A stretch of 63,136 nt of DNA, counting the filler. It is 4 parts of 4 records of this genome, joined end to end, with 100 filler letters (N's around TTAATTAATTAA, not from the genome) between each part and the next. Parts side by side here need not be neighbours in the genome. Positions count along the whole stretch, not along the records: positions 13,289 to 40,919 come from SRR20825006_2127; 3 more parts are not named here. One strand, written 5' to 3'. The notes beneath the pieces were generated by a model. The model had not been told where the DNA came from. It ran no database searches and saw only the letters and a list, made by a program, of their open reading frames with translations. Both the position numbers and the translations under genes were made by a program. Positions 1-63,136 of the stretch are shown here, one piece after another. Numbering within the stretch: position 1 is the stretch's first letter; every line of letters begins with the position of its first letter.

Positions 1-36
1 GGAATGGCTGTTTTGGATGATGGTTCGTTTTGACAT
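1..36 (-). CDS. 5' end of a CDS running off the window edge (MSKRTIIQNSHS...)
   Basis: ATG at 36 on minus strand with GGAG 6 nt upstream; only 12 codons visible. Confidence 0.4.
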   Translation of the reverse strand, partial: MSKRTIIQNSHS

Positions 37-490
37 CAAATACTCCGTCTGCGTTGTTGACGAAGTAGTATATTAAATAAACCTAGCGTCAATTAGGCAC
101 TTGCAATACACTTGGTAGGTCTAGGGATACCTGGAGGTGGATAAGTTCTTCCACGCCCTGTTTCCAATCGCAGTCCGCATTTATTATCTTTCATTCCGGC
201 AGACGAAACAGCATAAGCCATCCTCGCATGCAGATAGTTGAAGGTGTTCTCGGAGCTGGCAATACGAAGATGCAGGCGCTTGTCGATTGCATCGTCGATA
301 GAGACCAGCAGCGCACATTTAGGGCTGCGGTTCTCGAACCATCAGTGATGCGAGGCCATCAGTCTGCACCAGTTCGCACGCGGGACAACCTGCCCAAAGC
401 GCCCGTTTGGGTCTCGGATTTACGGAAGCCGAAGGCGGGCTTTCCACTGGCGCAATTGCCAGCGAACGACGTGGCGAATAACGTGGCCGC

Positions 491-1303
491 ATGAAAACAG
501 AAATTATATTTTTTTCGCCAGAACGACAGGCGTTTATTGATAAGTATGAACGCGCGGATCGCAGTGTCGTTGGCTTCGCCATGGATTATCCACGTGGGCT
601 TTCCTCGGGGAGGCACAGCCATCCAAAAGCGCAACTTGTCTACGCGATCTCGGGGTTGATGCGCGTGGAAACCGCAAACGCTTTGTTCCTGCTTCCACCG
701 ACCAAGGCCTTGTTTCTGCCTGCGGACGAAGCGCATTCCATCTCCATGGAGGGCGATGTCGCGATGCGTGAATTGTTCATCGAACGAACCATGGCTGCGG
801 CTCTCGTCCAGGAACCGCGAGTGCTGACGTTTAGTCCGCTGCTGCGGGAACTGATCCTTGCAATTTGTGCCGAACCGGTGGACTGGCCCCCTGACGGGCG
901 ATGCCCGCATATCATCGCCCTTATCATCGACGAAGTCGGACGTGCCAAAACCCTGATGACCCGCCTTCCGCAACTGCAGGAAGCGCGTTTGTCCAAGATC
1001 GCGCGAGCCATCGTCGAAAATCCTGCCGATCCACGAACGCTTGATGACTGGGCCGAAGTTTGTGGCGCATCGACGCGGACGCTGGCGCGGCTGTTTCTTC
1101 ACGATACCGGGATGACCTTTGGGCAATGGCGGTTACAGGCGCGCCTGAACGCGGCGTTCGCCCTGATGATGACCAACGGAGAAATAGACCGCATCGCCCA
1201 GAAGGTCGGCTTCAGCAGTCAATCCGCGCTCGGGGTCGCGTTCCGCCGAACCTTTGGCATGACCCCGGCACAAGCCCGGAAACTGCATCTCGACGGACCC
1301 TAG
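491..1303 (+). CDS. AraC-family transcriptional regulator (cupin sensor + C-terminal HTH)
   Basis: HSHPKAQLVYA cupin motif; C-terminal SRTLARLF...GMTFGQWR...IAQKVGFSSQSAL...FRRTFGMTP-like AraC HTH. Confidence 0.92.
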   Translation: MKTEIIFFSPERQAFIDKYERADRSVVGFAMDYPRGLSSGRHSHPKAQLVYAISGLMRVETANALFLLPPTKALFLPADEAHSISMEGDVAMRELFIERTMAAALVQEPRVLTFSPLLRELILAICAEPVDWPPDGRCPHIIALIIDEVGRAKTLMTRLPQLQEARLSKIARAIVENPADPRTLDDWAEVCGASTRTLARLFLHDTGMTFGQWRLQARLNAAFALMMTNGEIDRIAQKVGFSSQSALGVAFRRTFGMTPAQARKLHLDGP

Positions 1304-1398
1304 TCTTTGTCCGTTTCGCAACAAGACTTGTCCTTCTGTTTTTCAGACGAGCCGTCGATACTGCATGACAGAACATGACCGCATCGAGAGGAAGTCTT

Positions 1399-1791
1399 AT
1401 GGGCAAGGAACTGTTTTCCGAAATTGGCGTCATCCGCGCGGCGGATCTTGAAGAGGGACCGATCACGCTAGGGCAAATCCGTCGCAAAGCGCTGGAAGTC
1501 GGGGAGCTTTGGGTCGGCGAATGTCATGTTACTGCGCTGGATCAACCAAGCCAGTGGCACCACCACAATGACTTCGACAGCATCATGTATATGCTCTCGG
1601 GCCGCATCCGCGTCGATCACGGCCCGGGCGGGACGCAATCTTTCGAACTCGGAGCGGGTGACTACGCCTATTTCCCACGCCGTGTGATTCACCGGGCGCA
1701 GATCCTGCAGGGTGGAGATGACGTACGGTATGTCTTCGTCAGGATCGGCGAGGGCGAGACGCTGGAAAACGTGGCCGGTCCTGAGGCCTGA
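1399..1791 (+). CDS. Cupin-domain protein
   Basis: WHHH...YMLSGRIRV and GDYAYFPRRVIH cupin motifs; ATG 1399 preceded by GAGGA (alternative start 1375). Confidence 0.8.
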   Translation: MGKELFSEIGVIRAADLEEGPITLGQIRRKALEVGELWVGECHVTALDQPSQWHHHNDFDSIMYMLSGRIRVDHGPGGTQSFELGAGDYAYFPRRVIHRAQILQGGDDVRYVFVRIGEGETLENVAGPEA

Positions 1792-1834
1792 AGGTGCCGG
1801 ATCGGCCAGTCGAACATTAAAGAAGGAGCCTGAA

Positions 1835-2557
1835 ATGGCGGAAGACCTGTCCACATGGACCCAGCGCCCCAAACCCCGAACCGAGCCGATGAACGGACGG
1901 TTCGTCCGGCTGGAAAAGCTCGATCCGGCAAGGCATGCGGACGGCCTTTTCGATGCCTCGGCCCAACCGGATGGGGACGAGCGGTTCCGCTGGTTGCCCA
2001 ATGTCCCGCCAAGCGACCGCGACGTCTTTCGCACCTGGGTGGAGCAGTCGGCAGCAAGCGAGGATCCGCTGTTCTTTGCTGTGATCGACAAAGTATCGGG
2101 CAAGGTTGCAGGACGGCAAACCTTCATGCGGATCGATGCGGGAAACGGTGTGGCCGAGATTGGCCATATCTACTGGGGGCCATTGATGTCACGAAAGCCA
2201 GCGGCAACCGAGGCCCTGTTCCTGTTTGCCCGTCACATCTTTGACGACCTCGGCTATCGCCGCTTCGAGTGGAAATGCGACAACGAAAACCTGCCGTCCA
2301 AACGGTCAGCACACCGTTTCGGTTTCCAGCACGAGGGGGTGTTTCACCAGCACTTGATCGTGAAAGGACGGAACCGGGACACCGCATGGTTCGCGATGCT
2401 TGACAAAGATTGGACGAAGTTACGGCCTGCCTATGAGGCTTGGCTTGCGCCGGAGAACTTTGATGCCGAGGGCTTGCAAAGGAAGACGCTTGAGGGTTTC
2501 CGCGAGGAGTTATGTGTCCTTCCATCTCAGTCGAAGAGGCCGCCCGCCGAACGCTGA
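1835..2557 (+). CDS. GNAT acetyltransferase, RimJ/RimL-like
   Basis: AEIGHIYWG, LGYRRFEWKCDNEN..S..SA.RFGF.HEG, KGRNRDTAWF motifs; AAGGAG RBS before ATG 1835. Confidence 0.9.
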   Translation: MAEDLSTWTQRPKPRTEPMNGRFVRLEKLDPARHADGLFDASAQPDGDERFRWLPNVPPSDRDVFRTWVEQSAASEDPLFFAVIDKVSGKVAGRQTFMRIDAGNGVAEIGHIYWGPLMSRKPAATEALFLFARHIFDDLGYRRFEWKCDNENLPSKRSAHRFGFQHEGVFHQHLIVKGRNRDTAWFAMLDKDWTKLRPAYEAWLAPENFDAEGLQRKTLEGFREELCVLPSQSKRPPAER

Positions 2558-2559
2558 AA

Positions 2560-3180
2560 TCCTGCTGTTTCCACTGGCAGCCGCGCATGATGATCGGGAA
2601 ATCTGGGCTCACCACCCCGGCACGGCGCTGACGGTCTCCACCGCGCACGATCCTTGATCGTGAGGCCACCACAACGTTCGGTGCGCAGATTGGTACCCGC
2701 ACAATAGAATTGGTCGATGAGATAACCGTGGGCACCGTGCATCTCGGCGATGTTTTGCTCGTTCGTGGCGACGCCGCGCGGCTCTCCCGGGGAGTCCAAA
2801 CCGGAGTGGTTCTCCACCGGCGCATCAGGCTCCCAGCCATTGATGTAGCGGGCGCTCCGGTGTGCCGGATTTGGGGCTATGCGTTCGCCCGCTTCGTGAA
2901 TGGCGACGAGAACGTTCTTCCAGTCTGCCAGCGCCTGTTCACCGTGAAAGAACGGAATGCCCGCATCATTGCGTGATGTCGGATGGTCGACCACCGTACC
3001 TTCGGACAGGATCAGCCCCACACTACCTTCGTCCCGCCGCTGATAATAGACTGCGCTGACCGGTCCTGGAATGCCTTCAGGAGAGAATCGGCGCGACATC
3101 GGCACCATGACGATGTGGCTTTTCAGGTCGAGCGACCGGGTGGTGAACGGGTGGAACAAGCTGCTGGAATCGGGATGGGC
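2560..3180 (-). pseudogene. Degraded NADH:flavin oxidoreductase (Old Yellow Enzyme family)
   Basis: IVM.PM.R, YYQRR.EG.VGLILSEGT and HGAHGYLIDQF motifs present, but the helix before HGAHGY is missing, similarity is lost after DRAR, no proper ATG, C-terminal half absent. Confidence 0.8.
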
Positions 3181-3281
3181 GTGACAGAGACTCTGTTTTC
3201 AATTATGAAGTATGGTATACGTTGTAGACTTGGCGTCATTCAGGCACCTAAAATCGCCTTGGTATATTGAAGGAAACTACC

Positions 3282-3653
3282 ATGCTTGAACTTGAACCCC
3301 TCTGCTTTTCGTCAGAATGCCCGAGCCGGGCATTATTCGATCAGATCGCCGACAAATGGTCGATGATGGTTCTGGCCGTGCTCGACGACGGACCGCTGCG
3401 GTTCAACGCTATCCGTCGCAGGCTGCAAGGCGTCACTCAGAAGGCGCTTACCCAGTGCCTTCGCCGGTTGGAACGCAACGGTTTGATCGCGCGAGACGTT
3501 ATTTCGCTTTCGCCGGTTGCGGTTCAGTATCAGATCACGCCACTTGGGCGAACACTGCAGCAGCCGTTTCGAGCCCTGCACGAGTGGACGCTCGAAAAGC
3601 TGCCCGAGGTTGATGCCGCACGGGAGGCGTTCGACGCTATGAACAGCAAATAG
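3282..3653 (+). CDS. HxlR-family winged-helix regulator
   Basis: CPSR..FDQIADKWSMMVL..L.DGPLRF..I.R.L.GVTQK.LTQ.LR.LERNGL signature; divergent from the OYE remnant. Confidence 0.9.
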   Translation: MLELEPLCFSSECPSRALFDQIADKWSMMVLAVLDDGPLRFNAIRRRLQGVTQKALTQCLRRLERNGLIARDVISLSPVAVQYQITPLGRTLQQPFRALHEWTLEKLPEVDAAREAFDAMNSK

Positions 3654-3809
3654 ACGCGGTGCGATGGCGAGGCTGCAAAAGCGGCGGTGCAGGAAGAGGT
3701 GGGACTGGCCTGGTATCTCCAACCCTACCAGCGCTATTTAAAGTGCCTGATTGACGCCTAGTCTACAATATATACTTATGGCTCTATCACGAAACGATGG
3801 AGCTTTCCT

Positions 3810-4004
3810 ATGCGTAATAATCTTGAATTCTACATCAACGGGTTGTGGGTACAGCCAGCCGGCAATGATGTGGTGGACGTTATCAATCCCGCAGACGAAT
3901 CCGTCGTTGGCCGGGTCGCGTTGGGCGATGTCAGTGACGTCGACAAAGCAGTTTCAGCCGCCCGCAAGGCGTTCGAAATATATTCAGTTTTGAACGCTCA
4001 TTGA
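3810..4004 (+). pseudogene. N-terminal fragment of an aldehyde dehydrogenase
   Basis: FYINGLWV.P...DVINPADE.VVGRV..G...DVDKAVSAARKAF then stop at 64 aa (family norm is roughly 480 aa); GGAG RBS. Confidence 0.8.
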
Positions 4005-4625
4005 CATCCTCCCAGCAATCTGGCGTTCTAAACGCCAGCTACTCGGATTCTGCAGCCAGAAGTGAACAGTCTGAAATCCACCCCTGACCGGACATTTAAC
4101 TTGATAAAACCCAGGGATTTCGAGTGACTTCATTGTTCAGCAGACCGGCCGATCTGCCGGCCATGTCGAAGACATGCCAATGCTGGACAAACCCGGGCGT
4201 CAGAAATGTCACGGTCAAAGTGGCCTGATGATCGAGACGAAGCGCCAGGTGGGCAATCACCAGAGCCAGGAACACGCTGGAGGTCATCAGCACGCTGTGG
4301 ACGATGATGCTCGTCCATGGCGACCGGCCCGCAACAACGGTTCGGACAAGCCGCAACTCATCGACACTTTGAGCAGGCGAGCACCTCTCTCTGCCCCCCA
4401 GCCTATCGAAAATTCGCGCTTTTCATATGAGATTTTTATGTCTTGATCTCTTCGCCACTCTCGAACGCTTATGCAGTTCAGCGCCATATTGTCGCCAAGT
4501 TCAGTGAGCGGGCACGGAGGATTAGGTCTCCGTGCACTTTCGCAATGGGCATTCCACCTTGTGATTATAACGCTCAGTGACAAGTGTGGGTCGAAAGTAG
4601 CCCACCGGACAAGGAGATGCGACAA

Positions 4626-4715
4626 ATGATACTTGAGTACTTTCTCAGCGGCGCGGTGACGTTGTTCGTCGCCGCCTATCTGATTTACGCACTGCTTCGG
4701 CCGGAGCGCTTCTGA
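4626..4715 (+). CDS. kdpF: K+-transporting ATPase subunit F (29 aa, MILEYFLSGAVTLFVAAYLIYALLRPERF)
   Basis: Hand translation; diagnostic YL.YALLRPERF C-terminus; AAGGAG RBS at 4611-4616; below ORF-track cutoff. Confidence 0.92.
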   Translation: MILEYFLSGAVTLFVAAYLIYALLRPERF

Positions 4716-4735
4716 GTTCCCGAAGGTCCAGTCCG

Positions 4736-4924
4736 ATGAAACAGGCGGCACGGACCATCGGGGAACGGCTTGGACAGTTCCTCAAATCCTTCAATCCGCG
4801 AGCCGAATTCCTGACATCGGAAAAGCATCTCCGGGCATCGAACATCATCCTCGCCATGACCGTGGCGATGCTGCTGCTCGTGTTCGGCGCCCGGTTTCTT
4901 GCTGACCTTCTCGGGCACGGCTGA
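4736..4924 (+). CDS. Small single-TM protein (62 aa) between kdpF and kdpB
   Basis: AAGGT upstream; C-terminal hydrophobic helix [16 protein letters not shown]; operon position. Confidence 0.55.
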
Positions 4925-4964
4925 ACGGGCCAAACCGTCATTGACCAACATGCTGGAGTCACGC

Positions 4965-7037
4965 ATGAGCCAGTCTCAATCCGCGAGCCTGTTCGATGCT
5001 CGCATTCTTATCCCCGCGCTTGGGGGCGCATTCAGAAAACTTAATCCGCGTACGTTGGCGAAGAACCCGGTGATGTTCGTCGTCGGCGTCGTCTCGGTTC
5101 TGACGACAGTGCTGTTCCTCAAGGACGTCGCGACCGGCGCTGCGGATCTCGGCTTTTCCTTCCAGATCATTCTATGGCTTTGGTTCACGATCCTGTTCGC
5201 GAACTTCGCGGAAGCGGTCGCGGAGGGGCGCGGCAAGGCGCAGGCCGACTCGCTTCGCCGTTCGCGCACCGAGACCCAGGCCAAACTCTTTTCCAATCCG
5301 GGCAGCAACGAGGTCAAGCTCGTACCCGGAACGGGCCTGAAGGCAGGCGATGTCGTGCTGGTCGAGGCGGGCGATATCATCCCGTCCGACGGCGAGATCA
5401 TCGAGGGCATCGCCTCGGTGAATGAGGCGGCGATCACGGGCGAGTCCGCACCGGTCATCCGTGAGTCCGGCGGCGACCGTTCGGCGGTGACCGGCGGCAC
5501 ACAAGTGCTGTCCGACTGGATCAAGGTCAGGATCACGGCCGAGGCGGGCTCCACCTTCATCGACCGCATGATCGCCCTCGTCGAGGGTGCCGAGCGTCAG
5601 AAGACGCCGAACGAAATCGCGCTGAACGTCATGCTTGCCGGTCTGACGCTGATCTTCGTCATGGCGACAGCTACGATCCCCGCCTTCGCCGCCTATGCCG
5701 GCGGGTCCATTCCGATCATCGTACTGGTGGCGCTGTTCGTAACGCTGATCCCGACGACGATCGGCGCGCTGCTATCGGCAATCGGTATTGCCGGCATGGA
5801 CCGACTGGTGCGTTTCAATGTGCTCGCCATGTCGGGCCGTGCCGTCGAGGCGGCAGGCGACGTCGATACGCTGTTGCTCGACAAGACCGGAACGATCACG
5901 CTCGGCAACCGCCAGGCAACCGAATTTCGTCCGGTAAAAGGCGTCACCGAACAGGAATTGGCCGACGCGGCGCAACTTGCCTCCATCGCCGACGAGACGC
6001 CGGAAGGCCGCTCTATCGTCGTGCTCGCAAAGGACAAATACGGCATTCGCGGGCGGGACATGCAGTCGCTGCACGCGACTTTCGTGCCGTTCACCGCGCA
6101 GAACCGCATGTCGGGCGTCGACCTTGACGGGTCGTCGATCCGCAAGGGCGCCGTCGACGCCGTTCTGAAATATGTCGAACAGGCATCGGCCGCGAACGGA
6201 TCGACGCGCACCAGCGCCGAGAGCAAGCGCGAACTCGATATGATCGCCAACGACATCGCCAAGAGCGGCGGTACGCCACTTGCTGTCGTCAAGGATGGCG
6301 TGCTGCTCGGCGTCATCCATCTCAAGGACATCGTCAAGGGCGGCATTCGCGAGCGTTTCGCCGAGCTGCGCCGCATGGGCATTCGCACGGTGATGATCAC
6401 CGGCGACAATCCGATGACGGCGGCGGCGATCGCTGCCGAGGCCGGCGTCGACGATTTTCTCGCCGAGGCCACACCGGAAAACAAGCTGACGCTGATCCGC
6501 GAGGAGCAGGCCAAGGGCAAGCTCGTCGCCATGTGCGGCGACGGCACCAACGACGCCCCCGCGCTCGCCCAGGCCGATGTCGGGGTGGCGATGAACACCG
6601 GCACGGTTGCCGCGCGCGAAGCCGGCAACATGGTCGATCTGGATTCCGATCCGACCAAGCTGATCGAGATCGTCGAGATCGGCAAGCAGCTTTTGATGAC
6701 GCGCGGGGCGCTGACCACCTTCTCGATCGCCAACGACGTCGCGAAGTATTTCGCGATCGTCCCGGCCATGTTCATCGCGCTTTATCCGCAACTCGGCGTA
6801 CTCAACATCATGGGGCTGGCAACGCCGCAAAGCGCGATCCTGTCGGCGATCATCTTCAACGCGCTCGTCATCATCGCCCTCATCCCGCTGTCGCTCAAGG
6901 GCGTTGCCTACAAGGCCATCGGCGCGGACGGGCTTTTGCGGCGCAACCTTCTCATCTACGGGCTTGGCGGCCTGATCGCGCCCTTCATCGGCATCAAGGC
7001 GATCGACCTCGCCATCACCGCCATCGGCCTCGCCTGA
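4965..7037 (+). CDS. kdpB: K+-transporting P-type ATPase subunit B
   Basis: TGES, DKTGT, KGA, TGDN, GDGTND motifs; GGAG RBS before ATG 4965. Confidence 0.97.
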
Positions 7038-7055
7038 CCACAAGGAGTTCGGCAC

Positions 7056-7136
7056 ATGACCATCCTCTATCTCATTCTCGGCCTGGCGGTCTTCGGGCTG
7101 TTGCTCGTCATGACCAATGCCGTCGACCGCGCCTGA
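7056..7136 (+). CDS. 26-aa hydrophobic peptide (MTILYLILGLAVFGLLLVMTNAVDRA) between kdpB and kdpA
   Basis: Hand translation; AAGGAG RBS at 7042-7047; fills the kdpB-kdpA gap; one TM helix. Confidence 0.7.
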   Translation: MTILYLILGLAVFGLLLVMTNAVDRA

Positions 7137-7163
7137 CCTTTCAACGATGTCGGAGACTTACCG

Positions 7164-8837
7164 ATGCTGACACAATCCGTTCTCTTCGTCGTCCTCATCG
7201 TGGGAGGCACGGCGCTCATCTCCTGGCCGCTCGGCCGCTACATGAAATGGGCCATGGACCCGAACAAGGGCGAGGCCGGCGGCCTCACCCGCCTCTTCCA
7301 GTCGGTCGGCGGTTCCGTATGCGCGCAAGACCAGAACTGGAAGCGCTACATGGTCGCGATGCTGGTCTTCAACGTCGTCATGTTCGTGGTCACCTTCGGC
7401 TTTCTTGCCCTGCAACAGCTTCTGCCGCTCAACCCCGACGGCAAGGGGGCGTTGGACGGCAGCCTGATCTTCAACACGGCGGCGTCCTTCACCTCCAATA
7501 CCAACCTGCAGCACTATTCGGGTGAGGTGTCGCTCAGCTACCTGTCGCAGCTCGGCGGCCTGATGTGGCTGCAGTTCGTCTCGGCGGCCACCGGTATCGC
7601 GGCGCTCGCCGCGCTCGCCCGCGGGCTTGCCGGAAAGCCGCTCGGCAACTTCTTCATCGACCTGCAGCGCGCGTCCCTCCTGGTCCTGCTGCCGGTCGCT
7701 TTCCTCGTCGCGATCCTTCTGGTTGTTGGCGGCGTGCCGATGACTTTCGACGGGGCGGCCGTCACGACAACACTGGAAGGCGTACAGCAGACCATTGCGC
7801 GCGGTCCGGTTGCCGCCTTCGTGTCGATCAAACAGCTCGGCACCAATGGCGGTGGCTTCTTCGGCCCCAACTCGACCCATCCGCTGGAGAACCCCAGCTT
7901 CTGGACCAACATTATCGAGATGGTCGCCATCATCCTGATCCCCATGGCCTGTGTGTGGATGTTCGGCCGGATCATCGAGCGCAAGCGCCACGCCATGGTG
8001 ATATTCGCGGTGATGCTGGGTTTCATTGCGCTCAAGATCACCGGCGCGGTCTATTTCGAATCCGCTCCCACTCAGGCCTTCGCCAACCTGCCGATTGAAC
8101 AGACCGTCGGCAATCTCGAGGGCAAGGAACTGCGCTTCGGCGCTACCGGCGGTCCGCTCTGGTCAGTGCTGACCACGTCGACCTCGAACGGTTCGGTCGG
8201 CGCCATGCATGACAGCCTCAATCCGATGACCGGCCTGATGCCGATGGTCGGCATGTGGCTCAATTCCACCTTCGGCGGCGTCGGCGTCGGCATGATCAAC
8301 ATGTTTCTCTATATCGTCGTCGGCGTCTTCATTGCCGGCATGATGATCGGGCGCACCCCGGAATATCTCGGCTGGCGCGTGGAAGCGCGGGAAGTGAAGT
8401 TCGCGCTGTTCGCGCTTTTGGCGCACGGCTTCTTCATTCTGGGGGGCACCGCCATCTTCGCGGCGACGCCGTGGGGGGCCGATACGCTCAACAATGTCGG
8501 ACCGCATGGCTTTTCCGAGATGCTTTACGAGTTCACGTCGGCCAGCGCCAACAACGGCTCCGGCTTCGAAGGGCTCGGCGATGGCACCGTGCCGTGGAAC
8601 ATCGCGACCGGGATCGTCATGCTCTTCGCACGGTTCATCCCGATCATCCTGCCGCTCGCGATAGTCGGCTCGCTGTCGGCCAAACGTCGCAGCGTCGAAT
8701 CGAGCGGAACGCTCAGCGTCGAAAGCGGTGTCTTCGCCGCGATGCTCGCTTCGACGATCTTCGTCATCGGCGCGCTCACCTTCTTCCCGGCGGCGACGCT
8801 CGGCCCGATTGCCGAACACGTCATGTTCATGAACTGA
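7164..8837 (+). CDS. kdpA: K+-transporting ATPase subunit A
   Basis: Four pore-loop motifs SNTNLQHY, LGTNGGGFFG, TSNGSV, ANNGSGF; GRTPEYLG. Confidence 0.97.
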   Translation: MLTQSVLFVVLIVGGTALISWPLGRYMKWAMDPNKGEAGGLTRLFQSVGGSVCAQDQNWKRYMVAMLVFNVVMFVVTFGFLALQQLLPLNPDGKGALDGSLIFNTAASFTSNTNLQHYSGEVSLSYLSQLGGLMWLQFVSAATGIAALAALARGLAGKPLGNFFIDLQRASLLVLLPVAFLVAILLVVGGVPMTFDGAAVTTTLEGVQQTIARGPVAAFVSIKQLGTNGGGFFGPNSTHPLENPSFWTNIIEMVAIILIPMACVWMFGRIIERKRHAMVIFAVMLGFIALKITGAVYFESAPTQAFANLPIEQTVGNLEGKELRFGATGGPLWSVLTTSTSNGSVGAMHDSLNPMTGLMPMVGMWLNSTFGGVGVGMINMFLYIVVGVFIAGMMIGRTPEYLGWRVEAREVKFALFALLAHGFFILGGTAIFAATPWGADTLNNVGPHGFSEMLYEFTSASANNGSGFEGLGDGTVPWNIATGIVMLFARFIPIILPLAIVGSLSAKRRSVESSGTLSVESGVFAAMLASTIFVIGALTFFPAATLGPIAEHVMFMN

Positions 8838-8853
8838 TCCGGAGATCCGAAAG

Positions 8854-9408
8854 ATGCAACTTCTTCTCTCAAGTATTCGCATCGCCGCGGCGACCATGCT
8901 GATTTGTGTCGCCGGTTATGCAACCGCCGTCTGGGCCGTGGCTCAGGCGATCGCTCCCGACACGGCCAATGGTTCGCTGATCGTCGGAGCGAGCGGTCAA
9001 GTCGTCGGCAGTCGCCAGGTGGCGCAGGCCTTCACCGAACCGCGCTACTTCTGGCCGAGGCCGTCAGCCGTCGACTATGACGGCGCGGGCGCCGGCGGCA
9101 GCAACAAGTCGCCGACGAGCGCCGATATCGCTGACCGCGGCCGCGATCTGGTGGAACTTTACGGCGCGACACGGGACAATCCGCTCCCGGCCGACCTTGC
9201 GGCAGCGTCCGGAGCAGGTCTGGACCCGCACATCTCCGAGGAAGGCGCGCTCTATCAGGTCTCCCGGATCGCTGAGGCACGTGGACTGGACAGGAGACAG
9301 GTTGAGGGGCTCGTCCGCCAGGAGGCGTTCTCGCCGGGCGGCTTCCTGACCTCGGATCGCATCGTCAACGTCCTCGAGCTCAACATCGCGCTGGATGCGA
9401 TCAACTGA
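8854..9408 (+). CDS. kdpC: K+-transporting ATPase subunit C
   Basis: ANGSLI, YFWPRPSA, SGAGLDPHIS, VNVLELNIALD. Confidence 0.95.
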   Translation: MQLLLSSIRIAAATMLICVAGYATAVWAVAQAIAPDTANGSLIVGASGQVVGSRQVAQAFTEPRYFWPRPSAVDYDGAGAGGSNKSPTSADIADRGRDLVELYGATRDNPLPADLAAASGAGLDPHISEEGALYQVSRIAEARGLDRRQVEGLVRQEAFSPGGFLTSDRIVNVLELNIALDAIN

Positions 9409-9502
9409 ACGCCGGGGCTTTGACGGGTGTCGAACGCATGGGCCCAGGTGTTTGTCCGCAGACCGATAACACCGCACCCATGAGTTGACCTAACCATCAA
9501 TG

Positions 9503-9546
9503 CCGCCTCTGGGATCGATAGATTGCAGGCCCAGAGGCGGTATTTT
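9503..9546 (+). terminator. GC-rich hairpin with short T tract between kdpC and kdpD
   Basis: CCGCCTCTGGG (9503-9513) / CCCAGAGGCGG (9530-9540), then TATTTT; long 16-nt loop. Confidence 0.5.
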
Positions 9547-9655
9547 GGAGCAAGCGACCGCATCCACACCGGAAAGTTGGCGGCCGAATGTTCAATAAGC
9601 TATTGTGTTGTTTGGCTCTTGCATTTGATTGCCTCAAAATGGCGGGAATAACGAG

Positions 9656-12376
9656 ATGGGTTCGGAAGAGTTAGCGCGCGATACAACACGACCTTCTCCT
9701 GACGCCCTGTTGGAAAAGGCGGAACAGGAGACACGCGGTCGTCTCAAGATTTTCCTGGGCGCCGCGCCCGGGGTCGGCAAGACCTACGAGATGTTGCTGT
9801 CCGGCAGGGCCCGCAAGTCCGACGGCGACGATGTCGTCATAGGCGTGGTCGAAGCCCATGGCCGGAAGGAAACGGAGGCCCTGGTGCGCGGCCTCGAAAT
9901 CATCCCAAGGACCAGGATCGAATACAAGGGCCGGATCCTTGAGGAAATGGATCTGGATGCGGTGCTGGAGCGCAATCCCGCGCTGGTGCTGGTCGATGAA
10001 CTGGCTCATACCAACGCGCCGGGCAGCCGTCACCCCAAGCGATATCTCGATGTTCTGGAACTCCTCGACCATGGAATTGACGTCTATACCACGCTCAATA
10101 TCCAGCATCTTGAGAGCCTGAACGACGTGGTCGCGCAGATCACGCGTATCCGGGTGCGGGAGACGCTTCCCGATTCCATTCTCGACAAGGCCGATGACGT
10201 CGAGATCATCGACATTACGCCCGACGACCTGATCAGACGGCTGAATGAAGGCAAGGTCTATGTTCCCAGGACGGCCAAACGCGCGATCGAAAACTATTTC
10301 TCTCCTCGCAACCTGACGGCGCTGCGCGAACTGGCGTTGCGCCAGACGGCCCAGCGGGTTGATCAACAACTGCTCTCCCAGATGCGCCAGGGCGCTATCG
10401 AAGGTCCATGGCCCGCGGGCGAACGGATCCTCGTTTGCGTCAGCGAGGATCCGCGTTCGGCAGGGCTTGTGCGCTACGCCAAAAGGCTCGCGGACCGACT
10501 GCATGCGCCATGGGTTGCGATCTATGTCGAGGGGCGGCGCACTCAGGATCTGGATGACGATGGCCGGGACCGGGTAGCGGCGGCACTGCGTCTGGCCCAG
10601 AATCTCGAAGGGGATGCAGTGACCGTTCCTGGCGGAGATGGTCGCATCTCCGCCGATGTCGTTGCCTATGCCCGCGCCAACAACATCACCCATATCGTCA
10701 TCGGCAAGAGCAGCCGGTCCCGATGGTTCGAGATCCTGCACGGTTCCGTTGTGCACGAGCTTGTCCGTCATGCCGGTGACATCAGCGTTCATGTGGTGGC
10801 CGGAAGCAAGCAGACGGGCGTGCTGGCGTCCAGGGCGTCCGTTGCGGTTGCGGAACCGCGCTGGCGCCCGGACTGGACGGCCTATCTCAAGTCGACGATG
10901 GTCGTTGCCACGGCGATCGGCTTCGGCATGGTCCTCTGGCCGTGGCTCGGCGTCGAGCACATCGGGCTGATTTTCCTGACGGGTGTTGTGGCCGTCGCCG
11001 TATGGTTCGGCCTGTTGCCGTCGCTCTACGCAAGCGTATTGTCGGCCGCCTGTTACAATTTCTTCTTCACCAATCCTTACCATACATTTTTGATCTCGCG
11101 GCCGCGCGAGATTGTCTCCGTCGTCTTTTTCACGATCGTGGCTGTTATCGTGTCGAACGTCGCAGCTCGCGCCAGAGCGCAGACAGTTGCCGCCAAGATA
11201 CGGGCCCGAACGACCGAGTCTCTCTATTCTTTCAGCCGGAAACTGGCCGGAGCAGGCACGCTGGATGACGTGCTCTGGGCTGCGGCACATCAGATGGCCA
11301 CCATGCTCAAGTCGCGCTGCGTCATCCTCCTGCCGGAGAATGGCACTGTGGCCGTCAGGGCGGGCGTGCCTCCCGACGACACTCTGGGCGATGCCGACAT
11401 AGCGGCCGCACGCTGGGCGTGGGAGCACAACCGACCGGCTGGACGGGGGGCGGATACCTTGCCGGGCGCCGCCCGCCTCTATGTCCCCCTTACGACAGGC
11501 AAGACGCCGGTGGGCGTTGTCGGACTGGACAGTGACAAGGAGGGCCCACTGCTCACGCCCGAAGAACAGCGGTTGCTGGACGCACTGGCCGACCAGGCAG
11601 CGGTCGCGATCGAGCGTATTCAACTTGTCGCGGATGTCGACAAGGCCAAACTGGCGGCGGAAGCTGACAAACTGCGCTCGGCATTGCTCGCATCGATATC
11701 GCACGATCTCAAAACCCCGCTTGCGGCCATTCTCGGCGCGGCCGGAAACCTCCGCGACTATTCGACGGCGCTTCCTGAGCAGGATCGCAACGACATGCTT
11801 TCCACCATCGTCGACGAGTCGGAGCGATTGAACAGATTCATTGCCAATCTCCTCGACATGTCGCGGATCGAGACCGGTGCGATGGAGCCCAACGCCTCAC
11901 TGCAATATCTCGACGATATGGTGGCCTCGGCGCTCCGCCGGGCGCAAAAGATGCTGTCACATCATAAAATTCGGACCGAGGTTCCGGCTGACCTTCCGAT
12001 GCTCAAGGCTGATCCCGTCCTTTTCGAGCAGGCGATCTTCAATCTCCTGGACAATGCGGCGAAGTATGCGCCACCCGAAACCACGATCCGGATCCGGGCC
12101 TGGGAGGATGGACGATGGATGATGATCCAGATACTGGACGAAGGGCAAGGCATTCCATCGGCTGATCTGGAACGGATCTTTGATAGCTTTCATCGTGCCC
12201 GCAAGCGCGATCACGTCCTCGCTGGCACTGGCCTTGGCCTCTCCATATGCCGGGGATTCATCGAGGCGATGGGCGGCACGATCGCGGCCGCCAACAGGAC
12301 GGATCGCAGTGGCGCCGTTTTCACAATCCGAATGCCTGTTCCGGCGGCCCTGCCGAGATTGGAAGATGTGCGATGA
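9656..12376 (+). CDS. kdpD: Sensor histidine kinase KdpD
   Basis: GRLKIFLGAAPGVGKT, VDELAHTN, USP domain, TM region, GAF, SHDLKTPL H-box, GTGLGL. Confidence 0.97.
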   Translation: MGSEELARDTTRPSPDALLEKAEQETRGRLKIFLGAAPGVGKTYEMLLSGRARKSDGDDVVIGVVEAHGRKETEALVRGLEIIPRTRIEYKGRILEEMDLDAVLERNPALVLVDELAHTNAPGSRHPKRYLDVLELLDHGIDVYTTLNIQHLESLNDVVAQITRIRVRETLPDSILDKADDVEIIDITPDDLIRRLNEGKVYVPRTAKRAIENYFSPRNLTALRELALRQTAQRVDQQLLSQMRQGAIEGPWPAGERILVCVSEDPRSAGLVRYAKRLADRLHAPWVAIYVEGRRTQDLDDDGRDRVAAALRLAQNLEGDAVTVPGGDGRISADVVAYARANNITHIVIGKSSRSRWFEILHGSVVHELVRHAGDISVHVVAGSKQTGVLASRASVAVAEPRWRPDWTAYLKSTMVVATAIGFGMVLWPWLGVEHIGLIFLTGVVAVAVWFGLLPSLYASVLSAACYNFFFTNPYHTFLISRPREIVSVVFFTIVAVIVSNVAARARAQTVAAKIRARTTESLYSFSRKLAGAGTLDDVLWAAAHQMATMLKSRCVILLPENGTVAVRAGVPPDDTLGDADIAAARWAWEHNRPAGRGADTLPGAARLYVPLTTGKTPVGVVGLDSDKEGPLLTPEEQRLLDALADQAAVAIERIQLVADVDKAKLAAEADKLRSALLASISHDLKTPLAAILGAAGNLRDYSTALPEQDRNDMLSTIVDESERLNRFIANLLDMSRIETGAMEPNASLQYLDDMVASALRRAQKMLSHHKIRTEVPADLPMLKADPVLFEQAIFNLLDNAAKYAPPETTIRIRAWEDGRWMMIQILDEGQGIPSADLERIFDSFHRARKRDHVLAGTGLGLSICRGFIEAMGGTIAAANRTDRSGAVFTIRMPVPAALPRLEDVR

Positions 12377-13065
12377 CCAGCCCGACCGTCAGGATACTCG
12401 TTGTCGATGATGAAGTGCCTATCCGAAAACTGCTGCGCGTGGGTCTCTCGGTCGAGGGCTATACGGTCATTGAAGCGATGAATGCCAGGGATGCGATCGA
12501 GAGCGTCGCTGCAGACAAGCCGGACCTGATCATCCTGGACCTCGGCCTTCCAGACATGCCAGGCCACGAACTCCTGACCAGGTGGCGCAACGAGCAGGTC
12601 GAACTGCCGATTATCATTCTATCGAGCCGGACCGACGAAGCCGGCATCGTCAGGGCGCTTGAGCTCGGCGCAGACGACTATGTCACCAAACCCTTCGGCA
12701 CAAAGGAACTGGCGGCGCGCATCCGAGTCGCACTGCGTCACAAGCTCCAGCAACAGGGTGAACGTCCGATATTCCAAACCGGCGCGCTCTCCGTCGATCT
12801 CGTCAAGCGGATCGTCAGGGTCGGCGATAAGGAGGTCAAGCTGTCGCCCAAGGAGTACGACATCCTGCGCGTTCTCGTCCAGCACGCCGGCAAAGTCATC
12901 ACCCATCGGCACTTGCTCGAGGCGGTCTGGGGTGGCTCTGCCGATGTGCAGTATCTCCGCGTCTATGTTCGGCAACTTCGCCAGAAGATCGAGTTGAGCC
13001 CCGAAGAACCGCAATACATCACAACGGAAACGGGTGTCGGCTACCGGCTGCGTGAAGCCGACTGA
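12373..13065 (+). CDS. kdpE: Response regulator KdpE (OmpR family)
   Basis: ILVVDDE, DLGLPD, GADDYVTKPF, YLRVYVRQLRQKIE; ATGA overlap with kdpD. Confidence 0.96.
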   Translation: MTSPTVRILVVDDEVPIRKLLRVGLSVEGYTVIEAMNARDAIESVAADKPDLIILDLGLPDMPGHELLTRWRNEQVELPIIILSSRTDEAGIVRALELGADDYVTKPFGTKELAARIRVALRHKLQQQGERPIFQTGALSVDLVKRIVRVGDKEVKLSPKEYDILRVLVQHAGKVITHRHLLEAVWGGSADVQYLRVYVRQLRQKIELSPEEPQYITTETGVGYRLREAD

Positions 13066-13188
13066 TACCAGCGGTCATTGAAAGTGACCGCTGGTATTCC
13101 GTTTGCGAATTCCCGAGTCACCAGGACAATCGGGAAATTCGCAATTCCTTCAAGGCGGGGATGCGTCAGCATCTTCGCGCCTTGGTAT
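13065..13188. repeat. Three tandem hairpins, probable dispersed palindromic element; first hairpin may terminate kdpE
   Basis: ATACCAGCGGTCA/TGACCGCTGGTAT; GCGAATT-CCCGA/TCGGG-AATTCGC; CAAGGCG...CGCCTTG; contig ends here. Confidence 0.6.
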
Positions 13189-13288
13189 NNNNNNNNNNNN
13201 NNNNNNNNNNNNNNNNNNNNNNNNNNNNNNNNTTAATTAATTAANNNNNNNNNNNNNNNNNNNNNNNNNNNNNNNNNNNNNNNNNNNN
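13189..13288. other. Artificial contig linker
   Basis: 44 N + TTAATTAATTAA (stops in six frames) + 44 N; abrupt GC drop across it. Confidence 0.99.
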
Positions 13289-13299
13289 AGTGTTCTCGT

Positions 13300-13333
13300 A
13301 AAAGAGTCTTGACCATAACGGCAAGGCTCTTTT
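13300..13333. terminator. Bidirectional intrinsic terminator
   Basis: AAAAGAGTCTTG / CAAGGCTCTTTT stem downstream of menB. Confidence 0.6.
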
Positions 13334-13482
13334 CTATTTGAGGCCATCCTGAATTGATTGTATCGCTGGACCCTGAGCGTAGTCGAAGGGTAGCACTAAT
13401 TCAATTCAGTTTCTTCAGTCGCTGCTCTCCTTTAGAATGACAATGGGTAATTGTAAATTGTTTATTGCAGCTGTAAATTGAC

Positions 13483-14325
13483 TTACGGAATCCACTTGTC
13501 CTTGCCAAAATCGGGTTTACGCTTTTCCAAAAATGCGTTTCTACCTTCTTTTGCTTCGTCCGTCATGTAGGCCAATCGTGTAGCTTCGCCTGCAAACACC
13601 TGTTGTCCGACCATGCCATCATCGGTAAGGTTCATGGCGAATTTCAGCATTTTTATGGATGTCGGTGATTTGGCCAAGACTTCCTGGGCCCACTGGTATG
13701 CAGTATCCTCCAATTCATCATGAGGGATGACAGCGTTTACCATACCCATTTCATACGCTTCTTGTGCAGAATAATTACGTCCTAGAAAGAAAATCTCGCG
13801 GGCCTTTTTCTGACCTACCATTTTGGCGAGATATGCGGAGCCGTAGCCGCCATCAAAACTGGTAACGTCGGCATCAGTTTGTTTAAAAATAGCGTGTTCC
13901 TTGCTGGCAAGGGTCATATCGCACACCACATGTAGGCTGTGCCCTCCCCCAACGGCCCATCCGGGCACTACGGCAATTACCACCTTGGGCATAAAACGAA
14001 TCAAACGCTGCACCTCTAAAATATTCAATCGATGGTAACCATCATCGCCCACGTAGCCTTTATGTCCACGGGCCTTTTGGTCGCCCCCGCTACAGAAGGC
14101 CCACTTACCGTCCTTGGACGATGGTCCTTCACCGGAAAGCAGCACCACTCCAATGGAGGTGTCTTCTTGCGCATCATAAAAAGCTTTATACAGCTCGCTG
14201 GTGGTCTTGGGTCGGAACGCATTCCTTATATCCGGACGGTTAAAGGCAATACGTGCCACGCCATTACATTTTTTATAGGTAATATCTTCGAATTCCATGG
14301 CGGTCTGCCAGTTGGGTGATTCCAT
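13483..14325 (-). CDS. menB: 1,4-dihydroxy-2-naphthoyl-CoA synthase
   Basis: AFCSGGDQKARG, RLNILEVQRLIR.MPK, GGGHSLHVVCD, SFDGGYG. Confidence 0.97.
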   Translation of the reverse strand: MESPNWQTAMEFEDITYKKCNGVARIAFNRPDIRNAFRPKTTSELYKAFYDAQEDTSIGVVLLSGEGPSSKDGKWAFCSGGDQKARGHKGYVGDDGYHRLNILEVQRLIRFMPKVVIAVVPGWAVGGGHSLHVVCDMTLASKEHAIFKQTDADVTSFDGGYGSAYLAKMVGQKKAREIFFLGRNYSAQEAYEMGMVNAVIPHDELEDTAYQWAQEVLAKSPTSIKMLKFAMNLTDDGMVGQQVFAGEATRLAYMTDEAKEGRNAFLEKRKPDFGKDKWIP

Positions 14326-14594
14326 AGTTGTAGCTTTTATTGAAATACAAATAACGGAATTTCTGGATTATTGTCGTTTTGAATTGTTCCTTCCGACACC
14401 ACTAAAAGAATAATAATTTGATTAAATTAATGATTGACAACAGGTTAATGCGTGCTAAACCTTGGAGGTAGTTTTATTTTTTTCAACTTTCATATTAATC
14501 TATGAAAATCACCACTAACCTGTTTATAGACAATTGATACTGTAACAATAGTTCAACAATGCCATCTTTGAAAGTGAACACTAACCGATTTATC

Positions 14595-16124
14595 ATGAGA
14601 TTGACAATCCTACTATTTTTAATATTCCTTCAAACCAATTCAATAGTTTCTCAGACCTCTCTTGATGAAATTGACCTTGATAATGGAAAATTCAAAGTGG
14701 GTTTTCAGCATTATACTTCCTATGATAGTACAAGAACTTATAGTAGAGTTTTTGACTATACCAATAAAAAAATTGAAAGACCGATTCTGGTAAGTATATG
14801 GTATCCCACTGAACAGAATGTGGATGATGCGGAACCGTTGACGGTCTTGGATTATCTTGAAATTTTAAAAGAGGAAGAAGAATGGGAGCATCTGCCCAAT
14901 GATCAAATATTGAATTGGTTTTATTACCAAAATACGCCTGCTAATCAAAGACTCCTTACGGAAAAAACGACGGCTTATGCCAACGTGGAATTTGTAAAAG
15001 GAAAATTTCCAACAGTCATTTACAGACCCAGTTTCCAAGCATCTTCCATCGAGAACTTTGCTCTCTGTGAATATTTGGCAAGCCACGGCTTTGTGGTCAT
15101 ATCAAGTCCAAGTAGAGGAACGGAAACCCGTTGGTTCAGCAGCAATAATGCCAAGGAAATTGAAACACAGGCCAGGGATACGGAGTTTTTAATCAAGGAG
15201 GCTGGGAAACTTTCTTTTGTAGATTATGAAAAGATAGCCCTAATGGGCTTCAGCTTTGGGGGGTTATCAAATATCATAGTGCAAAATCGTAACGACAATA
15301 TAAAAGCAATTGTTAGCCTTGACGGTACAGAAAGATATCAATATGAATCGCTAGAACAATCCCCATTTTTTGATGCTGAAAAAATAGACGTTCCATATGC
15401 CCATATGGCCCAGAAGGAAATCCCCGAAACAGTTTTAAAGGAAGATAAGGTTGATTCCGAACTCAATACTGTGTTTCAATTATACGATAGCATAGTAAAC
15501 AGCAAGGTTCATCGATTAAGGTTTCATAACTTAACCCATAGCTACTTTAGCACATTGGGGATCCTTTTTGCAGATAGGGACAAAAGACAAGATAAAAGCG
15601 ATTCTGAAATTATGGAATCTTACAAATGGGCTGCGATGTACACATTGAATTTTTTGGAAGCTACTTTGAATAAGGATAAAAAAGCATTGGGGTTTATGGA
15701 AAATAGCCCAGAAAACAATGGAGTTGGAAAAAAATTGATCACTCAGAAAATCAAACAACCACAAAAACAAGTGTTCGCGTTTCAAGATTTTAATCAGTTG
15801 GCATTAAATCAAAATTATGAGAACTTGGTACAACTCTATGATTCAATTGCAGAGAAGCATCCTTCGTTAGAAATTCCAGAGGGCAATCTAAACGTTCTAG
15901 GGTTACAACTTGTTTTTAATCCAGAAACATCTTTACAAGGAATAAACGTATTTTTATTGGCAACAAAACTTTATCCAAATTCTTCAAACCTTTATGATAG
16001 TTTGGCAGAAGGATATTTATTTATGGGCGATAAAGCAAAGGCTGTCGAGAATTTTGAAAAATCCTTAAAATTAAATCCTCAAAGTCAAAATGCCCTCCAT
16101 CGATTACAACAACTGAAAAAATAA
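14595..16124 (+). CDS. Secreted alpha/beta hydrolase (dienelactone-hydrolase-like) with C-terminal TPR
   Basis: Signal peptide; LASHGFVV; GFSFGG nucleophile elbow; AIVSLDG; NLYDSLAEGY...A..NFEKSLKLNP TPR. Confidence 0.8.
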   Translation: MRLTILLFLIFLQTNSIVSQTSLDEIDLDNGKFKVGFQHYTSYDSTRTYSRVFDYTNKKIERPILVSIWYPTEQNVDDAEPLTVLDYLEILKEEEEWEHLPNDQILNWFYYQNTPANQRLLTEKTTAYANVEFVKGKFPTVIYRPSFQASSIENFALCEYLASHGFVVISSPSRGTETRWFSSNNAKEIETQARDTEFLIKEAGKLSFVDYEKIALMGFSFGGLSNIIVQNRNDNIKAIVSLDGTERYQYESLEQSPFFDAEKIDVPYAHMAQKEIPETVLKEDKVDSELNTVFQLYDSIVNSKVHRLRFHNLTHSYFSTLGILFADRDKRQDKSDSEIMESYKWAAMYTLNFLEATLNKDKKALGFMENSPENNGVGKKLITQKIKQPQKQVFAFQDFNQLALNQNYENLVQLYDSIAEKHPSLEIPEGNLNVLGLQLVFNPETSLQGINVFLLATKLYPNSSNLYDSLAEGYLFMGDKAKAVENFEKSLKLNPQSQNALHRLQQLKK

Positions 16125-16140
16125 ATTAATCTGAAAGTAT

Positions 16141-16764
16141 ATGGCAAGCGATTGGCTCAATATGTGGAACACCAAGTTTGGACAAACGGAATATGCCTAC
16201 GGTACAGAGCCTAATAACTATTTAAAGGATAAACTTCAGCACATTCCCGCGGGCTCCATTCTTTTTGCCGCCGAGGGAGAAGGCAGAAATGCTGTGTACG
16301 CCGCACAATTGGGCTGGAAGGTGTCCGCTTTTGATATCAGCGAGGCAGGTCAACAAAAAGCCTTGAAATTAGCGGAGGATAAAAAGGTTTCCATAGATTA
16401 TAAATTGGGCGATTTACCAGATTTAGGTTTTAAGGAGGAGGAATTCGATGCGCTGGCGTTGGTCTATGCCCACTTCCCTCCCACCATTCGCCCTGAATAT
16501 CTTAGAATGTTGAGCAGTTACTTAAAGAAGGGCGGGCACCTAATTTTTGAGGCATTTAGTAAAGACCATCTCGCTTACAAGCAGCAAAATCCTAGCGTGG
16601 GAGGACCAAACAATGTGGATTACCTGTTTTCCTTGGAAGAGCTGGAAACCAGTTTTACTGATTTCGAAATTCTGGAACTCAAAAAAACAACGGTAGCGCT
16701 CAATGAGGGCGAAGGCCATATCGGTACCGGGTCGGTAATTCGTTTTTTCGGTAAAAAGCAATAG
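16141..16764 (+). CDS. Class I SAM-dependent methyltransferase (TehB-like)
   Basis: YAYGTEPN, AEGEGRNAVYAA..GW.V.AFD. Confidence 0.88.
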   Translation: MASDWLNMWNTKFGQTEYAYGTEPNNYLKDKLQHIPAGSILFAAEGEGRNAVYAAQLGWKVSAFDISEAGQQKALKLAEDKKVSIDYKLGDLPDLGFKEEEFDALALVYAHFPPTIRPEYLRMLSSYLKKGGHLIFEAFSKDHLAYKQQNPSVGGPNNVDYLFSLEELETSFTDFEILELKKTTVALNEGEGHIGTGSVIRFFGKKQ

Positions 16765-16921
16765 CTAAGCTATACGGTTTCGTGTATGCTGAATATCTGT
16801 CATATCCTTATTGGCCCTGCGAACCACGTTTGGGGCAGTTTTTTTATGCCCAAACGGCATTTTTGTTTTTCTCACGGGCATGGACTACCTTTCCCAAACC
16901 CAAAAACTAGAAACACCTACC

Positions 16922-17547
16922 ATGAACGTACGGCTTACCCAAGAACAAAAGATCAAAGTGCTCAACTCCGCGGACATATATGCGATCATGCAACAGGTTT
17001 TGCTGCGCGAGAACAAGATACGCCGCAACCAAGAGCATTTTTGGGTGGTGGGCCTCAACCACAACAACAAAATATTGTTCGTGGAGCTCATTGGCCTGGG
17101 GGCCAGCAACCGGGTGAACGCCGACCCGCCCGATGTGTTTAGGATGGCGATCTACAAACTGGCCAGCAAGCTGATCTTGGTGCACAACCACCCCAGCGGC
17201 ACGCACGAGGTTACCGATGCCGATATTACCTTTACCGACCATATGCTAAAAGTGGGCAAACTGATAAAAGTGGAAGTGCTGGACCATTTGGTGATCACCG
17301 AAACGAATTATACCAGTTTTGCCGACCAAGGCGTGATGGACGAACTACAAAAAAGCGGCCTGTTTGAAATCATGGGCCCCGAAAAGCAGGAACTGGAACA
17401 GTTTAAAATTGATACCGAGAAAAGCGGGCAGAAAAAGAAAAGGCAATCAGTATTGCAAAAAAGATGAAGGCCGATGGCTTAGATGCCGAAACTATTAAAA
17501 AGTATACCGGGTTGAGCTTGAAGGATATTGGGGGGATAAGGACCTAA
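16922..17547 (+). CDS. RadC-like JAB-domain protein with frameshifted C-terminal tail
   Basis: QEHFW and HNHPSG...D...T, LDHLVI; in-frame stop at 17467, but a shifted frame continues AEKEKAISIAKKMKADGLDAETIKKYTGLS to stop 17547. Confidence 0.85.
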
Positions 17548-17577
17548 AAATAAGTTAACCTTAAAATAGTCGCCTGT

Positions 17578-20211
17578 TTAATTTGATTCTAATTTCACTC
17601 CTATTTTGCCCGCTAAGCGTATTGCATGAACATGATTCGGGTCTTTCTCAATAATAAATTGAACCAATTTTCTAGCCTCATTTATTTTTTTAATATGAAC
17701 ATAAATCCAAGCAAGTTTCGTTCGGTCATCTAAGTTGTTATCATCTTGAACTATATAATCGTTAAGAATTGTTATTAATCTTCGAGATAGAGCTTTTTTT
17801 TCATCTTCTTTGGAATCTAAACTTCCATTACTTAATAATTGATTTAGTCTAGTCGCACAAGCACTTATTGCTGCTCCAGATACATTGTCAATTGCACACA
17901 TTTCAATTAATGAATGAATTTCACCAAAGAAATCTTTTTGCTTTGCATAAAGTTTAGATAATCTTTTCCAAACTGGTATTAACTTATTATAATCTTGCTC
18001 ATTCTGAATGAATTGCTGACATGCGCCAATTGCACCATTTTTATTGTTGACCTCTTCCAATAAGGTAGCATAGATAAGCCAGGAAGTATAATGTTTTCTA
18101 CATATATATTCTAAAACAGGTTTATAAAATGAAAGCTTATGGTTCTTACCAGTTCCGATATTCTGAGCAATTTGTCTAAAGAACTTCTCAAATCTTAATG
18201 TTACACCTTCATCAACATCAACTACCTTACCTACTCCGAACATCATTAAAATTTCTCTATCCTCCATTATTTTTTGCTTTAAAGGGGATACAGCTAACTT
18301 ATTATGACCAAAAAGATATGCTGAAAGTGGTAATGAAATGAATTTGGAATTATCTTTAGTGGATGAATAAATATCTATGAACGAAAATTTATGTAATTCG
18401 TCAATTGCAGATTCTACATCCATTTTTGTATCTGAAGTAGTAGATAAAACTGCTTCTAAGGCAATTTTTGGAATAGTTGACCTCCAACTACTTAAAGTAA
18501 GAAACACTTTTTTGGCTGCATAGGACAACATTGTATATGTCCTCTCGAATAAAGCTGTTAATAACTCATCTTGAGAGGCTACAATTCGATTAATATTACC
18601 TGCCTTTCCTTCTATTGAGACAACCCCCAATAAAATTTTAGCAACATAAGGATGTCCTAATGACTCCTCATATAACATATCAACGTATTTTTTTGTAATA
18701 AGATTTGTAATACCTAATTCATCACTTACTGAATCAACCAGTTCATTAAACTCATTTTCTTCCATTCCAGAAACTGTAATTGGATAATCTGCTCTAAATT
18801 CACTAATTCTGGAAGTAATTAATATTTTATTCGGAGTACGAATGTATGTATCTAACCATACAAACATTTCAGTTGGGTTTTTAACAGTTTCAAAATTGTC
18901 AAAAACCGCTAATAAAGGAGAAATCCCTTCTTGGTAATCACTAAGGTGTTTTTCAATAAATTTTCTCGAATTAAACCCTTTAGTTTTTAAAAGGCTTTCA
19001 TCAATCAATTTAACAAATTCTTTTGCAACATCTTCAATATCCAATACTTGTGGTTGAACAGATTTTGCTCCAGACTCCAATAAATCAATATCTCTAGAAC
19101 TAAACCAAATTATTGTTTGAAACCTATCTAATGAGCATAGTCCTTCTAAAACCCTAAGTGCCATACTAGTTTTCCCAATACCACCTCTCCCAAGAAGAGT
19201 AACCATTGGATGTCTTTCATTAACTAGAATCTTTTTCAATTCGTTCTCTAGCGATGGTCTATGAATATAGATTGAATCAACTTTTGGAAGATTTGTGAAA
19301 CAATTATCAATGACAGACAATTTTCTTTTTCCTTCAGTTTCACTCACTGGTAAATCACCAGGTGGCATCAAATATTTTGAATTGTCTTTACTGTCTCTGC
19401 TCCCAGTGGAATAAGAAAGTACTTCATAACGTTTATTGCTAAACCCGCCATTAGGAAAATAAAAATCTGAGAGATCTTTATCTGACTTAATAAGTTCTAC
19501 AAAAACTGGCCTGTTCAAATATATATATACCCCATTTTCTAAATTTTGGGATTTACCAACATTAGATTTTAAAAAATTAAAGCTTGGGCTATTTTCGGAG
19601 ATTGGTTTTACATTATACTTTCCAGACAAATTTTGCGATAAATATGCCCATTCAAAATCAAAAATTGAAAAATTACCGCTTATCAATTCCAGAGACTTTT
19701 CTAAATACGGGCAAATTTGAGAACTCACTCCACTTCTTAAAGCTCCATGCCCCCTAGTTTTATTCCTTAATTGAGAAAACATAGAAAACCAATTAATTAA
19801 ATTAGTTTTTGATGGAATTTCATTGACGGCAACCCCAATGATTTTTAAACATTCATTTAACGATGAGATTGAGTCGTGTTGCCAAGTTCCAGCCTTAACT
19901 TTTTGCGTTATTTCCTTTTGGGGGTTTCTTAATTGTATATTTAAATGATGTGAAGTTGGGCCTGAAACAATTTCCAAAATCGCTTTACCCCAATCTCCGA
20001 TTCCATCCGCCCTTACTAAATGGTATGCTTGTGAATATTTGTGTTTTTTTGAATCTTCTTCAACTCCTGCTAACATTGAAGCGCATATTAATTTGGTCAG
20101 AAGTTCACCTGTATATAGTAATGCTAAAAAATAAGCGGAATCAGAATCTTCCTTTTCAATTAAGTTTTTAGCCCAAACTTGTTTTAATATTTTATTACGC
20201 TTCTGATACAT
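17578..20211 (-). CDS. STAND/NB-ARC NTPase with uncharacterised N-terminal domain and helical/TPR-like C-terminus (candidate antiphage)
   Basis: TNLP...IHR, Walker A GRGGIGKT, Walker B LLAVFDNFE, sensor ILITSR, GHPY; very AT-rich. Confidence 0.85.
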   Translation of the reverse strand: MYQKRNKILKQVWAKNLIEKEDSDSAYFLALLYTGELLTKLICASMLAGVEEDSKKHKYSQAYHLVRADGIGDWGKAILEIVSGPTSHHLNIQLRNPQKEITQKVKAGTWQHDSISSLNECLKIIGVAVNEIPSKTNLINWFSMFSQLRNKTRGHGALRSGVSSQICPYLEKSLELISGNFSIFDFEWAYLSQNLSGKYNVKPISENSPSFNFLKSNVGKSQNLENGVYIYLNRPVFVELIKSDKDLSDFYFPNGGFSNKRYEVLSYSTGSRDSKDNSKYLMPPGDLPVSETEGKRKLSVIDNCFTNLPKVDSIYIHRPSLENELKKILVNERHPMVTLLGRGGIGKTSMALRVLEGLCSLDRFQTIIWFSSRDIDLLESGAKSVQPQVLDIEDVAKEFVKLIDESLLKTKGFNSRKFIEKHLSDYQEGISPLLAVFDNFETVKNPTEMFVWLDTYIRTPNKILITSRISEFRADYPITVSGMEENEFNELVDSVSDELGITNLITKKYVDMLYEESLGHPYVAKILLGVVSIEGKAGNINRIVASQDELLTALFERTYTMLSYAAKKVFLTLSSWRSTIPKIALEAVLSTTSDTKMDVESAIDELHKFSFIDIYSSTKDNSKFISLPLSAYLFGHNKLAVSPLKQKIMEDREILMMFGVGKVVDVDEGVTLRFEKFFRQIAQNIGTGKNHKLSFYKPVLEYICRKHYTSWLIYATLLEEVNNKNGAIGACQQFIQNEQDYNKLIPVWKRLSKLYAKQKDFFGEIHSLIEMCAIDNVSGAAISACATRLNQLLSNGSLDSKEDEKKALSRRLITILNDYIVQDDNNLDDRTKLAWIYVHIKKINEARKLVQFIIEKDPNHVHAIRLAGKIGVKLESN

Positions 20212-20323
20212 CTATCAAAAATTATTTGATAGAAATTTAACAAGAATTCAATTACCTAATATGAGCTACATAAAAAAACTATTAAGTTTTATTCAACAAT
20301 ATTATTAAATAGTAAAATTGATT

Positions 20324-20701
20324 TTAAAAATAAAGTAAAAATATCACCCTTCCAAGAAGCTCTTCTCCCATTTCAGGCTTCAATCCATAATCCTGTAGGC
20401 TGCCCACAGGGTTTTTAAAGCTCAGTTGGGTGGTTTGGGCATCAATTTCTTGTAGTACCAGTTTTAAGGGGATATCGTTTATGGCCAAAGGGTCGTTCGC
20501 CATAATTTCCGCAATGTATTTGGGGTGGAAAAAGAGCAATTGCCGCAAGTGCGGTATGTACACGCCATGCTTCGCCACAATGGCCTGGGTGTCTATCTCG
20601 TGGAGGAGCAAAAAGCCATGGTCTACAATGCGTTTTTTCAGGGCGCCGTACAATTGCCCAAAGGGCAGCGGCAGGGTATGGTGGATCACATGGGCTTTCA
20701 T
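20324..20701 (-). CDS. DUF302-family protein
   Basis: GFLLLHEIDTQ, LLFFHP, DIPLKLV; start 20701 just downstream of AraC gene. Confidence 0.75.
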   Translation of the reverse strand: MKAHVIHHTLPLPFGQLYGALKKRIVDHGFLLLHEIDTQAIVAKHGVYIPHLRQLLFFHPKYIAEIMANDPLAINDIPLKLVLQEIDAQTTQLSFKNPVGSLQDYGLKPEMGEELLGRVIFLLYF

Positions 20702-20711
20702 CTGGGATCCA

Positions 20712-21596
20712 TTAGGCCATGGCGGCACGGGCAAAGCCCACCGTTTCGCGATAGGTTTTGGGCGAAATGTCCGCATTGTTCTTAAAAAAGCGGCTAAAAT
20801 AGTGCTCATCGTCATACCCAAGGTCGTAGGCAATCTCCTTTACCGTTTTGTTGGTGAGGTACAGCTCGCGCTTGGCCTCAATAATGATCCGTTCGCTGAT
20901 CAGGTGGGTCATCGTCTTGTTAAAATGGTTTTTGGTCATCTTGGCGAGGGCCTTGGGGCTGATGTTCAGCAAATCGGCATACTCCCCCGCGGAGTGCTTG
21001 GATTTGTAGTGGGTCTCTATCAGGTTTTTGAGCTTTTGGAGGATAAACGGTTCCTTCTCGTCCGGGGTGCCCTCCAAGGCTTCGGGCTGTTGCTTGGCCT
21101 TGGCACGGGAGGCTGTGATCAAAAATATTTTAAGGTAGGAGACCAACAGCTCGTACTGCGCCAGCTCCGATTTTTGCACTTCGGTGTACATCTGCTCCAG
21201 AACCAACTCAAACTGTTGGGACATGCTCTCCGTAACGCAAAGCGTGGGCGGACTGTAAATATTGTTGAAGAGCACCCCGTTGCAGGCCACCTGTTCGTGG
21301 TGCTTGTGGATGCAGAAAAAATCGGGGTGAAACTGCAACACCACACCCTCCAACGGTTCTTCCTCAGTTAGGGCAAAAGGCTGATAGGGCGTTACGGCAA
21401 TTAGGGTGTTTGGCGTAAACGCGTACTCCGAAAAGTCCACTTGGGCGGTGCCCCTCCCCTTTTTTATCCAGATCAAGGAATAATGGTTCAACCGGTGCGT
21501 ATCGCAAAACTGGCAGCCATCCTCAAATTCGGAGAGTTTAAAGGCCAGGTTTCCGGTCTGTTCGTCGATGAGCGTGTTGGTGTTGTAAATATCCAT
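20712..21596 (-). CDS. AraC-family transcriptional regulator (Bacteroidetes type)
   Basis: YADLLNIS, RIIIEAKRELY, KEIAYDLGYDD.HYFSRFFK. Confidence 0.93.
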   Translation of the reverse strand: MDIYNTNTLIDEQTGNLAFKLSEFEDGCQFCDTHRLNHYSLIWIKKGRGTAQVDFSEYAFTPNTLIAVTPYQPFALTEEEPLEGVVLQFHPDFFCIHKHHEQVACNGVLFNNIYSPPTLCVTESMSQQFELVLEQMYTEVQKSELAQYELLVSYLKIFLITASRAKAKQQPEALEGTPDEKEPFILQKLKNLIETHYKSKHSAGEYADLLNISPKALAKMTKNHFNKTMTHLISERIIIEAKRELYLTNKTVKEIAYDLGYDDEHYFSRFFKNNADISPKTYRETVGFARAAMA

Positions 21597-21600
21597 ATTT

Positions 21601-21726
21601 GTTCAGTTTTCAGTAGGCAGTTGTCAGTATTCAGTTGGCAGTTCTCAGTTTTCTAAAACTTGATGTCTTACGTCTTACGTCGGATGTCCTATGTCCTATG
21701 TCCTATGTCTGATATCTGACGTCTGA
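21601..21726. repeat. Two adjacent heptamer tandem arrays
   Basis: 7 x NNNCAGT (21601-21649) and 9 x degenerate YGTCYKA (21664-21726). Confidence 0.85.
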
Positions 21727-21728
21727 AA

Positions 21729-22145
21729 TTAAAGTCTTCTCTCCGTTTCGGCTATCGGCAGGTCGTTGATGCTGGCGTAGCGTTTCTGCATAAGCCCGTG
21801 CTCGTTGAACTCCCAATTCTCGTTTCCATACGCGCGAATCCACGCTCCTTCGCCATTCTGGTATTCGTATTCAAAACGAACTGCAATCTTATTGTCGGTA
21901 AAGGCCCATAGTTCCTTTCTTAATTTGTAATTTTTTTCTTTTTGCCACTTTTTCGTCAAAAAGGAAACCACGGCTTCGCGCCCGTTGATAAACTGCGAAC
22001 GGTTGCGCCATTCGGTGTCCACGGTATACGCTTTGCTTACCTTTTCGGGGTCTTGGCTGTTCCAGGCATCTTCGGCCAGTTGTACTTTTTCCTTGGCGGT
22101 CGCCTCCGTAAAGGGAGGCAACGGATATTTTTTCTCTAGTTCCAT
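21729..22145 (-). CDS. DUF1348 / NTF2-like (SnoaL-like) protein
   Basis: [46 protein letters not shown]. Confidence 0.9.
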
Positions 22146-22215
22146 AATGGTGATTTTTATAATTGAAAAAAGGGCGGGACCTATGGCGGGGCCGCGCCCT
22201 ATCAGCTAATTAAAA

Positions 22216-22683
22216 CTACTTGCTGTTTTTGACCGCGGGCCAATTGGCGTGTGCCGCCGTTTTCAGCTCCGTAGTGCGTTGTCCCCAATCTTCGTAGGTG
22301 TTGAAAGGCTCCCCGTTGAAGGGCCCGTTGAAGAAGAGGTACAATTTGCCATCGATCACCGTATAGGTTTCCGGGTTGATGGGAAACTTGGTCGATTTTG
22401 CCCCTACGCCCCAAGCACAGTAGCCATCAAACTGAGGCAAATAATTGTTGGGAGATTTTTTAAAGGCATCCTGATTCGCCTTGTTGGCAAAGTAATAGGT
22501 GGCACCGTGATGCTTCACAGCATAACTATTGCTTCCGTGTTGTGCTTTTCCCGAAAAATAGGAAACCACATCGTACCCGCCCACGGCCAGACCGTTATCG
22601 TCCACCGGAGGGGTTTGTGCCTGCACGCTGATAGCGGCAAACAACACAATTCCAAAAAGAAATAAATTTCCAAACGTTTTCAT
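22216..22683 (-). CDS. Secreted YHS-domain protein
   Basis: Signal peptide; GYDVVSYF, YYFAN..N...F...P..Y.PQFDGYCAWG, DGKLYLF. Confidence 0.88.
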   Translation of the reverse strand: MKTFGNLFLFGIVLFAAISVQAQTPPVDDNGLAVGGYDVVSYFSGKAQHGSNSYAVKHHGATYYFANKANQDAFKKSPNNYLPQFDGYCAWGVGAKSTKFPINPETYTVIDGKLYLFFNGPFNGEPFNTYEDWGQRTTELKTAAHANWPAVKNSK

Positions 22684-22711
22684 TTGTTTTGATTTTAAGA
22701 TTATTGATTGC

Positions 22712-23257
22712 TTATACCGTAGCCACTTCCACCACTGGAAAGTCAATATCGGTGTTGGCGGTATTGTTGAAATAATTGGTCAAGATGTTCAAGGCTACGT
22801 GTGCAACGATCTCGCCCACGGCACCGTCGGTATAGCCAGCGACTTTTACAGCTTCCACATCTTCCGAGGAAACACGACCGTTTTTGCTGATCAAGGTTTT
22901 CGCAAACTGAAGCGCAGCGGCCACTTTGGGGTCAGCGTTGATGCCTTCTCTTGCCGCTTGAAGCGTGTCGGTATCGATGCCCACCAATTTTTCACCGATA
23001 AAGGAGTGGGCGGAAAGGCAATAATTACAGGCGTTGGACTCTGCAACGGACAAGGCCAACAATTCGCCCAATTTTCCGCCCAAAGATCCTTTGCCCAGAG
23101 CATCGCTCAAGTTGAGGTAGCCCTCCAAAACGGCCGGGGAGTTCCCCATGGTTTTCATCATGTTGGGAACCATTCCCAATTTGGCTTGGATGCCGTCGAA
23201 TAATTCTTTTGATCTTCCAGTGGCTACTTTTGGATCTAATGCTTGTAAACGTGTCAT
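22712..23257 (-). CDS. AhpD-like / carboxymuconolactone decarboxylase family peroxidase-related protein
   Basis: GMVPN, ELLAL.VA..NACNYCLSAH, TNYFN...T.IDFP. Confidence 0.9.
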   Translation of the reverse strand: MTRLQALDPKVATGRSKELFDGIQAKLGMVPNMMKTMGNSPAVLEGYLNLSDALGKGSLGGKLGELLALSVAESNACNYCLSAHSFIGEKLVGIDTDTLQAAREGINADPKVAAALQFAKTLISKNGRVSSEDVEAVKVAGYTDGAVGEIVAHVALNILTNYFNNTANTDIDFPVVEVATV

Positions 23258-23304
23258 AACTTTCTATTTTTTTAATGAATAAATGGTTTGTCATTATTGA
23301 CATT

Positions 23305-23370
23305 ACAAAGGTGCGATGGTGCGTGTTCGGATAAAATGGACAGATGCCGCAACTCCTTGGATAATTTTCC
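23305..23370 (-). promoter_or_regulatory. Putative activator-dependent promoter with 21-bp-spaced direct repeats
   Basis: ACAAAG at 23305, TGGAC at 23337, TGGAT at 23358; same layout at 24244. Confidence 0.6.
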
Positions 23371-23400
23371 CCATTGCGAAATACCTGACTGATTATCAAC

Positions 23401-23436
23401 AAAAAAAGAAGGGCCGAACCTATGGTTCGACCCCTC
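23401..23436 (-). terminator. Intrinsic terminator after the cysteine hydrolase gene
   Basis: Minus strand GGGTCGAACC-ATA-GGTTCGGCCC followed by T tract. Confidence 0.65.
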
Positions 23437-23469
23437 ATCACTCCACTGCAACATCACGCTCACTGACGT

Positions 23470-24204
23470 TTATTTGATTGGATGCATTTTCAATTCTTTC
23501 ACCAATTCATCGGTAGTGAACACCCGGCTGGAAATCATTTTATAGTTGGTCTGGGCAGCTTGGTTGCCATCCAATCCAGGTAATATGGCAGAAGCGGTAG
23601 CGTCGCCGACCACGGCAACCTCAAAACCGTTCTCCACCAGTTCCCTCATGTGCGATTCGGCACACAGGTTACCGGACATTCCGGCCAAGATTACTTTGTC
23701 CACCCCTTGTTTGCGCAACTGCAGGGCCAAATCGTTGGACTCGGAACCGAACACTTTGTGCGGGCTGGTCACCACTACCCTATCCTTGTTGATGTACTTT
23801 TTGTAGCGGGGCAACCAATCGGCACCGGAACCTTCAAACCCTATTACGTTCAATTGGTCCCCACGATCGAACATGCTGATGTTGTGCATCAACTTTTCAA
23901 GGGTTCCCTCAAACTTCCACACGTGGTCGTGTTCGTAGTAGTAGTGGGGAGAAATGAACACTGGGATGTTGTACTGTTCACCCAACTTAAAAATGGTCTC
24001 CAAATTTTCGATGGTGTTGTTCTCTTGGACACTTTGTCCCACGGCACCCCAAGCCACTCCATCAGGGCTAAGAAAATCGTTTTGTGGATCGGTGATCACA
24101 ATGGCGGTGGTTTCGTCAATAATAAAACCTGGTTCTGGCAATTGGGCATGCACGCCCGTAACGGTAATCAAGAACAGGGTCACTGTTCGCATCAAATTTT
24201 TCAT
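23470..24204 (-). CDS. Isochorismatase-family cysteine hydrolase, probably secreted
   Basis: TDPQNDFLS, SPHK, LAGMSGNLCAESH, VVGDATA; signal peptide. Confidence 0.88.
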   Translation of the reverse strand: MKNLMRTVTLFLITVTGVHAQLPEPGFIIDETTAIVITDPQNDFLSPDGVAWGAVGQSVQENNTIENLETIFKLGEQYNIPVFISPHYYYEHDHVWKFEGTLEKLMHNISMFDRGDQLNVIGFEGSGADWLPRYKKYINKDRVVVTSPHKVFGSESNDLALQLRKQGVDKVILAGMSGNLCAESHMRELVENGFEVAVVGDATASAILPGLDGNQAAQTNYKMISSRVFTTDELVKELKMHPIK

Positions 24205-24243
24205 GATATTCTTTTTAACTGATTAAACTTAAATTTTGATGGA

Positions 24244-24309
24244 ACAAAGTTGCGGCAGTACCAAATGGAAAAAAATGGACGAACTACGCTACTGTATGGA
24301 CAATTTTCT
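24244..24309 (-). promoter_or_regulatory. Second copy of the putative promoter/operator
   Basis: ACAAAG at 24244, TGGAC at 24276 and 24297. Confidence 0.6.
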
Positions 24310-24431
24310 TTTTGCAGGGTAAAATAAAATCCGTTGGTTCAAAACGGCCATTCCTCAATTCAAAAGGGGCATTCGTCAATTGAGTACGTAGAATTATTGC
24401 ATATTGTGTAGTTTGGTAAAAAAATAAGAGT

Positions 24432-24551
24432 ATGACTACGCTTGAAACGATAAACGCCTTACAGATTTTTTGTTTAGTGGTATTGGGATTCATCATTTTT
24501 ATGGTAGGTTGGCTCCTTGGCGCCGAGTTCACCAGAAAATACAGGTGTTAA
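24432..24551 (+). CDS. 39-aa single-TM peptide
   Basis: Hand translation MTTLETINALQIFCLVVLGFIIFMVGWLLGAEFTRKYRC; A-rich leader. Confidence 0.45.
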   Translation: MTTLETINALQIFCLVVLGFIIFMVGWLLGAEFTRKYRC

Positions 24552-24610
24552 AACAATACCTCAGTTTTTAAAACGTTCCTACACACTCCAAACCTACTTA
24601 AACCTACTTA

Positions 24611-24979
24611 GCCATTTTTTGGAGAGACCCTAACATTCAAAGCATTCTAGCCTATATAGGAGATGGGCAGTACATTATACGAATAGATCGTTTGCGCAAC
24701 GGCGAAATCCGTTACCTCTGCTGGAACAAGCGCAACGGTATATTGACCAAGCCCAACCTAATTCTTGGAAATGGGGAAGTAAGGGAGTCTGCCGAGGGAG
24801 AGACCACGGAATACGTGTTTACGCACGAGGAAAGTACGTTTTCGGTGGAGCACATTCATCCCAAAAAAAGTGGGATGCCCAATTATTATTTTGTTGAGGT
24901 CACCGATAAGGACCAAAAAAAAAGTACTTGGAAAATGGAGCAACTGCCCATCCCCAAGTACCTTGAATCGTTATTTTAA
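24611..24979 (+). CDS. Hypothetical protein, start uncertain (no ATG)
   Basis: Open frame from 24602 (AIFWRDPNIQS...IRIDRLRNGEIRYLCWNK...); ORF track starts at TTG 24692. Confidence 0.55.
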   Translation, partial: AIFWRDPNIQSILAYIGDGQYIIRIDRLRNGEIRYLCWNKRNGILTKPNLILGNGEVRESAEGETTEYVFTHEESTFSVEHIHPKKSGMPNYYFVEVTDKDQKKSTWKMEQLPIPKYLESLF

Positions 24980-24987
24980 AAAAGGGG

Positions 24988-26175
24988 CTATCCCTTGTAA
25001 GTGACCCTATAAATGGCGTTGCCCTCATCGTCGGAGATGAGCAGGGAACCATCTTGCAGGAACAGCAAATCCACTGGCCTACCAAATGCCTCTTGCGATT
25101 CTTCGTCCAGCCAGCCATCTATAAAAGGTTCGTAGCTTACGGCCTCGCCGTTTTCCAGTTTTACCATGCTTACCCTGTACCCCACTTTTTTGGAGCGATT
25201 CCAAGAACCATGCTCCGCCAAAAATGCCTGTCCGGTATATTGCTCCGGGAACATAGGGCCTTGCCCAAACTTAACGCCCAAAGCTGCTACGTGTGCCTGT
25301 AATGTCTGTACTGGTGGCACAAAATCTGAACAGGGACGTTGATCCCCGTATTCGGGATCCTTCACGGTTCCGCCATGGCAGAACGGATATCCGAAGTGCT
25401 GGCCTACCTCTGTAAGTTTATTCAGTTCTCCGGGGGGAAGGTCGTCGCCCATCATATCCCTATTATTATCGGTAAACCAAAGTTCCTTGGTTTCTGGATG
25501 CCAAGTGAATCCTACGGTGTTTCGTACCCCATTGGCCACGATTTCACGGTTACTGCCATCCAAATCCATTCGGGTGATGGAGGCATAACGCTTGTCCACA
25601 GTGGCACTATCACAAATATTACAGGGTGCCCCAACAGGTACGTAGAGTTTGTCATCAGGTCCAAAGGCAATGTATTTCCAGCCGTGGTGGAACTCGGTCG
25701 GGTAATCGTCGTAGACCAGTTCTGGCTCCTTTGGGTCTTCCAACTGCGACTCAATATCCGAATACTTGAACATTTTGCTCACCGCGGCAACGTAGAGGGC
25801 TCCATCCTTGAACGCAACTCCGTTTGGCTGCTCCAAATCGGATGCAATGGTATAGGTTTTGTCCACCCTATAATCACCATCCGTATCTTTAAGCGCATAT
25901 ACCTTTCCTTCGTTACGGGTACCCACGAAAAGGGTGCCATCGGCCCCCATGGCCATGGAACGGGCACCTTCAATATTTTCCGCATATACATCTATGCTAA
26001 AACCATCGGGCAGGTTTAGGCGGTCCAATGGCAAATCTGTGGTGGTTTCGGTATTTTCCGCTACTTCTTCTTCGGTTGATTCTTCTTGGTTTTTCTTATT
26101 GTCCTTACAGGCCGCAAAAGCCGTCAAGAGCATCAACATAAATATTGACCGTTGGGTCAAAGTGTACATTTTCAT
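24988..26175 (-). CDS. PQQ-dependent sugar / sorbosone dehydrogenase family lipoprotein
   Basis: Lipobox FAAC; HHGWKYIAFGPD.KLYVPVGAPCNIC, GVRNTVGF.WHP, AEHGSWNR, GRPVD. Confidence 0.9.
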   Translation of the reverse strand: MKMYTLTQRSIFMLMLLTAFAACKDNKKNQEESTEEEVAENTETTTDLPLDRLNLPDGFSIDVYAENIEGARSMAMGADGTLFVGTRNEGKVYALKDTDGDYRVDKTYTIASDLEQPNGVAFKDGALYVAAVSKMFKYSDIESQLEDPKEPELVYDDYPTEFHHGWKYIAFGPDDKLYVPVGAPCNICDSATVDKRYASITRMDLDGSNREIVANGVRNTVGFTWHPETKELWFTDNNRDMMGDDLPPGELNKLTEVGQHFGYPFCHGGTVKDPEYGDQRPCSDFVPPVQTLQAHVAALGVKFGQGPMFPEQYTGQAFLAEHGSWNRSKKVGYRVSMVKLENGEAVSYEPFIDGWLDEESQEAFGRPVDLLFLQDGSLLISDDEGNAIYRVTYKG

Positions 26176-26295
26176 TTTACTAGTTTAGATGTTTTAGTTT
26201 CTGAATCAATAAAGCTATGACAAAATGATGGAAAGTGGAAAGATATCGCGAGCCAATGGCAGAAAGCCCAACAAGATTTTGATGGTCTCCCCTAC

Positions 26296-26853
26296 CTATT
26301 CTTTCTTTTTATACTCGGAAAGATTGCCCTGGTACCAAATATTGGTCCGTTGGCTACTGGAGACCGTGAGTCGGGCATTTCCGTTGGGATATAGCTGGGC
26401 GATAACCTGATAACTCTCGGAATCTTCGGTAATGTTGAAACGCATGGTTTTCCCCGAATCCTTTTTATTGGGAGAAAATGAAAGGTCTTTGGGTATGCCC
26501 TCAAACATTATTCCGGTCTTGTTCTGATTGTAATATCCACCCATACGGCGCTCCCCGAAGAAAGGTAAATCTGCCTTAACGCTGTCGCCCACCATACGTA
26601 AATAACCACCTGACCCGCTAATATCTATACGGCTAGCGGTACTGCCAAAGGGCAAAAGCCCAGCATTGGCAATGCTGTTCAATCCTTGGCTGGCCATGGG
26701 TTGGGCCCAATTGGCAGCGATTTCAAATTGCTGATCGGCAATCATTTTATCCAAAGCGGCGATTGCTTCGGGGGATGCTTGGTCTTTGCTAGATGCACAG
26801 GCTACAGACACTAAAAGCAAAAGATAAGCCCCAAATTTTATAATAGATTTCAT
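26296..26853 (-). CDS. DUF4251-like lipoprotein
   Basis: Lipobox VAC; GDSVKADLPFFGE motif. Confidence 0.75.
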   Translation of the reverse strand: MKSIIKFGAYLLLLVSVACASSKDQASPEAIAALDKMIADQQFEIAANWAQPMASQGLNSIANAGLLPFGSTASRIDISGSGGYLRMVGDSVKADLPFFGERRMGGYYNQNKTGIMFEGIPKDLSFSPNKKDSGKTMRFNITEDSESYQVIAQLYPNGNARLTVSSSQRTNIWYQGNLSEYKKKE

Positions 26854-26921
26854 TTGGTTTAAAATTAATTCGACTTAAAATACGAAAAAGCCAAACCAAT
26901 TCCGAGACAAATAACGGAGTC

Positions 26922-27839
26922 TTAACGTTTAAAGCGCTCAAAAATGGCCAAGGTCTTTTTGGTGTTGATGAAATAAACCCCAGTCAACAATATGGCCGCC
27001 GCTAGAATAGATTGAAGGGTAATCTGTTCGTCCAAAAAATACCAGCCCAACAATAGGGCCACAATGGGGTTTACATAGGTAGATGTAGCCACTTTTTCCG
27101 GGGAAACGGTCTTGAGCAGATAGTTGAACGAGGTGAACGCCAAGATACTTCCAAAAAAGATGAGCAACAGCATCGAAATCTGTACATCGCTGCTCCAAGC
27201 CAATGGTGACGACCATTCTTCTCCAAACCCAAGGCTCATCAAACTTAAAATAAGGCCTGCAAAGAACATTTGATAGCCCGTGTTTACAAAGTAATTGGTA
27301 GGCAGGTCGGCTTTCGCCACAAAAAGGCTTGCATAGGCCCAGCATAGCATGCAAAAGAAAATCATTGCCATTCCCACGATGGACTCTTCTTGGGCTATAA
27401 TCTGTTTTTGACTTACCAGCAAGTAAATGCCCACGATTCCCAAAACCACTCCCACTACGGACATAGGCTGTATTTTTTTTCCTTGGAGTATGCGCATCAT
27501 CAACAGGATGATCAGTGGTTGGGAAGAAATTTCGAGGGCCGCGAAGCCTGTGTCCACATACCGCAATGCCCAAACCACCAATCCATTGCCAACACTAAGG
27601 AAAAGGATGCCTGCCAATACAGAGTTTATAAGCTGTTTTTTGGTGATTCGAAGGGAGATGCCCATGATCTTGGCCAAGATAAAAATACAGAGTCCTGCCA
27701 CAGTGAACCTACAGCTCGCCAGCATGAACGGTTCAAGCTCCATAACAGCGATCTTGTTCAATAAATAGGTTGAACCCCATATAAAATAGATGGCGAAAAA
27801 TGCCAGGATGACAAGTACAGAGTTTGAAGATTTTGCCAT
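26922..27839 (-). CDS. EamA/DMT family transporter
   Basis: IYFIWGSTY, YVNPIVA.LLG, about 10 TM helices. Confidence 0.92.
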   Translation of the reverse strand: MAKSSNSVLVILAFFAIYFIWGSTYLLNKIAVMELEPFMLASCRFTVAGLCIFILAKIMGISLRITKKQLINSVLAGILFLSVGNGLVVWALRYVDTGFAALEISSQPLIILLMMRILQGKKIQPMSVVGVVLGIVGIYLLVSQKQIIAQEESIVGMAMIFFCMLCWAYASLFVAKADLPTNYFVNTGYQMFFAGLILSLMSLGFGEEWSSPLAWSSDVQISMLLLIFFGSILAFTSFNYLLKTVSPEKVATSTYVNPIVALLLGWYFLDEQITLQSILAAAILLTGVYFINTKKTLAIFERFKR

Positions 27840-27924
27840 AACAGGACAATTTTAATGTCCTGCAATATTACGCATGAATATTCGGTGAAAAGGGATTTGT
27901 TGAAATTTTAAAGTAAAAAAGAGG

Positions 27925-28257
27925 CTACAAAGGTTTTTTAAGGTCGAATAGATACGCTGCAAACTCGCTTTCCAATTTTTTAAAACGTGCCAGATGGGAT
28001 TCAATCTCATGGGTATCCGTTTCCGGCAGGTCTATCTGTTGATTTCTTATTTTGGACAACAACCTGTTTTGATGCTTCCTAAACTCTTGAATATGCCTGT
28101 TGAGCTCGTAAAACTTTTCGAACCGCTGTGGGCATTTGGGCTCATAGGTATAGGAATTCAACTTTTCCGATAGTCTTTGCACCATACGTTCGTTTCTTTC
28201 CACTCTTACAAGAAGTTCCTGCTTATGTTCAATGGTATTTGGGGATATATGTTGCAT
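27925..28257 (-). CDS. Hypothetical helical protein
   Basis: 110-aa ORF co-oriented with neighbours. Confidence 0.65.
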   Translation of the reverse strand: MQHISPNTIEHKQELLVRVERNERMVQRLSEKLNSYTYEPKCPQRFEKFYELNRHIQEFRKHQNRLLSKIRNQQIDLPETDTHEIESHLARFKKLESEFAAYLFDLKKPL

Positions 28258-28369
28258 GACTTACAAGGTTTTAATGGTGTAATGTGTTGTCCACTATTAA
28301 GTTAAAACAATTCTTGCAATACTGTAACGGCTTAACTCACATTTAATAGTTTATTTAACATCTGGCCAT

Positions 28370-28397
28370 AAAAAAAGCCCGGATAAAACCGGGCTTT
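28370..28397 (-). terminator. Intrinsic terminator after the OmpA gene
   Basis: AAAAAAAGCCCGG-ATAAAA-CCGGGCTTT. Confidence 0.8.
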
Positions 28398-28422
28398 ATA
28401 CTTTACAAAAAGGAGAAGAGGT

Positions 28423-29115
28423 TTAATTTTCTGTCTGCTCTTTGGCTTCCTCTTTAAGTTCGTCGCTGGCAATAATGGCCAACTCTACACGTCGGTTGGC
28501 AGCTTTACCTGCAGCTGTTTCGTTGCTTTCTATAGGTTGTTCCTCGCCATACCATTTAGTGGTAAAACGTCCGCTGGAAATACCTTTGGACACCAAATAA
28601 CTGGTTACGGATTGTGCTCTACGCTGAGAAAGGCTCATGTTGTAGTCTGCAGCTCCATCTGAATCGGTATGACCTTCGACCAAGATGTTGGTTTTTGGGT
28701 ATTCCTTAAAGATTCCTGCCAATTTATCCAATGTATTGGCGGAAGCACCTTTGATATCGGATTTGTTGGTATCGAAATACACACCGTTCTCTCCGCTAAA
28801 GGTAACGTTGATACCCTCACCTACCCTTTGCACTTCGGCACCTGGGATTTCTTGCTCGATTTTTTCGGCCTGTCTGTCCATACGGTTACCAATGTAACCA
28901 CCGGCAGCACCACCTACCACAGCACCGATAATAGCACCCAGCGCGGTGTTTCCTTTACCAACGTTGTTACCGATGACACCACCGATAACGGCACCACCAC
29001 CGGCGCCGATAGCAGCACCTTTTTGGGTGTTGTTGGCATTTTTGACAGCATCACAGCTAATAATCATGGTCAACGCTAAAAAAGCAGTTGCACCTTTCAA
29101 TAGAATATTTTTCAT
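28423..29115 (-). CDS. OmpA-family lipoprotein with glycine zipper
   Basis: Lipobox ISC; GAAIGAGGGA; EGHTD, NMSLSQRRA, NRRVE. Confidence 0.93.
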   Translation of the reverse strand: MKNILLKGATAFLALTMIISCDAVKNANNTQKGAAIGAGGGAVIGGVIGNNVGKGNTALGAIIGAVVGGAAGGYIGNRMDRQAEKIEQEIPGAEVQRVGEGINVTFSGENGVYFDTNKSDIKGASANTLDKLAGIFKEYPKTNILVEGHTDSDGAADYNMSLSQRRAQSVTSYLVSKGISSGRFTTKWYGEEQPIESNETAAGKAANRRVELAIIASDELKEEAKEQTEN

Positions 29116-29119
29116 GAAA

Positions 29120-29605
29120 TTATTTTTTTGAGAATTCGTAAACAATGGTCACACTCTGACCGTCAACAGAAACATTGGAGTTAAGGGTCATGGACTGTTC
29201 GGACAAACTGACAATGTTCAAACGGTATCCGTAACCGCCAGAGATATCCTTTCGGTTCTCGTCAATAAACTTGAACTGTAATTGACTCTGGTAATTTTGT
29301 TCCGGCTCAACAACGGACCATCTAAAAAATCGGTCGCCTCCTTGACAGAGCGAACTTGGAGCTATAGTGTAGCGTCCAGTACTGTTATTGTCCCTAAAAA
29401 ACCACTCACTATCCTCAAAGCAGATATCCTCTGCATCGTTGAAGATGGTGGATTTAAAGTTTCCGGAAGCGTTTTGGTAGTAAACATTGTCCAAATTCCA
29501 AGTTCCGCTGAACAAGTCTCGCTGTGTTCTAGCGCTTTTGGAAACCGAACATGATGAGAGCAAAAGTCCCACCACTGTAATCAATAAGAGTGATCGTTTC
29601 ATCAT
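29120..29605 (-). CDS. Lipocalin-like lipoprotein
   Basis: Lipobox LSSC; GTWNL motif; co-oriented with the OmpA gene. Confidence 0.7.
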   Translation of the reverse strand: MMKRSLLLITVVGLLLSSCSVSKSARTQRDLFSGTWNLDNVYYQNASGNFKSTIFNDAEDICFEDSEWFFRDNNSTGRYTIAPSSLCQGGDRFFRWSVVEPEQNYQSQLQFKFIDENRKDISGGYGYRLNIVSLSEQSMTLNSNVSVDGQSVTIVYEFSKK

Positions 29606-29712
29606 AGGTAATTAAGTTAATGTTTAAGAATATACGTTTGGGGACGTATTATAGTTGTTAAATTATGAAAAAAATGGCTAATCCACTTGCTTTAAATGGG
29701 ATAAAGACCATA

Positions 29713-31692
29713 TTAATATTGATACAGTTCAATTAATTCCGATTCGAACCGACTCTTGGGCAAATAGTTTGTTTCAAGGGATTTTGCAAAGGGAACCGGC
29801 GTTTCCAAACTGCCCACCCTCTTGACAGGAGCGTCCAAATATTCAAAACAATTCTCCATGACCATGGCCGAAATATCGCTGGCAATACCTCCGAACAAAG
29901 TATCTTCTTGCAATATGATCAATTTGCCCGTTTTTTTGACCGAGTTGTATATAGATTCAGCATCCAGTGGTTGAAGCGTTCTTAAATCCAGTACATCGGC
30001 ATCAATTTTTGGGTGTCTCTCCAATACTTCCAAAGCCCAGTGAACACCTGCACCGTAGGTTACCACAGATATGGAACTTCCTTCCTTCAATAAGTTGGCC
30101 TTGCCAAAAGGCAATGTGTAATAATCGGTCGGAACATCACCTTTTACACTTCGGTATAGCCCCTTGTGTTCAAAAAAGAGGACGGGATTAGGGTCGTTTA
30201 TGGCCGTGTTCAATAATCCCTTTGCATCATCGGGGAAGGCAGGGTACACGACTTTTAGACCTGGGGTCTTGGTGAACCACGCCTCATTGGTCTGGGAATG
30301 GAAAGGTCCCGCCCCTACACCGCCGCCACAGGGCATACGTATTACTACATCGGCTTTCTCATTCCAACGATAATGCACTTTGGCCAAATAATTGACAATT
30401 GGATTGAACCCGGAACTCACAAAATCAGCGAACTGCATTTCAACGACTGCTTTCATACCGTTGATGGACAGTCCCATGGCCGTGGAGACTATCGATGATT
30501 CGCAAATAGGCGTATTCCGAACCCGGCTCTTACCAAATTTGGGCACAAAACCTTCGGTAATTTTAAAGACCCCGCCATAATCTGCTACATCTTGACCCAT
30601 GATGATGAGTTCGTTGTGACGATACATGGATTGTTCCAAACCTTGGGAGATGGCATCTACAAAACGAATATGCTCTTTGGAATCTGATTTTGGTTCAATA
30701 TGATGATAATCAAAATCATGATACACCTCTTTTAATTCTTTACTTTCAAATGACTCCACTTCGTTCTCATCAAAAGCCAACTGTAAATTTGTATTGATTT
30801 CCTCAGTGATTTCTTTTTTGAGGTTCTCAATGTAGTCTTGAGTCAATACTCCTTCCGCCACCAAAAAGTCTTCATAACTGGAAATCGGGTCTTTTTTGCC
30901 CCATTCCTTCATTAACTTTTCCGGAACATATTTGGTTCCGCTTGCTTCTTCGTGCCCTCGCATCCGAAAAGTCTTGAACTCGAGCAACACGGGTCTTGGA
31001 CGCTTGCGTATGGCCCTGCACAATTCATCCACTTTGGTGTACACTTCCAAAATATTGTTGCCATCAATTATTCGGGACTCCATGCCGTAGCCTTTGGCAC
31101 GGTCCGCCAAATGTTCACATTTATATTGTTCATTGGTTGGTGTGGATAGCCCATACCCGTTATTTTCTATGCAGAACAATACCGGAAGGTTCCATACCGA
31201 AGCTACGTTCAAAGCTTCATGAAAATCCCCTTCACTAGTGGCTCCTTCACCAGTAAACACAGCTGTTACACGTTTTTTTCGGCGCAACATATCCGCCAAG
31301 GCGATTCCGTCAGCCACCCCTAATTGCGGGCCTAGATGCGAAATCATACCTATTATTTTATATTCTTGGGTCCCAAAGTGAAAACTACGGTCCCTTCCTT
31401 GGGTAAACCCACTCTGTTTTCCTTGCCACTGGGCAAAAAGACGGTTCAATGGGATGTTCCTGGAAGTAAAAACTCCAAGATTTCTATGCATAGGGAGAAT
31501 GTACTCACTTTCCTTGAGTGCGTGGGTCACTCCAACGGAAATGGCTTCTTGCCCCATTCCACTAAACCACTTGGAAATTTTGCCCTGTCGCAGAAGAATC
31601 AGCATTTTTTCCTCTATCATCCTTGGCTTTAACATGCCTTTGTACAACTCCAGCAACTTTTCGCGTTCCAAGCTGCCAACATGATACCTCAT
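29713..31692 (-). CDS. 2-oxoacid (branched-chain type) dehydrogenase E1, fused alpha+beta
   Basis: GEGATSEG...ENN TPP motif, RMRGHEE, VEMQFADF, GPFHSQ. Confidence 0.93.
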   Translation of the reverse strand: MRYHVGSLEREKLLELYKGMLKPRMIEEKMLILLRQGKISKWFSGMGQEAISVGVTHALKESEYILPMHRNLGVFTSRNIPLNRLFAQWQGKQSGFTQGRDRSFHFGTQEYKIIGMISHLGPQLGVADGIALADMLRRKKRVTAVFTGEGATSEGDFHEALNVASVWNLPVLFCIENNGYGLSTPTNEQYKCEHLADRAKGYGMESRIIDGNNILEVYTKVDELCRAIRKRPRPVLLEFKTFRMRGHEEASGTKYVPEKLMKEWGKKDPISSYEDFLVAEGVLTQDYIENLKKEITEEINTNLQLAFDENEVESFESKELKEVYHDFDYHHIEPKSDSKEHIRFVDAISQGLEQSMYRHNELIIMGQDVADYGGVFKITEGFVPKFGKSRVRNTPICESSIVSTAMGLSINGMKAVVEMQFADFVSSGFNPIVNYLAKVHYRWNEKADVVIRMPCGGGVGAGPFHSQTNEAWFTKTPGLKVVYPAFPDDAKGLLNTAINDPNPVLFFEHKGLYRSVKGDVPTDYYTLPFGKANLLKEGSSISVVTYGAGVHWALEVLERHPKIDADVLDLRTLQPLDAESIYNSVKKTGKLIILQEDTLFGGIASDISAMVMENCFEYLDAPVKRVGSLETPVPFAKSLETNYLPKSRFESELIELYQY

Positions 31693-31803
31693 ATCGTAAA
31701 AATTCTGTTGGCTAAAAGTAGTAAAAAGCCCTTCAAAACGCTTTAAAATTCAAAAACCTTCAGCTTATTTCCTTATTTTTGGTTTTATATCAAAGATGAT
31801 ACT

Positions 31804-32754
31804 ATGAGTGCGATTCCAAGTGTGGACCTGAACGACTTTGTTTCGGGCGACCCAAAACGAAAAGAAAAATTTGTCAATGAAATAGGTGCCGCTTTTGAAG
31901 ATATTGGCTTTGTGGCGCTGAGCGGACATTTTTTATCCGATAAATTGGTGAACGACCTTTACAGCGAGATAAAAAAATTCTTCAACCTTCCACAAGAGGT
32001 GAAAGATAAATACGAAATTGAAGGTATTGGCGGTCAGCGTGGATATACTTCCTTTGGAAAGGAACATGCCAAAGGAAAAAAAGAAGGCGACCTGAAGGAG
32101 TTCTGGCATTTTGGGCAGTATGTGGAAGACAATCCGGAATTGGAAGCCGAATACCCCGACAATGTTACCGTGGCAGAACTTCCCGATTTTAACCGAGTGG
32201 GAAAAGAAACCTACAAAATGCTGGAAAAAACAGCAAAATATGTGTTGCGTGCATTGGCTTTGCACCTAGATCTTGAGGAGGATTATTTTGATGACTACAT
32301 CAAAAATGGGAATTCCATTTTAAGGCCCATCCACTATCCGCCCATTACCGAAGAGCCAAAAAACGCGGTGAGAGCTGCCGCACACGGCGATATCAACCTG
32401 ATCACATTGCTCATGGGCGCACACGGCAAGGGACTTCAAGTAAAAGACCATGAAGGCAATTGGGTGGATGCCATTGCCCAACCGGACCAGTTGATGATAA
32501 ATGTGGGCGATATGCTATCGCGTTTGTCCAACAACAAATTAAAATCCACTATTCACCAAGTAGTGAACCCACCAAAAGAACTTTGGGGCACATCACGTTA
32601 TTCCATTCCGTTTTTTATGCACCCAGTGAGCGATATGCCGCTGAACTGTCTGGAAAATTGTATCGACGATGAAAATCCAAAGGCATTTGAGGATATTACC
32701 GCGGGCGAATACCTGCACGAAAGACTTATTGAGCTAGGACTCGTAAAAAAATAA
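31804..32754 (+). CDS. Isopenicillin-N-synthase-family 2OG-Fe(II) oxygenase
   Basis: HGD...H...RYS triad; GGQRGY; DLKE. Confidence 0.92.
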   Translation: MSAIPSVDLNDFVSGDPKRKEKFVNEIGAAFEDIGFVALSGHFLSDKLVNDLYSEIKKFFNLPQEVKDKYEIEGIGGQRGYTSFGKEHAKGKKEGDLKEFWHFGQYVEDNPELEAEYPDNVTVAELPDFNRVGKETYKMLEKTAKYVLRALALHLDLEEDYFDDYIKNGNSILRPIHYPPITEEPKNAVRAAAHGDINLITLLMGAHGKGLQVKDHEGNWVDAIAQPDQLMINVGDMLSRLSNNKLKSTIHQVVNPPKELWGTSRYSIPFFMHPVSDMPLNCLENCIDDENPKAFEDITAGEYLHERLIELGLVKK

Positions 32755-32756
32755 AG

Positions 32757-33086
32757 ATGGACCTGCAAGACCAACTAAAGAATCTATTTCCCGACCACGA
32801 ACCGGAAGACGAACCGGACAATGATAAAAACGAACCCGCATACTGGCTACAAGATGACCCCATTATCTGTAAATATGAGAAGCGGAAGGGAAAACCAGTA
32901 ACCATTCTTGAGGGTTACAATGGCGCCGATAGTGATTTTAAAAAACTGACCAAAGACTTGAAAACTCTCTTGGGAGTTGGCGGCAGTTTTAAGAACGAAG
33001 CGATCATTATTCAGGGGGATTATCGCGATAAAATTATGGACTTCCTAAAGGAAAGTGGATTTTCCGTAAAGCGTGTTGGCGGATAA
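32757..33086 (+). CDS. SUI1/YciH translation initiation factor
   Basis: KRKGKPVT..EG, LGVGGSFK, IIIQGDYRDKI. Confidence 0.92.
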   Translation: MDLQDQLKNLFPDHEPEDEPDNDKNEPAYWLQDDPIICKYEKRKGKPVTILEGYNGADSDFKKLTKDLKTLLGVGGSFKNEAIIIQGDYRDKIMDFLKESGFSVKRVGG

Positions 33087-33230
33087 TATAAAAATTTAAC
33101 AAAAAATCGATTCAGATTTTAATTGATGTTAAAAACTTGATCTTAAGAACAATGTTTTGTGAAAAAATTTTTGTGTTCTTGCTTTAAACCTTACTTTTAT
33201 TCTTCCTAACCAACGAAAACTGAGCTGAAA

Positions 33231-34163
33231 ATGAAATCACTGTTGCACATAACCAACGGAGACAGTTTCACGTCCAGATTACAGTCCTTACAATTAAAAG
33301 GAGACGTAATTACATGGAGAGAAATGCTTTGCGAAGGCAAAACCCTCTCCACGGTGGGAAGCGAATCTTTCTGGAAAACAAGGTTCGAGTTCCTGAACAA
33401 GAATTACAAAGTCTCCAAATCTTGGTTCATAGAAAAAACCCTGAAAGAGTACAGGTCCCTTTGTAATCACAAGCAACAGGACCAGATTGTTCTGTGGTTT
33501 GAATATGACCTATTCTGCCAAATTAATATGTTGGCCGTATTGAGCTGGTTAAAGACCCATAGAAGACATGCCGAAATTTATTTGGTATGTAGTGGAAAAG
33601 TTGAAGGCTCCAACAAGTTGTATGGACTAAATGAGCTCAACGACGAAAAACTACTCGAACTATACGATAATAAAAAACTCCTTTCACAGGACGATATTGA
33701 ATACGCAGATTACATTTGGCAATTGTATTGCAGTGATAATCCCATCCGCTTGGAAAATCAGATTGCCAATAACGATTTCCAATTCGAATACCTTTCTGAT
33801 GCACTTAAAACCCATTTAAAGCGCTACCCTACCATTAAAAATGGTCTTAACGACCTAGAGAACCATATTTTGGAAGTGGCCAAAGAAGAAAAGCCCAATT
33901 CCAGAAATGAATTAATGGGTAAGCTATTGGCCAACCAAGGATTTTATGGTTTTGGGGACACGCAATACGACAGAATGATTTCCTCGTTAAAACCTTTGTT
34001 CAGTTCTTTTGACCCTGTCAAATTGACCAAAAAAGGATTGCATGTTTTAAAACAAGAGGCTAATTATTATTCACAAATACGTGATAATCAAATATATTTA
34101 GGGGGTTCTTTAAAGTATAACTTCTTATACAATACCGACACCGAACGAATCCTGAAATTGTAA
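33231..34163 (+). CDS. DUF1835-domain protein
   Basis: LHITNGDS, WREMLCEG, LWFEYDLFCQ, GFGD.Q. Confidence 0.85.
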   Translation: MKSLLHITNGDSFTSRLQSLQLKGDVITWREMLCEGKTLSTVGSESFWKTRFEFLNKNYKVSKSWFIEKTLKEYRSLCNHKQQDQIVLWFEYDLFCQINMLAVLSWLKTHRRHAEIYLVCSGKVEGSNKLYGLNELNDEKLLELYDNKKLLSQDDIEYADYIWQLYCSDNPIRLENQIANNDFQFEYLSDALKTHLKRYPTIKNGLNDLENHILEVAKEEKPNSRNELMGKLLANQGFYGFGDTQYDRMISSLKPLFSSFDPVKLTKKGLHVLKQEANYYSQIRDNQIYLGGSLKYNFLYNTDTERILKL

Positions 34164-34166
34164 TAG

Positions 34167-35054
34167 ATGAAAGCTTCATTGAGCAGTTCAGAGCTTATTC
34201 TGAATGCTGATGGGAGCATTTACCATCTCAACCTTCTTCCAGAGGATATTGCCGACATCATTATCACCGTAGGTGACCCTGAGCGTGTATCCGAGGTTTC
34301 AAAACATTTTGATTCCATCGAAATAAAGAAAGGAAAGCGTGAGTTTATTACTCATACAGGCATGTATGTGAATAAACGAATAACCGTCATTTCAACAGGC
34401 ATCGGAACGGACAATATCGACATTGTTTTTAATGAATTGGACGCCCTCGTAAACATTGACTTTGCTTCCCGCAAGGTTAAAAAAGAAAAAAAACAGCTTA
34501 GTTTTATACGGATTGGTACATCCGGTTCCATACAAACGGATATTCCCGTTGATTCATTTTTGATGAGCAGCTCCGCAATAGGTTTTGACAACTTGCTTCA
34601 TTTTTATGAGCATGGACACGTCAAGAACCATGAACTCGAATCCGCCCTTACATCTTATTTGTATTGGGCAGACCACAATATACATCCCTACGTTGTCGAT
34701 TTTGACGAGTCATTAGCTAAAATTTTTGAATCAAATCGTATACGATATGGTGCAACAGTAACAAATTCAGGTTTTTATGGGCCACAAGGAAGAACGTTGA
34801 GATTAGCGCCATCCATTCAGGATTTTAACGACAAGTTGGCCCGGTTCTCTCATCAAAATACAAGGATAACAAATCTGGAAATGGAAACGGCAGGTATTTA
34901 TGGCCTTGCCAAACTTCTTGGACATCGAGCGATTTCGCTCAATGCGATATTGGCTAATAGGGCCACCGGGGAGTTTTCCGAACAGGGGCATAAAACGGTT
35001 GAAGAACTCATTAAGTACACTTTAAACGCTATCGCAAATAGTGACCTTATATAA
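34167..35054 (+). CDS. Nucleoside phosphorylase (uridine-phosphorylase-like)
   Basis: VGDPERV, KREF, STGIG, RIGTSG, FYGPQGR, NLEMET. Confidence 0.92.
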   Translation: MKASLSSSELILNADGSIYHLNLLPEDIADIIITVGDPERVSEVSKHFDSIEIKKGKREFITHTGMYVNKRITVISTGIGTDNIDIVFNELDALVNIDFASRKVKKEKKQLSFIRIGTSGSIQTDIPVDSFLMSSSAIGFDNLLHFYEHGHVKNHELESALTSYLYWADHNIHPYVVDFDESLAKIFESNRIRYGATVTNSGFYGPQGRTLRLAPSIQDFNDKLARFSHQNTRITNLEMETAGIYGLAKLLGHRAISLNAILANRATGEFSEQGHKTVEELIKYTLNAIANSDLI

Positions 35055-35124
35055 TTTTAAGGCTACATTTTTTGATGGATACCGAACGGAATCATAAATT
35101 TAAGATCACAAAGAAAAGAGCACT

Positions 35125-35973
35125 ATGAAAACGGTAAAGATAATTGGTGTCCCAGAACATTTTAACCTTCCTTGGCATTTGGCCATGGAAGACGGTGCTT
35201 TTGAAGACAGAGGCATTCAATTGGAATGGACCGATGTTCCCGAAGGAACCGGGAAAATGACACAAATGCTGCAGGATGAAGAGGCCGATATGGGCATCAT
35301 TCTTACCGAGGGCATTATCAAAAGCATATCACAGGGCAATCCCAGTAAAATTGTTCAGGGATTCATTTCTTCTCCACTGCTTTGGGGCATTCATGTTGAC
35401 GCAAAAAGTAACCGCAAAACTATTGCAGATTTAAAGGACGATAAAGTAGCTATCAGCCGAATGGGGAGTGGTAGCCATCTTATGGCCTATATCAATGCTC
35501 AAAACCAAGGCTGGAATACCGAAAATCTCGAATTTGAGATCATCAACAATTTGGATGGCGCCATAGAAAGTCTCACTAGCGGTTCGGATGCCTATTTTAT
35601 GTGGGAACATTTCACAACCAAGCCTTTGGTGGACAACGGAACCTTTAAACGTGTTGGCGACTGCCCTACTCCGTGGCCTTGTTTTGTGATTGCTGCTACG
35701 GATGCATTTATTCAGCATAACGAAGGTTTGCTCAAACACGTTTTGGAAGTTATCAATACCTATACCTCAGAGTTCAAACAAATTCCAAGCATTGATAGAA
35801 CCTTGTCTAATAGATATGAGCAAAAACTGGAGGACATAAAAGCATGGTTATCCAAAACAACTTGGGGGCAGGAACAACTTTCCTCAGCAACCGTGAACGA
35901 GGTCCAATCTAGATTGCACGACCTTAGTTTGATTGAGGAAATCAAGGAAGCTTCGCATTTTCTCTGGAAATAG
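35125..35973 (+). CDS. Substrate-binding-protein-fold protein (NMT1/SsuA-like)
   Basis: GVPEHFNLPW, PEGTGKM, SRMGSGSH, FMWEHFTTKP, PTPWPCF. Confidence 0.8.
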   Translation: MKTVKIIGVPEHFNLPWHLAMEDGAFEDRGIQLEWTDVPEGTGKMTQMLQDEEADMGIILTEGIIKSISQGNPSKIVQGFISSPLLWGIHVDAKSNRKTIADLKDDKVAISRMGSGSHLMAYINAQNQGWNTENLEFEIINNLDGAIESLTSGSDAYFMWEHFTTKPLVDNGTFKRVGDCPTPWPCFVIAATDAFIQHNEGLLKHVLEVINTYTSEFKQIPSIDRTLSNRYEQKLEDIKAWLSKTTWGQEQLSSATVNEVQSRLHDLSLIEEIKEASHFLWK

Positions 35974-35990
35974 CTTTTCAAAAAGAAAGA

Positions 35991-36070
35991 TGTCAGGTCG
36001 AGCGCAATCGAGACCAATCAACTCAGTTATTATTTCACCAAAACACCTCTCGACTGCGCTCGAGGTGACA
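35991..36070. repeat. REP-like composite palindrome between convergent genes
   Basis: TGTCA..TCGAGCGCAATCGAGA ... TCTCGACTGCGCTCGA..TGACA; related unit CCCTGAGCGTAGTCGAAGGG at 13371-13390. Confidence 0.7.
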
Positions 36071-36074
36071 CATT

Positions 36075-36740
36075 TTACCAATCAATAGGCTCTTTGCCCA
36101 TACGGTTCAATAAATCATTTGTTTTACTAAAGTGCTGATTGCCAAACCACAGACCTCTATTGGCACTCAAGGGTGAAGGATGCCCAGAAGTAAGAATATG
36201 GTGCTTGGTTTTATCGATCAAAGATGATTTCTTCTTCGCGAATCCGCCCCAAAGCAGAAAAACCACACCTTCCAATTCGTTGGATACTGTTTGGATTACC
36301 GCATCGGTAAACTGCTCCCACCCTTTTTTCTGATGGCTTCCCGCCTGATGCGCACGAACCGTCAGCGTCGCGTTCAACAAGAGTACACCTTGGTCGGCCC
36401 AACGCTCAAGATTACCGCTTTTAGGATAAGGCCTTTCAACATCCGTTTTAATTTCCTTAAAAATATTGACCAAGGATGGTGGGTGTGGAATCCCATCTTT
36501 TACGGAAAAGCACAATCCGTTGGCCTGATTCGGGCCGTGATAAGGGTCTTGTCCAATAATCACCACTTTGGTCTCTTGAAAAGGGCAATGGTCAAACGCC
36601 GAAAAAATATCCGCTCCTTTGGGGTAACAGGTATGCTGTTGATATTCCTGCTTCACAAAAGCGGCCAATTGTTGGAAATAGGGTTTTTCAAATTCATTGT
36701 TCAACTGTGCTTTCCAGCTTGGCTCAATGGTTACTTCCAT
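36075..36740 (-). CDS. ung: Uracil-DNA glycosylase family 1
   Basis: GQDPYH, PPSL.NI, QGVLLLN, HPSPLS. Confidence 0.97.
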   Translation of the reverse strand: MEVTIEPSWKAQLNNEFEKPYFQQLAAFVKQEYQQHTCYPKGADIFSAFDHCPFQETKVVIIGQDPYHGPNQANGLCFSVKDGIPHPPSLVNIFKEIKTDVERPYPKSGNLERWADQGVLLLNATLTVRAHQAGSHQKKGWEQFTDAVIQTVSNELEGVVFLLWGGFAKKKSSLIDKTKHHILTSGHPSPLSANRGLWFGNQHFSKTNDLLNRMGKEPIDW

Positions 36741-36749
36741 GCGTCGATT

Positions 36750-36854
36750 TTACTTCTTTTTGGTCAGTTTGTAGATTAAATACCCGATGCCCACAATAAA
36801 ATGAAGCAGAACAATCCCTGCGATTATGTAGATTATGGTATTGTCGTTCCTCAT
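36750..36854 (-). CDS. 34-aa membrane peptide (MRNDNTIIYIIAGIVLLHFIVGIGYLIYKLTKKK)
   Basis: Hand translation; TM helix with basic tail; stops 9 bp before the ung start. Confidence 0.65.
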   Translation of the reverse strand: MRNDNTIIYIIAGIVLLHFIVGIGYLIYKLTKKK

Positions 36855-36980
36855 TTTAACTCAATTGTATGGTATTCATCAAACATGAATCAAAAGTAAA
36901 CAAAGTGGAGTGTTTTTACTAAACGGGTGGCACTCAAAAGACACTTCAAAATCCTATATTTGCCTTGCTATTTGAGAAAG

Positions 36981-39152
36981 ATGCGAAACATTCACCCCAA
37001 AACACTTCAAGACCTAGAGTTTCCAACCGTATTGACGCAGATTGCTGCTCGATGCAATACGGAGCTGGGAAAGGAAAAGGCATTGTCCATTGAACCATAC
37101 CGCCACAAAGATGAGTTGATGGATGTTTTGGGACAGACTTCGGAATATTTGGCTTCGTTTTCCAACGATAACCGTATTCCCAATCACGGTTTCGACCACA
37201 TCAATAGTGAACTGGGACTGCTCAAAATTGACAACAGCACTTTGGAAATTAGCGGTTTTCGCAAAATTGGCGGCATTTGTAAGACTGTTGCCATTCACCA
37301 TAAATTCTTCAAAAAGTTTAAGGAGTATTATCCCTTACTTTTTAATAAAGTGGATGCTTTGGAGCTACATCCTGAAATTCCCGATGCCATTGATGATGTT
37401 ATCGATAAGTTTGGGGAAATCAAGGATTCCGCGTCGGATGAACTTCGGTACATCAGGAGTCAAATCAATGAGGTGCGCAGCAAGATAAACCAGAGCTTTA
37501 GTGCTGCATTGGGGCGTTATCAATCGTCCGATTTTTTGGATGAAATCCGCGAATCCGTGGTTGAAAACCGTCGGGTTTTGGCCGTTAAGGCCATGCATCG
37601 TAAGAAAGTGAAGGGTACCGTGATGGGCACTTCCAAGACTGGAAGTATCGTATACATTGTGCCAGAAGCTACGCTGGCCTACACCAGGGAGTTGAGCAAT
37701 CTGGAATTTGACGAGAAAGAAGAGGTACAACGTATCCTAAACAAGTTGACGGACAAAATCCGCCCTTACCTGGAATTGCTAAAAGACTATCAATCCTATC
37801 TTTCAGAAACCGATATTACGGCAGCAAAAGCACGCTATGCCAACGATATGAACGGCATATTGCCAGAAATCAATGATGAGCGTGAGATGTTTCTCCGAGA
37901 TGCCTTTCACCCCCTGCTCTATTTATCCAACAAGCGAAAGAACGAAAAGACGTGGCCACAGACCATAAAACTGCATAAGGAAAACCGGATAATTGTGATT
38001 TCGGGACCCAATGCAGGGGGTAAAAGTATTACCCTAAAAACAATTGGACTGCTTCAAGTGATGCTTCAAAGTGGTTTGTTGATTCCCGTGCACGAGCGTA
38101 GTTCCGTTTGCTTTTTTGATAAGATTTTGACGGATATTGGGGACAATCAATCCATTGAAAATCATTTAAGTACGTATAGTTATCGGTTAAAGAACATGAA
38201 CCACTTCCTTAAAAAGTGCAACGACAAAACATTGTTCTTAATTGATGAGTTTGGAACGGGAAGTGACCCCGAATTGGGCGGCGCCCTGGCCGAAGCTTTC
38301 TTGGAAGTGTTCTACGAGCGTGAGGCTTATGGAGTCATCACAACGCACTATGCCAATTTAAAGGCGCTGGCCAACGAATTGCCACATGCCACCAACGCGA
38401 ACATGCTGTTCAATTCCAAAACGCTGGAACCTACCTTTCAATTGGTTTTGGGGGAAGCGGGAAGTTCCTTTACGTTTGAGGTCGCCCAAAAGAACGGCAT
38501 CCCCTACTCCTTGATCAATAAGGCCAAGAAAAAGATTGAACGTGGAAAGGTCCGTTTTGACGCCACGATTGCCAAGCTGCAAAAAGAGCGCAGCAAAATG
38601 GTGGAGACCGGCTCCAAACTTAAAGAAGAAGAAAATAAGGCCCGTGAGGAAAATGAACGTTTGGAACAACTGAATTCCAAGATCAAATCCAAACTGGAGA
38701 GCTACCAAGAGATGTACGACCACAACCAGCGTATGATTCAATTGGGCAACAAGGTGAATACCGCTGCGGAAAAATACTTCATGGACAAGAAAAAGCGTCC
38801 TTTGATCTCCGAGATGCTCCGTATTGTGGAAACCGAGAACAGCAAGCGCAAAAAGACCACCGCCAAAAAGGCCAAGGCCAAACAGGAAGAAAAGAAACAA
38901 GTGGCCCAAGAGCTGGAGCAGAAAATCAAGAAGGTACGGGTCGAGAAAAAAATCCAAAAGAAAAAGGAAATCCAGGCCGAAAAGAACAAACCCAGGCCTG
39001 TTTTTAAGATTGGTGACCGTGTCCGTTTGATGGATGGTAAGGCCGTGGGCAGCATCGATACGCTGGAAAAAGGCAAAGCGGTGGTCAACTACGGGATGTT
39101 CACCACCAATGTGAGTGTGGACCAGTTGGAATTGGTGGAGGCAAAAAAGTAA
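36981..39152 (+). CDS. mutS2: MutS2-family protein lacking a C-terminal Smr domain
   Basis: ISGPNAGGKS, DIGDNQSIE, LIDEFGTGSDP, TTHY, coiled coil, KOW-like end. Confidence 0.92.
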   Translation: MRNIHPKTLQDLEFPTVLTQIAARCNTELGKEKALSIEPYRHKDELMDVLGQTSEYLASFSNDNRIPNHGFDHINSELGLLKIDNSTLEISGFRKIGGICKTVAIHHKFFKKFKEYYPLLFNKVDALELHPEIPDAIDDVIDKFGEIKDSASDELRYIRSQINEVRSKINQSFSAALGRYQSSDFLDEIRESVVENRRVLAVKAMHRKKVKGTVMGTSKTGSIVYIVPEATLAYTRELSNLEFDEKEEVQRILNKLTDKIRPYLELLKDYQSYLSETDITAAKARYANDMNGILPEINDEREMFLRDAFHPLLYLSNKRKNEKTWPQTIKLHKENRIIVISGPNAGGKSITLKTIGLLQVMLQSGLLIPVHERSSVCFFDKILTDIGDNQSIENHLSTYSYRLKNMNHFLKKCNDKTLFLIDEFGTGSDPELGGALAEAFLEVFYEREAYGVITTHYANLKALANELPHATNANMLFNSKTLEPTFQLVLGEAGSSFTFEVAQKNGIPYSLINKAKKKIERGKVRFDATIAKLQKERSKMVETGSKLKEEENKAREENERLEQLNSKIKSKLESYQEMYDHNQRMIQLGNKVNTAAEKYFMDKKKRPLISEMLRIVETENSKRKKTTAKKAKAKQEEKKQVAQELEQKIKKVRVEKKIQKKKEIQAEKNKPRPVFKIGDRVRLMDGKAVGSIDTLEKGKAVVNYGMFTTNVSVDQLELVEAKK

Positions 39153-39158
39153 TCCGAT

Positions 39159-39241
39159 TGTCATTTCGAAATAAGGAGGGCACCGACGATTGAGAAATCT
39201 CTTTGCAATCTTCAGATTTCTCACATTCGTTCGAAATGACA
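39159..39241. repeat. REP/MITE-like palindrome
   Basis: TGTCATTTCGAA / TTCGAAATGACA outer arms with inner TGAGAAATCT / AGATTTCTCA. Confidence 0.7.
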
Positions 39242-39383
39242 CGCTGCCATCATTTTTAGTGTTGACAACTCCTCATAAGTCAACCACTTAACCTATTGTT
39301 TGTCAGGGTTTTTTCAGCGAACTTCGTTATCGGTTGATATAAATCATTGAAACGAAGCATCTTTATAACATTAGCGTTGATTT

Positions 39384-40178
39384 ATGACAAAAGACAAATT
39401 TCAAAAAGAAGAATTAGATAAAATTGTCGTTTCCTTTATCAAACTGACAAAATTTGTAATTCTAGTTTTTGAAAATAATACATCTGGAACTAAGGAAAAT
39501 ATTAGAAGAAATTTTATAGCAAAGTCTAATTCTTTATTAAATAGTATTTCAATACTTATCTCCGCAAATCAAGAAGGCGAAGCAATGGCATTATATAGAA
39601 TGTTGATTGAAAGATATTTTTATTTAGAATATTTAGAAAAGAAGGACAAATATCAAGAATTTAAAGATTGGTCATATATCAAGACATACGAGTCTAGAAA
39701 TAACGCTAGAAGTAATTCAGAATTCAATGATTCTACCACGAAGAAATATCTAAAAGATAGCCCTGAACAAGTAAAAAAATATCAAAAACTAAAATTGGAA
39801 AAAATTGATTGGGTTGAACCAAAATTAGAAGATTTCGCTAAAGAATTAAATTTAACATTCTTATATAAGTTGGGATATGATTTGGGCTCTTCCTTTATTC
39901 ATCCAAGAGCAGATGAAGGTTATTCGGATGCGTTAAGGTTAGTAAGCAAAAATCCAACACCAGAATTTAGAAAATTAAATATCTTGAAAAATTCAATATT
40001 AATAGCCAATTCAATATTGATGTATTCTTGTAATTATTCAGAACATAATTTTGGAAAATATTTGAATTTATATTGCAATGTAATTTTTGGATTCTTGAAT
40101 GAAGGACAAAATCTTCCTAACCTTGAAGATATTGAGAAAATATTTTTTGCAAGTCAAATGAAAGATTTAGAAGCATAA
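39384..40178 (+). CDS. AT-rich all-helical protein, DUF5677/HEPN-like
   Basis: L.R.LIE...YL.YL and Y..GS.FIHP motifs; low GC relative to flanks. Confidence 0.6.
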   Translation: MTKDKFQKEELDKIVVSFIKLTKFVILVFENNTSGTKENIRRNFIAKSNSLLNSISILISANQEGEAMALYRMLIERYFYLEYLEKKDKYQEFKDWSYIKTYESRNNARSNSEFNDSTTKKYLKDSPEQVKKYQKLKLEKIDWVEPKLEDFAKELNLTFLYKLGYDLGSSFIHPRADEGYSDALRLVSKNPTPEFRKLNILKNSILIANSILMYSCNYSEHNFGKYLNLYCNVIFGFLNEGQNLPNLEDIEKIFFASQMKDLEA

Positions 40179-40420
40179 ACTACAGCTAACAGTGCTTAAG
40201 GGAGCCAATATGCGATTTTCAGAGGAAAATAATAATTTATAACTCCGAACAACAAAACAACAAGTTGACCACTCCACGTGCTAAATTCCGCACACTTTTG
40301 TTAATCACGGCCAATAACGCCATCCCCATTTTACACATATCACAAAATCCCTCCGAGCGTTCAGTTCATTTTTTCCTATCTTGTTTAGCAATTAGAAACT
40401 AAACATCGTATAACGAAAAA

Positions 40421-40919
40421 ATGAAAAAAACAACCAATTCCCAAAGCAGAAGAAATTTTGTGAAAAACACCGCGCTGGCGTCCAGCATTTTTATTGTGCC
40501 CCGGCATGTGCTGGGCGGTCCGGGCTTTTTGGCCCCCAGCGACCGTTTGAACATCGCTGCCATTGGTGCAGGTGGCAAAGGAGCCAGCGATATTGCCAAC
40601 GCCTCCGTAAATGGGCGTGAAAATGTAGTGGCCCTTTGTGATGTCGATTTTTCCGGATCGGCCAAGAGGTCGGTAGAGCGTTTTCCCAAGGCAAAGCTCT
40701 TTAGCGATTATCGTGAAATGCTCGATACCATGAAGGATATCGATGCGGTTACCATCAGTACGCCCGACCACGTTCACGGTCCGGCTGCAGCTTATGCCAT
40801 GCAGCGCGGCAAGCACGTGTATGTACAAAAACCGATGACGCACAACATCCGCGAGGCACGTATGCTCACCCAAATGGCCCGTGATAAAAAAATAGTGACC
40901 CAAATGGGGAACCAAGGAG
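40421..40919 (+). CDS. Gfo/Idh/MocA oxidoreductase with Tat signal, truncated by contig end
   Basis: SRRNFVK; IGAGGKG; STPDHVH; KHVYVQKP; QMGNQG. Confidence 0.92.
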
Positions 40920-41019
40920 NNNNNNNNNNNNNNNNNNNNNNNNNNNNNNNNNNNNNNNNNNNNTTAATTAATTAANNNNNNNNNNNNNNNNNNNNNNNNN
41001 NNNNNNNNNNNNNNNNNNN
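40920..41019. other. Artificial contig linker
   Basis: N44-TTAATTAATTAA-N44. Confidence 0.99.
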
Positions 41020-41079
41020 AGATTTATCGGATTAAATCTGGACTTCCCCTCGTTCCGTAGCTCCGCTGTCGCAAGATAT

Positions 41080-41128
41080 CTTAAGTCTGTGACTTAAGAG
41101 TAGTAGCTCTGCAAGTTTGTAACTTGCA
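41080..41128. repeat. Pair of short REP-like hairpins
   Basis: CTTAAGTC-TGT-GACTTAAG and TGCAAGTT-TGT-AACTTGCA. Confidence 0.55.
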
Positions 41129-41364
41129 TTACAGACAACTGTTTTATTTATAGAATGCCTTTCATTATCCTTGAACATCAACAAACTCATTGTATTACTC
41201 TGCATTAGGATACTATGATTTCCTACGGTATTAACCCAAATTATACCATTACTGCAAATTTTGGCACGCTGGTTTAAGTCTTTGGCACTCCAGTTTTGTG
41301 ATTAGATAGTACTTTCTGAGTAGATAATCTAAAATATTTAAACGAGCACTCAGAATTTTCAAAG

Positions 41365-41655
41365 ATGAAAAAACAAGACCACACCTGTGACTTCTGCCAT
41401 TCAGAAGAAGGAAAACCAAGACCTATCGGAAACTACATCGTTGAACTTAAAGAAATTGATGTACTAGGAACCAATAAAAAAGCCTGTCAAAGTTGTTACC
41501 TCAACACAAAGCGAATATTAAAAGCACAAGCTCAAAGAAGTATGAGAGGGAGCTTTCTCAAAAAACTTAAAAAATTCAGCGTTAAGTTATTCAGTGCTTA
41601 TGTTCTGTTGTTGCTGGTATTCTCTACTACACCTATTTCGTTATGGATTTGTTAG
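41365..41655 (+). CDS. Small C4 zinc-ribbon protein with C-terminal hydrophobic helix (paralog A)
   Basis: CDFC-x29-CQSC; basic linker; TM-like tail; paralog at 54962. Confidence 0.8.
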   Translation: MKKQDHTCDFCHSEEGKPRPIGNYIVELKEIDVLGTNKKACQSCYLNTKRILKAQAQRSMRGSFLKKLKKFSVKLFSAYVLLLLVFSTTPISLWIC

Positions 41656-41707
41656 CAAGCTAAACTTGTCTCTACTCGGAAAAGTCTTTCATTGAGAGAG
41701 GTGTTTT

Positions 41708-41729
41708 TTGACCCGAAAATTCGGGTCAA
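41708..41729. terminator. Hairpin downstream of paralog A
   Basis: TTGACCCGA-AAAT-TCGGGTCAA. Confidence 0.4.
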
Positions 41730-42108
41730 TAGATTGGGTATTTTCGAACTGAAAACGATAGTAATAGGGGGGGTAGGTTATTCAGCTTGCTACCTCGAAC
41801 GTACCTCTAATCATCCAAAGAACTGGTTGAATGATTATCTCTCACAATGGGTGGCTTACTGGAATTGATTAGTTGTTAATGAGGAATTAAGATCAGTATC
41901 TAGATCATCCTTTACATATTAAACCGCATATCTCACTATTCAAACACGACCTTCTATAAGTAACTCCTAATAAATCGAGTTCGGTTTTTGGACAAATTCT
42001 ATCTAATGGGTTATTATCAAAGCATCGATTCAGAAATTCATCAGTTTTTTGGGAACTCTTAAAAAAATATTCGACATTAGTTGATTCCTTAAATGTATTT
42101 TTTTGGAG

Positions 42109-45100
42109 ATGAAACCCACCATTCTAAAGAATCTTTTATTAATTAGTTCCCTTTTTTTTGTAGTTCAAACTGCATTGGCGCAGGATATTGACCTTCAGAA
42201 CTATATAGTCACTCAGTTTGGTATGGAGGAGGGGCTGCCCCAGAGCTCAGTGAACGACATCATTCAAACAAAAGATGGATACATTTGGCTAGCAACTTTT
42301 GGAGGATTGGTTCGCTTTGATGGAAATACCTTTACTACATATGACCGATCAAATACTTCATGTTTGATATCCGATAGATTGTTAAAGATTTTTCCAGACA
42401 AAGATGGGGGTATATGGTTATTCCCTGGTTTTGCTGACACAATTGTCTCTCGGTTTAAGAATGGGGTTTGCACAACCTACAAAATAGGTGAAGGGGTTTC
42501 TTCTGTTGTTGATATGATTGAGGATGAACGTGGAATTATTTGGCTAACTGCTTTTTCTAAAGTATATCGCTTTGATGGAAATGAGTTTTTAGAGGTTCCT
42601 ATTAAAAAAGATGAAGTATCTATCCAAAGAGCAAAAAAGAGTAAAGAGGGTGTTTGGTTTGGGTACGAGAAAAAGATTCTTCATACACTCGGAGATTCAG
42701 TAGTAGAAGTTTATGATTCATTACCAGGTTTAACCTCGAACATAATTAGGATCTATGAACATCCCCTCAATAGTAGAATTTTATTAATTGGGACAAGCTA
42801 TGACGGTATTCTTGAAGTCGACTTAAATCAGGATGATTTTAATTATAAAGCAGATAAACTGCCCTATAATTATTTCCTAAGTTTACAATTTGATAAGAAG
42901 TTTAATTCTTTTGCCATAACACCAGACGGCATAGCTGTTAAAAAAGAGTCAGTGTTTGTGCCATTTAATCCATTTGATAAGGAACAGGGGATTCGGCTGA
43001 AAGCAATATTACAAGATAATGAGGGCAATTATTGGATAGGAACTGGGGGGAATGGTCTGTTTCGATTTCGGAATAAGATAATTTCGATGATTGATAAGGA
43101 TAAAGGCTTGCAGAACGAGAAAATGCTTTCTATAACTCAGCTAAAAAATGGAACTAAGCTACTTTCAACCAACTGTAGTGGTATTTATGAATGGAAAGAT
43201 GGGAAAGCTAGCTTGTCTACTATTCATAAATATTTGGATATTGGATGCTTTTGGTCTGTATTCCAAGATTCTAAAGATAGGATTTGGGTGGGAGGAGGCG
43301 CACCCTACATGACAGAATCTCTTGATAAACCAGGGAAGCTGTTTGGAGTGAAAGATGGATATACTGGTTATTTTGTCTTTGCTATAACTGAAGACTCAAA
43401 AGGAAATATCTGGGTGGCTTCCTCCAATGGAATTTTTATTTATGATGGGAATTCATTTGTAAAAGAAATCACAGAAGATGATGGGCTTTTTTATAGTGAT
43501 GCTAGAGTATTGTATGAAGATGAATCGGGAGTGATGTGGGTTGGAACTAACGGCGGGTTAAATACAATTGATGGCGATGTTGTGTCGAAGATCAAATTGT
43601 TTAACAATGCAGAGCATGCTATTCCTAGACAGCCTGAAGTTAGAGCGATTTATAAAGATGAAGAAGGAGCATTTTGGATTGGAACATACGGTGATGGACT
43701 ATTTAGAATTAAAGAAGGGAAGATTGTAAGCATCACTACGAAGGATGGATTATTTGACAATGTTGTGTCACATATTATTGCGGATAAACTGGGGCATTTT
43801 TGGATGGGGAGCAACCGTGGCATCTCGCGAATAAACAGGCAGGAACTAAATGATTACATTGATGGGAAAATTGGAACAATACACTCCTATTCTTATGGTA
43901 TTTCTGATGGAATGAATTCAGCAGAGACAAATGGAGGATTTCAACCAAGCTCGATAGTGGATTCACTAGGAAATATTTATCTCCCAACAGTTGCTGGGGT
44001 TGCAATTGTGTCTACGAAAACGGTGAGACAGAATGTAATACCCCCTCCTGTATATATTGAAAATTTGAGAAACAATGAAAAGAGTTTGCCTTTATCAGAT
44101 GCGATTACTTTGGCATATGACAATCCTTTTCTTGAAATTAATTATACAGCCATTTGTTTTAGTGATCCTAAGAAAGTACAGTTTAAATATAGGATGGAAG
44201 GGCTAAACGATAACTGGATTGAAGTTGGTACCCGGAGAGAAGCTCTGTATTCAAAGATACCGCCTGGACAATACACCTTTCAGGTGATCGCTAGTAATAA
44301 CGATGGGGTATGGAATATGGAAGGAGCTTCCCTTCAAATTATTGTAGTCCCACCATTTTGGCAAACCGTTTGGTTTTATGGAGTAATAGTCCTCTTCTTT
44401 CTTACCTCAGGTCCTTCAATCTATCTATATCGAATTAAGGTGCTCAAAAAAGAAAACGAAAAACAGAAACGTTTTGCTGAGCAACTAATTGACTCTCAAG
44501 AGCGAGAACGCAGGCGTATTGCATCCGAACTACATGATGGGCTAGGGCAACAAATACTGGTTATAAAGAATCGTGCAGAACTGGCTCAACTACAAGTAGA
44601 TAACCCTACAGAAATTGCTGAACAACTTTCCGAAATCACGAAAAGTGCTGTTATTTCTATCTCGGATGTACGTACGATTTCCTATGGGTTGCGCCCTGTA
44701 CATTTAGAGAAATTTGGACTAACTGAGGCAATTACTAACTTATTCGATCAGATTAAAAGCACCTCAACTATTGAATGGAGTTATCATATCGATCGCATAG
44801 ATGAAACTATTGCAAAGGAAAAAGAGATTAATTTCTACAGAGTACTTCAGGAAGCCTCGAAGAATATTCTCAAACATTCCTCGGCCAGCCAAGCTTCTGT
44901 AATGGTAAAATTATTTGAAACAGAAATCAGAGTTAGCTTGTGGGATGATGGTAAGGGTTTTGCAATGAAAAAAATGGAAGGATTGGGAGGCTTAGGCTTT
45001 CTTGGGATGAAGGAACGTGTAGAGAATTTAGGTGGCTCATTGGTTGTACAGTCTAGTTTAGGTGAGGGAACAGTTGTAAAATTTGTAATACCAATTAATA

Positions 45101-45111
45101 AGAATGGATAA
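42109..45111 (+). CDS. Sensor histidine kinase: periplasmic Reg_prop beta-propellers + Y_Y_Y + TM + HisKA_3/HATPase
   Basis: GLPQSSV..I.Q..DGYIW repeats, QFKYRMEG...W...YSKIPPG.YTF, ERRRIASELHDGLGQ, DDGKGF. Confidence 0.93.
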   Translation: MKPTILKNLLLISSLFFVVQTALAQDIDLQNYIVTQFGMEEGLPQSSVNDIIQTKDGYIWLATFGGLVRFDGNTFTTYDRSNTSCLISDRLLKIFPDKDGGIWLFPGFADTIVSRFKNGVCTTYKIGEGVSSVVDMIEDERGIIWLTAFSKVYRFDGNEFLEVPIKKDEVSIQRAKKSKEGVWFGYEKKILHTLGDSVVEVYDSLPGLTSNIIRIYEHPLNSRILLIGTSYDGILEVDLNQDDFNYKADKLPYNYFLSLQFDKKFNSFAITPDGIAVKKESVFVPFNPFDKEQGIRLKAILQDNEGNYWIGTGGNGLFRFRNKIISMIDKDKGLQNEKMLSITQLKNGTKLLSTNCSGIYEWKDGKASLSTIHKYLDIGCFWSVFQDSKDRIWVGGGAPYMTESLDKPGKLFGVKDGYTGYFVFAITEDSKGNIWVASSNGIFIYDGNSFVKEITEDDGLFYSDARVLYEDESGVMWVGTNGGLNTIDGDVVSKIKLFNNAEHAIPRQPEVRAIYKDEEGAFWIGTYGDGLFRIKEGKIVSITTKDGLFDNVVSHIIADKLGHFWMGSNRGISRINRQELNDYIDGKIGTIHSYSYGISDGMNSAETNGGFQPSSIVDSLGNIYLPTVAGVAIVSTKTVRQNVIPPPVYIENLRNNEKSLPLSDAITLAYDNPFLEINYTAICFSDPKKVQFKYRMEGLNDNWIEVGTRREALYSKIPPGQYTFQVIASNNDGVWNMEGASLQIIVVPPFWQTVWFYGVIVLFFLTSGPSIYLYRIKVLKKENEKQKRFAEQLIDSQERERRRIASELHDGLGQQILVIKNRAELAQLQVDNPTEIAEQLSEITKSAVISISDVRTISYGLRPVHLEKFGLTEAITNLFDQIKSTSTIEWSYHIDRIDETIAKEKEINFYRVLQEASKNILKHSSASQASVMVKLFETEIRVSLWDDGKGFAMKKMEGLGGLGFLGMKERVENLGGSLVVQSSLGEGTVVKFVIPINKNG

Positions 45112-45754
45112 ACAAAAAAGCCTTTTAATAGCAGATGATCATGCCCTTATTCGTAATGGGTTGCGGCAAGTAATTGAATCACAGAACCTATTTGATGTCA
45201 TAGAGGCCAAAAACGGGGAAGAAGCGTTAACGCTTATCCGGGAAAAGAAACCAGATATTACTATTCTTGATATAGAAATGCCTTTAGTTTCAGGATTTGA
45301 AGTCGCCAAGCAGGTTCAAAAAGAATCACTTACAATTGATTTAGTCTTTCTTACCATGTTTAATGATGAAACAATCTTTAATAAAGCCATGGATATTGGT
45401 GTAAAAGGATATGTTTTAAAGGAGAATACGGTCACGGAAATAATGCAGTGTATACAATCTGTGTTAGCAGGAAAGCACTACTTGAGTCCCGCTATTTCAG
45501 ATTTTTTAATTAATCGTAATAAAAGATTAATTTCTACCCCTACCGATAAGAATGGAATAAATTTCCTAACTCCAACAGAAAAGAATCTTTTAAAACAGCT
45601 TGCTATGATGAAAACCAATCAGGAGTTGGCTGAAGAATTTAGCGTTAGCATTAAAACCATTCAAAACCATCGCAATAACATTTGCAACAAACTTGGGCTA
45701 CACGGCGCCCACGCTCTTCTCAAATTTGCCGTTGAACACTCAGTACAGTTTTAA
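45104..45754 (+). CDS. NarL/LuxR-family response regulator
   Basis: IADDH, LDIEMP, GYVLK, LTPTEK...S.KTIQNHR.NI..KL; overlaps kinase stop. Confidence 0.95.
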   Translation: MDKQKSLLIADDHALIRNGLRQVIESQNLFDVIEAKNGEEALTLIREKKPDITILDIEMPLVSGFEVAKQVQKESLTIDLVFLTMFNDETIFNKAMDIGVKGYVLKENTVTEIMQCIQSVLAGKHYLSPAISDFLINRNKRLISTPTDKNGINFLTPTEKNLLKQLAMMKTNQELAEEFSVSIKTIQNHRNNICNKLGLHGAHALLKFAVEHSVQF

Positions 45755-45784
45755 ATACCTGATTACAGTTTAAGTACATGCGTT

Positions 45785-45824
45785 ATAGGTACAACTACCT
45801 ATACGATTGGGTAGTTGTACCTAT
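45785..45824. promoter_or_regulatory. Tandem palindromic boxes, putative NarL-family binding sites
   Basis: ATAGGTA-CAAC-TACCTAT followed by TTGGGTA-GTTG-TACCTAT; the pair also forms a 15-bp inverted repeat. Confidence 0.65.
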
Positions 45825-45906
45825 TGGAATCCTCTGGTACAAGATTGATTTTCATGTTGGCTTGGGGGGTACAAACCCATCTAGAATTAAATCCTAAAAT
45901 CAATTA

Positions 45907-46278
45907 ATGAAAATAATGATTGTGGACGACCATGCAGACATGAGGCGGGTCTTGAGGAGTATTGTTTCATTTTCAACCGTTGAAACATCCGAAATAATCG
46001 AATGCGACAGCGGTGAGGAAGCAGTAGGCAAATACATACTGCAACAGCCCGACTGTGTATTGATGGATGTTGAGTTGAAAGGTATGAACGGCTTTGAAAC
46101 AACCGAAAAAATATACACTCAAGATTCAAATGCGAATGTGGTAATTGTAACAAGTTATGACACTACCGCATTTAGATCTAGAGCTGAAAAACTCCACGTT
46201 AAAGGATTTATATCAAAAGATAAGCTTTCCGACATCAAGCAAATTTTACAAAACATCACCTATAATAGGGGTACATAA
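45907..46278 (+). CDS. Stand-alone receiver-domain protein
   Basis: IMIVDDH, LMDVE, VTSYD, FISK; no output domain; TAATG coupling to the next gene. Confidence 0.9.
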   Translation: MKIMIVDDHADMRRVLRSIVSFSTVETSEIIECDSGEEAVGKYILQQPDCVLMDVELKGMNGFETTEKIYTQDSNANVVIVTSYDTTAFRSRAEKLHVKGFISKDKLSDIKQILQNITYNRGT

Positions 46279-49200
46279 TGAAACAATTTTTACTAACCAT
46301 TACGATTTTTGTGTTTCTAACCGGGGTAGCAATGGCCCAAACAGTGACATCAATCAGTCCATCTTTGAACTCAGATGATGTGGCTGTCACTTCAAATATT
46401 ACCATTAACTTCAGTGAAGGGATGGACAATGCCACCATAACTTCATCAACGGTGATTATTAGCGGCTCAATGAGAGGGCTTTATAGCGGCTCTTTTTCTT
46501 ATGGTGCAACTTCCGCAACCTTTGATGCTGATGATTCATTTTTTCCAGGTGAATTTATAACTGTGGTAGTGACAGAAGATGTTAAAGATGCTGGTGGTGA
46601 TGCGATAACTGCACCGTACAGAACTACATTCACAACTGCAACTTCGGGTGATGGTGAGTTTAGTGTAGGGGATGAGTACACCGCAGATGGATCAAATTTC
46701 ACAGATTGGTCAATCACTGCTGATATCAATGAGGATGGGTACATTGATATTATTACTTTGGTTCCGTCTCAGAACAAGATGTCGATTTTCACAAATGATG
46801 GTGATGGTACTTTCAGCGGACCGACCAACTATACCACTGCAAATTCTTTCCAAGTTGAAGCAAAAGACGTAGATCAGGATGGCTCTCTTGATTTGGTAAC
46901 TTCAAATAATAATGCCTTCATGATGTCGGTGTTTATTAATAACGGCAGTGGTTCTGGGACATTTGCTTCAAAAGTTGATTATGCAAATGGCTCGAGTTGG
47001 AATGGAAAGGCACTTACTACTGGTGATATTGACAACGATGGAGATGAGGATGTACTAGTTGATATTATTATTGGCGGTGCAGTAGATAGTGTTCAGATTT
47101 TCTTAAATGATGGGGATGGTACGTTCACCGTAGCCGATGGGATATCCACAACCGATGGGTTTGAACAAATAAAGTTATGGGATATTGACGGTGATGAAGA
47201 TCTCGATTTTGTTGGCGTAAGTCCTGGATTGGGCCAATTAGTGACCTATAGGAATGATGGTTCTGGATCCTTTTCATTACATACAACCAGTGCTATAACA
47301 TCATCATCCTACCAATTTATTTTAGCAAACTTCAAATCATCTTCTGCTGATATTGAAGCAATTACTGTTGACCAGAGTGACGATGTGGTTCGATATTTAG
47401 GGGATGGCATTCCTTGGGCATTTGGCGCTTCACCAGCTACAATTAATGTTGGTGACACACCTGTGGGAATTGCTTCAGGTGACCTTGATGGCGATGGACA
47501 TATAGATGTTGTGGTTTCAAATGCAATAGATATGAATTTATCCATATTAATGAATGATGGAACTCCTTCATTTACAGAAAGTAATTATTCAACTGGCTCA
47601 ACTTATGCGAATTTCATTTCTTTGGCTGATGTTGATAATGATGGTGATCTTGATATTGTGATGGGGAATCAAGATGGAACGATTAAAGTTGCATTCAATT
47701 TTTCTGGTCCTGCAGTGACTTCTATTACACCAGCAAACGGATTAACTGAAATAGCCTCAAATGATAGTATAATTGTTGTTTTTAATGAAGCAATGAAAGC
47801 TTCAACACTTAATTCAACAAATGTTACGGTTGTTGGAACTACTGCAGGAACAATTACTGCTTCCTATTCTTATGATTCTAATGATAGTACGCTAACTATC
47901 ACTCCCAACTCAGATTTTATACTTGGCGACGAGATTACTGTTACTATAACCACAAATGTAACAAGCGATGCAGGTGTTGCAATCACTTCAAGCGCCACAT
48001 CAACTTTTGATATTGAAGGTGTGAATGTACAATCTACGGCTCCTTCCGCAAATGCTACGGGTGTTTCAGTGAGCAGTAACATAGATATTACTTTTAATGA
48101 TACGATGGATAATACCACGTTAACGACCAGCAATATATTAGTGTTTGGCTCCTTAAGTGGATCAATCCCAGGTTCAATTTCAATAAACAGCAACACAGTT
48201 ACATTCAATCCAACTGATGATTTTATTCCGGGTGAAGAAGTTTCAATAGTTGCTACAAGTGGTATCGAAAACAGCAGTGATGTTGCTATGGATGGCCCGA
48301 ATGTAATCCGGTTTAAAGTTCAAGGGTCCGTTGGATATATCACTCATGATGATACAGTTAAGTCGGTTGGGCAAGATCCAAGTGACATTGTGATTATGGA
48401 TGTTGATGTTGATGGGTACCTCGATCTCGTAATCACCAATGGTACCGATAATACGGTAAGTATTATGCTTAATGATGGTAGCGGTGGATATTCATCGGCA
48501 ACTACACTTGCCACTGGCTCATATCCATCAAGTATTGTTGCGGGTGATTTTGATAACCAAAACGGTATGGATTTCGTGGTGACTAATTACTCCGATAATG
48601 ATATTAGAGTATTTACCAATAACGGAAGTGGTACTTTTAGTACCGCCGATTACGCAGCTGGCTCAGGTGCAGTAGATGCCGTTGTTGCCGATTTCGACGG
48701 AGATGGTTACCTCGATATTGCTGTACACAACAGGAGTGCAGGTAACGAACAGATCTTTTTAAATGATGGTGACGGAACCTTTACATCTGCAGGAACAATA
48801 TCAACAACAAGCAATATGAACCGCATTTTTGCGGCCGATTTAGATAATGATGACGATATAGATATTATATCAGGTGGTGCCGGTTATGGATTATACACAT
48901 CATTAAATAATGGCGATGCAACTTTTGCTGCTGCTATCTCTACTTCTATTCCTTCCTACGATGTCGAATTTGTAGATTTGAATGGTAACAATTATTTGGA
49001 TTTGGTTGTTTCTGATTACAACTCCAATGAAGTTTCAGTTCACCTGAATGATGGTGATGGTACTTTTGGTGTAGCCACCAATTACACGGTTTCGAAGGCC
49101 CATGAATTGTCAATAGTTGATGTAAATGATGATGGCGATATGGATATTGTTGCCCTTAACTTTTCTGAAAAGAGCGGTCAGGTACTGGTAAATGGTGGTA

Positions 49201-52200
49201 GTGGTACATTTACAACAGGTCAAACCTTTGATGTAGGAGCAACTCCGGACAGAATGGAATTTGCCGATCTTAATGAGGATGGGCAGATGGATTTTGTTTC
49301 TGTGGCAAGAACAGAAGATGCCATTTCCATTAATTATGGTACAGAATATGTTGAGGTGAGCTCATTCACTCCAACTGAGAATGCAATTGATGTATCATCT
49401 ACCGCAAATATTACTGCAACTTTTAACGATGATATGGATTCAGGTACGTTAACTGATTCTACTGTTTTAATATCTGGTTCTAATTCAGGATTGATTTCAG
49501 GTGTCTTCACATACGATGGACCCTCAAAAACAATGACTTTTAATCCGGATAACGCATTTAAAGCGGGTGAAAAAATTAATGTAATCTTTAGTACAGGAAT
49601 TAAAAACTCGAATGGGAGTGCTCTGACAATACCCACACAATTTACATTCACAGCAGAAGCCTCTGGCGTCGGGTATTTTTCTTACGCAGTTGAGAGTAGT
49701 GTATTCCCTAATAGTGTGAGTTCACTTTTTGGTGCCGATTTAGATGGTGATGGTGACCAGGATATGGTAGGTCTTTACAATCTATATATGTCGGTTCGAA
49801 TTAATGACGGATCAGGAACTTATGGCTTTGGAACAGCAACTGATTACTTCATGAGTGGAGGTGGAGCTTCTATACTACCAGCGGATCTCGACAATGACGG
49901 TGATGTTGATATGCTTGCTATGAGAGGTAACTCCAAGTATTTGGTATTCATGGAGAATGACGGGTCGGGCACGTTTAGTCGTAAAGACAGTATATCTACG
50001 AATCAGGTGGTATCTGGTGGCCGATGGACCACGGGCGACTTTAACAATGACGGCAATATAGATGTTGCCATCATAGACCAAGGAGTTTCTAACTATGCAT
50101 TATACATTTATACCAATGACGGGGATATGAATTTCAGCTCGTATTATCAGAGTGATGATTTTGATGATAGTGCAAGTCTAACCTCAGCAGACTTAGATAA
50201 TGACGGTGATTTAGATTTTATACTAAGTGAGCGTTATGAGTATTATTCTGTAATACTTAGCAATGGTGATGGTACATATGGATCTGAAACAACATATGCC
50301 GCACCTAATGGTTCATATACTCGTGCAACGGTCGGAGATTTTGATGGTGACGGTTATATGGATATAGCAATTGCAAATCAATATTCAGAAGATGGTAACA
50401 GCTTTTCAATACGTTTGAATGATGGCGATGGCACATTTGGTGATAAAACAGATCACGCGACAACAAATGATAATTATTGGGCATCAACCGGAGATATGGA
50501 TGGCGATGGTGATCTGGATATTATTATAGGAAAAAGTAATAGCTTGTCCATCGCTTTCAATGATGGAAGTGGGGGGATCGACGAAGTTGTAGATTATTCT
50601 ATTACTGGTTCCAATATAGGAACAGCCATTTTTGACTATGATGGTGACGGAGATTTGGATATTGTGAATCCGGCATATCCCAACCTATCTTATTTAACCA
50701 ACGAAGCACCAACTACACCTTCAAGCGAAGTTACAAGTTTAACTTTCAGCAATAATTATGGTGAGCAAATTACAACCAATTGGAGTAATGGTGATGGAAC
50801 TGGAAGGTTAGTACTTGCTAAACAAGGTAGTGCCGTAGATGCAACTCCTACCGATGATACATTCTATACAGCTGATGATTTCGGAATAGGCACACAACTG
50901 GGAACCGGGAATTATGTAGTTTATGCGGGGTCTTCAAATTCAGCAGATATTGCGGGGTTGACGGTAAATACGACTTACCATTTTGCTGTATTCGAATACA
51001 ACAAAGGCGGTACTGAAATCAAATATCTCACTTCTAGTCCTGCTACTGGTAATGTAACAACAGCAGAAGAGCCAACTACGTCCGCGACATCGGTTGCATT
51101 CTCTGTGGTTAAAGATACTCGTATGACAATTAGCTGGACTAATGGTGATGGCCAAAATCGTATTGTTTTAGTTAAAGAAGCTGGAGCAGTAGATGGAACC
51201 CCTTCAGATAATACATCTTATAGCGAGAGTACAGAATTCGGTGAAGGTGCAGAAATCGGGTCTGGTAACTATGTGGTATATAATGGAAATGGAAGTTCAG
51301 TAACTGTAACTGGTTTAACTGCTGAAACAACTTATCATGTATCAGTGTTTGAGTTCAACGGAACTGACGGAATGGGAAGATTTAAAACCACTTTCCCAGC
51401 AATAGGAAATTCTACTACTATGCCAACTCCAGCTATCTGGAGTAAAAATGATAGTACTCTGGTATTTACAAAAGCAAATTTTGGGGATCATAACCAAGCC
51501 GCTAATCAAGATCGGATTACTGAAAATATTTGGCTTACAAGAGCGGGAAGTGGCTACTTATTTAACTATGCAGACGAGCTGGAAGATGGTGATAATTCCC
51601 CTGCTGGTACTCAATGGGCATTAGGAACCACTGACAGCCTTTCTACTTTAACTTTCCAAAGTTTTAGTGATCTATGGAGTGGTAATGCTAGTAATATTCC
51701 AGGAAATGATATGGTAGCTTACTTAGAAGCTGATAATGTATATCTAGATATTAACTTTTCGTCATGGACAAGTGGGTCATCTAATGGCGGTGGTTTTTCT
51801 TATACACGGGCTAAAGGGCCTGAACCAACTCCAATTATACAATCTTTTCAGGATTCAGCTGGATTTGCATATAAGTTCGATGGTGGAGATACCGAATATT
51901 ATATGGAAGCATATCTTAGCGATTATGCTATGGGAAACCAATTTAGTGTTGAAATGTGGGTAAAACCAGATTCTGTAGGGATTGACCAAGTATTTTTAGA
52001 ACTATACTCTGAATTATATGTAGGTATAAATAGCTCCAATAAATTCTATGCAACTCATAGTGAACCAAATGCGGGTAGCGGTGGGGGCGAAGAATATGTG
52101 ATTTCAAATAATATCAAAAGTGAAAATCAAAATGGACGGTCACTTGTAGCTTCTAAAGCTGAACTTGCTGACAATACCAGTAATATCGCTACAAAAGATG

Positions 52201-54923
52201 AGTGGTATCATGTAGCATTAACTGGAGAATCCGGTGGTTTGTTAACACTTTATGTGAATGGTGTTGCAGTGGATACCACATCTGTGAGTGATGTTACAAT
52301 TGACGAACAATATTGGTATATCGGTAGTGATTATGACGAGGATAAATATTTCTATGGGACAGTTGATGAACTTAGAATATGGAAATCGGTTAGGACAGCT
52401 TCTCAGATAAGATCATTTATGCATACACCATATACGGGTGCAGTAGGGCGTTTAGTAGCATACTGGCAGTTTAATGAGGGTACCGGAGGCTCTTCTTTTG
52501 ATGGTTTAAATAATTACGAGGCAGAGTCTTATAATTCCGACGAAGCTTCATGGACTTCCTCTGATGTTCCAATTGGAGATGGTACTGTTGAAGAAACTTC
52601 TGATTTCCAAAGTGGAACTGCCAATATTGGGAATGCTTCCCTTACAATGGCTGATGGTTTCGATAACCCAGTTGATGTACAGGTTACAGAAGTAGAAGGA
52701 AATCCAAATCAATTCCCATCAGGTTTTACTTCGGGACTTGGAGGTAAGTATTTCGTAATTAATTTATTTGGTGATCCAGGTACATTTAGTGCAAATCTTA
52801 CATTAACCTATGGCTCTGGTGTAATTACAGCAACTCAGCAATCCAATCCTAATCTAGTAAAACTATATAAGAGAGGATCTAACTCTACTGGCGCATGGTC
52901 AGAAATTGCTAGCGCAACATCTGCTGTTGAAGCAACTGGTGTAGTTACTTGGACTGGAATCACATCGTTCAGCCAATTTATGGCCGTTACCGATACATTA
53001 ACTCCATTTAGTCTCGAATTGGCCGATGGGGCAGATGTAGTTTCCTATAAAGATAGCGCCTATACTTTTGAATCTAGTTTCTTCCAACTAGTTGGAACTT
53101 ATACGGATTCGGCATTAACGATTAATTCAAAATCCACGTTAAACGGTTCTTTATATCTAGACCAAAATTCGAATGGAGACTATGATATAGGCACCGACTC
53201 TTTACTTACTTCTGGAAAAGAACTTACATATACACCAAGCGGAAGTGTAAAGTTGAGATACGCTTCATCTACAATAGGTGTTGAATCAGCAGTAATAAAA
53301 CTACAAACTAGCCAAAGTGCTGATTCAGTCTCTTTAGATTTCTTTACAGCAGAAGGTAGTCCAAGTCTAGCTGGTACTGCCGATGAAAATGGTTGGTATC
53401 TGTTGTCCAATCCGTTCACCACTTCTTTAGGAGATCTCTTAGATAATATCTGGACGCAAGGCGCACCCAATTCTGATGCTCCTGGGGGTGACGCAACCTT
53501 GTTTACGTTTAGCCAAGACAGTTCAAAATATGTAGCAATTTCAACCGATCTTGATACTACTAAGTTGGCTGCTGGAACTGGATTGTTAGCTTACATTTTT
53601 GCCGATGATGATAATAATTCAGGAACTCCTTTAGTGAATAATGGTTGGCCAAAAACACTTACTAACTATGGTAATCCATTTGGTACCGATGTATCTGTAA
53701 CAATCAAAAATGTGGATCATGATGGTTTATCAGGAACATCAGGTAGCGAAGGCTTTGCTTTACTTGGTAATCCTTATGGCTGGCCACTTTCTGCCGACTC
53801 AGTAATTGCAACCATCAAACGCGAAGATGCACTGGCCAATAGCTATGTGTACCGTTGGAACCCTGTTGAAAAACAGTACCAATTGGTTACAACTGGAGCT
53901 ATTGAAGCCTATGAGTCTTTCTTTGTGCGAATCGTCACTTCTGGAGCAACCGCAAACCTAAGTTTCGATTATGATGATGCAGATATAGCAGATCCTTCAA
54001 AAAAGGTGGCCAATAATCCATTTGAACTGATACTGACTCACTCAAAAAGTGGATTCAAGTCCCGTTCGTATCTACGTTTTGATGAGAAAGCATCTGATGG
54101 TATTGATCCGTTCGATGGTTATTACCTGGGCTCCTATGCAAGGAATTATTCCAACCTGTATACTCAAGTTAACGACCAAAGACTTACAATTAATAATATT
54201 CCATCAAATCTTGATCAAGAAGTTGAGTTCCCAATGTACATAGATGGAACACTGTCAGGTGAATATGATTTAGTATGGAACAGCGAAAGTCTTCCAAAAG
54301 ACTTTAGATTCATTCTTACTGAAGTAGCCACGGGTACAGAAATAGACTTAGCAACACAGAACTCTTATTCCTTTAGTGACGGACTTATGGCTAAAAAAGT
54401 TATTACTAAGGAGGCGACAAGTAAGTCTGTTGATTCGGATTTGGAAGAGGAGGAAAACATCGATGGAAAAACCGTTTCATCAGAATTAGATGAAGATGTA
54501 AGTGTGCAGTTACTAGATTCGCAATCCGAAAAATCTGCAACGGATCCAAAAGTTGAAGCTAAGGCTAAGGCAAGTAGCTCTGATGCACTTTTTGTCTTGA
54601 AGATTACTCCACTGCTTGCGTCAGGAAACGAAAACGAAGATGGGTTGGGTATACCAACAACAGTAGAACTTGAACAAAACTATCCAAATCCGTTCAATCC
54701 AACGTCAGTAATCCGGTTTGGAGTTCCAAACACAGCTGAAGTTCAACTGGAAGTATTCGACGTACTTGGCCGAAAAGTGATGACGCTTATAAACAACGAA
54801 ACCAAACAGGCAGGTCGATATAATGTTCAATTCGAAGCTCGGAACTTGGCCACAGGAATGTACATTTATCGTCTCGTAATAGGGGATAAAATACTAACCA
54901 AGAAAATGCTTCTTATTAAGTAA
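46278..54923 (+). CDS. 2881-aa secreted protein: Ig-like (Big_5) domains, three FG-GAP clusters, two Fn3-like repeats, LamG-like domain, T9SS type-A C-terminal domain
   Basis: Signal peptide (AMA-Q); many DxDxDGDxD motifs; I.I.FSE.MD..T Ig motifs; WYHVA...LYVNG...GTVDELRIW; LEQNYPNPFNP...FDVLGRKV...LATGMYIYRL...KKMLLIK. Confidence 0.92.
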   Translation: MKQFLLTITIFVFLTGVAMAQTVTSISPSLNSDDVAVTSNITINFSEGMDNATITSSTVIISGSMRGLYSGSFSYGATSATFDADDSFFPGEFITVVVTEDVKDAGGDAITAPYRTTFTTATSGDGEFSVGDEYTADGSNFTDWSITADINEDGYIDIITLVPSQNKMSIFTNDGDGTFSGPTNYTTANSFQVEAKDVDQDGSLDLVTSNNNAFMMSVFINNGSGSGTFASKVDYANGSSWNGKALTTGDIDNDGDEDVLVDIIIGGAVDSVQIFLNDGDGTFTVADGISTTDGFEQIKLWDIDGDEDLDFVGVSPGLGQLVTYRNDGSGSFSLHTTSAITSSSYQFILANFKSSSADIEAITVDQSDDVVRYLGDGIPWAFGASPATINVGDTPVGIASGDLDGDGHIDVVVSNAIDMNLSILMNDGTPSFTESNYSTGSTYANFISLADVDNDGDLDIVMGNQDGTIKVAFNFSGPAVTSITPANGLTEIASNDSIIVVFNEAMKASTLNSTNVTVVGTTAGTITASYSYDSNDSTLTITPNSDFILGDEITVTITTNVTSDAGVAITSSATSTFDIEGVNVQSTAPSANATGVSVSSNIDITFNDTMDNTTLTTSNILVFGSLSGSIPGSISINSNTVTFNPTDDFIPGEEVSIVATSGIENSSDVAMDGPNVIRFKVQGSVGYITHDDTVKSVGQDPSDIVIMDVDVDGYLDLVITNGTDNTVSIMLNDGSGGYSSATTLATGSYPSSIVAGDFDNQNGMDFVVTNYSDNDIRVFTNNGSGTFSTADYAAGSGAVDAVVADFDGDGYLDIAVHNRSAGNEQIFLNDGDGTFTSAGTISTTSNMNRIFAADLDNDDDIDIISGGAGYGLYTSLNNGDATFAAAISTSIPSYDVEFVDLNGNNYLDLVVSDYNSNEVSVHLNDGDGTFGVATNYTVSKAHELSIVDVNDDGDMDIVALNFSEKSGQVLVNGGSGTFTTGQTFDVGATPDRMEFADLNEDGQMDFVSVARTEDAISINYGTEYVEVSSFTPTENAIDVSSTANITATFNDDMDSGTLTDSTVLISGSNSGLISGVFTYDGPSKTMTFNPDNAFKAGEKINVIFSTGIKNSNGSALTIPTQFTFTAEASGVGYFSYAVESSVFPNSVSSLFGADLDGDGDQDMVGLYNLYMSVRINDGSGTYGFGTATDYFMSGGGASILPADLDNDGDVDMLAMRGNSKYLVFMENDGSGTFSRKDSISTNQVVSGGRWTTGDFNNDGNIDVAIIDQGVSNYALYIYTNDGDMNFSSYYQSDDFDDSASLTSADLDNDGDLDFILSERYEYYSVILSNGDGTYGSETTYAAPNGSYTRATVGDFDGDGYMDIAIANQYSEDGNSFSIRLNDGDGTFGDKTDHATTNDNYWASTGDMDGDGDLDIIIGKSNSLSIAFNDGSGGIDEVVDYSITGSNIGTAIFDYDGDGDLDIVNPAYPNLSYLTNEAPTTPSSEVTSLTFSNNYGEQITTNWSNGDGTGRLVLAKQGSAVDATPTDDTFYTADDFGIGTQLGTGNYVVYAGSSNSADIAGLTVNTTYHFAVFEYNKGGTEIKYLTSSPATGNVTTAEEPTTSATSVAFSVVKDTRMTISWTNGDGQNRIVLVKEAGAVDGTPSDNTSYSESTEFGEGAEIGSGNYVVYNGNGSSVTVTGLTAETTYHVSVFEFNGTDGMGRFKTTFPAIGNSTTMPTPAIWSKNDSTLVFTKANFGDHNQAANQDRITENIWLTRAGSGYLFNYADELEDGDNSPAGTQWALGTTDSLSTLTFQSFSDLWSGNASNIPGNDMVAYLEADNVYLDINFSSWTSGSSNGGGFSYTRAKGPEPTPIIQSFQDSAGFAYKFDGGDTEYYMEAYLSDYAMGNQFSVEMWVKPDSVGIDQVFLELYSELYVGINSSNKFYATHSEPNAGSGGGEEYVISNNIKSENQNGRSLVASKAELADNTSNIATKDEWYHVALTGESGGLLTLYVNGVAVDTTSVSDVTIDEQYWYIGSDYDEDKYFYGTVDELRIWKSVRTASQIRSFMHTPYTGAVGRLVAYWQFNEGTGGSSFDGLNNYEAESYNSDEASWTSSDVPIGDGTVEETSDFQSGTANIGNASLTMADGFDNPVDVQVTEVEGNPNQFPSGFTSGLGGKYFVINLFGDPGTFSANLTLTYGSGVITATQQSNPNLVKLYKRGSNSTGAWSEIASATSAVEATGVVTWTGITSFSQFMAVTDTLTPFSLELADGADVVSYKDSAYTFESSFFQLVGTYTDSALTINSKSTLNGSLYLDQNSNGDYDIGTDSLLTSGKELTYTPSGSVKLRYASSTIGVESAVIKLQTSQSADSVSLDFFTAEGSPSLAGTADENGWYLLSNPFTTSLGDLLDNIWTQGAPNSDAPGGDATLFTFSQDSSKYVAISTDLDTTKLAAGTGLLAYIFADDDNNSGTPLVNNGWPKTLTNYGNPFGTDVSVTIKNVDHDGLSGTSGSEGFALLGNPYGWPLSADSVIATIKREDALANSYVYRWNPVEKQYQLVTTGAIEAYESFFVRIVTSGATANLSFDYDDADIADPSKKVANNPFELILTHSKSGFKSRSYLRFDEKASDGIDPFDGYYLGSYARNYSNLYTQVNDQRLTINNIPSNLDQEVEFPMYIDGTLSGEYDLVWNSESLPKDFRFILTEVATGTEIDLATQNSYSFSDGLMAKKVITKEATSKSVDSDLEEEENIDGKTVSSELDEDVSVQLLDSQSEKSATDPKVEAKAKASSSDALFVLKITPLLASGNENEDGLGIPTTVELEQNYPNPFNPTSVIRFGVPNTAEVQLEVFDVLGRKVMTLINNETKQAGRYNVQFEARNLATGMYIYRLVIGDKILTKKMLLIK

Positions 54924-54961
54924 TTGAGAATGATAAATAGACTTATTTAACATTACACACC

Positions 54962-55375
54962 ATGAACATCAACGCCAAGAAATGCGATTTTTGCCAATCT
55001 ACCGAGGGGTTATCACGCCCCATCGGTGGCTTTGTGGTAGAATTAAGACAGGTTGAGATAGATGGAAAAAACAAAATGGCTTGTCAAAGCTGTTACCGCT
55101 TTCACTTAGAAACAAGTAGAATTATGGAAACTAAAAGAGTAAACCAAACAACTTTCAAGAACTTCATGCAAAAAATAAAGGCCATAAGCGTTAGAGTTTT
55201 TTACGGGCTATTGTTTATATGCTATTTTGCAAGCTACGCATTTGCGCAAGGACCTCCAGGATTACCTGGATTTCCCGATGCACCCGACGCTGCTCCTATT
55301 GATGGTGGACTAGGACTGCTAGCCGTTGCAGGTGGAGCGTACGCTTGGAAGAAACTAAAATCAAAGAAAGGTTAA
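54962..55375 (+). CDS. C4 zinc ribbon + signal peptide + Pro-rich linker + PIDGG (PID-CTERM-like) sorting tail (paralog B)
   Basis: CDFC-x29-CQSC; YAFA-QGPP cleavage-like site; APIDGGLGLLAVAGGAYAWKKLKSKKG. Confidence 0.85.
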   Translation: MNINAKKCDFCQSTEGLSRPIGGFVVELRQVEIDGKNKMACQSCYRFHLETSRIMETKRVNQTTFKNFMQKIKAISVRVFYGLLFICYFASYAFAQGPPGLPGFPDAPDAAPIDGGLGLLAVAGGAYAWKKLKSKKG

Positions 55376-55720
55376 TGCTAGCATAGTATAATCCTAATCA
55401 ATACTCGTTCGCTGTTGTAGCTCTCCATGCCTTCCTGAACAATAATGAGTTTAGGGGGGTAGAAGCTTAGTAATTAATATGAACTATCTTTTATTGATGA
55501 TTTGCTACATGGAATAATATTTAAGGCCTAAAATCGCAACACGAATTCTTATTATAGAACAAACGTCTCGCTTGCCTCTTCCCAATTCTAGGACAGGTCA
55601 AAACCATTCATCCTAAATAAATCCTCAGTTGGGTAATTGGTTTATAAAATCATAACTTTATAGATGTTGCTTTCGCACGATGTGAAAGCGTTAATTTTTC
55701 TATTCATCAAACATAATTTT

Positions 55721-57604
55721 ATGAAGAAACTTGTTCTTGGGTTCATGCTAGTAAGTATGGCCTATGGTTGTTCTCCAAAAATGGGAGATAGCCTAAAGAG
55801 TCCACTAGCAACAGAAACTCCCATAGCTACAGCTATAAACTTAGCTAACGTAATAAACGATAAAGTGTGGGTTGAGATCGATCCCGGTTTATTCACTCAA
55901 AGTATGGTAACCTATCGATTACCAAAAGTAGTACAAGGAACCTATGCTGTAAGCGACTTCGGTAGCTTTGTTGATAGCTTAAAAGCTTTCGATTATTCTG
56001 GTAAAGTGATACCCTCAACTAAAATCGATGAAAACTCTTGGACTATTAACAATGCCCAAAAACTCGATAAAATTGTGTATTACGTAAATGACACTTTCGA
56101 TATCGAACGAACAGATAAGCCTACCCCGTTTTCGCCATCAGGTACCAATATTGCCGATGACAATTACATGCTTAACCTGCACGGATTTATCGGCTACTTT
56201 GATGAACTCAAGAACAGTCAGTATACGCTTCAAGTTACTGCGCCAGCTAGTTTTGAAAAATCATCGGCTTTAGAGCGTGTAAGTTCTACTACCATTGACG
56301 AAGGCTTTACTGTAGTTGATTTATACCATGCCGACCGTTATTTCGACATCACCGACAACCCAATGATGTACGGCGATTTAGATACCGAAGAATTTCAAGT
56401 AGGTGATATCAAGATTGTATTAAGCGTGTATTCTCCAAATGGAGTGCATACTGCTGCTGAAATTAAGAAAACTGTTTTTGAGATGATGAAAGCTCAAAAA
56501 GCGTATTTAGGAGAGATGAACAGCACTCCTCGTTACGATATCTATTTATATCTAGCGGATCAAAATGAAACTTCTCCAACAGGTTTTGGTGCTTTAGAGC
56601 ATCACACTTCTACAGTAGTAGTACTTCCAGAAGCATATCCAGCTCAAGCATTAAGTGCTTCTATGATTGATGTAGTATCGCATGAGTTTTTCCATATTGT
56701 AACTCCACTTTCAGTTCACTCAGAAGACGTACATAATTTCGATTACAATGCACCAACTTTTTCTAAGCATTTATGGATGTACGAGGGCGTAACTGAATAC
56801 TTTGCAAGTCATTTCCAAGTGTATGAAGGTCTTCAATCTCGAGAAGAATTTTATTCAAAAATAAATGACAAAATTTCTACCTCACTTAGTTTAGCCGATG
56901 ATATGAGCTTTACTGAAATGAGTGAGAATATTTTGGACGAACCGTATGCATCTAACTATTACAATGTGTACATGAAAGGTGCACTTATTGGTATGTGTGT
57001 TGATATCTTGATGCGAGAAGAAAGCAATGGCGAGCGTAGTATACTTTCTCTTCTTAAACAACTATCTGAGAAATACGGTAAAACTAAAGCTTTTGAGGAT
57101 GATAACTTGATTGCTGAAATCACAGCAATGACTTATCCATCAGTTGGTGAATTTTTAACCACTCATGTTGTTGGTGGAACTCCCATCGATTACAATGTAT
57201 TCTTCGACAAAGTAGGTCTTGAAATGGGTGAAGAAGAGATTGAAACTTCCTTACTATTTGTAGGTCAAGTTCCTTTTATTGATGCAAATCCAAACACAAA
57301 AGAAATCTTTTTTAGAGATGTTGAGCTTAATTCTTCATTGAATGAAATGGGAATCCAATCAGGAGATGTGGTAAAGTCGGTGAACGGAACAGAATACACA
57401 TTAGACAATGTTCGTCCGCTCATTCAAGCTTCTTTCCAGTGGACACCAGAAACGGATATCTCTTTTGTAGTACTAAGAGATGGTGAAGAAATAGAACTTT
57501 CTGGTAAAGTAGGCTCGCCTATTCTAATGCAAGGGAAGCTAATGGAAAATCCTGAAGCTACTGAAGGACAAGTTCAGCTTAGAAATTGGTGGTTAGAGAA
57601 GTAA
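55721..57604 (+). CDS. M61 glycyl aminopeptidase family lipoprotein with PDZ-like domain
   Basis: Lipobox YGC; GALEH; SHEFFH; LWMYEGVTEY. Confidence 0.92.
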   Translation: MKKLVLGFMLVSMAYGCSPKMGDSLKSPLATETPIATAINLANVINDKVWVEIDPGLFTQSMVTYRLPKVVQGTYAVSDFGSFVDSLKAFDYSGKVIPSTKIDENSWTINNAQKLDKIVYYVNDTFDIERTDKPTPFSPSGTNIADDNYMLNLHGFIGYFDELKNSQYTLQVTAPASFEKSSALERVSSTTIDEGFTVVDLYHADRYFDITDNPMMYGDLDTEEFQVGDIKIVLSVYSPNGVHTAAEIKKTVFEMMKAQKAYLGEMNSTPRYDIYLYLADQNETSPTGFGALEHHTSTVVVLPEAYPAQALSASMIDVVSHEFFHIVTPLSVHSEDVHNFDYNAPTFSKHLWMYEGVTEYFASHFQVYEGLQSREEFYSKINDKISTSLSLADDMSFTEMSENILDEPYASNYYNVYMKGALIGMCVDILMREESNGERSILSLLKQLSEKYGKTKAFEDDNLIAEITAMTYPSVGEFLTTHVVGGTPIDYNVFFDKVGLEMGEEEIETSLLFVGQVPFIDANPNTKEIFFRDVELNSSLNEMGIQSGDVVKSVNGTEYTLDNVRPLIQASFQWTPETDISFVVLRDGEEIELSGKVGSPILMQGKLMENPEATEGQVQLRNWWLEK

Positions 57605-57630
57605 TACTTTTCTAAAAGACTCTTATTCCG

Positions 57631-57661
57631 AAAGCCTCGCCCCAAAAGCGAGGCTTTTTTT
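57631..57661 (+). terminator. Intrinsic terminator
   Basis: AAAGCCTCGC-CCCAAAA-GCGAGGCTTTTTTT. Confidence 0.85.
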
Positions 57662-57751
57662 ATATAGAAAACATTGGGAATTATCAGAGCAAAGGGAGAT
57701 GTGTTAGATAATTCGAAGATAGAAATGATAGTTTTTTAAGACTCGGTCATC

Positions 57752-57851
57752 NNNNNNNNNNNNNNNNNNNNNNNNNNNNNNNNNNNNNNNNNNNNTTAAT
57801 TAATTAANNNNNNNNNNNNNNNNNNNNNNNNNNNNNNNNNNNNNNNNNNNN
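57752..57851. other. Artificial contig linker
   Basis: N44-TTAATTAATTAA-N44; GC jumps sharply. Confidence 0.99.
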
Positions 57852-58083
57852 GGAATTCGTCGACGATGTCGGTGAACAGCGGCTTGTCGCGCAGGAACTC
57901 GGTCGACAGGCCGTGCACCCGGAACGCCTCGTCGGGCACGTCGCGCATCGGGTTGATGTAGACGTGATAGTGATTGCCGGACGGGATGTGGTTGATCAGC
58001 TCGACGGCACCGATCTCGACCAGCCGGTCGCCGGTCTTCGGGCTCAGGCCCGTCGTTTCCGTATCAAGAACGATCTCGCGCAT
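57852..58083 (-). CDS. dnaQ: DNA polymerase III epsilon subunit, truncated by contig end
   Basis: [13 protein letters not shown]...DRLVEIG...YINP...VHG. Confidence 0.95.
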
Positions 58084-58134
58084 GGTGGTCCGTTTCCGTT
58101 TCCGTCTCCCGGTGTCGCACGCCGCGCCCCGACC

Positions 58135-58746
58135 TCACAACGGCGCGGCCCGTTTTGTCCCCGACATGAAGGCCACCGCATCGAGGATCGCCCGCACCGC
58201 GCGTTCGGCGGGATCGAGCCCGTGGCCGGTGTCGATGAGGAAGTGGGCGCGCCGGCGCTTTTCCGCGTCGGGCATCTGCTTGGCGAGGATGCCCTCGAAG
58301 CGCGCCGCGCTCATGCCGTCGCGCGCCAGCACGCGGGCCCGCTGAACATCGGCATCGGCGGTGACGACGACCACCGCGTCGGTCCGGCCCTGGCGCCCCG
58401 TCTCGAACAGCAGCGGCACATCGAGCACCGCGCAGCGCGCCAGCGACGCGCGGGCCCGCTCCAGGAAGGCGTTCTCCTCGTCCCGCACCATCGGATGGAC
58501 GATCGCCTCCAGCGCCTTCATCGCGTCCGGATCGGACAGGACGCGCTCGCCGAGGCGGCTCCGGTCGATGACCCCGTCGACGGCGACGCCCGGAAACGCC
58601 GCCTCGACCGGCGCGACGGCCGGGCCGCGATAGAGCATGTGCACCGCCCGGTCGGCGTCGTAGACCGGCACGCCGGCGGCGGCGAACATCCGTGCCGTCG
58701 TCGACTTGCCCATCCCGATCGAACCGGTGAGGCCGAGCACGATCAT
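58135..58746 (-). CDS. coaE: Dephospho-CoA kinase
   Basis: [26 protein letters not shown]. Confidence 0.96.
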
Positions 58747-59582
58747 GCCGGTTGCCCGATGTTGTCCAGCACCAGCGCGCGAAGATCGTCGCTAACCTGC
58801 GGCCGCCCGCCGAACCAGCGCTCGAAGCCGGGAACGGCCTGGTGAAGCAGCATGCCGAGGCCATCCACCGTGCGCAGTCCGCGCGCCGCCGCCTGCTTCA
58901 GCAACCCGGTCTCGATCGGCGTGTAGACGATGTCGGTCACCACCGAAGCCGGACCGAGCCCGGCGAGATCGATCGGGAGATCGGGGTTGCCGGACATGCC
59001 GAGGCTGGTCGTGTTGACGACGAGCGCGACATCCGGGCCCGGCGCCATCGCCGCCGCCCAATCGCCGGCTTCGGCCCCGTCGAACTGCGCGGCCAGTTCG
59101 GCGGCCCGGGCCTCGGTGCGGTTGGCGATCACCACCCGGAATCCGCGCGTCGACAGGCCGTAGATCACGGCCCGCGCCGCGCCCCCGGCACCCAGCACCA
59201 GCGCGGTGCCCGGTGCGTCGCTCCAGCCAGGCAGACGCTGGTCGAGGTTGGCGAGAAAGCCGTAGCCGTCGGTGTTGTCGCCCATCAGCCGCTCGCCATC
59301 CCACCACAGCGTGTTCACCGCGCCGATGGCGCGGGCGGCATCCGACAGGCCATCGCAGGCGCCGATGGCGCGGATCTTGTGGGGCAGGGTGACGTTGGCG
59401 CCGGCGAGGCCGGTCGCGCGGAAATCCGCGAAAAAGGCATCCGCCGTGTCCGGCGGGACCGCGATCCGGTCGTAGCTGCCGGCGAGGCCGAGCGACGTCA
59501 GCCAGTGGCCGTGGATGAGCGGCGAGCGCGAATGGGACACCGGCCAGCCAAGCACGGCCGCACGGGGCGAATCCTTGGTCAC
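58743..59582 (-). CDS. aroE: Shikimate dehydrogenase
   Basis: [48 protein letters not shown] start overlaps maf stop. Confidence 0.96.
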
Positions 59583-60175
59583 GACGTCACGATTCCCGTG
59601 GCCCTGAGATAGGAAAGCAGGGGCAGCAGGGGCAGCCCGAGGATGGTGAAGAAGTCGCCCTCCACCTTCTCGAACAGCTGCACGCCGAGGCCCTCCAGAT
59701 GATAGGCGCCGACGCTCGACAGGGCGCGCGCGCCGGCCACCGCCAGGTAGTCGTCGAGGAACGGATCGGAGAAATCGCGCATGGTGAGGCGCGCCGTCTC
59801 CACGCACTGCCAGGTGACCTCCTCGTTACGCACGCACGCCACGGCCGAATGAAGGACGTGGCTGCGGCCGCGCAGGCGGACCAGCTGCGCACGCGCCTCT
59901 TCCAGATCCTTCGGCTTCACGAACCGTTCGCCGTCGAGATCCAGGGTCTGGTCGGCGCCGACGATGACGGCATCCGGAAACTGATGGCTGACGGCCAGCG
60001 CCTTCACCGACGCGAGATGGATCGCGATGCGGTCCGGGGTGCGGTCGGAGCTGCCGAGGTCCAGTTCCTGGAGGCGCTCGTCGATGTCGGCGGCGGCGGT
60101 GGAGAAGCTGATGCCGGCGGCCGCCATCATGCGCGAGCGGGCCGCGCTGCGCGACGCCAGGACCAGTGCGGTCAC
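59579..60175 (-). CDS. maf: Maf-family nucleoside triphosphate pyrophosphatase
   Basis: LVLASRSAAR, KAL.V, GADQ, KP, GAY.LEG, ILGLPL. Confidence 0.93.
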   Translation of the reverse strand: MTALVLASRSAARSRMMAAAGISFSTAAADIDERLQELDLGSSDRTPDRIAIHLASVKALAVSHQFPDAVIVGADQTLDLDGERFVKPKDLEEARAQLVRLRGRSHVLHSAVACVRNEEVTWQCVETARLTMRDFSDPFLDDYLAVAGARALSSVGAYHLEGLGVQLFEKVEGDFFTILGLPLLPLLSYLRATGIVTS

Positions 60176-60176
60176 C

Positions 60177-61031
60177 TCAGATGTCTCCGCCGTCGGTGAT
60201 GCTCGCAGCATATTTCCGGTCACTCAACAGGGCCAGGATGGCCGCGGCCGTCTCTTCGATCGACCGTCGCGTGACGTCGATGATCGGCCATTCGTTCTCG
60301 GCGCACAATCGCCGGGTGTAGGCGATTTCCTGCGAAACCGCCTGGCGGTCCACATAATCGCCCCGGCCGGTGCGGATTGCATTGAGCGACAGCAAACGGT
60401 TCTCGCGGAGCTGCACGATGCGCTCCGGCGTGGCCACCAGCCCGACGATCAACGGACGCTCGGCGGTGAACACGGCCGGCGGGACCGGCATGTCGCGGAC
60501 GATCGGGATGTTGGTCGCCTTGACGCCGCGGTTGGCGAGATAGATCGACGTCGGGGTCTTGGAGGTGCGGCTGACGCCGATGACGATGACGTCGGCCTCC
60601 TCGATGTCGTCGGGGAGCGCGCCATCGTCGTGCACCATGACGAAGTTCAGCGCCTCGATTCGCCGGAAATAGTCGGCATCGAGGGAGTGCTGGGCGCCGA
60701 TGCGCGAGATCGTCGGGACGTTCAGATAGGACTGCAGCACGTGAACGAGCGGGTCGAGCACGTCGACGCACGGGATGCTCATCTCCCGGCAGCGGCGCAG
60801 CAGGCGTTCGGAAATCGTCTGGTCGACCAGGGTGAACAGGACGATCCCGGGGCTGGCCTCAACCTCCGACAGCACCCGGTTCACCTGGCGGTCGGTGCGC
60901 ACCAGCGGATAGACATGCTCGATCGCTTCCACGTTCTCGTAGCGCGCGATCGCCGCGCGCGAGACCGTCATGAGCGTCTCGCCGGTGGAATCCGACACGA
61001 GATGCAGATGGAAGAAGGTCGGCTTATCCAC
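60177..61031 (-). CDS. PEP synthase / PPDK regulatory protein (kinase-pyrophosphorylase, DUF299)
   Basis: HLVSDSTGET, YFRRIEAL...HDDG, GVSRTSKTPTS.YLA, SIEETA. Confidence 0.94.
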   Translation of the reverse strand: MDKPTFFHLHLVSDSTGETLMTVSRAAIARYENVEAIEHVYPLVRTDRQVNRVLSEVEASPGIVLFTLVDQTISERLLRRCREMSIPCVDVLDPLVHVLQSYLNVPTISRIGAQHSLDADYFRRIEALNFVMVHDDGALPDDIEEADVIVIGVSRTSKTPTSIYLANRGVKATNIPIVRDMPVPPAVFTAERPLIVGLVATPERIVQLRENRLLSLNAIRTGRGDYVDRQAVSQEIAYTRRLCAENEWPIIDVTRRSIEETAAAILALLSDRKYAASITDGGDI

Positions 61032-61445
61032 GGTGTCTTCCTGAGGCTGTGGAGGGCTGTGCGCAAACTGCGTCAATCACGCTCCGGCGGCCGCATGGTT
61101 GCGGATGGGCCGGGATTCGTCCACCGCTTTGTCCCGGCCGGGACAGCGCGCGGCGCGCTGGCGGAACTGCGGGGACAGTTTCGGACTTTCCCCGATCCGG
61201 AGACGGTTATCCCCGGGGACAATCCGTTCGATCGCCGGTAGCGTACGTCTCCCGGGGGCCGGCTGGCCGGGGCGAATCGCCGCGTCAAGCAGGATTTGTC
61301 CCCAATCGTGGATGACGGGGTTCCCGTCGCCGGTGCGATCCAGTAGGCCAACGGCGGATGGTGAACGAAGGGTTAATTTCTCGCTCTCCACCGGCCTAAT
61401 AGAAATAGAAATCAAGATTCTAGAATCTCTTATTTAGTTAGAGGG
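61024..61445. other. Probable chromosomal replication origin (oriC)
   Basis: Lies between PSRP and hemE as in other Alphaproteobacteria; DnaA-box-like 9-mers; AT-rich tract 61397-61441 with two GANTC sites. Confidence 0.75.
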
Positions 61446-61450
61446 AGTTC

Positions 61451-62494
61451 GTGGTGGACCAGGAGACACGCCGGCTGACCACCCGATTTGCGCGCACCCT
61501 GATGGGGGAACGCCAGGACGTCCCGCCCATCTGGATGATGCGGCAGGCGGGAAGATATCTCCCTGAATACAGAGAGATCCGCAGCACCGCCCCGAGCTTT
61601 CTCGACTTCTGCTACGCGCCGGAACTGGCGTGCGAGGCGACGCTTCAGCCGATCCGCCGGTTCGGTTTCGATGCGGCGATCATCTTCTCCGACATCCTCG
61701 TCATTCCCGATGCGCTGGGCCAGGCGGTTCGCTTCGAGGAGGGCGTCGGGCCTAGGCTCGATCCGCTGCCGCTGGAGCGGGTGGGCGATCTCGACCAGTC
61801 GCGGCTCGGCGATCACCTGGCGCCGGTCTACGAGGCGATCCGGTTGACCCGGGCGGCCCTTCCCGCCGAAACGGCGCTGATCGGGTTCGCCGGCGCGCCA
61901 TGGACGCTTGCGACCTACATGCTGGCCGGGCGGACGACCCCGGACCAGGCGCCGGCCCGGCGCGCCGCCTATGGCAACCCGGACGGGTTCGCCCGGCTGA
62001 TGGACGTGCTGGTGGACGCGGTTTCCGCGCACCTGGTCGCGCAGATCGATGCCGGCTGCGATGCGGTGCAGATCTTCGACAGCTGGGCCGGTGCCCTGGA
62101 CACGCTGTCGTTCCCGCGCTGGTCGACGGACCCGAACACCCGCATCGTCGCCCGGGTGCGCGAGGCGCGGCCGGGCGTGCCGATCATCGCGTTCCCGCGG
62201 GCGGCCGGAACACGGCTTGCCGGCTTCGTGGAAGCGGTGCGGCCCGACGCGGTGTCGCTCGACTGGTCGGTGGACTTCGAGGCCGCCCGGGCCGTGCAGC
62301 GCCGGGTCTGCATCCAGGGCAATCTCGATCCGATGCGGCTGGTGGCCGGCGGCGGGATGCTCGACGAAGGCGTCGACGCGATCCTGTCGAGCCTCAACGA
62401 CGGGCCGTTCGTGTTCAATCTCGGCCACGGGATCGTGCCGGAAACGCCGATCGCCCACGTCGAGCAGATGGTGGCGCGGGTGCGCGGCGGCTGA
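61451..62494 (+). CDS. hemE: Uroporphyrinogen decarboxylase
   Basis: [48 protein letters not shown]. Confidence 0.97.
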
Positions 62495-62565
62495 CGCCCG
62501 CCGGCGTTTCAGCATCGGACTGGTCGGGCCTCGGAAGGAGCCCCGCGGACAGTGAGCGGATTGCG

Positions 62566-62997
62566 ATGGACAGCGCCTATCTCTGGCTGAAGGCCGCCCA
62601 TATCTTCTCGGTGATTGCCTGGATGGCGGCGTTTCTCTACTTGCCGCGTCTGATGGTCTACCACGCCGACGCGGCGGTCGGTTCGGACACGTCCGAGACG
62701 TTCAAGGTCATGGAGCGCCGGCTTTTGCGCGGCATCATGACGCCGTCGATGATCGCCACCTGGGGTTTCGGGCTCGCGATCGCCACCATGGGCGGCTTCT
62801 GGTCGTCCGGCTGGCTGCACGTGAAGCTGCTGCTGGTGCTCGGCCTCAGCGCGATGCACGGCATCTGCGGCGGCTGGGTGCGGGCGTTCGCCGAAGATCG
62901 CAACACCCGGTCGAGCCGCTTCTACAGGTTGGTGAACGAGATTCCGGCCGTCGCGCTGGTTTTCATCCTGCTTCTGGTCGTTCTGAAGCCATTTTAG
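62566..62997 (+). CDS. hemJ: Protoporphyrinogen oxidase HemJ
   Basis: KAAHI..VIAWMA..LYLPRL.VYH, MERRL...IM.P, NEIP, KPF. Confidence 0.93.
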   Translation: MDSAYLWLKAAHIFSVIAWMAAFLYLPRLMVYHADAAVGSDTSETFKVMERRLLRGIMTPSMIATWGFGLAIATMGGFWSSGWLHVKLLLVLGLSAMHGICGGWVRAFAEDRNTRSSRFYRLVNEIPAVALVFILLLVVLKPF

Positions 62998-63136
62998 CGG
63001 CTGGAGGGCCGTTGCGGTCTTGAAGGCCGCGTTCGAAGCGACTATTAGTAAGTGTCTCCGAATTAGCAGACCTGCATCCGGGCATTGGCACGGATGCGTC
63101 AGCGGTACCCGCGCTCAGCATTACCCGCTCCCCCGA

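Follow-up and report, generated by a model that had tools for sequence, protein, structure and literature searches.

A candidate single-protein NLR-like antiphage STAND sensor with a putative HEPN-type effector in a marine flavobacterium

A stand-alone gene of a marine flavobacterium (P0001), translated from an ATG start into 877 amino acids, is interpreted here, at a probability of roughly 55 %, as a single-protein NLR-like (Avs-like) antiphage STAND sensor carrying an N-terminal HEPN-type RNase effector. A role in defence as such is regarded as highly probable, and the identification of the effector as a HEPN-type RNase as slightly better than an even bet. The features on which this reading rests are listed in Table 1. 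The window, the whole stretch of 63,136 nucleotides that was analysed, is made up of three contigs, which N runs and a TTAATTAATTAA linker connect at 13189-13289 and 57773-57852, and the gene is located on contig B (13290-57772). Since the flanks with 60-70 % GC belong to the other contigs, base composition was judged inside contig B only. Here the gene has a GC fraction of 0.31-0.33 in each 500-nt window between 17500 and 20499, as opposed to mostly 0.37-0.50 in the host contig (about 41 % overall), and both the AT-richness claimed in the earlier note and the convergence of the gene on radC are evident. An open frame of 877 codons in DNA of 31 % GC, together with more than 1000 full-length relatives, places the gene beyond chance. 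Scans for promoter-like sites (9 versus 13.8 expected) and terminators (0 versus 1.9 expected) were uninformative. Contigs from RNA runs do not cover parts of the gene and of the flanking DNA, from which, being contigs only, no conclusion is drawn.

Table 1. Features of the candidate defence gene and its locus (positions count along the window)
Feature	Position	Strand	Basis or remark
Whole gene (P0001)	17578-20211	-	877 aa + stop; full-length relatives known
Helical subdomain, candidate HEPN-like effector core, aa 1-186	19654-20211	-	
LRNKTRGHG, aa 148-156	19744-19770	-	R149, N150, H155, G156 invariant; fits Rx4-6H
Beta-rich subdomain, aa 187-276	19384-19653	-	No family assigned; strands 188-276 in both models
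Linker, aa 277-315	19267-19383	-	Holds invariant LPxSETEG in a predicted disordered stretch
LPxSETEG, aa 287-294	19330-19353	-	L287, P288, S290, T292 invariant
STAND nucleotide-binding domain, aa 316-480	18772-19266	-	Invariant motifs; fold matches
Walker A GRGGIGKT, aa 341-348	19168-19191	-	Invariant (A1, 32 sequences)
Walker B LAVFDNFE, aa 434-441, D438	18889-18912	-	Invariant (A1, 32 sequences)
Sensor-1 ILITSR, R468	18808-18825	-	Invariant (A1, 32 sequences)
ARC helical domain + winged helix, aa 481-644	18280-18771	-	Predicted secondary structure; Foldseek
TPR-like alpha-solenoid, presumed sensor, aa 645-877	17581-18279	-	12 helices; full-length model
Variable low-GC slot between radC and DUF302/AraC flanks	17547-20323	.	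Here filled by the gene alone
RadC-JAB gene, conserved left flank	16811-17467	+	Pfam RadC E 3.6e-31
DUF302 gene + AraC-family regulator, conserved right flank	20324-21596	-	

The central part of the protein incorporates the Walker A motif, the acidic residue of Walker B and a nucleotide-binding domain (NBD), ARC and winged helix (WH) arrangement like that of Apaf-1 and CED-4, by which STAND NTPases are recognised. The intact Walker A, Walker B and sensor motifs described in the earlier note can be read in the translation and do not vary among the 32 sequences of alignment A1, as is also the case for a GHPY motif (aa 519-522), while Walker A is retained in 231/231 full-length members. In the full-length model (pLDDT 85.5) the NBD, ARC and WH domains are followed by a 12-helix solenoid, and Foldseek comparison of this model retrieved an archaeal STAND-TPR protein (6mfv; E 3e-12), Apaf-1 (9e-10) and CED-4 (5e-9), with further matches to plant NRC2/ZAR1, SAMD9, AVAST5 (9nc9) and Avs3 (8dgc; E 1e-6). 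The top Pfam match of the protein is NB-ARC (PF00931; E 7.7e-4, 19.2 bits, below the gathering cut-off of 23.5), a family that is precomputed for many of the relatives, while NACHT matched with an E value of 0.076 and NCBIfam gave chance-level matches only. On the modelled fold, the NTPase is of the NB-ARC/Apaf-1 type.

The twelve C-terminal helices (aa 645-870 in the model) form the presumed sensor. The family profile matches consensus TPR proteins (E 3e-7) and relatives carry TPR families, the Pfam TPR matches of the protein itself being sub-threshold. The solenoid is the least conserved region, with a mean pairwise identity of 0.33 versus 0.57 in the NBD. The effector-STAND-repeat architecture that had been proposed is thus recovered in the models of the N-domain and the full-length protein, in the Foldseek matches and in the TPR profile match.

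The N-terminal module is modelled with high confidence (pLDDT 94.6, pTM 0.92) and contains the LRNKTRGHG motif. This R-x5-H motif, as claimed, is present in the translation, and its R149, N150, H155 and G156 residues are invariant in 32/32 sequences of A1 and 70/70 of a second alignment (A2). Among the 231 full-length members, 230 retain RN-x(3-5)-H (Rx5H in 224, Rx4H in five and Rx6H in one), such that the spacing varies only within the range of four to six known for HEPN proteins, in which R149-x5-H155 falls. In the model the motif is situated at the end of a helix, followed by a loop and a further helix, and the fetched HepT and Abi_2 sequences place their motif likewise. HEPN entries are heavily over-represented in the best fold matches, with nearly whole target domains covered; 1wwp, 1jog and 1ylm are among the structures classed as HEPN in Anantharaman et al. 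(PMC3710099). Leads in the ESM Atlas include a 137-aa cluster with a 15 % HEPN share (TM 0.42/0.53), another scoring 0.76 with an 11 % share of RnlA-toxin_DBD, and stand-alone clusters of 223, 171 and 331 aa without a Pfam family. The earlier description of the N-terminus as a helical region of about 290 aa holds for the helices at aa 7-185, but these are followed by the beta subdomain (188-276) and a disordered linker, in which pLDDT drops below 50 at aa 285-295. Its putative HEPN-like character accords with the motif; in Pfam, none of the N-domains of 70 members matched a HEPN family at E<=1. Profile-to-profile comparison, which covered the two families HepT and Abi_2, was non-significant for both: the probability was 0.3 % for HepT (13 sequences), with the motif misaligned, and 0.13 % for Abi_2 (three sequences), where the sole local match lies on the motif helix. 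The best match of the N-domain profile among PDB sequences was at chance level (E 0.23; CRP-type beta rolls), and the best 120 of its 259 matches in a profile search were fragments or truncations of its own family. The structure search proposed for this region in the earlier note returned nothing at E<=1e-3 from either the PDB (best E 0.31; FERM domains, TM 0.14) or BFVD. A two-copy complex prediction for aa 1-280, with the alignment unused, gave a score of 0.00, the mark being 0.32, and is evidence neither way.

Relatives of the protein comprise 2269 representatives of 50 %-identity clusters at E<=1e-3, of which 490 reach E<=1e-30; their length is almost always 850-890 aa, and 304 relatives were found in species-representative genomes. 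The family is conserved at full length but patchily distributed over more than ten phyla, and phyla are mixed within well-supported clades of the protein tree (FastTree). None of the families in PADLOC-DB v2.0.0, AVAST models included, matched the protein at E<=1, in agreement with the claim that it belongs to no named system, and neither Pfam nor PADLOC provides a name for the family or its N-domain. Likewise, no paper naming the family was found in the literature, where word searches cannot find a family by its sequence. Judged from these searches, the family appears to be widespread but unnamed. No homologue occurs among 50,697 phage records, and a match on a Ralstonia megaplasmid is a PLSDB entry without annotation. 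Pfam analysis of five longer relatives revealed no extra effector; one of the longer relatives (P0239) carries transposase-like HTH domains and is probably a gene-call fusion.

The defence context of the family is well supported. Counting as a defence neighbour any specific defence protein (PADLOC E<=1e-20) no more than two ORFs from the gene, named defence proteins flank 23/74 homologue loci (285 ORFs). These represent type I, II and IIG RM, BREX (PglZ and BrxL), Kiwa (KwaA and KwaB), DISARM (DrmMI), ThsB, AbiTii and PDC. Only 1/20 arbitrary control loci (79 ORFs) had such a neighbour, and this matched a generic methyltransferase model (one-sided Fisher p = 0.012; the controls derive from one order, the family from many phyla). 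The enrichment of homologues in defence islands, suggested as a check in the earlier note, is thus borne out, and the absence of a conserved partner gene among 75 loci agrees with its single-gene system.

At the gene's own locus the immediate neighbours are metabolic or regulatory, with none linked to defence. The flanks are conserved within the genus, with 82-91 % nucleotide identity for the left (radC; nine genomes) and 83-88 % for the right (DUF302/AraC; eight genomes), while in all six genomes of the genus whose two flanks share a contig the slot carries other low-GC cargo. This cargo is of a defence type in 5/6 genomes, and includes a KAP NTPase (two genomes), a DNA methylase with a GHKL ATPase (two genomes), PDC-S06/AAA_13 (one genome) and unknown proteins (one genome). 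The gene itself occurs in 1/19 same-genus genomes searched, and direct repeats were not found at the slot flanks. Rather than a marker that travels with the gene, radC here belongs to the conserved flank of a variable slot.

Under the preferred reading, that of an NLR-like antiphage sensor with a HEPN-type RNase effector, the protein would rest as an ADP-bound closed monomer until its short, fast-diverging TPR-like solenoid engages a protein that derives from the phage or is induced by infection. The NB-ARC-type NTPase may then swap its nucleotide and oligomerise, bringing the N-terminal modules together, whereupon the helical subdomain with R149-N150-x4-H155 could form a composite, metal-independent RNase site of the HEPN type. 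Cleavage of cellular and/or phage RNA would be expected to leave the infected cell unable to grow (abortive infection).

The sensor may serve defence in the same manner while its N-terminal module is a new effector or adaptor, such as another nuclease, a nucleotide-targeting enzyme or a recruiter or activator of another cellular factor, with the RN-x-H motif performing other chemistry or binding. This is considered unlikely. It accords with the negative outcome of every sequence-profile test for HEPN, with a helical part of about nine helices that exceeds the minimal HEPN and is always coupled to the conserved beta domain, with many invariant residues besides the motif (E36, K40, W110, W188, N254 and G255 in the 70 sequences of A2), and with stand-alone look-alikes (171-241 aa) lacking a Pfam family. 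The prevalence of HEPN entries among the best fold matches, the restriction of the R-N...H spacing to 4-6 and the resemblance of the helix-end site to HepT/Abi_2 argue against it.

Two further explanations concern the role rather than the effector. The family may act as a PrrC-like accessory or guard of restriction-modification (R-M), kept silent by the type I R-M complex and firing once anti-restriction from the phage knocks that complex out, with free-standing copies such as that in the window being orphans or using a host R-M system in trans. Type I R-M genes are found on the same strand within five ORFs at 11/75 loci. Three of these, from three distant phyla (L056, L064 and L074), carry the gene directly between hsdS and hsdR in the same orientation, separated from or overlapping these neighbours by 1-46 nt. 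Nine of the eleven linked loci fall in one 21-row clade (support 100), versus 2/54 elsewhere, and the HEPN proteins PrrC/RloC are often located in R-M operons according to Table 1 of PMC3710099. However, the 64 loci without nearby type I R-M include that of the window and its whole Flavobacteriaceae subclade, a parsimony test does not find the R-M label clustered (11 changes against a shuffled mean of 10.5, with 500/500 shuffles as low), the remaining neighbours show the diversity usual for defence islands (BREX, Kiwa, DISARM, type II/IIG), and the fusion of a TPR sensor to a STAND NTPase is a direct-sensor architecture. As an account of the family as a whole, guarding R-M is thus very unlikely. 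Slighter still is the chance of a non-immune STAND ATPase that serves signalling or regulation, be it for housekeeping or in a particular niche, and whose defence neighbours reflect shared mobile low-GC DNA. The 51/74 loci without a strong PADLOC neighbour and the metabolic and regulatory neighbours of the gene itself are compatible with such a role, but a DNA-binding or other output domain is absent, the N-domain motif is invariant and catalytic-looking, family members are inserted inside R-M operons, the slot cargo is mostly of a defence type in sister genomes, and the gene is patchy both over phyla and within its genus. A combination, in which the effector is an unclassified HEPN-derived RNase module and one large clade, spread horizontally, serves between hsdS and hsdR as a second-line guard firing on anti-restriction, a STAND-based analogue of PrrC, is conceivable but distinctly improbable. 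If true, the effector would consist of a helical core with an obligatory beta domain and would also occur stand-alone at about 220 aa.

Among known systems, Avs1-5 and the Avs7-24 of Lee et al. (Nature 2026, PMC13581612) share with the gene a single polypeptide with effector, STAND and TPR-like sensor, as well as defence-island context and horizontal spread. The sensor of the gene comprises only about 230 aa, whereas the survey of Lee et al., which yielded 589 clades, clustered sensors of at least 400 aa (PMC13581612); in addition, its effector domain is unclassified and no PADLOC AVAST model matches it. The class of HEPN, STAND and TPR fusions is itself not new, having been in print since 2013: Table 1 of Anantharaman et al. 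(PMC3710099) includes HEPN + STAND-ATPase + TPR (+S1) proteins (Npun_F6454, MED222_16016 and Desac_1927) of the same predicted architecture class, with a HEPN-type domain at the N-terminus, a STAND NTPase and TPR repeats. The HEPN domains of these fusions were found by profile within a named group, whereas the N-domain of the gene has no Pfam HEPN match, and an S1/OB domain is absent from the gene. The interpretation in the earlier note is supported in part, as regards architecture, single gene, defence context and lack of a named system, with the role of radC corrected. The bNACHT proteins are likewise NLR-like single-gene defences with HEPN RNases among their effectors (Kibby et al., 10.1101/2022.07.19.500537), but the NTPase of the gene is of the AP-ATPase/NB-ARC type, with Apaf-1, CED-4 and 6mfv as best folds. 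PrrC/RloC likewise unite NTPase and HEPN-type nuclease, their genes being embedded in type I R-M operons (PMC3710099, Table 1), a location shared by the three family members between hsdS and hsdR but not by most others, including the window's gene, which lies outside any such operon. PrrC furthermore has an ABC-type ATPase and no repeat sensor, and the STAND/NB-ARC NTPase of the gene thus falls outside the ABC type. Apaf-1, CED-4, plant NB-ARC NLRs and archaeal 6mfv share the NBD-ARC-WH core (Foldseek E 3e-12 to 1e-6) and the Walker A, Walker B, sensor-1 and GxP motifs with the gene at a sequence identity of 12-18 %, but differ from it in effectors (CARD/CC/TIR) and sensors (WD40/LRR), where the gene has its own N-domain and a short TPR-like solenoid.

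Bacterial NLR-like STAND proteins are now viewed as kin of eukaryotic immune receptors that sense phage proteins by pattern recognition. In marine flavobacteria the radC-DUF302 slot represents a place to look for unknown defence genes, candidates being two unknown proteins in one sister genome (G004) and partners of 497 aa and 368 aa in two others (G017 and G009). Because the family is large, conserved at full length and outside PADLOC-DB v2.0.0, with an effector found in no domain library, it offers a new effector module to characterise and an unusually compact sensor of about 230 aa for which ligand mapping could be easy, while the recurrent hsdS-hsdR insertion in one clade makes layered R-M and abortive-infection immunity directly testable.

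The STAND gene lies on contig B, one of three contigs joined in the window at 13189-13289 and 57773-57852 by N runs and a TTAATTAATTAA linker. The gene content of this contig is typical of the Bacteroidota, including a T9SS-tail protein and a Reg_prop/Y_Y_Y kinase, and a locus search identified a public flavobacterial record (L001) that is identical to and collinear with it. Considering the GC contents of contigs A and C (60-71 %) against that of flavobacterial contig B (~41 %), the parent assembly or bin is of mixed origin. The AT-richness ascribed to the gene in the earlier note is apparent as a GC content of 31-33 % along its entire length, but the comparison holds only within contig B (37-50 %). 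The gene converges on radC, as that note described, with a DUF302 gene and an AraC regulator upstream.

Positions of the features of the window and of the STAND protein
Feature	Position	Strand	Remarks
Contig A	1-13188		GC ~60 %; encodes KdpD/KdpE
Contig B	13290-57772		GC mostly 37-50 %, overall ~41 %
Contig C	57853-63136		GC ~66-71 %; shikimate dehydrogenase gene
RadC-JAB gene	16811-17467	+	convergent with STAND gene
STAND gene ORF	17578-20211	-	ATG start, 877 aa
Imperfect palindrome	20200-20244		TTTGATAGA...TCTATCAAA, across STAND start codon
MutS-domain-V/DUF5677 stretch	36927-40178		741-aa MutS-domain-V protein adjoins DUF5677 protein
Helical bundle	aa 7-185		both models
Beta-rich subdomain	aa 188-276		both models
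Disordered linker	aa 285-295		models; LPxSETEG at aa 287-294 (19330-19353)
Alpha/beta nucleotide-binding domain (NBD)	aa 316-480		model
NBD insert SxRDIDLLxxGxKxVxP	aa 371-387 (19051-19101)		after second NBD strand
Helical ARC domain and winged helix	aa 485-640		model
12-helix solenoid	aa 645-870		model

The domain architecture was derived from a full-length model built from 32 sequences (pLDDT 85.5, pTM 0.56) and a model of the N-terminal 300 residues built from a 70-sequence alignment (pLDDT 94.6, pTM 0.92). The NTPase motifs are intact, as had been claimed, with Walker A (GRGGIGKT), Walker B (D438), sensor-1 (R468, in ILITSR) and GHPY invariant across the 32 aligned sequences (A1). The Pfam NB-ARC match was sub-threshold (E 7.7e-4, 19.2 bits vs a cut-off of 23.5). 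The best-noted fold match of the full model was the STAND-TPR protein 6mfv (E 3e-12), with further matches to Apaf-1, CED-4, plant NLRs, SAMD9, NOD2, AVAST5, MalT and Avs3, and the family profile matched consensus TPR proteins at positions 684-768 (E 3e-7). Mean pairwise identity is 0.57 in the NBD, 0.53 in the ARC/winged helix, 0.49 and 0.43 in the N-terminal beta and helical parts, respectively, and 0.33 in the C-terminal solenoid, the pattern expected of a diversifying sensor, if the solenoid is one. Two conserved elements were observed in regions modelled at pLDDT <50. The LPxSETEG motif is invariant, yet lies in the linker that connects the N-terminal module to the NTPase and is predicted to be disordered, and may represent a docking, cleavage or modification site. 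The NBD insert is family-specific, with R373, D374, D376, L377, G381 and V385 invariant.

The N-terminal ~290 residues had been described as helical and HEPN-like. A helical bundle is indeed predicted, but is followed by a beta-rich subdomain, so that the region is not purely helical. R149, N150, H155 and G156 are invariant in 32/32 full-length and 70/70 N-domain sequences, and RN-x(3-5)-H, spaced from Walker A as expected, occurs in 230/231 full-length members, with Rx5H, Rx4H and Rx6H spacing in 224, five and one, respectively, and an H to R replacement in one member. In the N-domain model helix 139-153 closes with the motif, whose H155 falls in the next loop before helix 160-180; this layout resembles that of HepT and Abi_2 sequences. 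HEPN domains are contained in Roquin, LsoA, Csm6, HepS and AbiA. The table of Anantharaman (PMC3710099) lists 1wwp, 1jog and 1ylm as HEPN. Structure and profile comparisons speak against HEPN: Foldseek of the N-domain gave no match at E≤1e-3 in PDB or BFVD, with none added by a second look, 0/70 N-domains matched a Pfam HEPN family, and an N-domain profile search against PDB was empty. With hhalign, the probability was 0.3 % against HepT, with the motif misaligned, and 0.13 % against Abi_2, where the sole local match pairs WF..F..LRN with the Abi_2 motif helix. Weighing both sides, we put the odds that this module is a HEPN-type RNase at even or marginally better.

The family is large and widely distributed. 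Of 8000 candidates scored in a word-indexed search, 1296 proteins reached E≤1e-3; the best 120 of these are nearly all 851-894 aa long with 41-78 % identity over 96-100 % of the query. When 50 %-identity representatives were searched exhaustively, 2269, 923 and 490 matches were obtained at E≤1e-3, 1e-10 and 1e-30, respectively; among the 150 listed, the majority are full-length and the remainder shorter fragments. A total of 304 relatives came from species-representative genomes, and the eighty loci kept represent the Bacteroidota, Acidobacteriota, Planctomycetota, Verrucomicrobiota, Chloroflexota, Myxococcota, Pseudomonadota, Actinomycetota, Gemmatimonadota, Patescibacteria and others. In a FastTree phylogeny of 75 full-length proteins, phyla are intermixed within strongly supported clades, and the window's protein falls in a Flavobacteriaceae subclade. 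Full-length copies (38.6 % identity) occur on seven Ralstonia solanacearum megaplasmids (cf. L113, H6/H7), while 0/50,697 phage records contain a homologue. In two megaplasmid records the match is in two pieces over 3468 bp vs 2601 bp, pointing to an interrupted copy.

In contig B the neighbours of the STAND gene are not defence genes. Comparison with 31 related genomes showed that the radC flank is conserved in nine same-genus genomes (82-91 % identity) and the DUF302/AraC flank in eight (83-88 %), while the 2.8 kb between them was matched only in one genome, itself identical to the window. Six genomes have the two flanks on a single contig (L087-L092), and each of them carries a different cargo of 2.7-5.2 kb and 26-37 % GC in between. 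Two have KAP-family NTPases (1089 and 643 aa). The other four contain, one each, an N6/N4 DNA methylase paired with a double-GHKL ATPase; a C5 methylase (DrmMII model, 3e-176) accompanied by a GHKL ATPase and a 368-aa protein (L092); a PDC-S06/AAA_13 protein (1e-166) together with a PD-(D/E)XK-like protein; and two unknown proteins of 382 and 402 aa (L089). In L091 the KAP NTPase has a 497-aa partner. With conserved flanks and differing cargo in 6/6 genomes, the STAND gene sits in a strain-variable hotspot, the other occupants of which are mostly of defence type. radC itself forms a conserved edge of this slot and is no part of its cargo. In relatives, nucleotide conservation of the radC flank extends to ~17538, beyond the listed RadC stop at 17467 (region 17467-17546), and the actual end or reading frame of radC may not be that of the mechanical ORF call. 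GC falls to 33 % at 39-40 kb in the MutS-domain-V/DUF5677 stretch, which has no PADLOC matches and could be a further insertion of variable or defence-like type.

Defence genes are more frequent beside relatives. PADLOC was run on two ORFs on each side in 74 loci (285 ORFs; one short contig without neighbours was dropped), counting matches to specific defence proteins at E≤1e-20. At least one such neighbour occurs in 23/74 loci. These include type I R-M (L004, L038, L039, L050, L054, L056, L064, L073, L074; with ThsB in L039 and PDC-S05 in L054), type IIG R-M (L009, L010), type II R-M or methyltransferase (L034, L061), BREX PglZ and BrxL (L011), Kiwa KwaA and KwaB (L032), DISARM-like DrmMI and DpdE (L075), DpdE/ZorD-like helicase (L070), AbiTii (L013), IetA (L017), PD-Lambda-2_B (L024), PD-T4-6/mad6 kinase (L043), PDC-S02 (L005) and PDC-M34A/B (L079). 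Generic helicase matches (L002), an HTH-only match (L066) and a cysteine-desulfurase-like SspA/DndA match (L017) were excluded; adding L002 and L066 gives 25/74. Twenty arbitrary 10-kb loci (79 ORFs), treated identically, gave one match, to the generic methyltransferase model mad2. The defence-island enrichment proposed as a check is borne out (one-sided Fisher p = 0.012), against a small control from eight genomes of a single order, the Flavobacteriales. Same-strand type I R-M genes occur within five ORFs in 11/75 loci, nine of which fall in a single 21-row clade (FastTree support 100), while a parsimony test found no clustering of the R-M label on the tree. The order hsdM-hsdS-gene-hsdR, with junctions of 1-46 nt, is shared by loci from three phyla (L056, Gemmatimonadaceae; L064, Flavobacteriales; L074, Verrucomicrobiota), a placement between hsdS and hsdR that prrC also has in the EcoprrI locus. 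In L051 and L054 the hsdS-hsdR gap also houses further genes, e.g. PDC-S05. No partner gene is conserved among the 75 loci, and the STAND gene thus acts as a single gene, in agreement with the earlier note.

Its failure to fit a named system likewise holds for PADLOC-DB v2.0.0, where no model matched at E≤1. NCBIfam gave no meaningful match, and word-based literature searching found no paper naming the family. Lee et al. 2026 (PMC13581612) report 589 prokaryotic STAND clades, 198 of them defence-associated, and name Avs7-24. The sensors clustered there (≥400 aa) are longer than the one in this family, which may already be included among the clades left without a name. A HEPN, STAND-ATPase and TPR fusion class was listed in 2013 (PMC3710099, Table 1 and text), and bNACHT effectors include HEPN (preprint 10.1101/2022.07.19.500537).

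DNA nearly identical to the STAND gene was found in fifteen public runs. Three marine metatranscriptome runs from two studies yielded four short contigs (232-351 nt) that fall within the gene without differences, a weak hint of transcription, since DNA can occur in metatranscriptome libraries. One metatranscriptome contig stops at 20212, a single base upstream of the start codon; together with the palindrome this could indicate that the mRNA is leaderless or that an operator is present, or it may have no meaning.

In characterised Avs proteins, target binding leads to oligomerisation and effector activation (PMC13581612; PMC13601566), and HEPN domains usually form dimeric ribonucleases according to DefensePredictor (PMC13092281). 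Beyond the domain architecture, we infer by analogy that the TPR-like solenoid would bind a phage protein, after which the NB-ARC module would oligomerise, and the paired N-domains would create an RNase by which the infected cell is arrested. We regard the family as an uncatalogued Avs/NLR-like one, with an unclassified effector that is probably HEPN-derived.

Follow-up and report, generated by a model that had tools for sequence, protein, structure and literature searches.

A Probable Repeated Surface-Protein Cassette of Balneolaceae with an Unnamed, Putatively Nuclease-Dead Zinc-Finger Family

Results and Discussion

The module described here is very probably one copy of a repeated Balneolaceae cassette, in which a sensor system is followed, in some copies after a lone receiver, by a T9SS cargo and then by a PID-CTERM micro-protein, with or without a small zinc-finger domain referred to as ZN. 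ZN is an unnamed zinc-finger family of marine and saline Balneolales, and the parts surrounding it are mostly of ordinary, known kinds. Sequence comparison establishes the identities of the genes, the order of the cassette, a conserved box, the ZN family itself, its loss of the HNH catalytic residues and its three C-terminal forms.

Locus and Gene Inventory

The DNA analyzed, referred to as the window, is a stretch of 63,136 nucleotides (filler included) made of four joined contigs with GC contents of 60, 42, 38 and 68%. These contigs probably belong to different organisms, so that genes lying across the N spacers are not neighbors. The module sits on the third contig (41020-57751, 16.7 kb), which is placed in Balneolaceae because gene B is 97% identical to a protein of an uncultured Balneolaceae bacterium (L002); in the nearest genome by word share, gene B had no match better than E 0.1. 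The sequence was confirmed, and a near strain was seen, in contigs from four sequencing runs of unrecorded kind; the terminal letters of the run X3 contigs are presumably a template-switch adaptor. The Rfam search gave 0 matches, and the sigma-70 promoter scan returned 44 against 55.5 in shuffles, i.e., it performed no better than shuffles. The features of the module are as follows.

41365-41655, +: gene A, 96 aa; ZN domain, basic amphipathic helix and hydrophobic helix, without PID-CTERM
41386-41499, +: ZN domain of gene A, CxxC-x29-CxxC-Y
41708-41729, +: 10-bp perfect inverted repeat 3' of gene A, candidate terminator hairpin
42103-45111, +: sensor kinase, 1002 aa; periplasmic propeller and Y_Y_Y, one TM helix, HisKA_3 (His811), HATPase_c
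45104-45754, +: NarL/LuxR-type response regulator, 216 aa; REC Asp56 and GerE HTH
45785-45824, +: tandem palindromic box, two AGGTA-N4-TACCT-like units, about 120 nt 5' of the receiver gene
45907-46278, +: stand-alone receiver, 123 aa, Asp54; its stop overlaps the cargo start
46278-54923, +: T9SS cargo, 2881 aa; signal peptide, four Big_5, many FG-GAP repeats, fn3, LamG, type A CTD
54962-55375, +: gene B, 137 aa; ZN domain fused N-terminal to a PID-CTERM micro-protein precursor
54983-55096, +: ZN domain of gene B
55166-55246, +: internal Met69 to Ala95 of gene B, signal-peptide-like segment ending A-F-A↓Q, delimited by eye and alignment
55295-55363, +: PID-CTERM sorting domain of gene B, residues 112-134; NF046080, 36.8 bits (cut-off 26)
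55664-57604, +: M61 peptidase with PDZ domain; downstream neighbor, not a constant part of the cassette

As originally predicted, the kinase, the NarL regulator, the palindromic repeat, the lone receiver and the 2881-aa FG-GAP T9SS protein are all present on the + strand. The propeller domains of the kinase are Reg_prop in a Pfam-type domain scan, and a two-component system is recognizable from the HisKA_3 and HATPase domains of the kinase, the REC and GerE domains of the regulator and the presence of the phospho-acceptor residues. The type A CTD of the cargo scores 38.8 bits against the curated TIGR04183 cut-off of 23. A T9SS type A cargo (TIGR04183 / PF18962) that follows a propeller kinase of Bacteroidota type and a NarL regulator is of a known kind, with all domains passing curated cut-offs; compared with ordinary loci of this type, the window cassette adds the tandem palindromic box and the ZN/PID tail.

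The predicted sharing of an ungapped 38-aa domain by two small + strand genes was likewise borne out: both are open frames, 23 of the 38 residues are identical, and the corresponding DNA block is identical at 72 of 114 positions. By BLASTP, the two products are 43% identical over 83 aa (E 9e-23), and their residues 1-70 carry net charges of +9 (gene A) and +4 (gene B). The K.K..SV..F motif also claimed as shared is not conserved across 28 aligned relatives and is part of the basic amphipathic helix or signal-peptide n-region. A basic stretch followed by a hydrophobic helix describes gene A correctly; gene B ends in a curated PID-CTERM domain. No NCBIfam model matches gene A, so that a PID-CTERM domain is not assigned to it, and no PID-CTERM remnant was found in the DNA downstream of it.

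The relatives of gene B align over the whole succession of zinc finger, linker, basic helix, hydrophobic helix, A-x-A↓Q, Pro-rich peptide and PID-CTERM, with A-x-A↓Q conserved at 90% or more. Signal-peptidase cleavage at this site is a prediction, as is exosortase cleavage, and Met69 is a possible second start. In the AlphaFold model of gene B (pLDDT 77.5, pTM 0.39), the finger is followed by a single long helix up to residue 95, then by a loose linker and finally by a helix at the C-terminus. The signal-peptide-like segment, the Pro-rich peptide, PIDGG, the TM helix and the basic tail are all shared with the PID-CTERM/XrtX system (NF046080 / NF046081; PF28310), and the PID-CTERM of gene B is likely a substrate of exosortase XrtX. 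What gene B adds to that system is an N-terminal, presumably cytoplasmic, C4 zinc finger, an addition found in a minority of the copies per genome.

The ZN Family

Searches with an alignment of 52 ZN domain sequences detected the domain in 50 of 216 Balneolaceae genomes, with 146 matches in all and 1-8 in a genome, in 52 of 283 genomes of the order and in 33 of 401 genomes of a phylum sample, all 33 being also among the family positives. It went undetected in 166 of the 216 family genomes, for which completeness is not given, so that a miss does not amount to an absence. The profile matched 139 of 1.84 billion representatives at E<=0.001. Of these, 106 are soluble, 11 have a TM helix and 11 are fused to PID; 5 lack the full motif, and another 6, all long repeat proteins, were set aside. 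The DNA around the family matches yielded 142 ZN frames in 50 genomes, reduced to 141 after one cut duplicate was dropped; these comprise 99 soluble, 37 PID-fused and 5 TM frames, as classed by purpose-built HMMs and a hydrophobicity cut. Both CxxC motifs are found in 130 of the 141 frames and a 29-residue spacer in 118, and the conserved positions are the four Cys, a Gly, Val-x-Leu and a Gln. The dN/dS ratio of the ZN domain is 0.15 over 28 independent pairs, which indicates a real protein domain, and 0.10 for 11 fused pairs; the domain is under purifying selection, strong in the fused form.

Three C-terminal forms occur: an amphipathic tail, a TM helix, and a signal peptide with PID-CTERM. 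The tails of the soluble members are basic, aromatic and amphipathic, with an amphipathic moment of 0.52 (n=80) vs 0.43 in shuffles, none of 200 of which reached 0.52, and 0.41 for 951 control C-termini. Every form thus carries a plausible inner-membrane targeting element, and all three may be directed to that membrane. Membrane tethering, as originally proposed for the two window genes, therefore survives as a recurrent tendency toward membrane targeting, but most ZN genes (99/141) encode soluble proteins with amphipathic tails.

The statement that the domain belongs to no named family holds, in that no curated family matches it. Pfam gave no match to the product of gene A or gene B at E<=0.1, PHROG gave none to either, and none of the 52 ZN members reached the Pfam cut-off among the best 25 of 35 families (best E 0.0055). 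No PDB chain was matched by sequence (best E 0.2), and Foldseek returned nothing at E<=0.001 in PDB or BFVD. In the ESM Atlas, a full-length relative fell with PID_CTERM clusters at 0.76-0.77, and the ZN domain returned FpoO and unnamed clusters, nothing else. FpoO (PF10621) was rejected as an identity: the Atlas value of 0.93 comes from only 137 shared features, and Pfam gives no match to either gene at E<=0.1.

HNH Ancestry and Fold

The most distant credible matches in the ZN profile search are six HNH proteins (E 7.5e-5 to 9.5e-4), which match PHROG HNH families, best phrog_1571. Five of them were aligned and compared with ZN by hhalign, giving 96.9% and E 1.7e-10 for relatives that had been picked through the ZN profile match itself. 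The ZN proteins themselves match no HNH profile in Pfam and PHROG scans. The scaffold CxxC..G.PHP/RP..G..V.L...LCQxC and the layout of zinc knuckle, hairpin and helix are common to ZN and the phage-type HNH (PHROG 1571; His-Me finger), from which ZN differs in its missing catalytic residues, shorter spacer and additional membrane-targeting tail.

In PMC5714182, the His-Me finger, which is linked there to the treble clef, is defined by three residues: a catalytic His that follows strand 1, an omega-loop Asn and a His/Asn within the helix. Inspection of these positions separates the two groups: the catalytic His at the end of strand 1 is found in 5/130 ZN cores vs 6/6 HNH relatives, the metal-binding His/Asn of the helix in 4/130 vs 5/6, and the omega-loop Asn in 17/130 vs 5/6. 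No ZN core of the 130 combines the catalytic His with the helix His/Asn, and none has all three. Furthermore, the omega loop of ZN is shorter by 7-10 residues, the spacer being mostly 29 residues vs 36-39 in the HNH relatives. The missing catalytic residues and the shorter loop indicate that ZN is not an HNH nuclease, and an absence of nuclease activity is predicted from the lost residues. Collectively, ZN appears to be a nuclease-dead treble clef of HNH ancestry; it probably derives from an HNH nuclease, the direction of descent being inferred.

The AlphaFold model of ZN (pLDDT 86.7) is a hairpin plus helix, and its likeness to HNH chains is weak (Z 2.8-3.5, with ZRANB3 HNH at 3.5). The best fold match, also weak, is the N-domain of Lsr2 (4e1p; Z 5.0, rmsd 1.6, 45 aligned), which is the dimerization and not the DNA-binding domain of that protein; the ClpX ZBD (2ds5) follows at Z 4.0 (rmsd 3.9, 43 aligned; weak) and the ClpG ZBD (8p66) at a Foldseek E of 0.6. 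The likeness of ZN to these treble-clef adaptor domains lies in the score range of common arrangements.

The T9SS Cargo/PID-CTERM Cassette

Scoring of the neighborhoods recovered by the domain search showed that, as anticipated, ZN recurs beside T9SS cargo, PID-CTERM and two-component genes. All 37 ZN-PID fusions lie directly behind a same-strand T9SS-CTD gene, and 27 of the 37 have a kinase, receiver or LuxR gene no more than three genes away. Among the 99 soluble ZN genes, 16 lie behind a CTD gene and 6 behind a PID gene, 61 lack any kinase, receiver or LuxR gene up to three genes away, and 33 face typA in convergent orientation. Plain PID-CTERM genes, without ZN, follow CTD genes in 47 of 62 cases and are thus nearly as faithful to them, so that ZN is dispensable for the cassette. 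Accordingly, the predicted association with these neighbors is recurrent, but it is common to ZN-less PID-CTERM genes, and the majority of soluble ZN genes have no regulator nearby. The gene following a CTD gene was PID in 47, ZN-PID in 38, unfused ZN in 18 and another in 40 of 143 cases, all taken from ZN- or PID-centered loci, so that these counts are not genome rates.

An internal Met, located 18-40 residues before the A↓Q site in an A-rich context 5' of the signal peptide, is kept in 34 of the 37 fusions, and the unfused orders CTD > ZN > PID and CTD > PID > ZN both exist. The retained Met and the side-by-side unfused genes mark ZN-PID as a fusion of two separable units. Fused and unfused ZN forms are interleaved on the tree, forcing at least 3 changes; this was a quick tree of 69 columns, in which 64 of 132 inner branches are open. 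As a separate observation, the recG-typA interval, which holds a ZN gene in 33 cases, is a frequent site of T9SS cargo, PID and regulator genes (e.g., L093, L100, L125, L131).

The machinery expected to handle these products was found in five relatives: one exosortase PF09721 in each of the five, above the XrtX cut-off (NF046081) in all three of those scanned, 5-12 PID-CTERM genes per relative, and the T9SS sortase PorU over cut-off in 5/5. The action proposed for exosortases is cleavage close to the sorting motif, after which the new C-terminus is joined to an unknown group (PMC7468200), and surface colonization by Flavobacterium needs XrtF (PMC10936215). The T9SS itself may be unusual. In each of five Balneolaceae genomes (G002-G006) there are 37 or more CTD-like matches; GldL was undetected in 5/5 of them in a search in which no positive control gave a signal, and GldM was undetected in 2/2 genomes, with the control G001 positive. 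The Balneolaceae T9SS is possibly motor-less or divergent.

Origin of the Two ZN Copies

The occurrence of two ZN genes around one module can be followed at the groEL locus. In G002 the order is groES, groEL, hybrid kinase, gene A, kinase, regulator, receiver, cargo and gene B. The same locus of G004 holds related modules with gene A missing, and the contig of G003 begins just 5' of the kinase and is uninformative on gene A. In G234 and G005, the groEL locus carries a hybrid kinase, a giant cargo and a ZN-PID gene, and it is the ZN-PID proteins of these two genomes that are, after its own strain variant, the nearest tree rows of gene A, with identities of 47% and 52%. DNA comparison agrees in that the nearest relatives of gene A end a different cassette at the groEL locus. 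In a set of 16 related kinase genes, the gene immediately 5' is a ZN-PID in 4 cases and a PID in 2, in each case from the previous cassette. Gene A most likely represents the truncated remainder of another cassette whose cargo was lost, and gene B is best taken to close the cassette that follows; a search of the gap at gene A detected no cargo remnant (best E 0.33).

These findings bear directly on the original prediction that genes A and B form a dedicated membrane zinc-ribbon pair, bracketing the module and coupling secretion or anchoring of the giant protein to this two-component system. In the window as in G002, the two genes do lie on either side of the module, and gene B occurs together with the cargo and the box. 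The bracket nevertheless does not hold, since G004 has the block without gene A and gene A is the positional counterpart of the G234/G005 ZN-PID, its nearest relatives by tree path and DNA ending another groEL-locus cassette. Moreover, gene A differs from its G002 copy by 1 synonymous and 5 non-synonymous codon changes (small numbers), and no box was found upstream of it. A dedicated pair is consequently the least probable of the readings considered, and a highly improbable one.

The Tandem Box and Other Upstream Motifs

The repeat at 45785-45824 contains a perfect 15-bp inverted repeat, occurs once in the window contig and exemplifies a 40-bp tandem palindrome found after regulator genes of this type. 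The box lies about 120 nt 5' of 14 of 22 lone-receiver genes, with 3 of the 22 having no upstream DNA. It also precedes 7/99 soluble, 0/37 fused and 0/5 TM ZN genes, against 5/695 controls. The intergenic sequence of G003 differs from that of the window yet conforms to the box, and in a variant contig of one run 124 bases around it (window 45739-45864) are swapped for 125 other letters. NarL-type regulators bind inverted heptamers. Together with the position and conservation of the box, this suggests that it is bound by the NarL-type regulator, which would link ZN to the NarL-type system.

Genome-wide, a sequence model built from 28 sites detects the box in 31/50 ZN-bearing vs 1/20 ZN-lacking genomes, at 1-6 sites per genome. 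Of the 30 genomes with strong sites, 19 have a same-strand ZN gene downstream of the box and no more than 12 kb from it (fused in 11, soluble in 8), against 0.34 expected by chance and 7 on the upstream side; because the training loci were ZN-centered and the genomes are close kin, these statistics are partly circular and overstate independence.

A different motif, a direct repeat with an 11-bp period, lies 5' of 23/98 soluble ZN genes vs 5/908 controls and is a candidate site for TPR-LuxR regulators. The same repeat precedes two nearby TPR-LuxR genes (L128:13420, L135:8251, L154:7903 and others), and a 943-aa neighbor at these ZN loci has no Pfam match. Another direct repeat, which we take to be pho-box-like, lies 5' of a 95-aa ZN gene heading a run of TPR kinase, regulator and T9SS cargo (L207:7874, L210:7837, L213:7864).

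Proposed Mechanism and Alternative Explanations

Taken as a whole, the module is best, if tentatively, explained as a sensor-induced surface-protein cassette that co-expresses a membrane-localized, nuclease-dead regulatory adaptor. The propeller kinase would phosphorylate the NarL-type regulator, which would then bind the tandem box and switch on the receiver, the cargo and gene B. The giant cargo would be exported by Sec and then by the T9SS, while the product of gene B would insert N-in and be cut by signal peptidase at A95↓Q96. The C-terminal product of this cut would be a short Pro-rich peptide held by PID-CTERM, a substrate of XrtX, and the N-terminal product a zinc finger of about 95 aa that stays at the inner membrane, on its cytoplasmic side. 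The micro-protein might also be started alone from Met69. The finger would act as a small membrane-localized protein-binding adaptor, co-induced with the cassette, that tunes signaling or cargo handling. This adaptor role is itself possible rather than probable, and a coupling of secretion to regulation through ZN is hypothetical. The ZN misses, the regulator-free soluble genes, the weak fold matches and the cleavage site placed by eye count against the explanation as a whole. In addition, ZN paralogues sit behind at least two different boxes, so that a regulator-specific feedback role needs several partners. The complex prediction of a kinase dimer (residues 777-1002, two copies) with the ZN of gene B, run without alignments, scored 0.00 and speaks neither for nor against.

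Two other functions of ZN must be weighed against the adaptor, and both rank below it and above the dedicated pair. ZN may have kept the nucleic-acid binding of HNH proteins and be a membrane-anchored DNA or RNA binder, which could tether the cargo mRNA or locus, or be a regulator freed by intramembrane proteolysis of the spent signal peptide. The HNH kinship and the basic N-terminal halves of both products (+9 and +4) are consistent with such a role, and a dead His-Me finger that still binds DNA is known in Smad MH1 (PMC5714182). The top fold match to Lsr2 (Z 5.0) could be read in the same sense, but it is to the dimerization domain; the omega loop has lost 7-10 residues, and the conserved ZN positions look structural and are largely common to the HNH relatives. 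Nucleic-acid binding is unlikely, although it comes second in our ranking. Slightly less likely still, ZN would be an independent small-protein family, e.g., a metal/redox stress protein or a protease adaptor, present in the cassette for positional reasons, an upstream ZN gene having repeatedly lost its stop and become fused to a PID-CTERM gene that still starts at its own Met. The Met kept in 34/37 fusions, the two unfused gene orders, the interleaving of forms on the quick 69-column tree (at least 3 changes), the predominance of stand-alone members and the position of some paralogue groups 5' of M48 or M28 peptidase or sigma-70 genes all fit this account. Purely positional presence is harder to reconcile with the box lying directly 5' of seven stand-alone ZN genes, with the unfused ZN that follows 18 of 143 CTD genes in ZN-centered loci, and with the strong purifying selection on the fused domain.

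A bolder version of the adaptor reading can be formulated, in which ZN-PID is a two-compartment polyprotein that reports export back to the two-component system or promoter. One signal-peptidase cut would release an exosortase-processed envelope peptide traveling with the giant T9SS cargo, and the domesticated, nuclease-dead HNH finger would stay at the inner membrane or be freed by intramembrane proteolysis. We regard this combination as improbable; if true, it would be a secretion-coupled feedback device made from a phage nuclease and a spent signal peptide.

Among known systems, the closest functional analogy to the adaptor is Caulobacter ZitP, described in PMC5182063 as a bitopic zinc-finger regulator of pilus biogenesis. 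ZN resembles it in having a putative cytoplasmic finger on a membrane anchor tied to a surface structure, an analogy of working and not of descent; unlike proteins of the ZitP/AgmX type, ZN has no Zn_ribbon_4/5 family match (Zn_ribbon_4 in 2/52 members, E 0.27) and no large periplasmic domain. In open-access main text, no precedent was found for a small zinc-finger protein with an amphipathic tail in histidine-kinase feedback, nor a description of the tandem box, of an HNH-derived ZN family or of its fusion ahead of a signal peptide; the same text yielded no paper using the term PID-CTERM and nothing relevant on XrtX. No paper was found on this T9SS/two-component cassette in Balneola or on CTERM sorting in Bacteroidota.

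ZN is thus an unnamed, lineage-expanded family of small proteins, apparently a domesticated HNH scaffold re-used at the membrane, and its cassette ties the family, the putative PID-CTERM/XrtX sorting system and giant T9SS cargo to one testable regulator box. The full cassette is present in a cultured organism, Gracilimonas tropica DSM 19535 (locus L013), which makes both the role of an exosortase micro-substrate and that of a functional domain on the cytoplasmic end of a signal peptide testable.

Further subgroups of the family are found next to other genes. In about nine genomes, the gene for an M48 CAAX-type membrane protease is headed by a ZN gene of one soluble subgroup (L173:7946 and related loci), and another subgroup precedes an M28 peptidase gene. 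A TM-anchored subgroup lies directly 5' of a 284-aa sigma-70 gene in three genomes (L182:7944, L191:7848, L212:7883), a candidate anti-sigma-like pair worth testing.

Follow-up and report, generated by a model that had tools for sequence, protein, structure and literature searches.

The window – the whole stretch of DNA that was analysed, 63,136 nucleotides with its filler – contains at 41020-57751 a contig of seven genes from a marine Balneolaceae bacterium: a small gene that we call paralog A, a kinase, two response regulators, a T9SS cargo gene, the short open reading frame (ORF) described here, and an M61 peptidase gene (Table 1). From N- to C-terminus the ORF product consists of a Zn ribbon, a linker, a hydrophobic helix, a 16-residue Pro-rich peptide and a PID-CTERM domain. 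The ORF is real, and its anatomy is that given in a preliminary description of this DNA, which had read a Zn ribbon, a basic region, a hydrophobic helix, AFA↓Q (the arrow marking the predicted cut), PIDGG and KKLKSKK; on sequence grounds, namely the curated PID match and the family of invariant cysteines set out below, the modules and their order are beyond chance. The closest in-frame orthologues are 97%, 93% and 88% identical (L002, L003 and L004). A full-length structure model contains a hairpin Zn ribbon, a single helix over residues 42-95 that ends exactly at A95, coil at Q96-A111 and a second helix at 117-133. The Pro-rich peptide is 11-16 residues long in relatives, and the basic amphipathic stretch of the linker also forms the terminus of stand-alone members of the Zn-ribbon family. 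A promoter and terminator scan around the ORF gave nothing above shuffled expectation.

Table 1. Features of the ORF and of the neighbouring genes on its contig, in positions of the window.
Feature	Position	Strand	Remarks
Paralog A	41365..41655	+	96 aa: Zn ribbon, linker, C-terminal hydrophobic helix, then stop; no PID part
Kinase (Reg_prop/Y_Y_Y/HisKA_3)	42103-45111	+	first gene of the two-component cassette ahead of the cargo gene (42103..46278)
NarL-type regulator	45104-45754	+	two-component cassette
Receiver-only protein	45907-46278	+	two-component cassette; 1-base overlap with cargo start
Upstream cargo gene	46278..54923	+	2881-aa T9SS cargo; Big_5, FG-GAP_3, fn3, Laminin_G_3
Cargo pre-CTD module, unassigned	53355-54677	+	recurs upstream of PID genes
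Cargo T9SS type A CTD (TIGR04183)	54678-54920	+	recurs upstream of PID genes
Whole ORF	54962..55375	+	single ORF, ATG start, 137 aa plus stop
Zn-ribbon module, residues 1-50	54962..55111	+	knuckles C8xxC11 (54983-54994) and C41xxC44 (55082-55093)
Linker, residues 45-78	55094..55195	+	polar, basic, helical; final amphipathic basic stretch MQKIKAISVR
Candidate internal start Met69	55166..55168	+	ATG, 27 residues ahead of the A↓Q site
Hydrophobic segment V79-A95	55196..55246	+	17 residues, terminal AFA; would be the h/c region of a signal peptide or else a first membrane helix
Predicted signal peptidase I site AFA↓Q96	between 55246 and 55247	+	A95 and Q96 nearly invariant in alignment A1
Pro-rich peptide Q96-A111	55247..55294	+	16 residues, predicted exported, QGPPGLPGFPDAPDAA; read from sequence
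PID-CTERM domain	55295..55372	+	P112-IDGG, LGLLAVAGGAYAW as short Gly/Ala-rich helix, KKLKSKKG tail

The ORF begins 38 nt past the stop of the cargo gene, and stand-alone micro-genes start at a similar place. The preliminary description had placed PID-type small genes beside T9SS substrates, and this is the general rule: 79 of 88 PID genes have a T9SS CTD upstream at no more than 700 nt, and 72 of the 88 lie downstream of the conserved pre-CTD module. A match to any CTD was considered as the marker of a special cargo subclass and rejected, there being about 70 CTD genes per genome at E<=1e-5; specificity is confined to CTDs of higher identity and to the pre-CTD module. The order of the two-component cassette is the same in five relatives (L002, L013, L016, L025 and L050), and A↓Q also follows the signal peptides of the window's cargo and kinase.

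Paralog A is 43% identical to the ORF product over 83 residues (E 9e-23), is kept in a relative genome (G007, at L084) and is nearest to the fused forms in the domain tree. The possibility that it is a frameshifted fusion was rejected, no PID remnant being present 3' of it in any frame. Its likeness to the product that cleavage of the ORF protein would leave had been remarked on earlier, and natural proteins consisting of a Zn ribbon and a helix do exist, represented by paralog A and by 10 of 139 family representatives.

The PID-CTERM tail and exosortase X

The extreme C-terminus of the ORF product is composed of a motif, a hydrophobic helix and a basic cluster (PIDGG-LGLLAVAGGAYAW-KKLKSKKG), and residues 112-134 match the NCBIfam model NF046080, PID_CTERM (E 2.4e-9; 36.8 bits, cut-off 26). 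The tail had been likened to PEP-CTERM sorting signals, and with this match it is a catalogued exosortase-type signal. In precomputed annotation PF28310 is found on all homologues of the ORF, including forms without the Zn ribbon, and therefore presumably spans the PID part; a Pfam search of the ORF protein with a local copy that lacks PF28310 gave chance-level matches only.

An exosortase-family gene, which the preliminary description had suggested looking for, was found: XrtX (NF046081, also matched by PF09721) is single-copy in each PID-positive genome tested, these being relatives of the window's bacterium and including G007 (204 bits), whose orthologue of the ORF is 97% identical. The gene at L074:1411-1926 is an exosortase that scores 67.7 bits with TIGR04178 (cut-off 23) and 204.4 bits with NF046081 (cut-off 170). 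In a single sample of 101 genomes from the class, XrtX was identified in 49 and PID-CTERM in 47, all 47 with XrtX; the Zn-ribbon family is present in 30 of the 101, all inside the 47, although this limitation is confounded by phylogeny because the carriers appear to be one bacterial family. Neither the ORF protein nor PID-CTERM was found in genome G001, which is probably a relative of another of the window's contigs.

Five genomes have 40 PID matches, and the genome sample has 227, of which 150 were listed; the open frames that hold these 40 and 150 matches are all 31-182 aa long, and among the matches listed PID-CTERM ends only micro-proteins. The usual carrier is a micro-protein of 55-90 residues with a plain N-terminal signal peptide, and the whole XrtX substrate set, among the matches listed, appears to consist of such proteins, with a mature length of about 40 residues. 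Full-text literature searches for PID-CTERM and XrtX found, among the titles listed, no paper on the system, whose two models, NF046080 and NF046081, were presumably curated as a pair, to judge from their adjacent accession numbers. The ORF is a variant of this catalogued but unstudied PID-CTERM/XrtX system: it shares the C-terminal 23 residues over the curated cut-off, and its relatives' genomes have exactly one XrtX, but it differs in that about 70 residues of predicted folded Zn ribbon precede the signal peptide. The segment that resembles a signal peptide and carries AFA↓Q lies C-terminal to the Zn ribbon, from residue 69-79 onward, and is N-terminal only with a start at Met69.

The PEP-CTERM/exosortase and PGF-CTERM/archaeosortase A systems are built on a tripartite C-terminal signal (motif, hydrophobic helix and basic cluster) and a dedicated polytopic enzyme, and sort many ordinary-sized proteins. 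The tripartite signal and an exosortase-family enzyme (TIGR04178, PF09721) are common to the PID-CTERM system; in contrast, its listed carriers are all micro-proteins (31-182 codons of open frame), in which the tag accordingly makes up most of the sequence.

A family of small Zn-ribbon proteins

No Pfam or NCBIfam model matches residues 1-78 of the ORF product or the Zn-ribbon family to which they belong. The N-terminal 58 residues of the ORF product belong to the family, and a profile search of 1.84 billion proteins (E<=1e-3) recovered 139 representative clusters: 109 with the Zn ribbon only, 10 with a C-terminal helix (tail-anchored), 12 PID-CTERM fusions, and 8 that are partial or spurious. 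This is a previously undescribed small-protein family, whose members are small C4 proteins, predicted to be cytoplasmic; as a rule their C-termini are basic and amphipathic, or hydrophobic, and would seek the membrane. C8, C11, C41 and C44 are invariant in 35 aligned sequences (alignment A2), and homologues with these and several other invariant residues are only 22-47% identical. The AlphaFold2 model of the domain (mean pLDDT 85) has a beta-hairpin at residues 29-40 followed by a helix, and two CxxC knuckles on a beta-hairpin place the predicted domain in the C4 zinc ribbon structural class.

Structure searches gave no functional lead. A PDB sequence search with the family profile returned nothing under E 0.5 and Foldseek no PDB match at E<=0.001, and a wide VIA-align search reached a best Z of 5.0 with the Lsr2 dimerisation domain, followed by ClpX ZBD, FYVE and HNH domains at Z 3-4, none of these scores standing out from those of common arrangements; an ESM Atlas search with residues 1-68 found unnamed small hypothetical proteins only. 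The domain resembles C4 zinc ribbons and HNH fingers in its two CxxC knuckles and its hairpin-then-helix order, HNH (beta-beta-alpha-Me) domains are among its low-Z structural neighbours, and the weakest family-profile matches have HNH-like motifs with Pfam HNH below threshold (E 0.008-0.02). Identity as an HNH nuclease was nonetheless rejected, there being no second-strand His, no Asn before the second knuckle and no Pfam HNH match. Many stand-alone Zn-ribbon genes are remote from any PID or T9SS gene (L087, L088, L090, L093, L099, L103, L105 and L106), and the function of the family therefore need not concern PID micro-proteins. Complex prediction for a stand-alone Zn ribbon (A3) with a neighbouring PID micro-protein (A4), run without controls, scored 0.00, a value that speaks neither for nor against binding.

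Conservation of the fusion

Relatives keep the two modules joined in frame, a point that the preliminary description had singled out for checking. The fusion is full-length in 25 of 43 database homologues (37-97% identity), with C8, C11, C41, C44, A95 and Q96 invariant or nearly so, and 72 Balneolaceae loci provide 35 distinct fused proteins, often several per genome, with no stop in any of them. Close relatives are uninterrupted between the Zn ribbon and Met69; the stop that the preliminary description had envisaged there is present in the distant L067, together with a change of frame, and several relatives have separate genes. Differences from close relatives are mostly at third codon positions, and comparison of codons 1-68 with L004 reveals seven synonymous and seven non-synonymous changes, with 9 of the 15 base differences at position 3.

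The two modules are independent, and are found apart in several arrangements. They are adjacent and unfused at L067 and L072 (Zn ribbon then PID) and at L046, L058, L064, L072 and L089 (PID then Zn ribbon), and at L053 and L055 a PID micro-gene without any Zn ribbon is syntenic on both flanks, with the T9SS cargo upstream and the M61 peptidase downstream, so that the Zn ribbon is dispensable at this slot. Fused and stand-alone Zn ribbons interleave in the domain tree, with 11 changes of which at least two are forced by well-supported branches, and the fused L050 nests with four truncated orthologues from four genomes (L094, L095, L100 and L102) that end just past the basic stretch. The M61 peptidase gene was considered as the spacer between PID and Zn-ribbon genes lying 1.9 kb apart in three genomes, and was rejected, the gap at L109 being occupied by two unrelated opposite-strand genes.

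The predicted cleavage site and the internal methionine

In stand-alone PID micro-proteins the signal peptide is likewise followed by A↓Q (alignment A4), and A↓Q at this place in the window's cargo and kinase agrees with the Bacteroidetes Q-rule as set out in two papers (PMC5837995, PMC10653852). The site is kept even in the two fused forms that have no usable internal Met (L004:17804 and L045). Its conservation might serve only the product initiated at Met69.

An alternative start at Met69 (55166) had been raised in the preliminary description, and has gained support in one respect: a Met lies 27-32 residues ahead of A↓Q, a signal-peptide distance, in 30 of the 35 distinct fused forms, and an internal start is therefore plausible, while near-exclusive use of that start is improbable. 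The corresponding Met is present in none of eight never-fused stand-alone Zn ribbons and is replaced by Val in one of the truncated orthologues (L100), and stand-alone PID micro-proteins begin at the equivalent residue (L005:17578). Leaders ahead of the internal ATG are 53% A vs 30%, a comparison confounded by the Lys/Glu/Asn-rich linker, and the window's own leader ahead of the Met69 ATG is weak, at 39% A.

Discussion

The reading that we favour, at even odds, is that the ORF encodes a two-module precursor, which signal peptidase I would split to give a Zn ribbon that stays tethered to the membrane and a substrate for the exosortase. The first module (residues 1-78) would be a small cytoplasmic C4 zinc-ribbon protein, and the second (residues ~69-137) a complete PID-CTERM micro-protein with its signal peptide, Gln-first Pro-rich peptide, PIDGG, helix and basic tail. 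The Zn ribbon would fold in the cytoplasm, V79-A95 would insert N-in/C-out, and signal peptidase I, on the assumption that it accepts a hydrophobic segment 78 residues into the protein, would cut AFA↓Q. One product would then be a Zn ribbon of 95 residues that, like paralog A, is held on the cytoplasmic side of the inner membrane, and the other a 42-residue type-I micro-protein whose N-terminal Gln would be cyclised and whose PIDGG end would be handled by XrtX; initiation at Met69 probably also gives the second module alone. The Zn ribbon of the conserved fusion may have an accessory role in the cytoplasm, as an adaptor for the cargo/micro-protein cassette or as its regulator, rather than as an enzyme. 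A more elaborate scheme, which we think doubtful, would have the one ORF supply a product to either face of the inner membrane: a Zn-ribbon regulator or 'token', split off by signal peptidase I and tethered on the cytoplasmic side, and an XrtX-processed Pro-rich micro-peptide that serves the neighbouring T9SS cargo, for example as anchor or acceptor. Whenever a peptide was exported or processed, one token would stay behind in stoichiometric amount, to report on the two-component-regulated cargo cassette or feed back to it, and the internal Met would give peptide without token.

It is also possible, if unlikely, that the product is an uncleaved hairpin membrane protein (N-in, C-in), with V79-A95 as a signal anchor, the Zn ribbon staying joined to the periplasmic loop and the PID-CTERM helix, and XrtX rather than signal peptidase eventually separating or remodelling it. 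The hydrophobic stretch is 17 residues long and comes after 78 residues that form a folded domain, the AlphaFold2 helix is unbroken over residues 42-95, and the tail-anchored members (10/139 representatives) and paralog A suggest that such a helix can be a stable anchor. However, the -3/-1/+1 pattern (small-x-A↓Q) is equally conserved in the fused forms and in stand-alone plain signal peptides, and the tail-anchored members that lack the PID part lack this motif as well.

The preliminary description went further than cleavage, and suggested that the Zn ribbon with the remnant of its signal peptide, releasable by intramembrane proteolysis, may be the functional product. In the strong form of this idea, which we regard as distinctly improbable, that fragment would be the main product, freed as a soluble cytoplasmic regulator, and the exported peptide mainly a trigger or by-product. 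The commonest state in the family is a soluble Zn ribbon with a short amphipathic tail (109/139), as a released stub would look, and truncated orthologues ending past the basic stretch are kept in four genomes. Two reports (PMC4183432, PMC8844934) provide a precedent for signal peptidase as the site-1 protease of membrane regulators: in RsiV/RsiP the cut leaves the cytoplasmic domain attached to a remnant of its helix, where a site-2 protease can then free it. The predicted layout of the ORF product is similar – a cytoplasmic N-terminal domain, a membrane helix, a signal-peptidase-type site and an extracytoplasmic part – but its extracytoplasmic part is 16 residues and a second helix rather than a ligand-binding domain, and its cleavage is only predicted. 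Moreover, none of the seven genes of the contig encodes a sigma factor or another obvious target, and comparison with ZAS and RsiV-like systems found no adjacent ECF sigma factor gene on the contig (41020-57751), no HxxxCxxC motif in the ORF, and no anti-sigma domain in residues 1-78 with Pfam and NCBIfam. The PID part is also under selection of its own and is the more conserved of the two (mean column identity 53% in A4 vs 45% in A2), and at the syntenic locus of L053 and L055 it occurs with no Zn ribbon.

Less probable still is an ordinary PID-CTERM micro-gene translated almost only from Met69, with the Zn-ribbon frame as the decaying relic of a separate gene. Conservation of the internal Met, its equivalence to the first residue of stand-alone micro-proteins and the A-rich leaders ahead of the internal ATG across the family are in keeping with such a gene, but a relic would scarcely retain four Cys and several other residues invariant at only 22-47% identity, 35 fused forms without stops, mostly third-position differences among close relatives, and an upstream ATG placed 38 nt past the cargo stop as for stand-alone micro-genes. 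An assembly or frame error joining two neighbouring small genes, as might be suspected from a window of concatenated contigs from a metagenome bin and from the two frames of L067, is refuted for practical purposes by the same in-frame join in independent assemblies, complete chromosomes and an isolate genome among them (L009, L010, L013, L018 and L051), and its probability is close to nil.

PorP/SprF-like partner genes lie just downstream of T9SS cargo genes with type B CTDs, and encode an outer-membrane beta-barrel. The ORF is likewise a small cognate gene 3' of a T9SS cargo gene that recurs with the cargo paralogues (79/88), but is distinguished by its product, a predicted inner-membrane micro-protein with an exosortase tag, and by the type A CTD (TIGR04183) of its cargo.

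Exosortase-type sorting is widespread; to our knowledge, however, what exosortases attach their substrates to is largely unknown, and we know of no connection between the exosortase and T9SS envelope pathways. Because PID micro-proteins pair one-to-one with a subclass of T9SS cargo genes, downstream of which they are encoded, the XrtX system is unusually tractable and links these two pathways, and since a cultured, non-pathogenic carrier exists (the isolate genome with L013 and one XrtX gene), such questions are directly testable. The analysis defines a previously unannotated small-protein family of 139 representative clusters, and its fusion to the PID micro-protein would provide a cytoplasmic handle on a tiny exported peptide. 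If the precursor is split as proposed, the ORF would be an example of a bacterial 'signal peptide' domain that is itself functional, and of a natural gene that is two in one, with an alternative start inside it.

A zinc ribbon fused in frame to a PID-CTERM micro-protein

The layout set out in the preliminary description, in which a zinc (Zn) ribbon is followed by a basic region, a hydrophobic helix ending at AFA|Q (A95|Q96, a putative signal peptidase I site), PIDGG and a basic tail, with an internal Met69, is borne out feature by feature in a single open reading frame of the window. Its C-terminus, likened there to PEP-CTERM sorting signals, is a PID-CTERM by layout and by its score of 36.8 bits (cut-off 26; E 2.4e-9) against the defining profile, 'PID-CTERM protein-sorting domain' (NCBIfam NF046080), and relatives encode the cognate enzyme; a local copy of Pfam gave no match to the protein. 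In the AlphaFold2 model of the Zn-ribbon domain (mean pLDDT 85) a zinc-knuckle hairpin leads into a helix; in the full-protein model (mean pLDDT 78) this helix extends without interruption as far as A95, beyond which come coil and a second helix at residues 117-133.

Features of the contig carrying the fused gene and of its product
Feature	Position	Strand	Remarks
Contig	41020-57751	+	~38% G+C; all genes on + strand
Paralog A	41365-41655	+
Kinase		+	Reg_prop/Y_Y_Y/HisKA_3
NarL-type regulator		+
Receiver-only response regulator	45907-46280	+	One-base overlap with start of cargo gene
T9SS cargo		+	2881 aa; FG-GAP, Big_5, Laminin_G_3, type A CTD
Pre-CTD module of cargo	53355-54677	+	Residues 2360-2800, directly before CTD
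Fused gene	54962-55375	+	ATG start; 137 aa
Zn knuckles			C8xxC11 and C41xxC44
Polar, basic stretch			Ends at R78
Internal Met69	55166	+	ATG
Hydrophobic segment			V79-A95, 17 residues; AFA at end, then Q96
Pro-rich stretch			Sixteen residues after A95
C-terminal part			PIDGG, short Gly/Ala-rich helix, KKLKSKKG
M61 peptidase		+

The fused gene starts 38 nt past the stop of the T9SS cargo gene. The order receiver-then-cargo recurs at no fewer than 11 loci with fused genes (L002-L004, L006, L012, L013, L015, L016, L018, L025 and L050). The four contigs of the window, linked by N runs and TTAATTAATTAA linkers at 13189-13288, 40920-41019 and 57752-57851, have very unequal G+C contents (~57-63%, 32-48%, 37-40% and 66-71%), and the underlying bin is probably mixed. 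The gene is absent from G001, the nearest of the genomes searched.

The fusion is kept in relatives. Full-length, in-frame forms account for 25 of 43 homologues at E<=0.01 (130-152 aa, 37-97% identity, 93-100% coverage), each with Zn ribbon, helix, A|Q, Pro-rich peptide and PID-CTERM in one frame; the remaining 18 are shorter forms or fragments. With one genome scanned per species, 229 relatives were found and 72 loci kept; nearly all are from Balneolaceae (Balneola, Gracilimonas, Fodinibius), alongside three variant copies from other Bacteroidota. Their frames encode 35 different fused proteins, together with 57 different PID micro-proteins or fragments that stand alone. A stop between the Zn ribbon and Met69, which would have counted against the fusion, was seen only in distant relatives (at L067 the two parts are separate ORFs in different frames). 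The orthologues at L002-L004 are intact (97, 93 and 88% identity) and differ from the window mostly at third codon positions.

Synonymous differences between window positions 54962-55372 and L004:10001-10411 number 7 in codons 1-68 and 25 in codons 69-137; either paralogues having exchanged the PID half or nucleotide-level constraint on the 5' half could account for this unevenness. Decayed copies include a PID tail lacking signal peptide and start (L010:15311-15460) and a frame as long as a fusion but interrupted by a single in-frame TGA (G097:C10:347008-347169).

Association with exosortase X and T9SS cargo

The exosortase-family gene sought in relatives was found. Five Balneolaceae genomes hold exactly one each (~175 codons), the copy examined being exosortase X (XrtX; NF046081, 204 bits, cut-off 170), together with 5-12 PID-CTERM matches apiece, all 40 of them in open frames of 35-182 aa. 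The genome of the 97% orthologue, G007, has XrtX, 11 PID matches and five Zn-ribbon genes, two of them fused. In one sample covering 101 genomes from the class, XrtX occurs in 49, PID-CTERM in 47 (all XrtX-positive) and the Zn-ribbon family in 30, every one PID-positive, a co-occurrence that is confounded by shared ancestry; about a third of the 89 Zn-ribbon matches lie in open frames of at least 130 aa, the size of the fusion. At locus L074, a 158-aa membrane ORF without Pfam or NCBIfam family (1910-2386) follows and overlaps the end of the XrtX gene and is a possible partner of XrtX; on the upstream side is a DegT-type aminotransferase-like gene. A full-text search found no paper on PID-CTERM or XrtX, and the NCBIfam and PF28310 family descriptions may already cover some of this ground.

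That PIDGG-type small proteins occur beside T9SS substrates, taken beforehand as established, holds here. Among the 88 of 92 PID genes that have 1.6 kb or more of sequence ahead of them, 79 have a T9SS CTD within 700 nt upstream on the same strand, and 72 are preceded by a pre-CTD module (~440 residues, 25-99% identity) homologous to that of the window cargo, for which no Pfam or NCBIfam family was found. The CTDs of PID-associated cargos are the most alike among the ~70 CTD genes per genome, and those most like the window cargo's are the ones with PID genes after them.

Linked but separable modules

The four Cys are invariant throughout an alignment of 35 N-terminal domains. A profile search of 1.84 billion proteins yielded 139 representative clusters, which by our own classification comprise 109 with Zn ribbon, polar linker and a short tail that is basic and amphipathic (most of these proteins are 55-110 aa long), 10 ending in a hydrophobic helix like paralog A, 12 fused to PID-CTERM, and 8 partial or spurious matches. 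Stand-alone members had no precomputed Pfam domain and no NCBIfam match, and structure and sequence searches of solved structures returned nothing beyond generic zinc fingers. The weakest matches (P0161, P0171, P0173-P0176) carry HNH-like motifs, CxxCGA..HP..AH..N..CxxCH. The family may have branched off the beta-beta-alpha-Me fold and lost catalysis, but the Pfam HNH signal in these matches is faint and below threshold. A subfamily with second knuckle CITCYK (L109:4046-4999) lies 46 nt ahead of what looks like a Ste24/M48-type membrane peptidase gene, and another stand-alone Zn ribbon is convergent with an M48-looking peptidase gene (L087:1426-3095), both so judged by reading the sequence.

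Unfused modules are neighbours in both orders: Zn then PID (L067), PID then Zn (L046, L058, L064, L089, L107) and Zn-PID-Zn (L072, L091). Some stand-alone Zn ribbons come straight after a T9SS CTD gene, in the absence of any PID gene (L092, L094, L095, L097, L098, L102, L108); others lie nowhere near genes of these kinds (L087, L088, L090, L093, L099, L103, L105, L106). In a tree of 57 Zn-ribbon domains stand-alone and fused forms are interleaved, with 11 state changes, at least two of them forced by well-supported branches; many forks are unresolved because the alignment has only 47 columns. Fused L050 nests, at 99% support, with four orthologous genes, each truncated right past the basic stretch, and paralog A, placed nearest to the fused forms, looks like a fusion that has lost its PID part. 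Where gene order matches on both flanks (cargo gene on the upstream side, M61 peptidase gene on the downstream side), the state varies: the window, L002 and L068 have the fusion, L053 and L055 a plain PID micro-gene.

Candidate start and cleavage sites

Stand-alone PID micro-proteins have signal peptides of 22-24 residues ending small-x-A|Q. A Met 27-32 residues ahead of A|Q and followed by a basic stretch is present in 30 of 35 fused forms (exceptions: L004:17804, L009:9944, L021, L022, L045); it is absent from eight stand-alone Zn ribbons with no sign of former fusion, and among the four truncated ex-fusions is kept in three and replaced by Val in one. The 18 nt ahead of the internal ATG are 53% A, against 30% at 4762 internal ATGs of long ORFs (none of 5000 resamples reaches 53%), an excess confounded by a linker that is Lys/Glu/Asn-rich anyway, and in the window's gene the leader has just 39% A. 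The candidate internal start at Met69 is plausible. A|Q is kept in two fusions that lack a usable internal Met, L004:17804 and L045, which argues that the full-length form can deliver the peptide too. In the window's cargo and kinase, too, A|Q comes after the signal peptide, which fits the Bacteroidetes Q-rule (PMC5837995 and PMC10653852).

Discussion

The fused gene is a conserved two-module ORF, each module of which is viable alone; in genomic context it is closely tied both to XrtX and to one subclass of T9SS cargo. In the mechanism that we favor, V79-A95 would insert N-in and signal peptidase I would cut at A95|Q96. The products would be a tethered Zn ribbon (95 residues) and a type-I micro-protein (42 residues); in the latter, Q96 would be cyclised and XrtX would act at PIDGG. 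Initiation at Met69 would be optional.

A protein that stays uncleaved as a hairpin is unlikely. Release of the Zn ribbon by intramembrane proteolysis, as first proposed, would begin from the same cleavage and seems a distinctly poor prospect. That the Zn-ribbon part is just a relic in front of an ordinary micro-gene is more doubtful again. An artefactual fusion is scarcely credible.

In overall layout the protein resembles the RsiV/RsiP-type regulators, which are cut by signal peptidase (PMC4183432 and PMC8844934), but because it has neither a sigma factor partner on its contig nor an anti-sigma motif it does not belong to that group. In our view the Zn ribbon probably serves the cassette in an accessory role, as a cytoplasmic adaptor or regulator, and it is an undescribed cytoplasmic module placed ahead of the signal peptide of a catalogued but unstudied sorting system.
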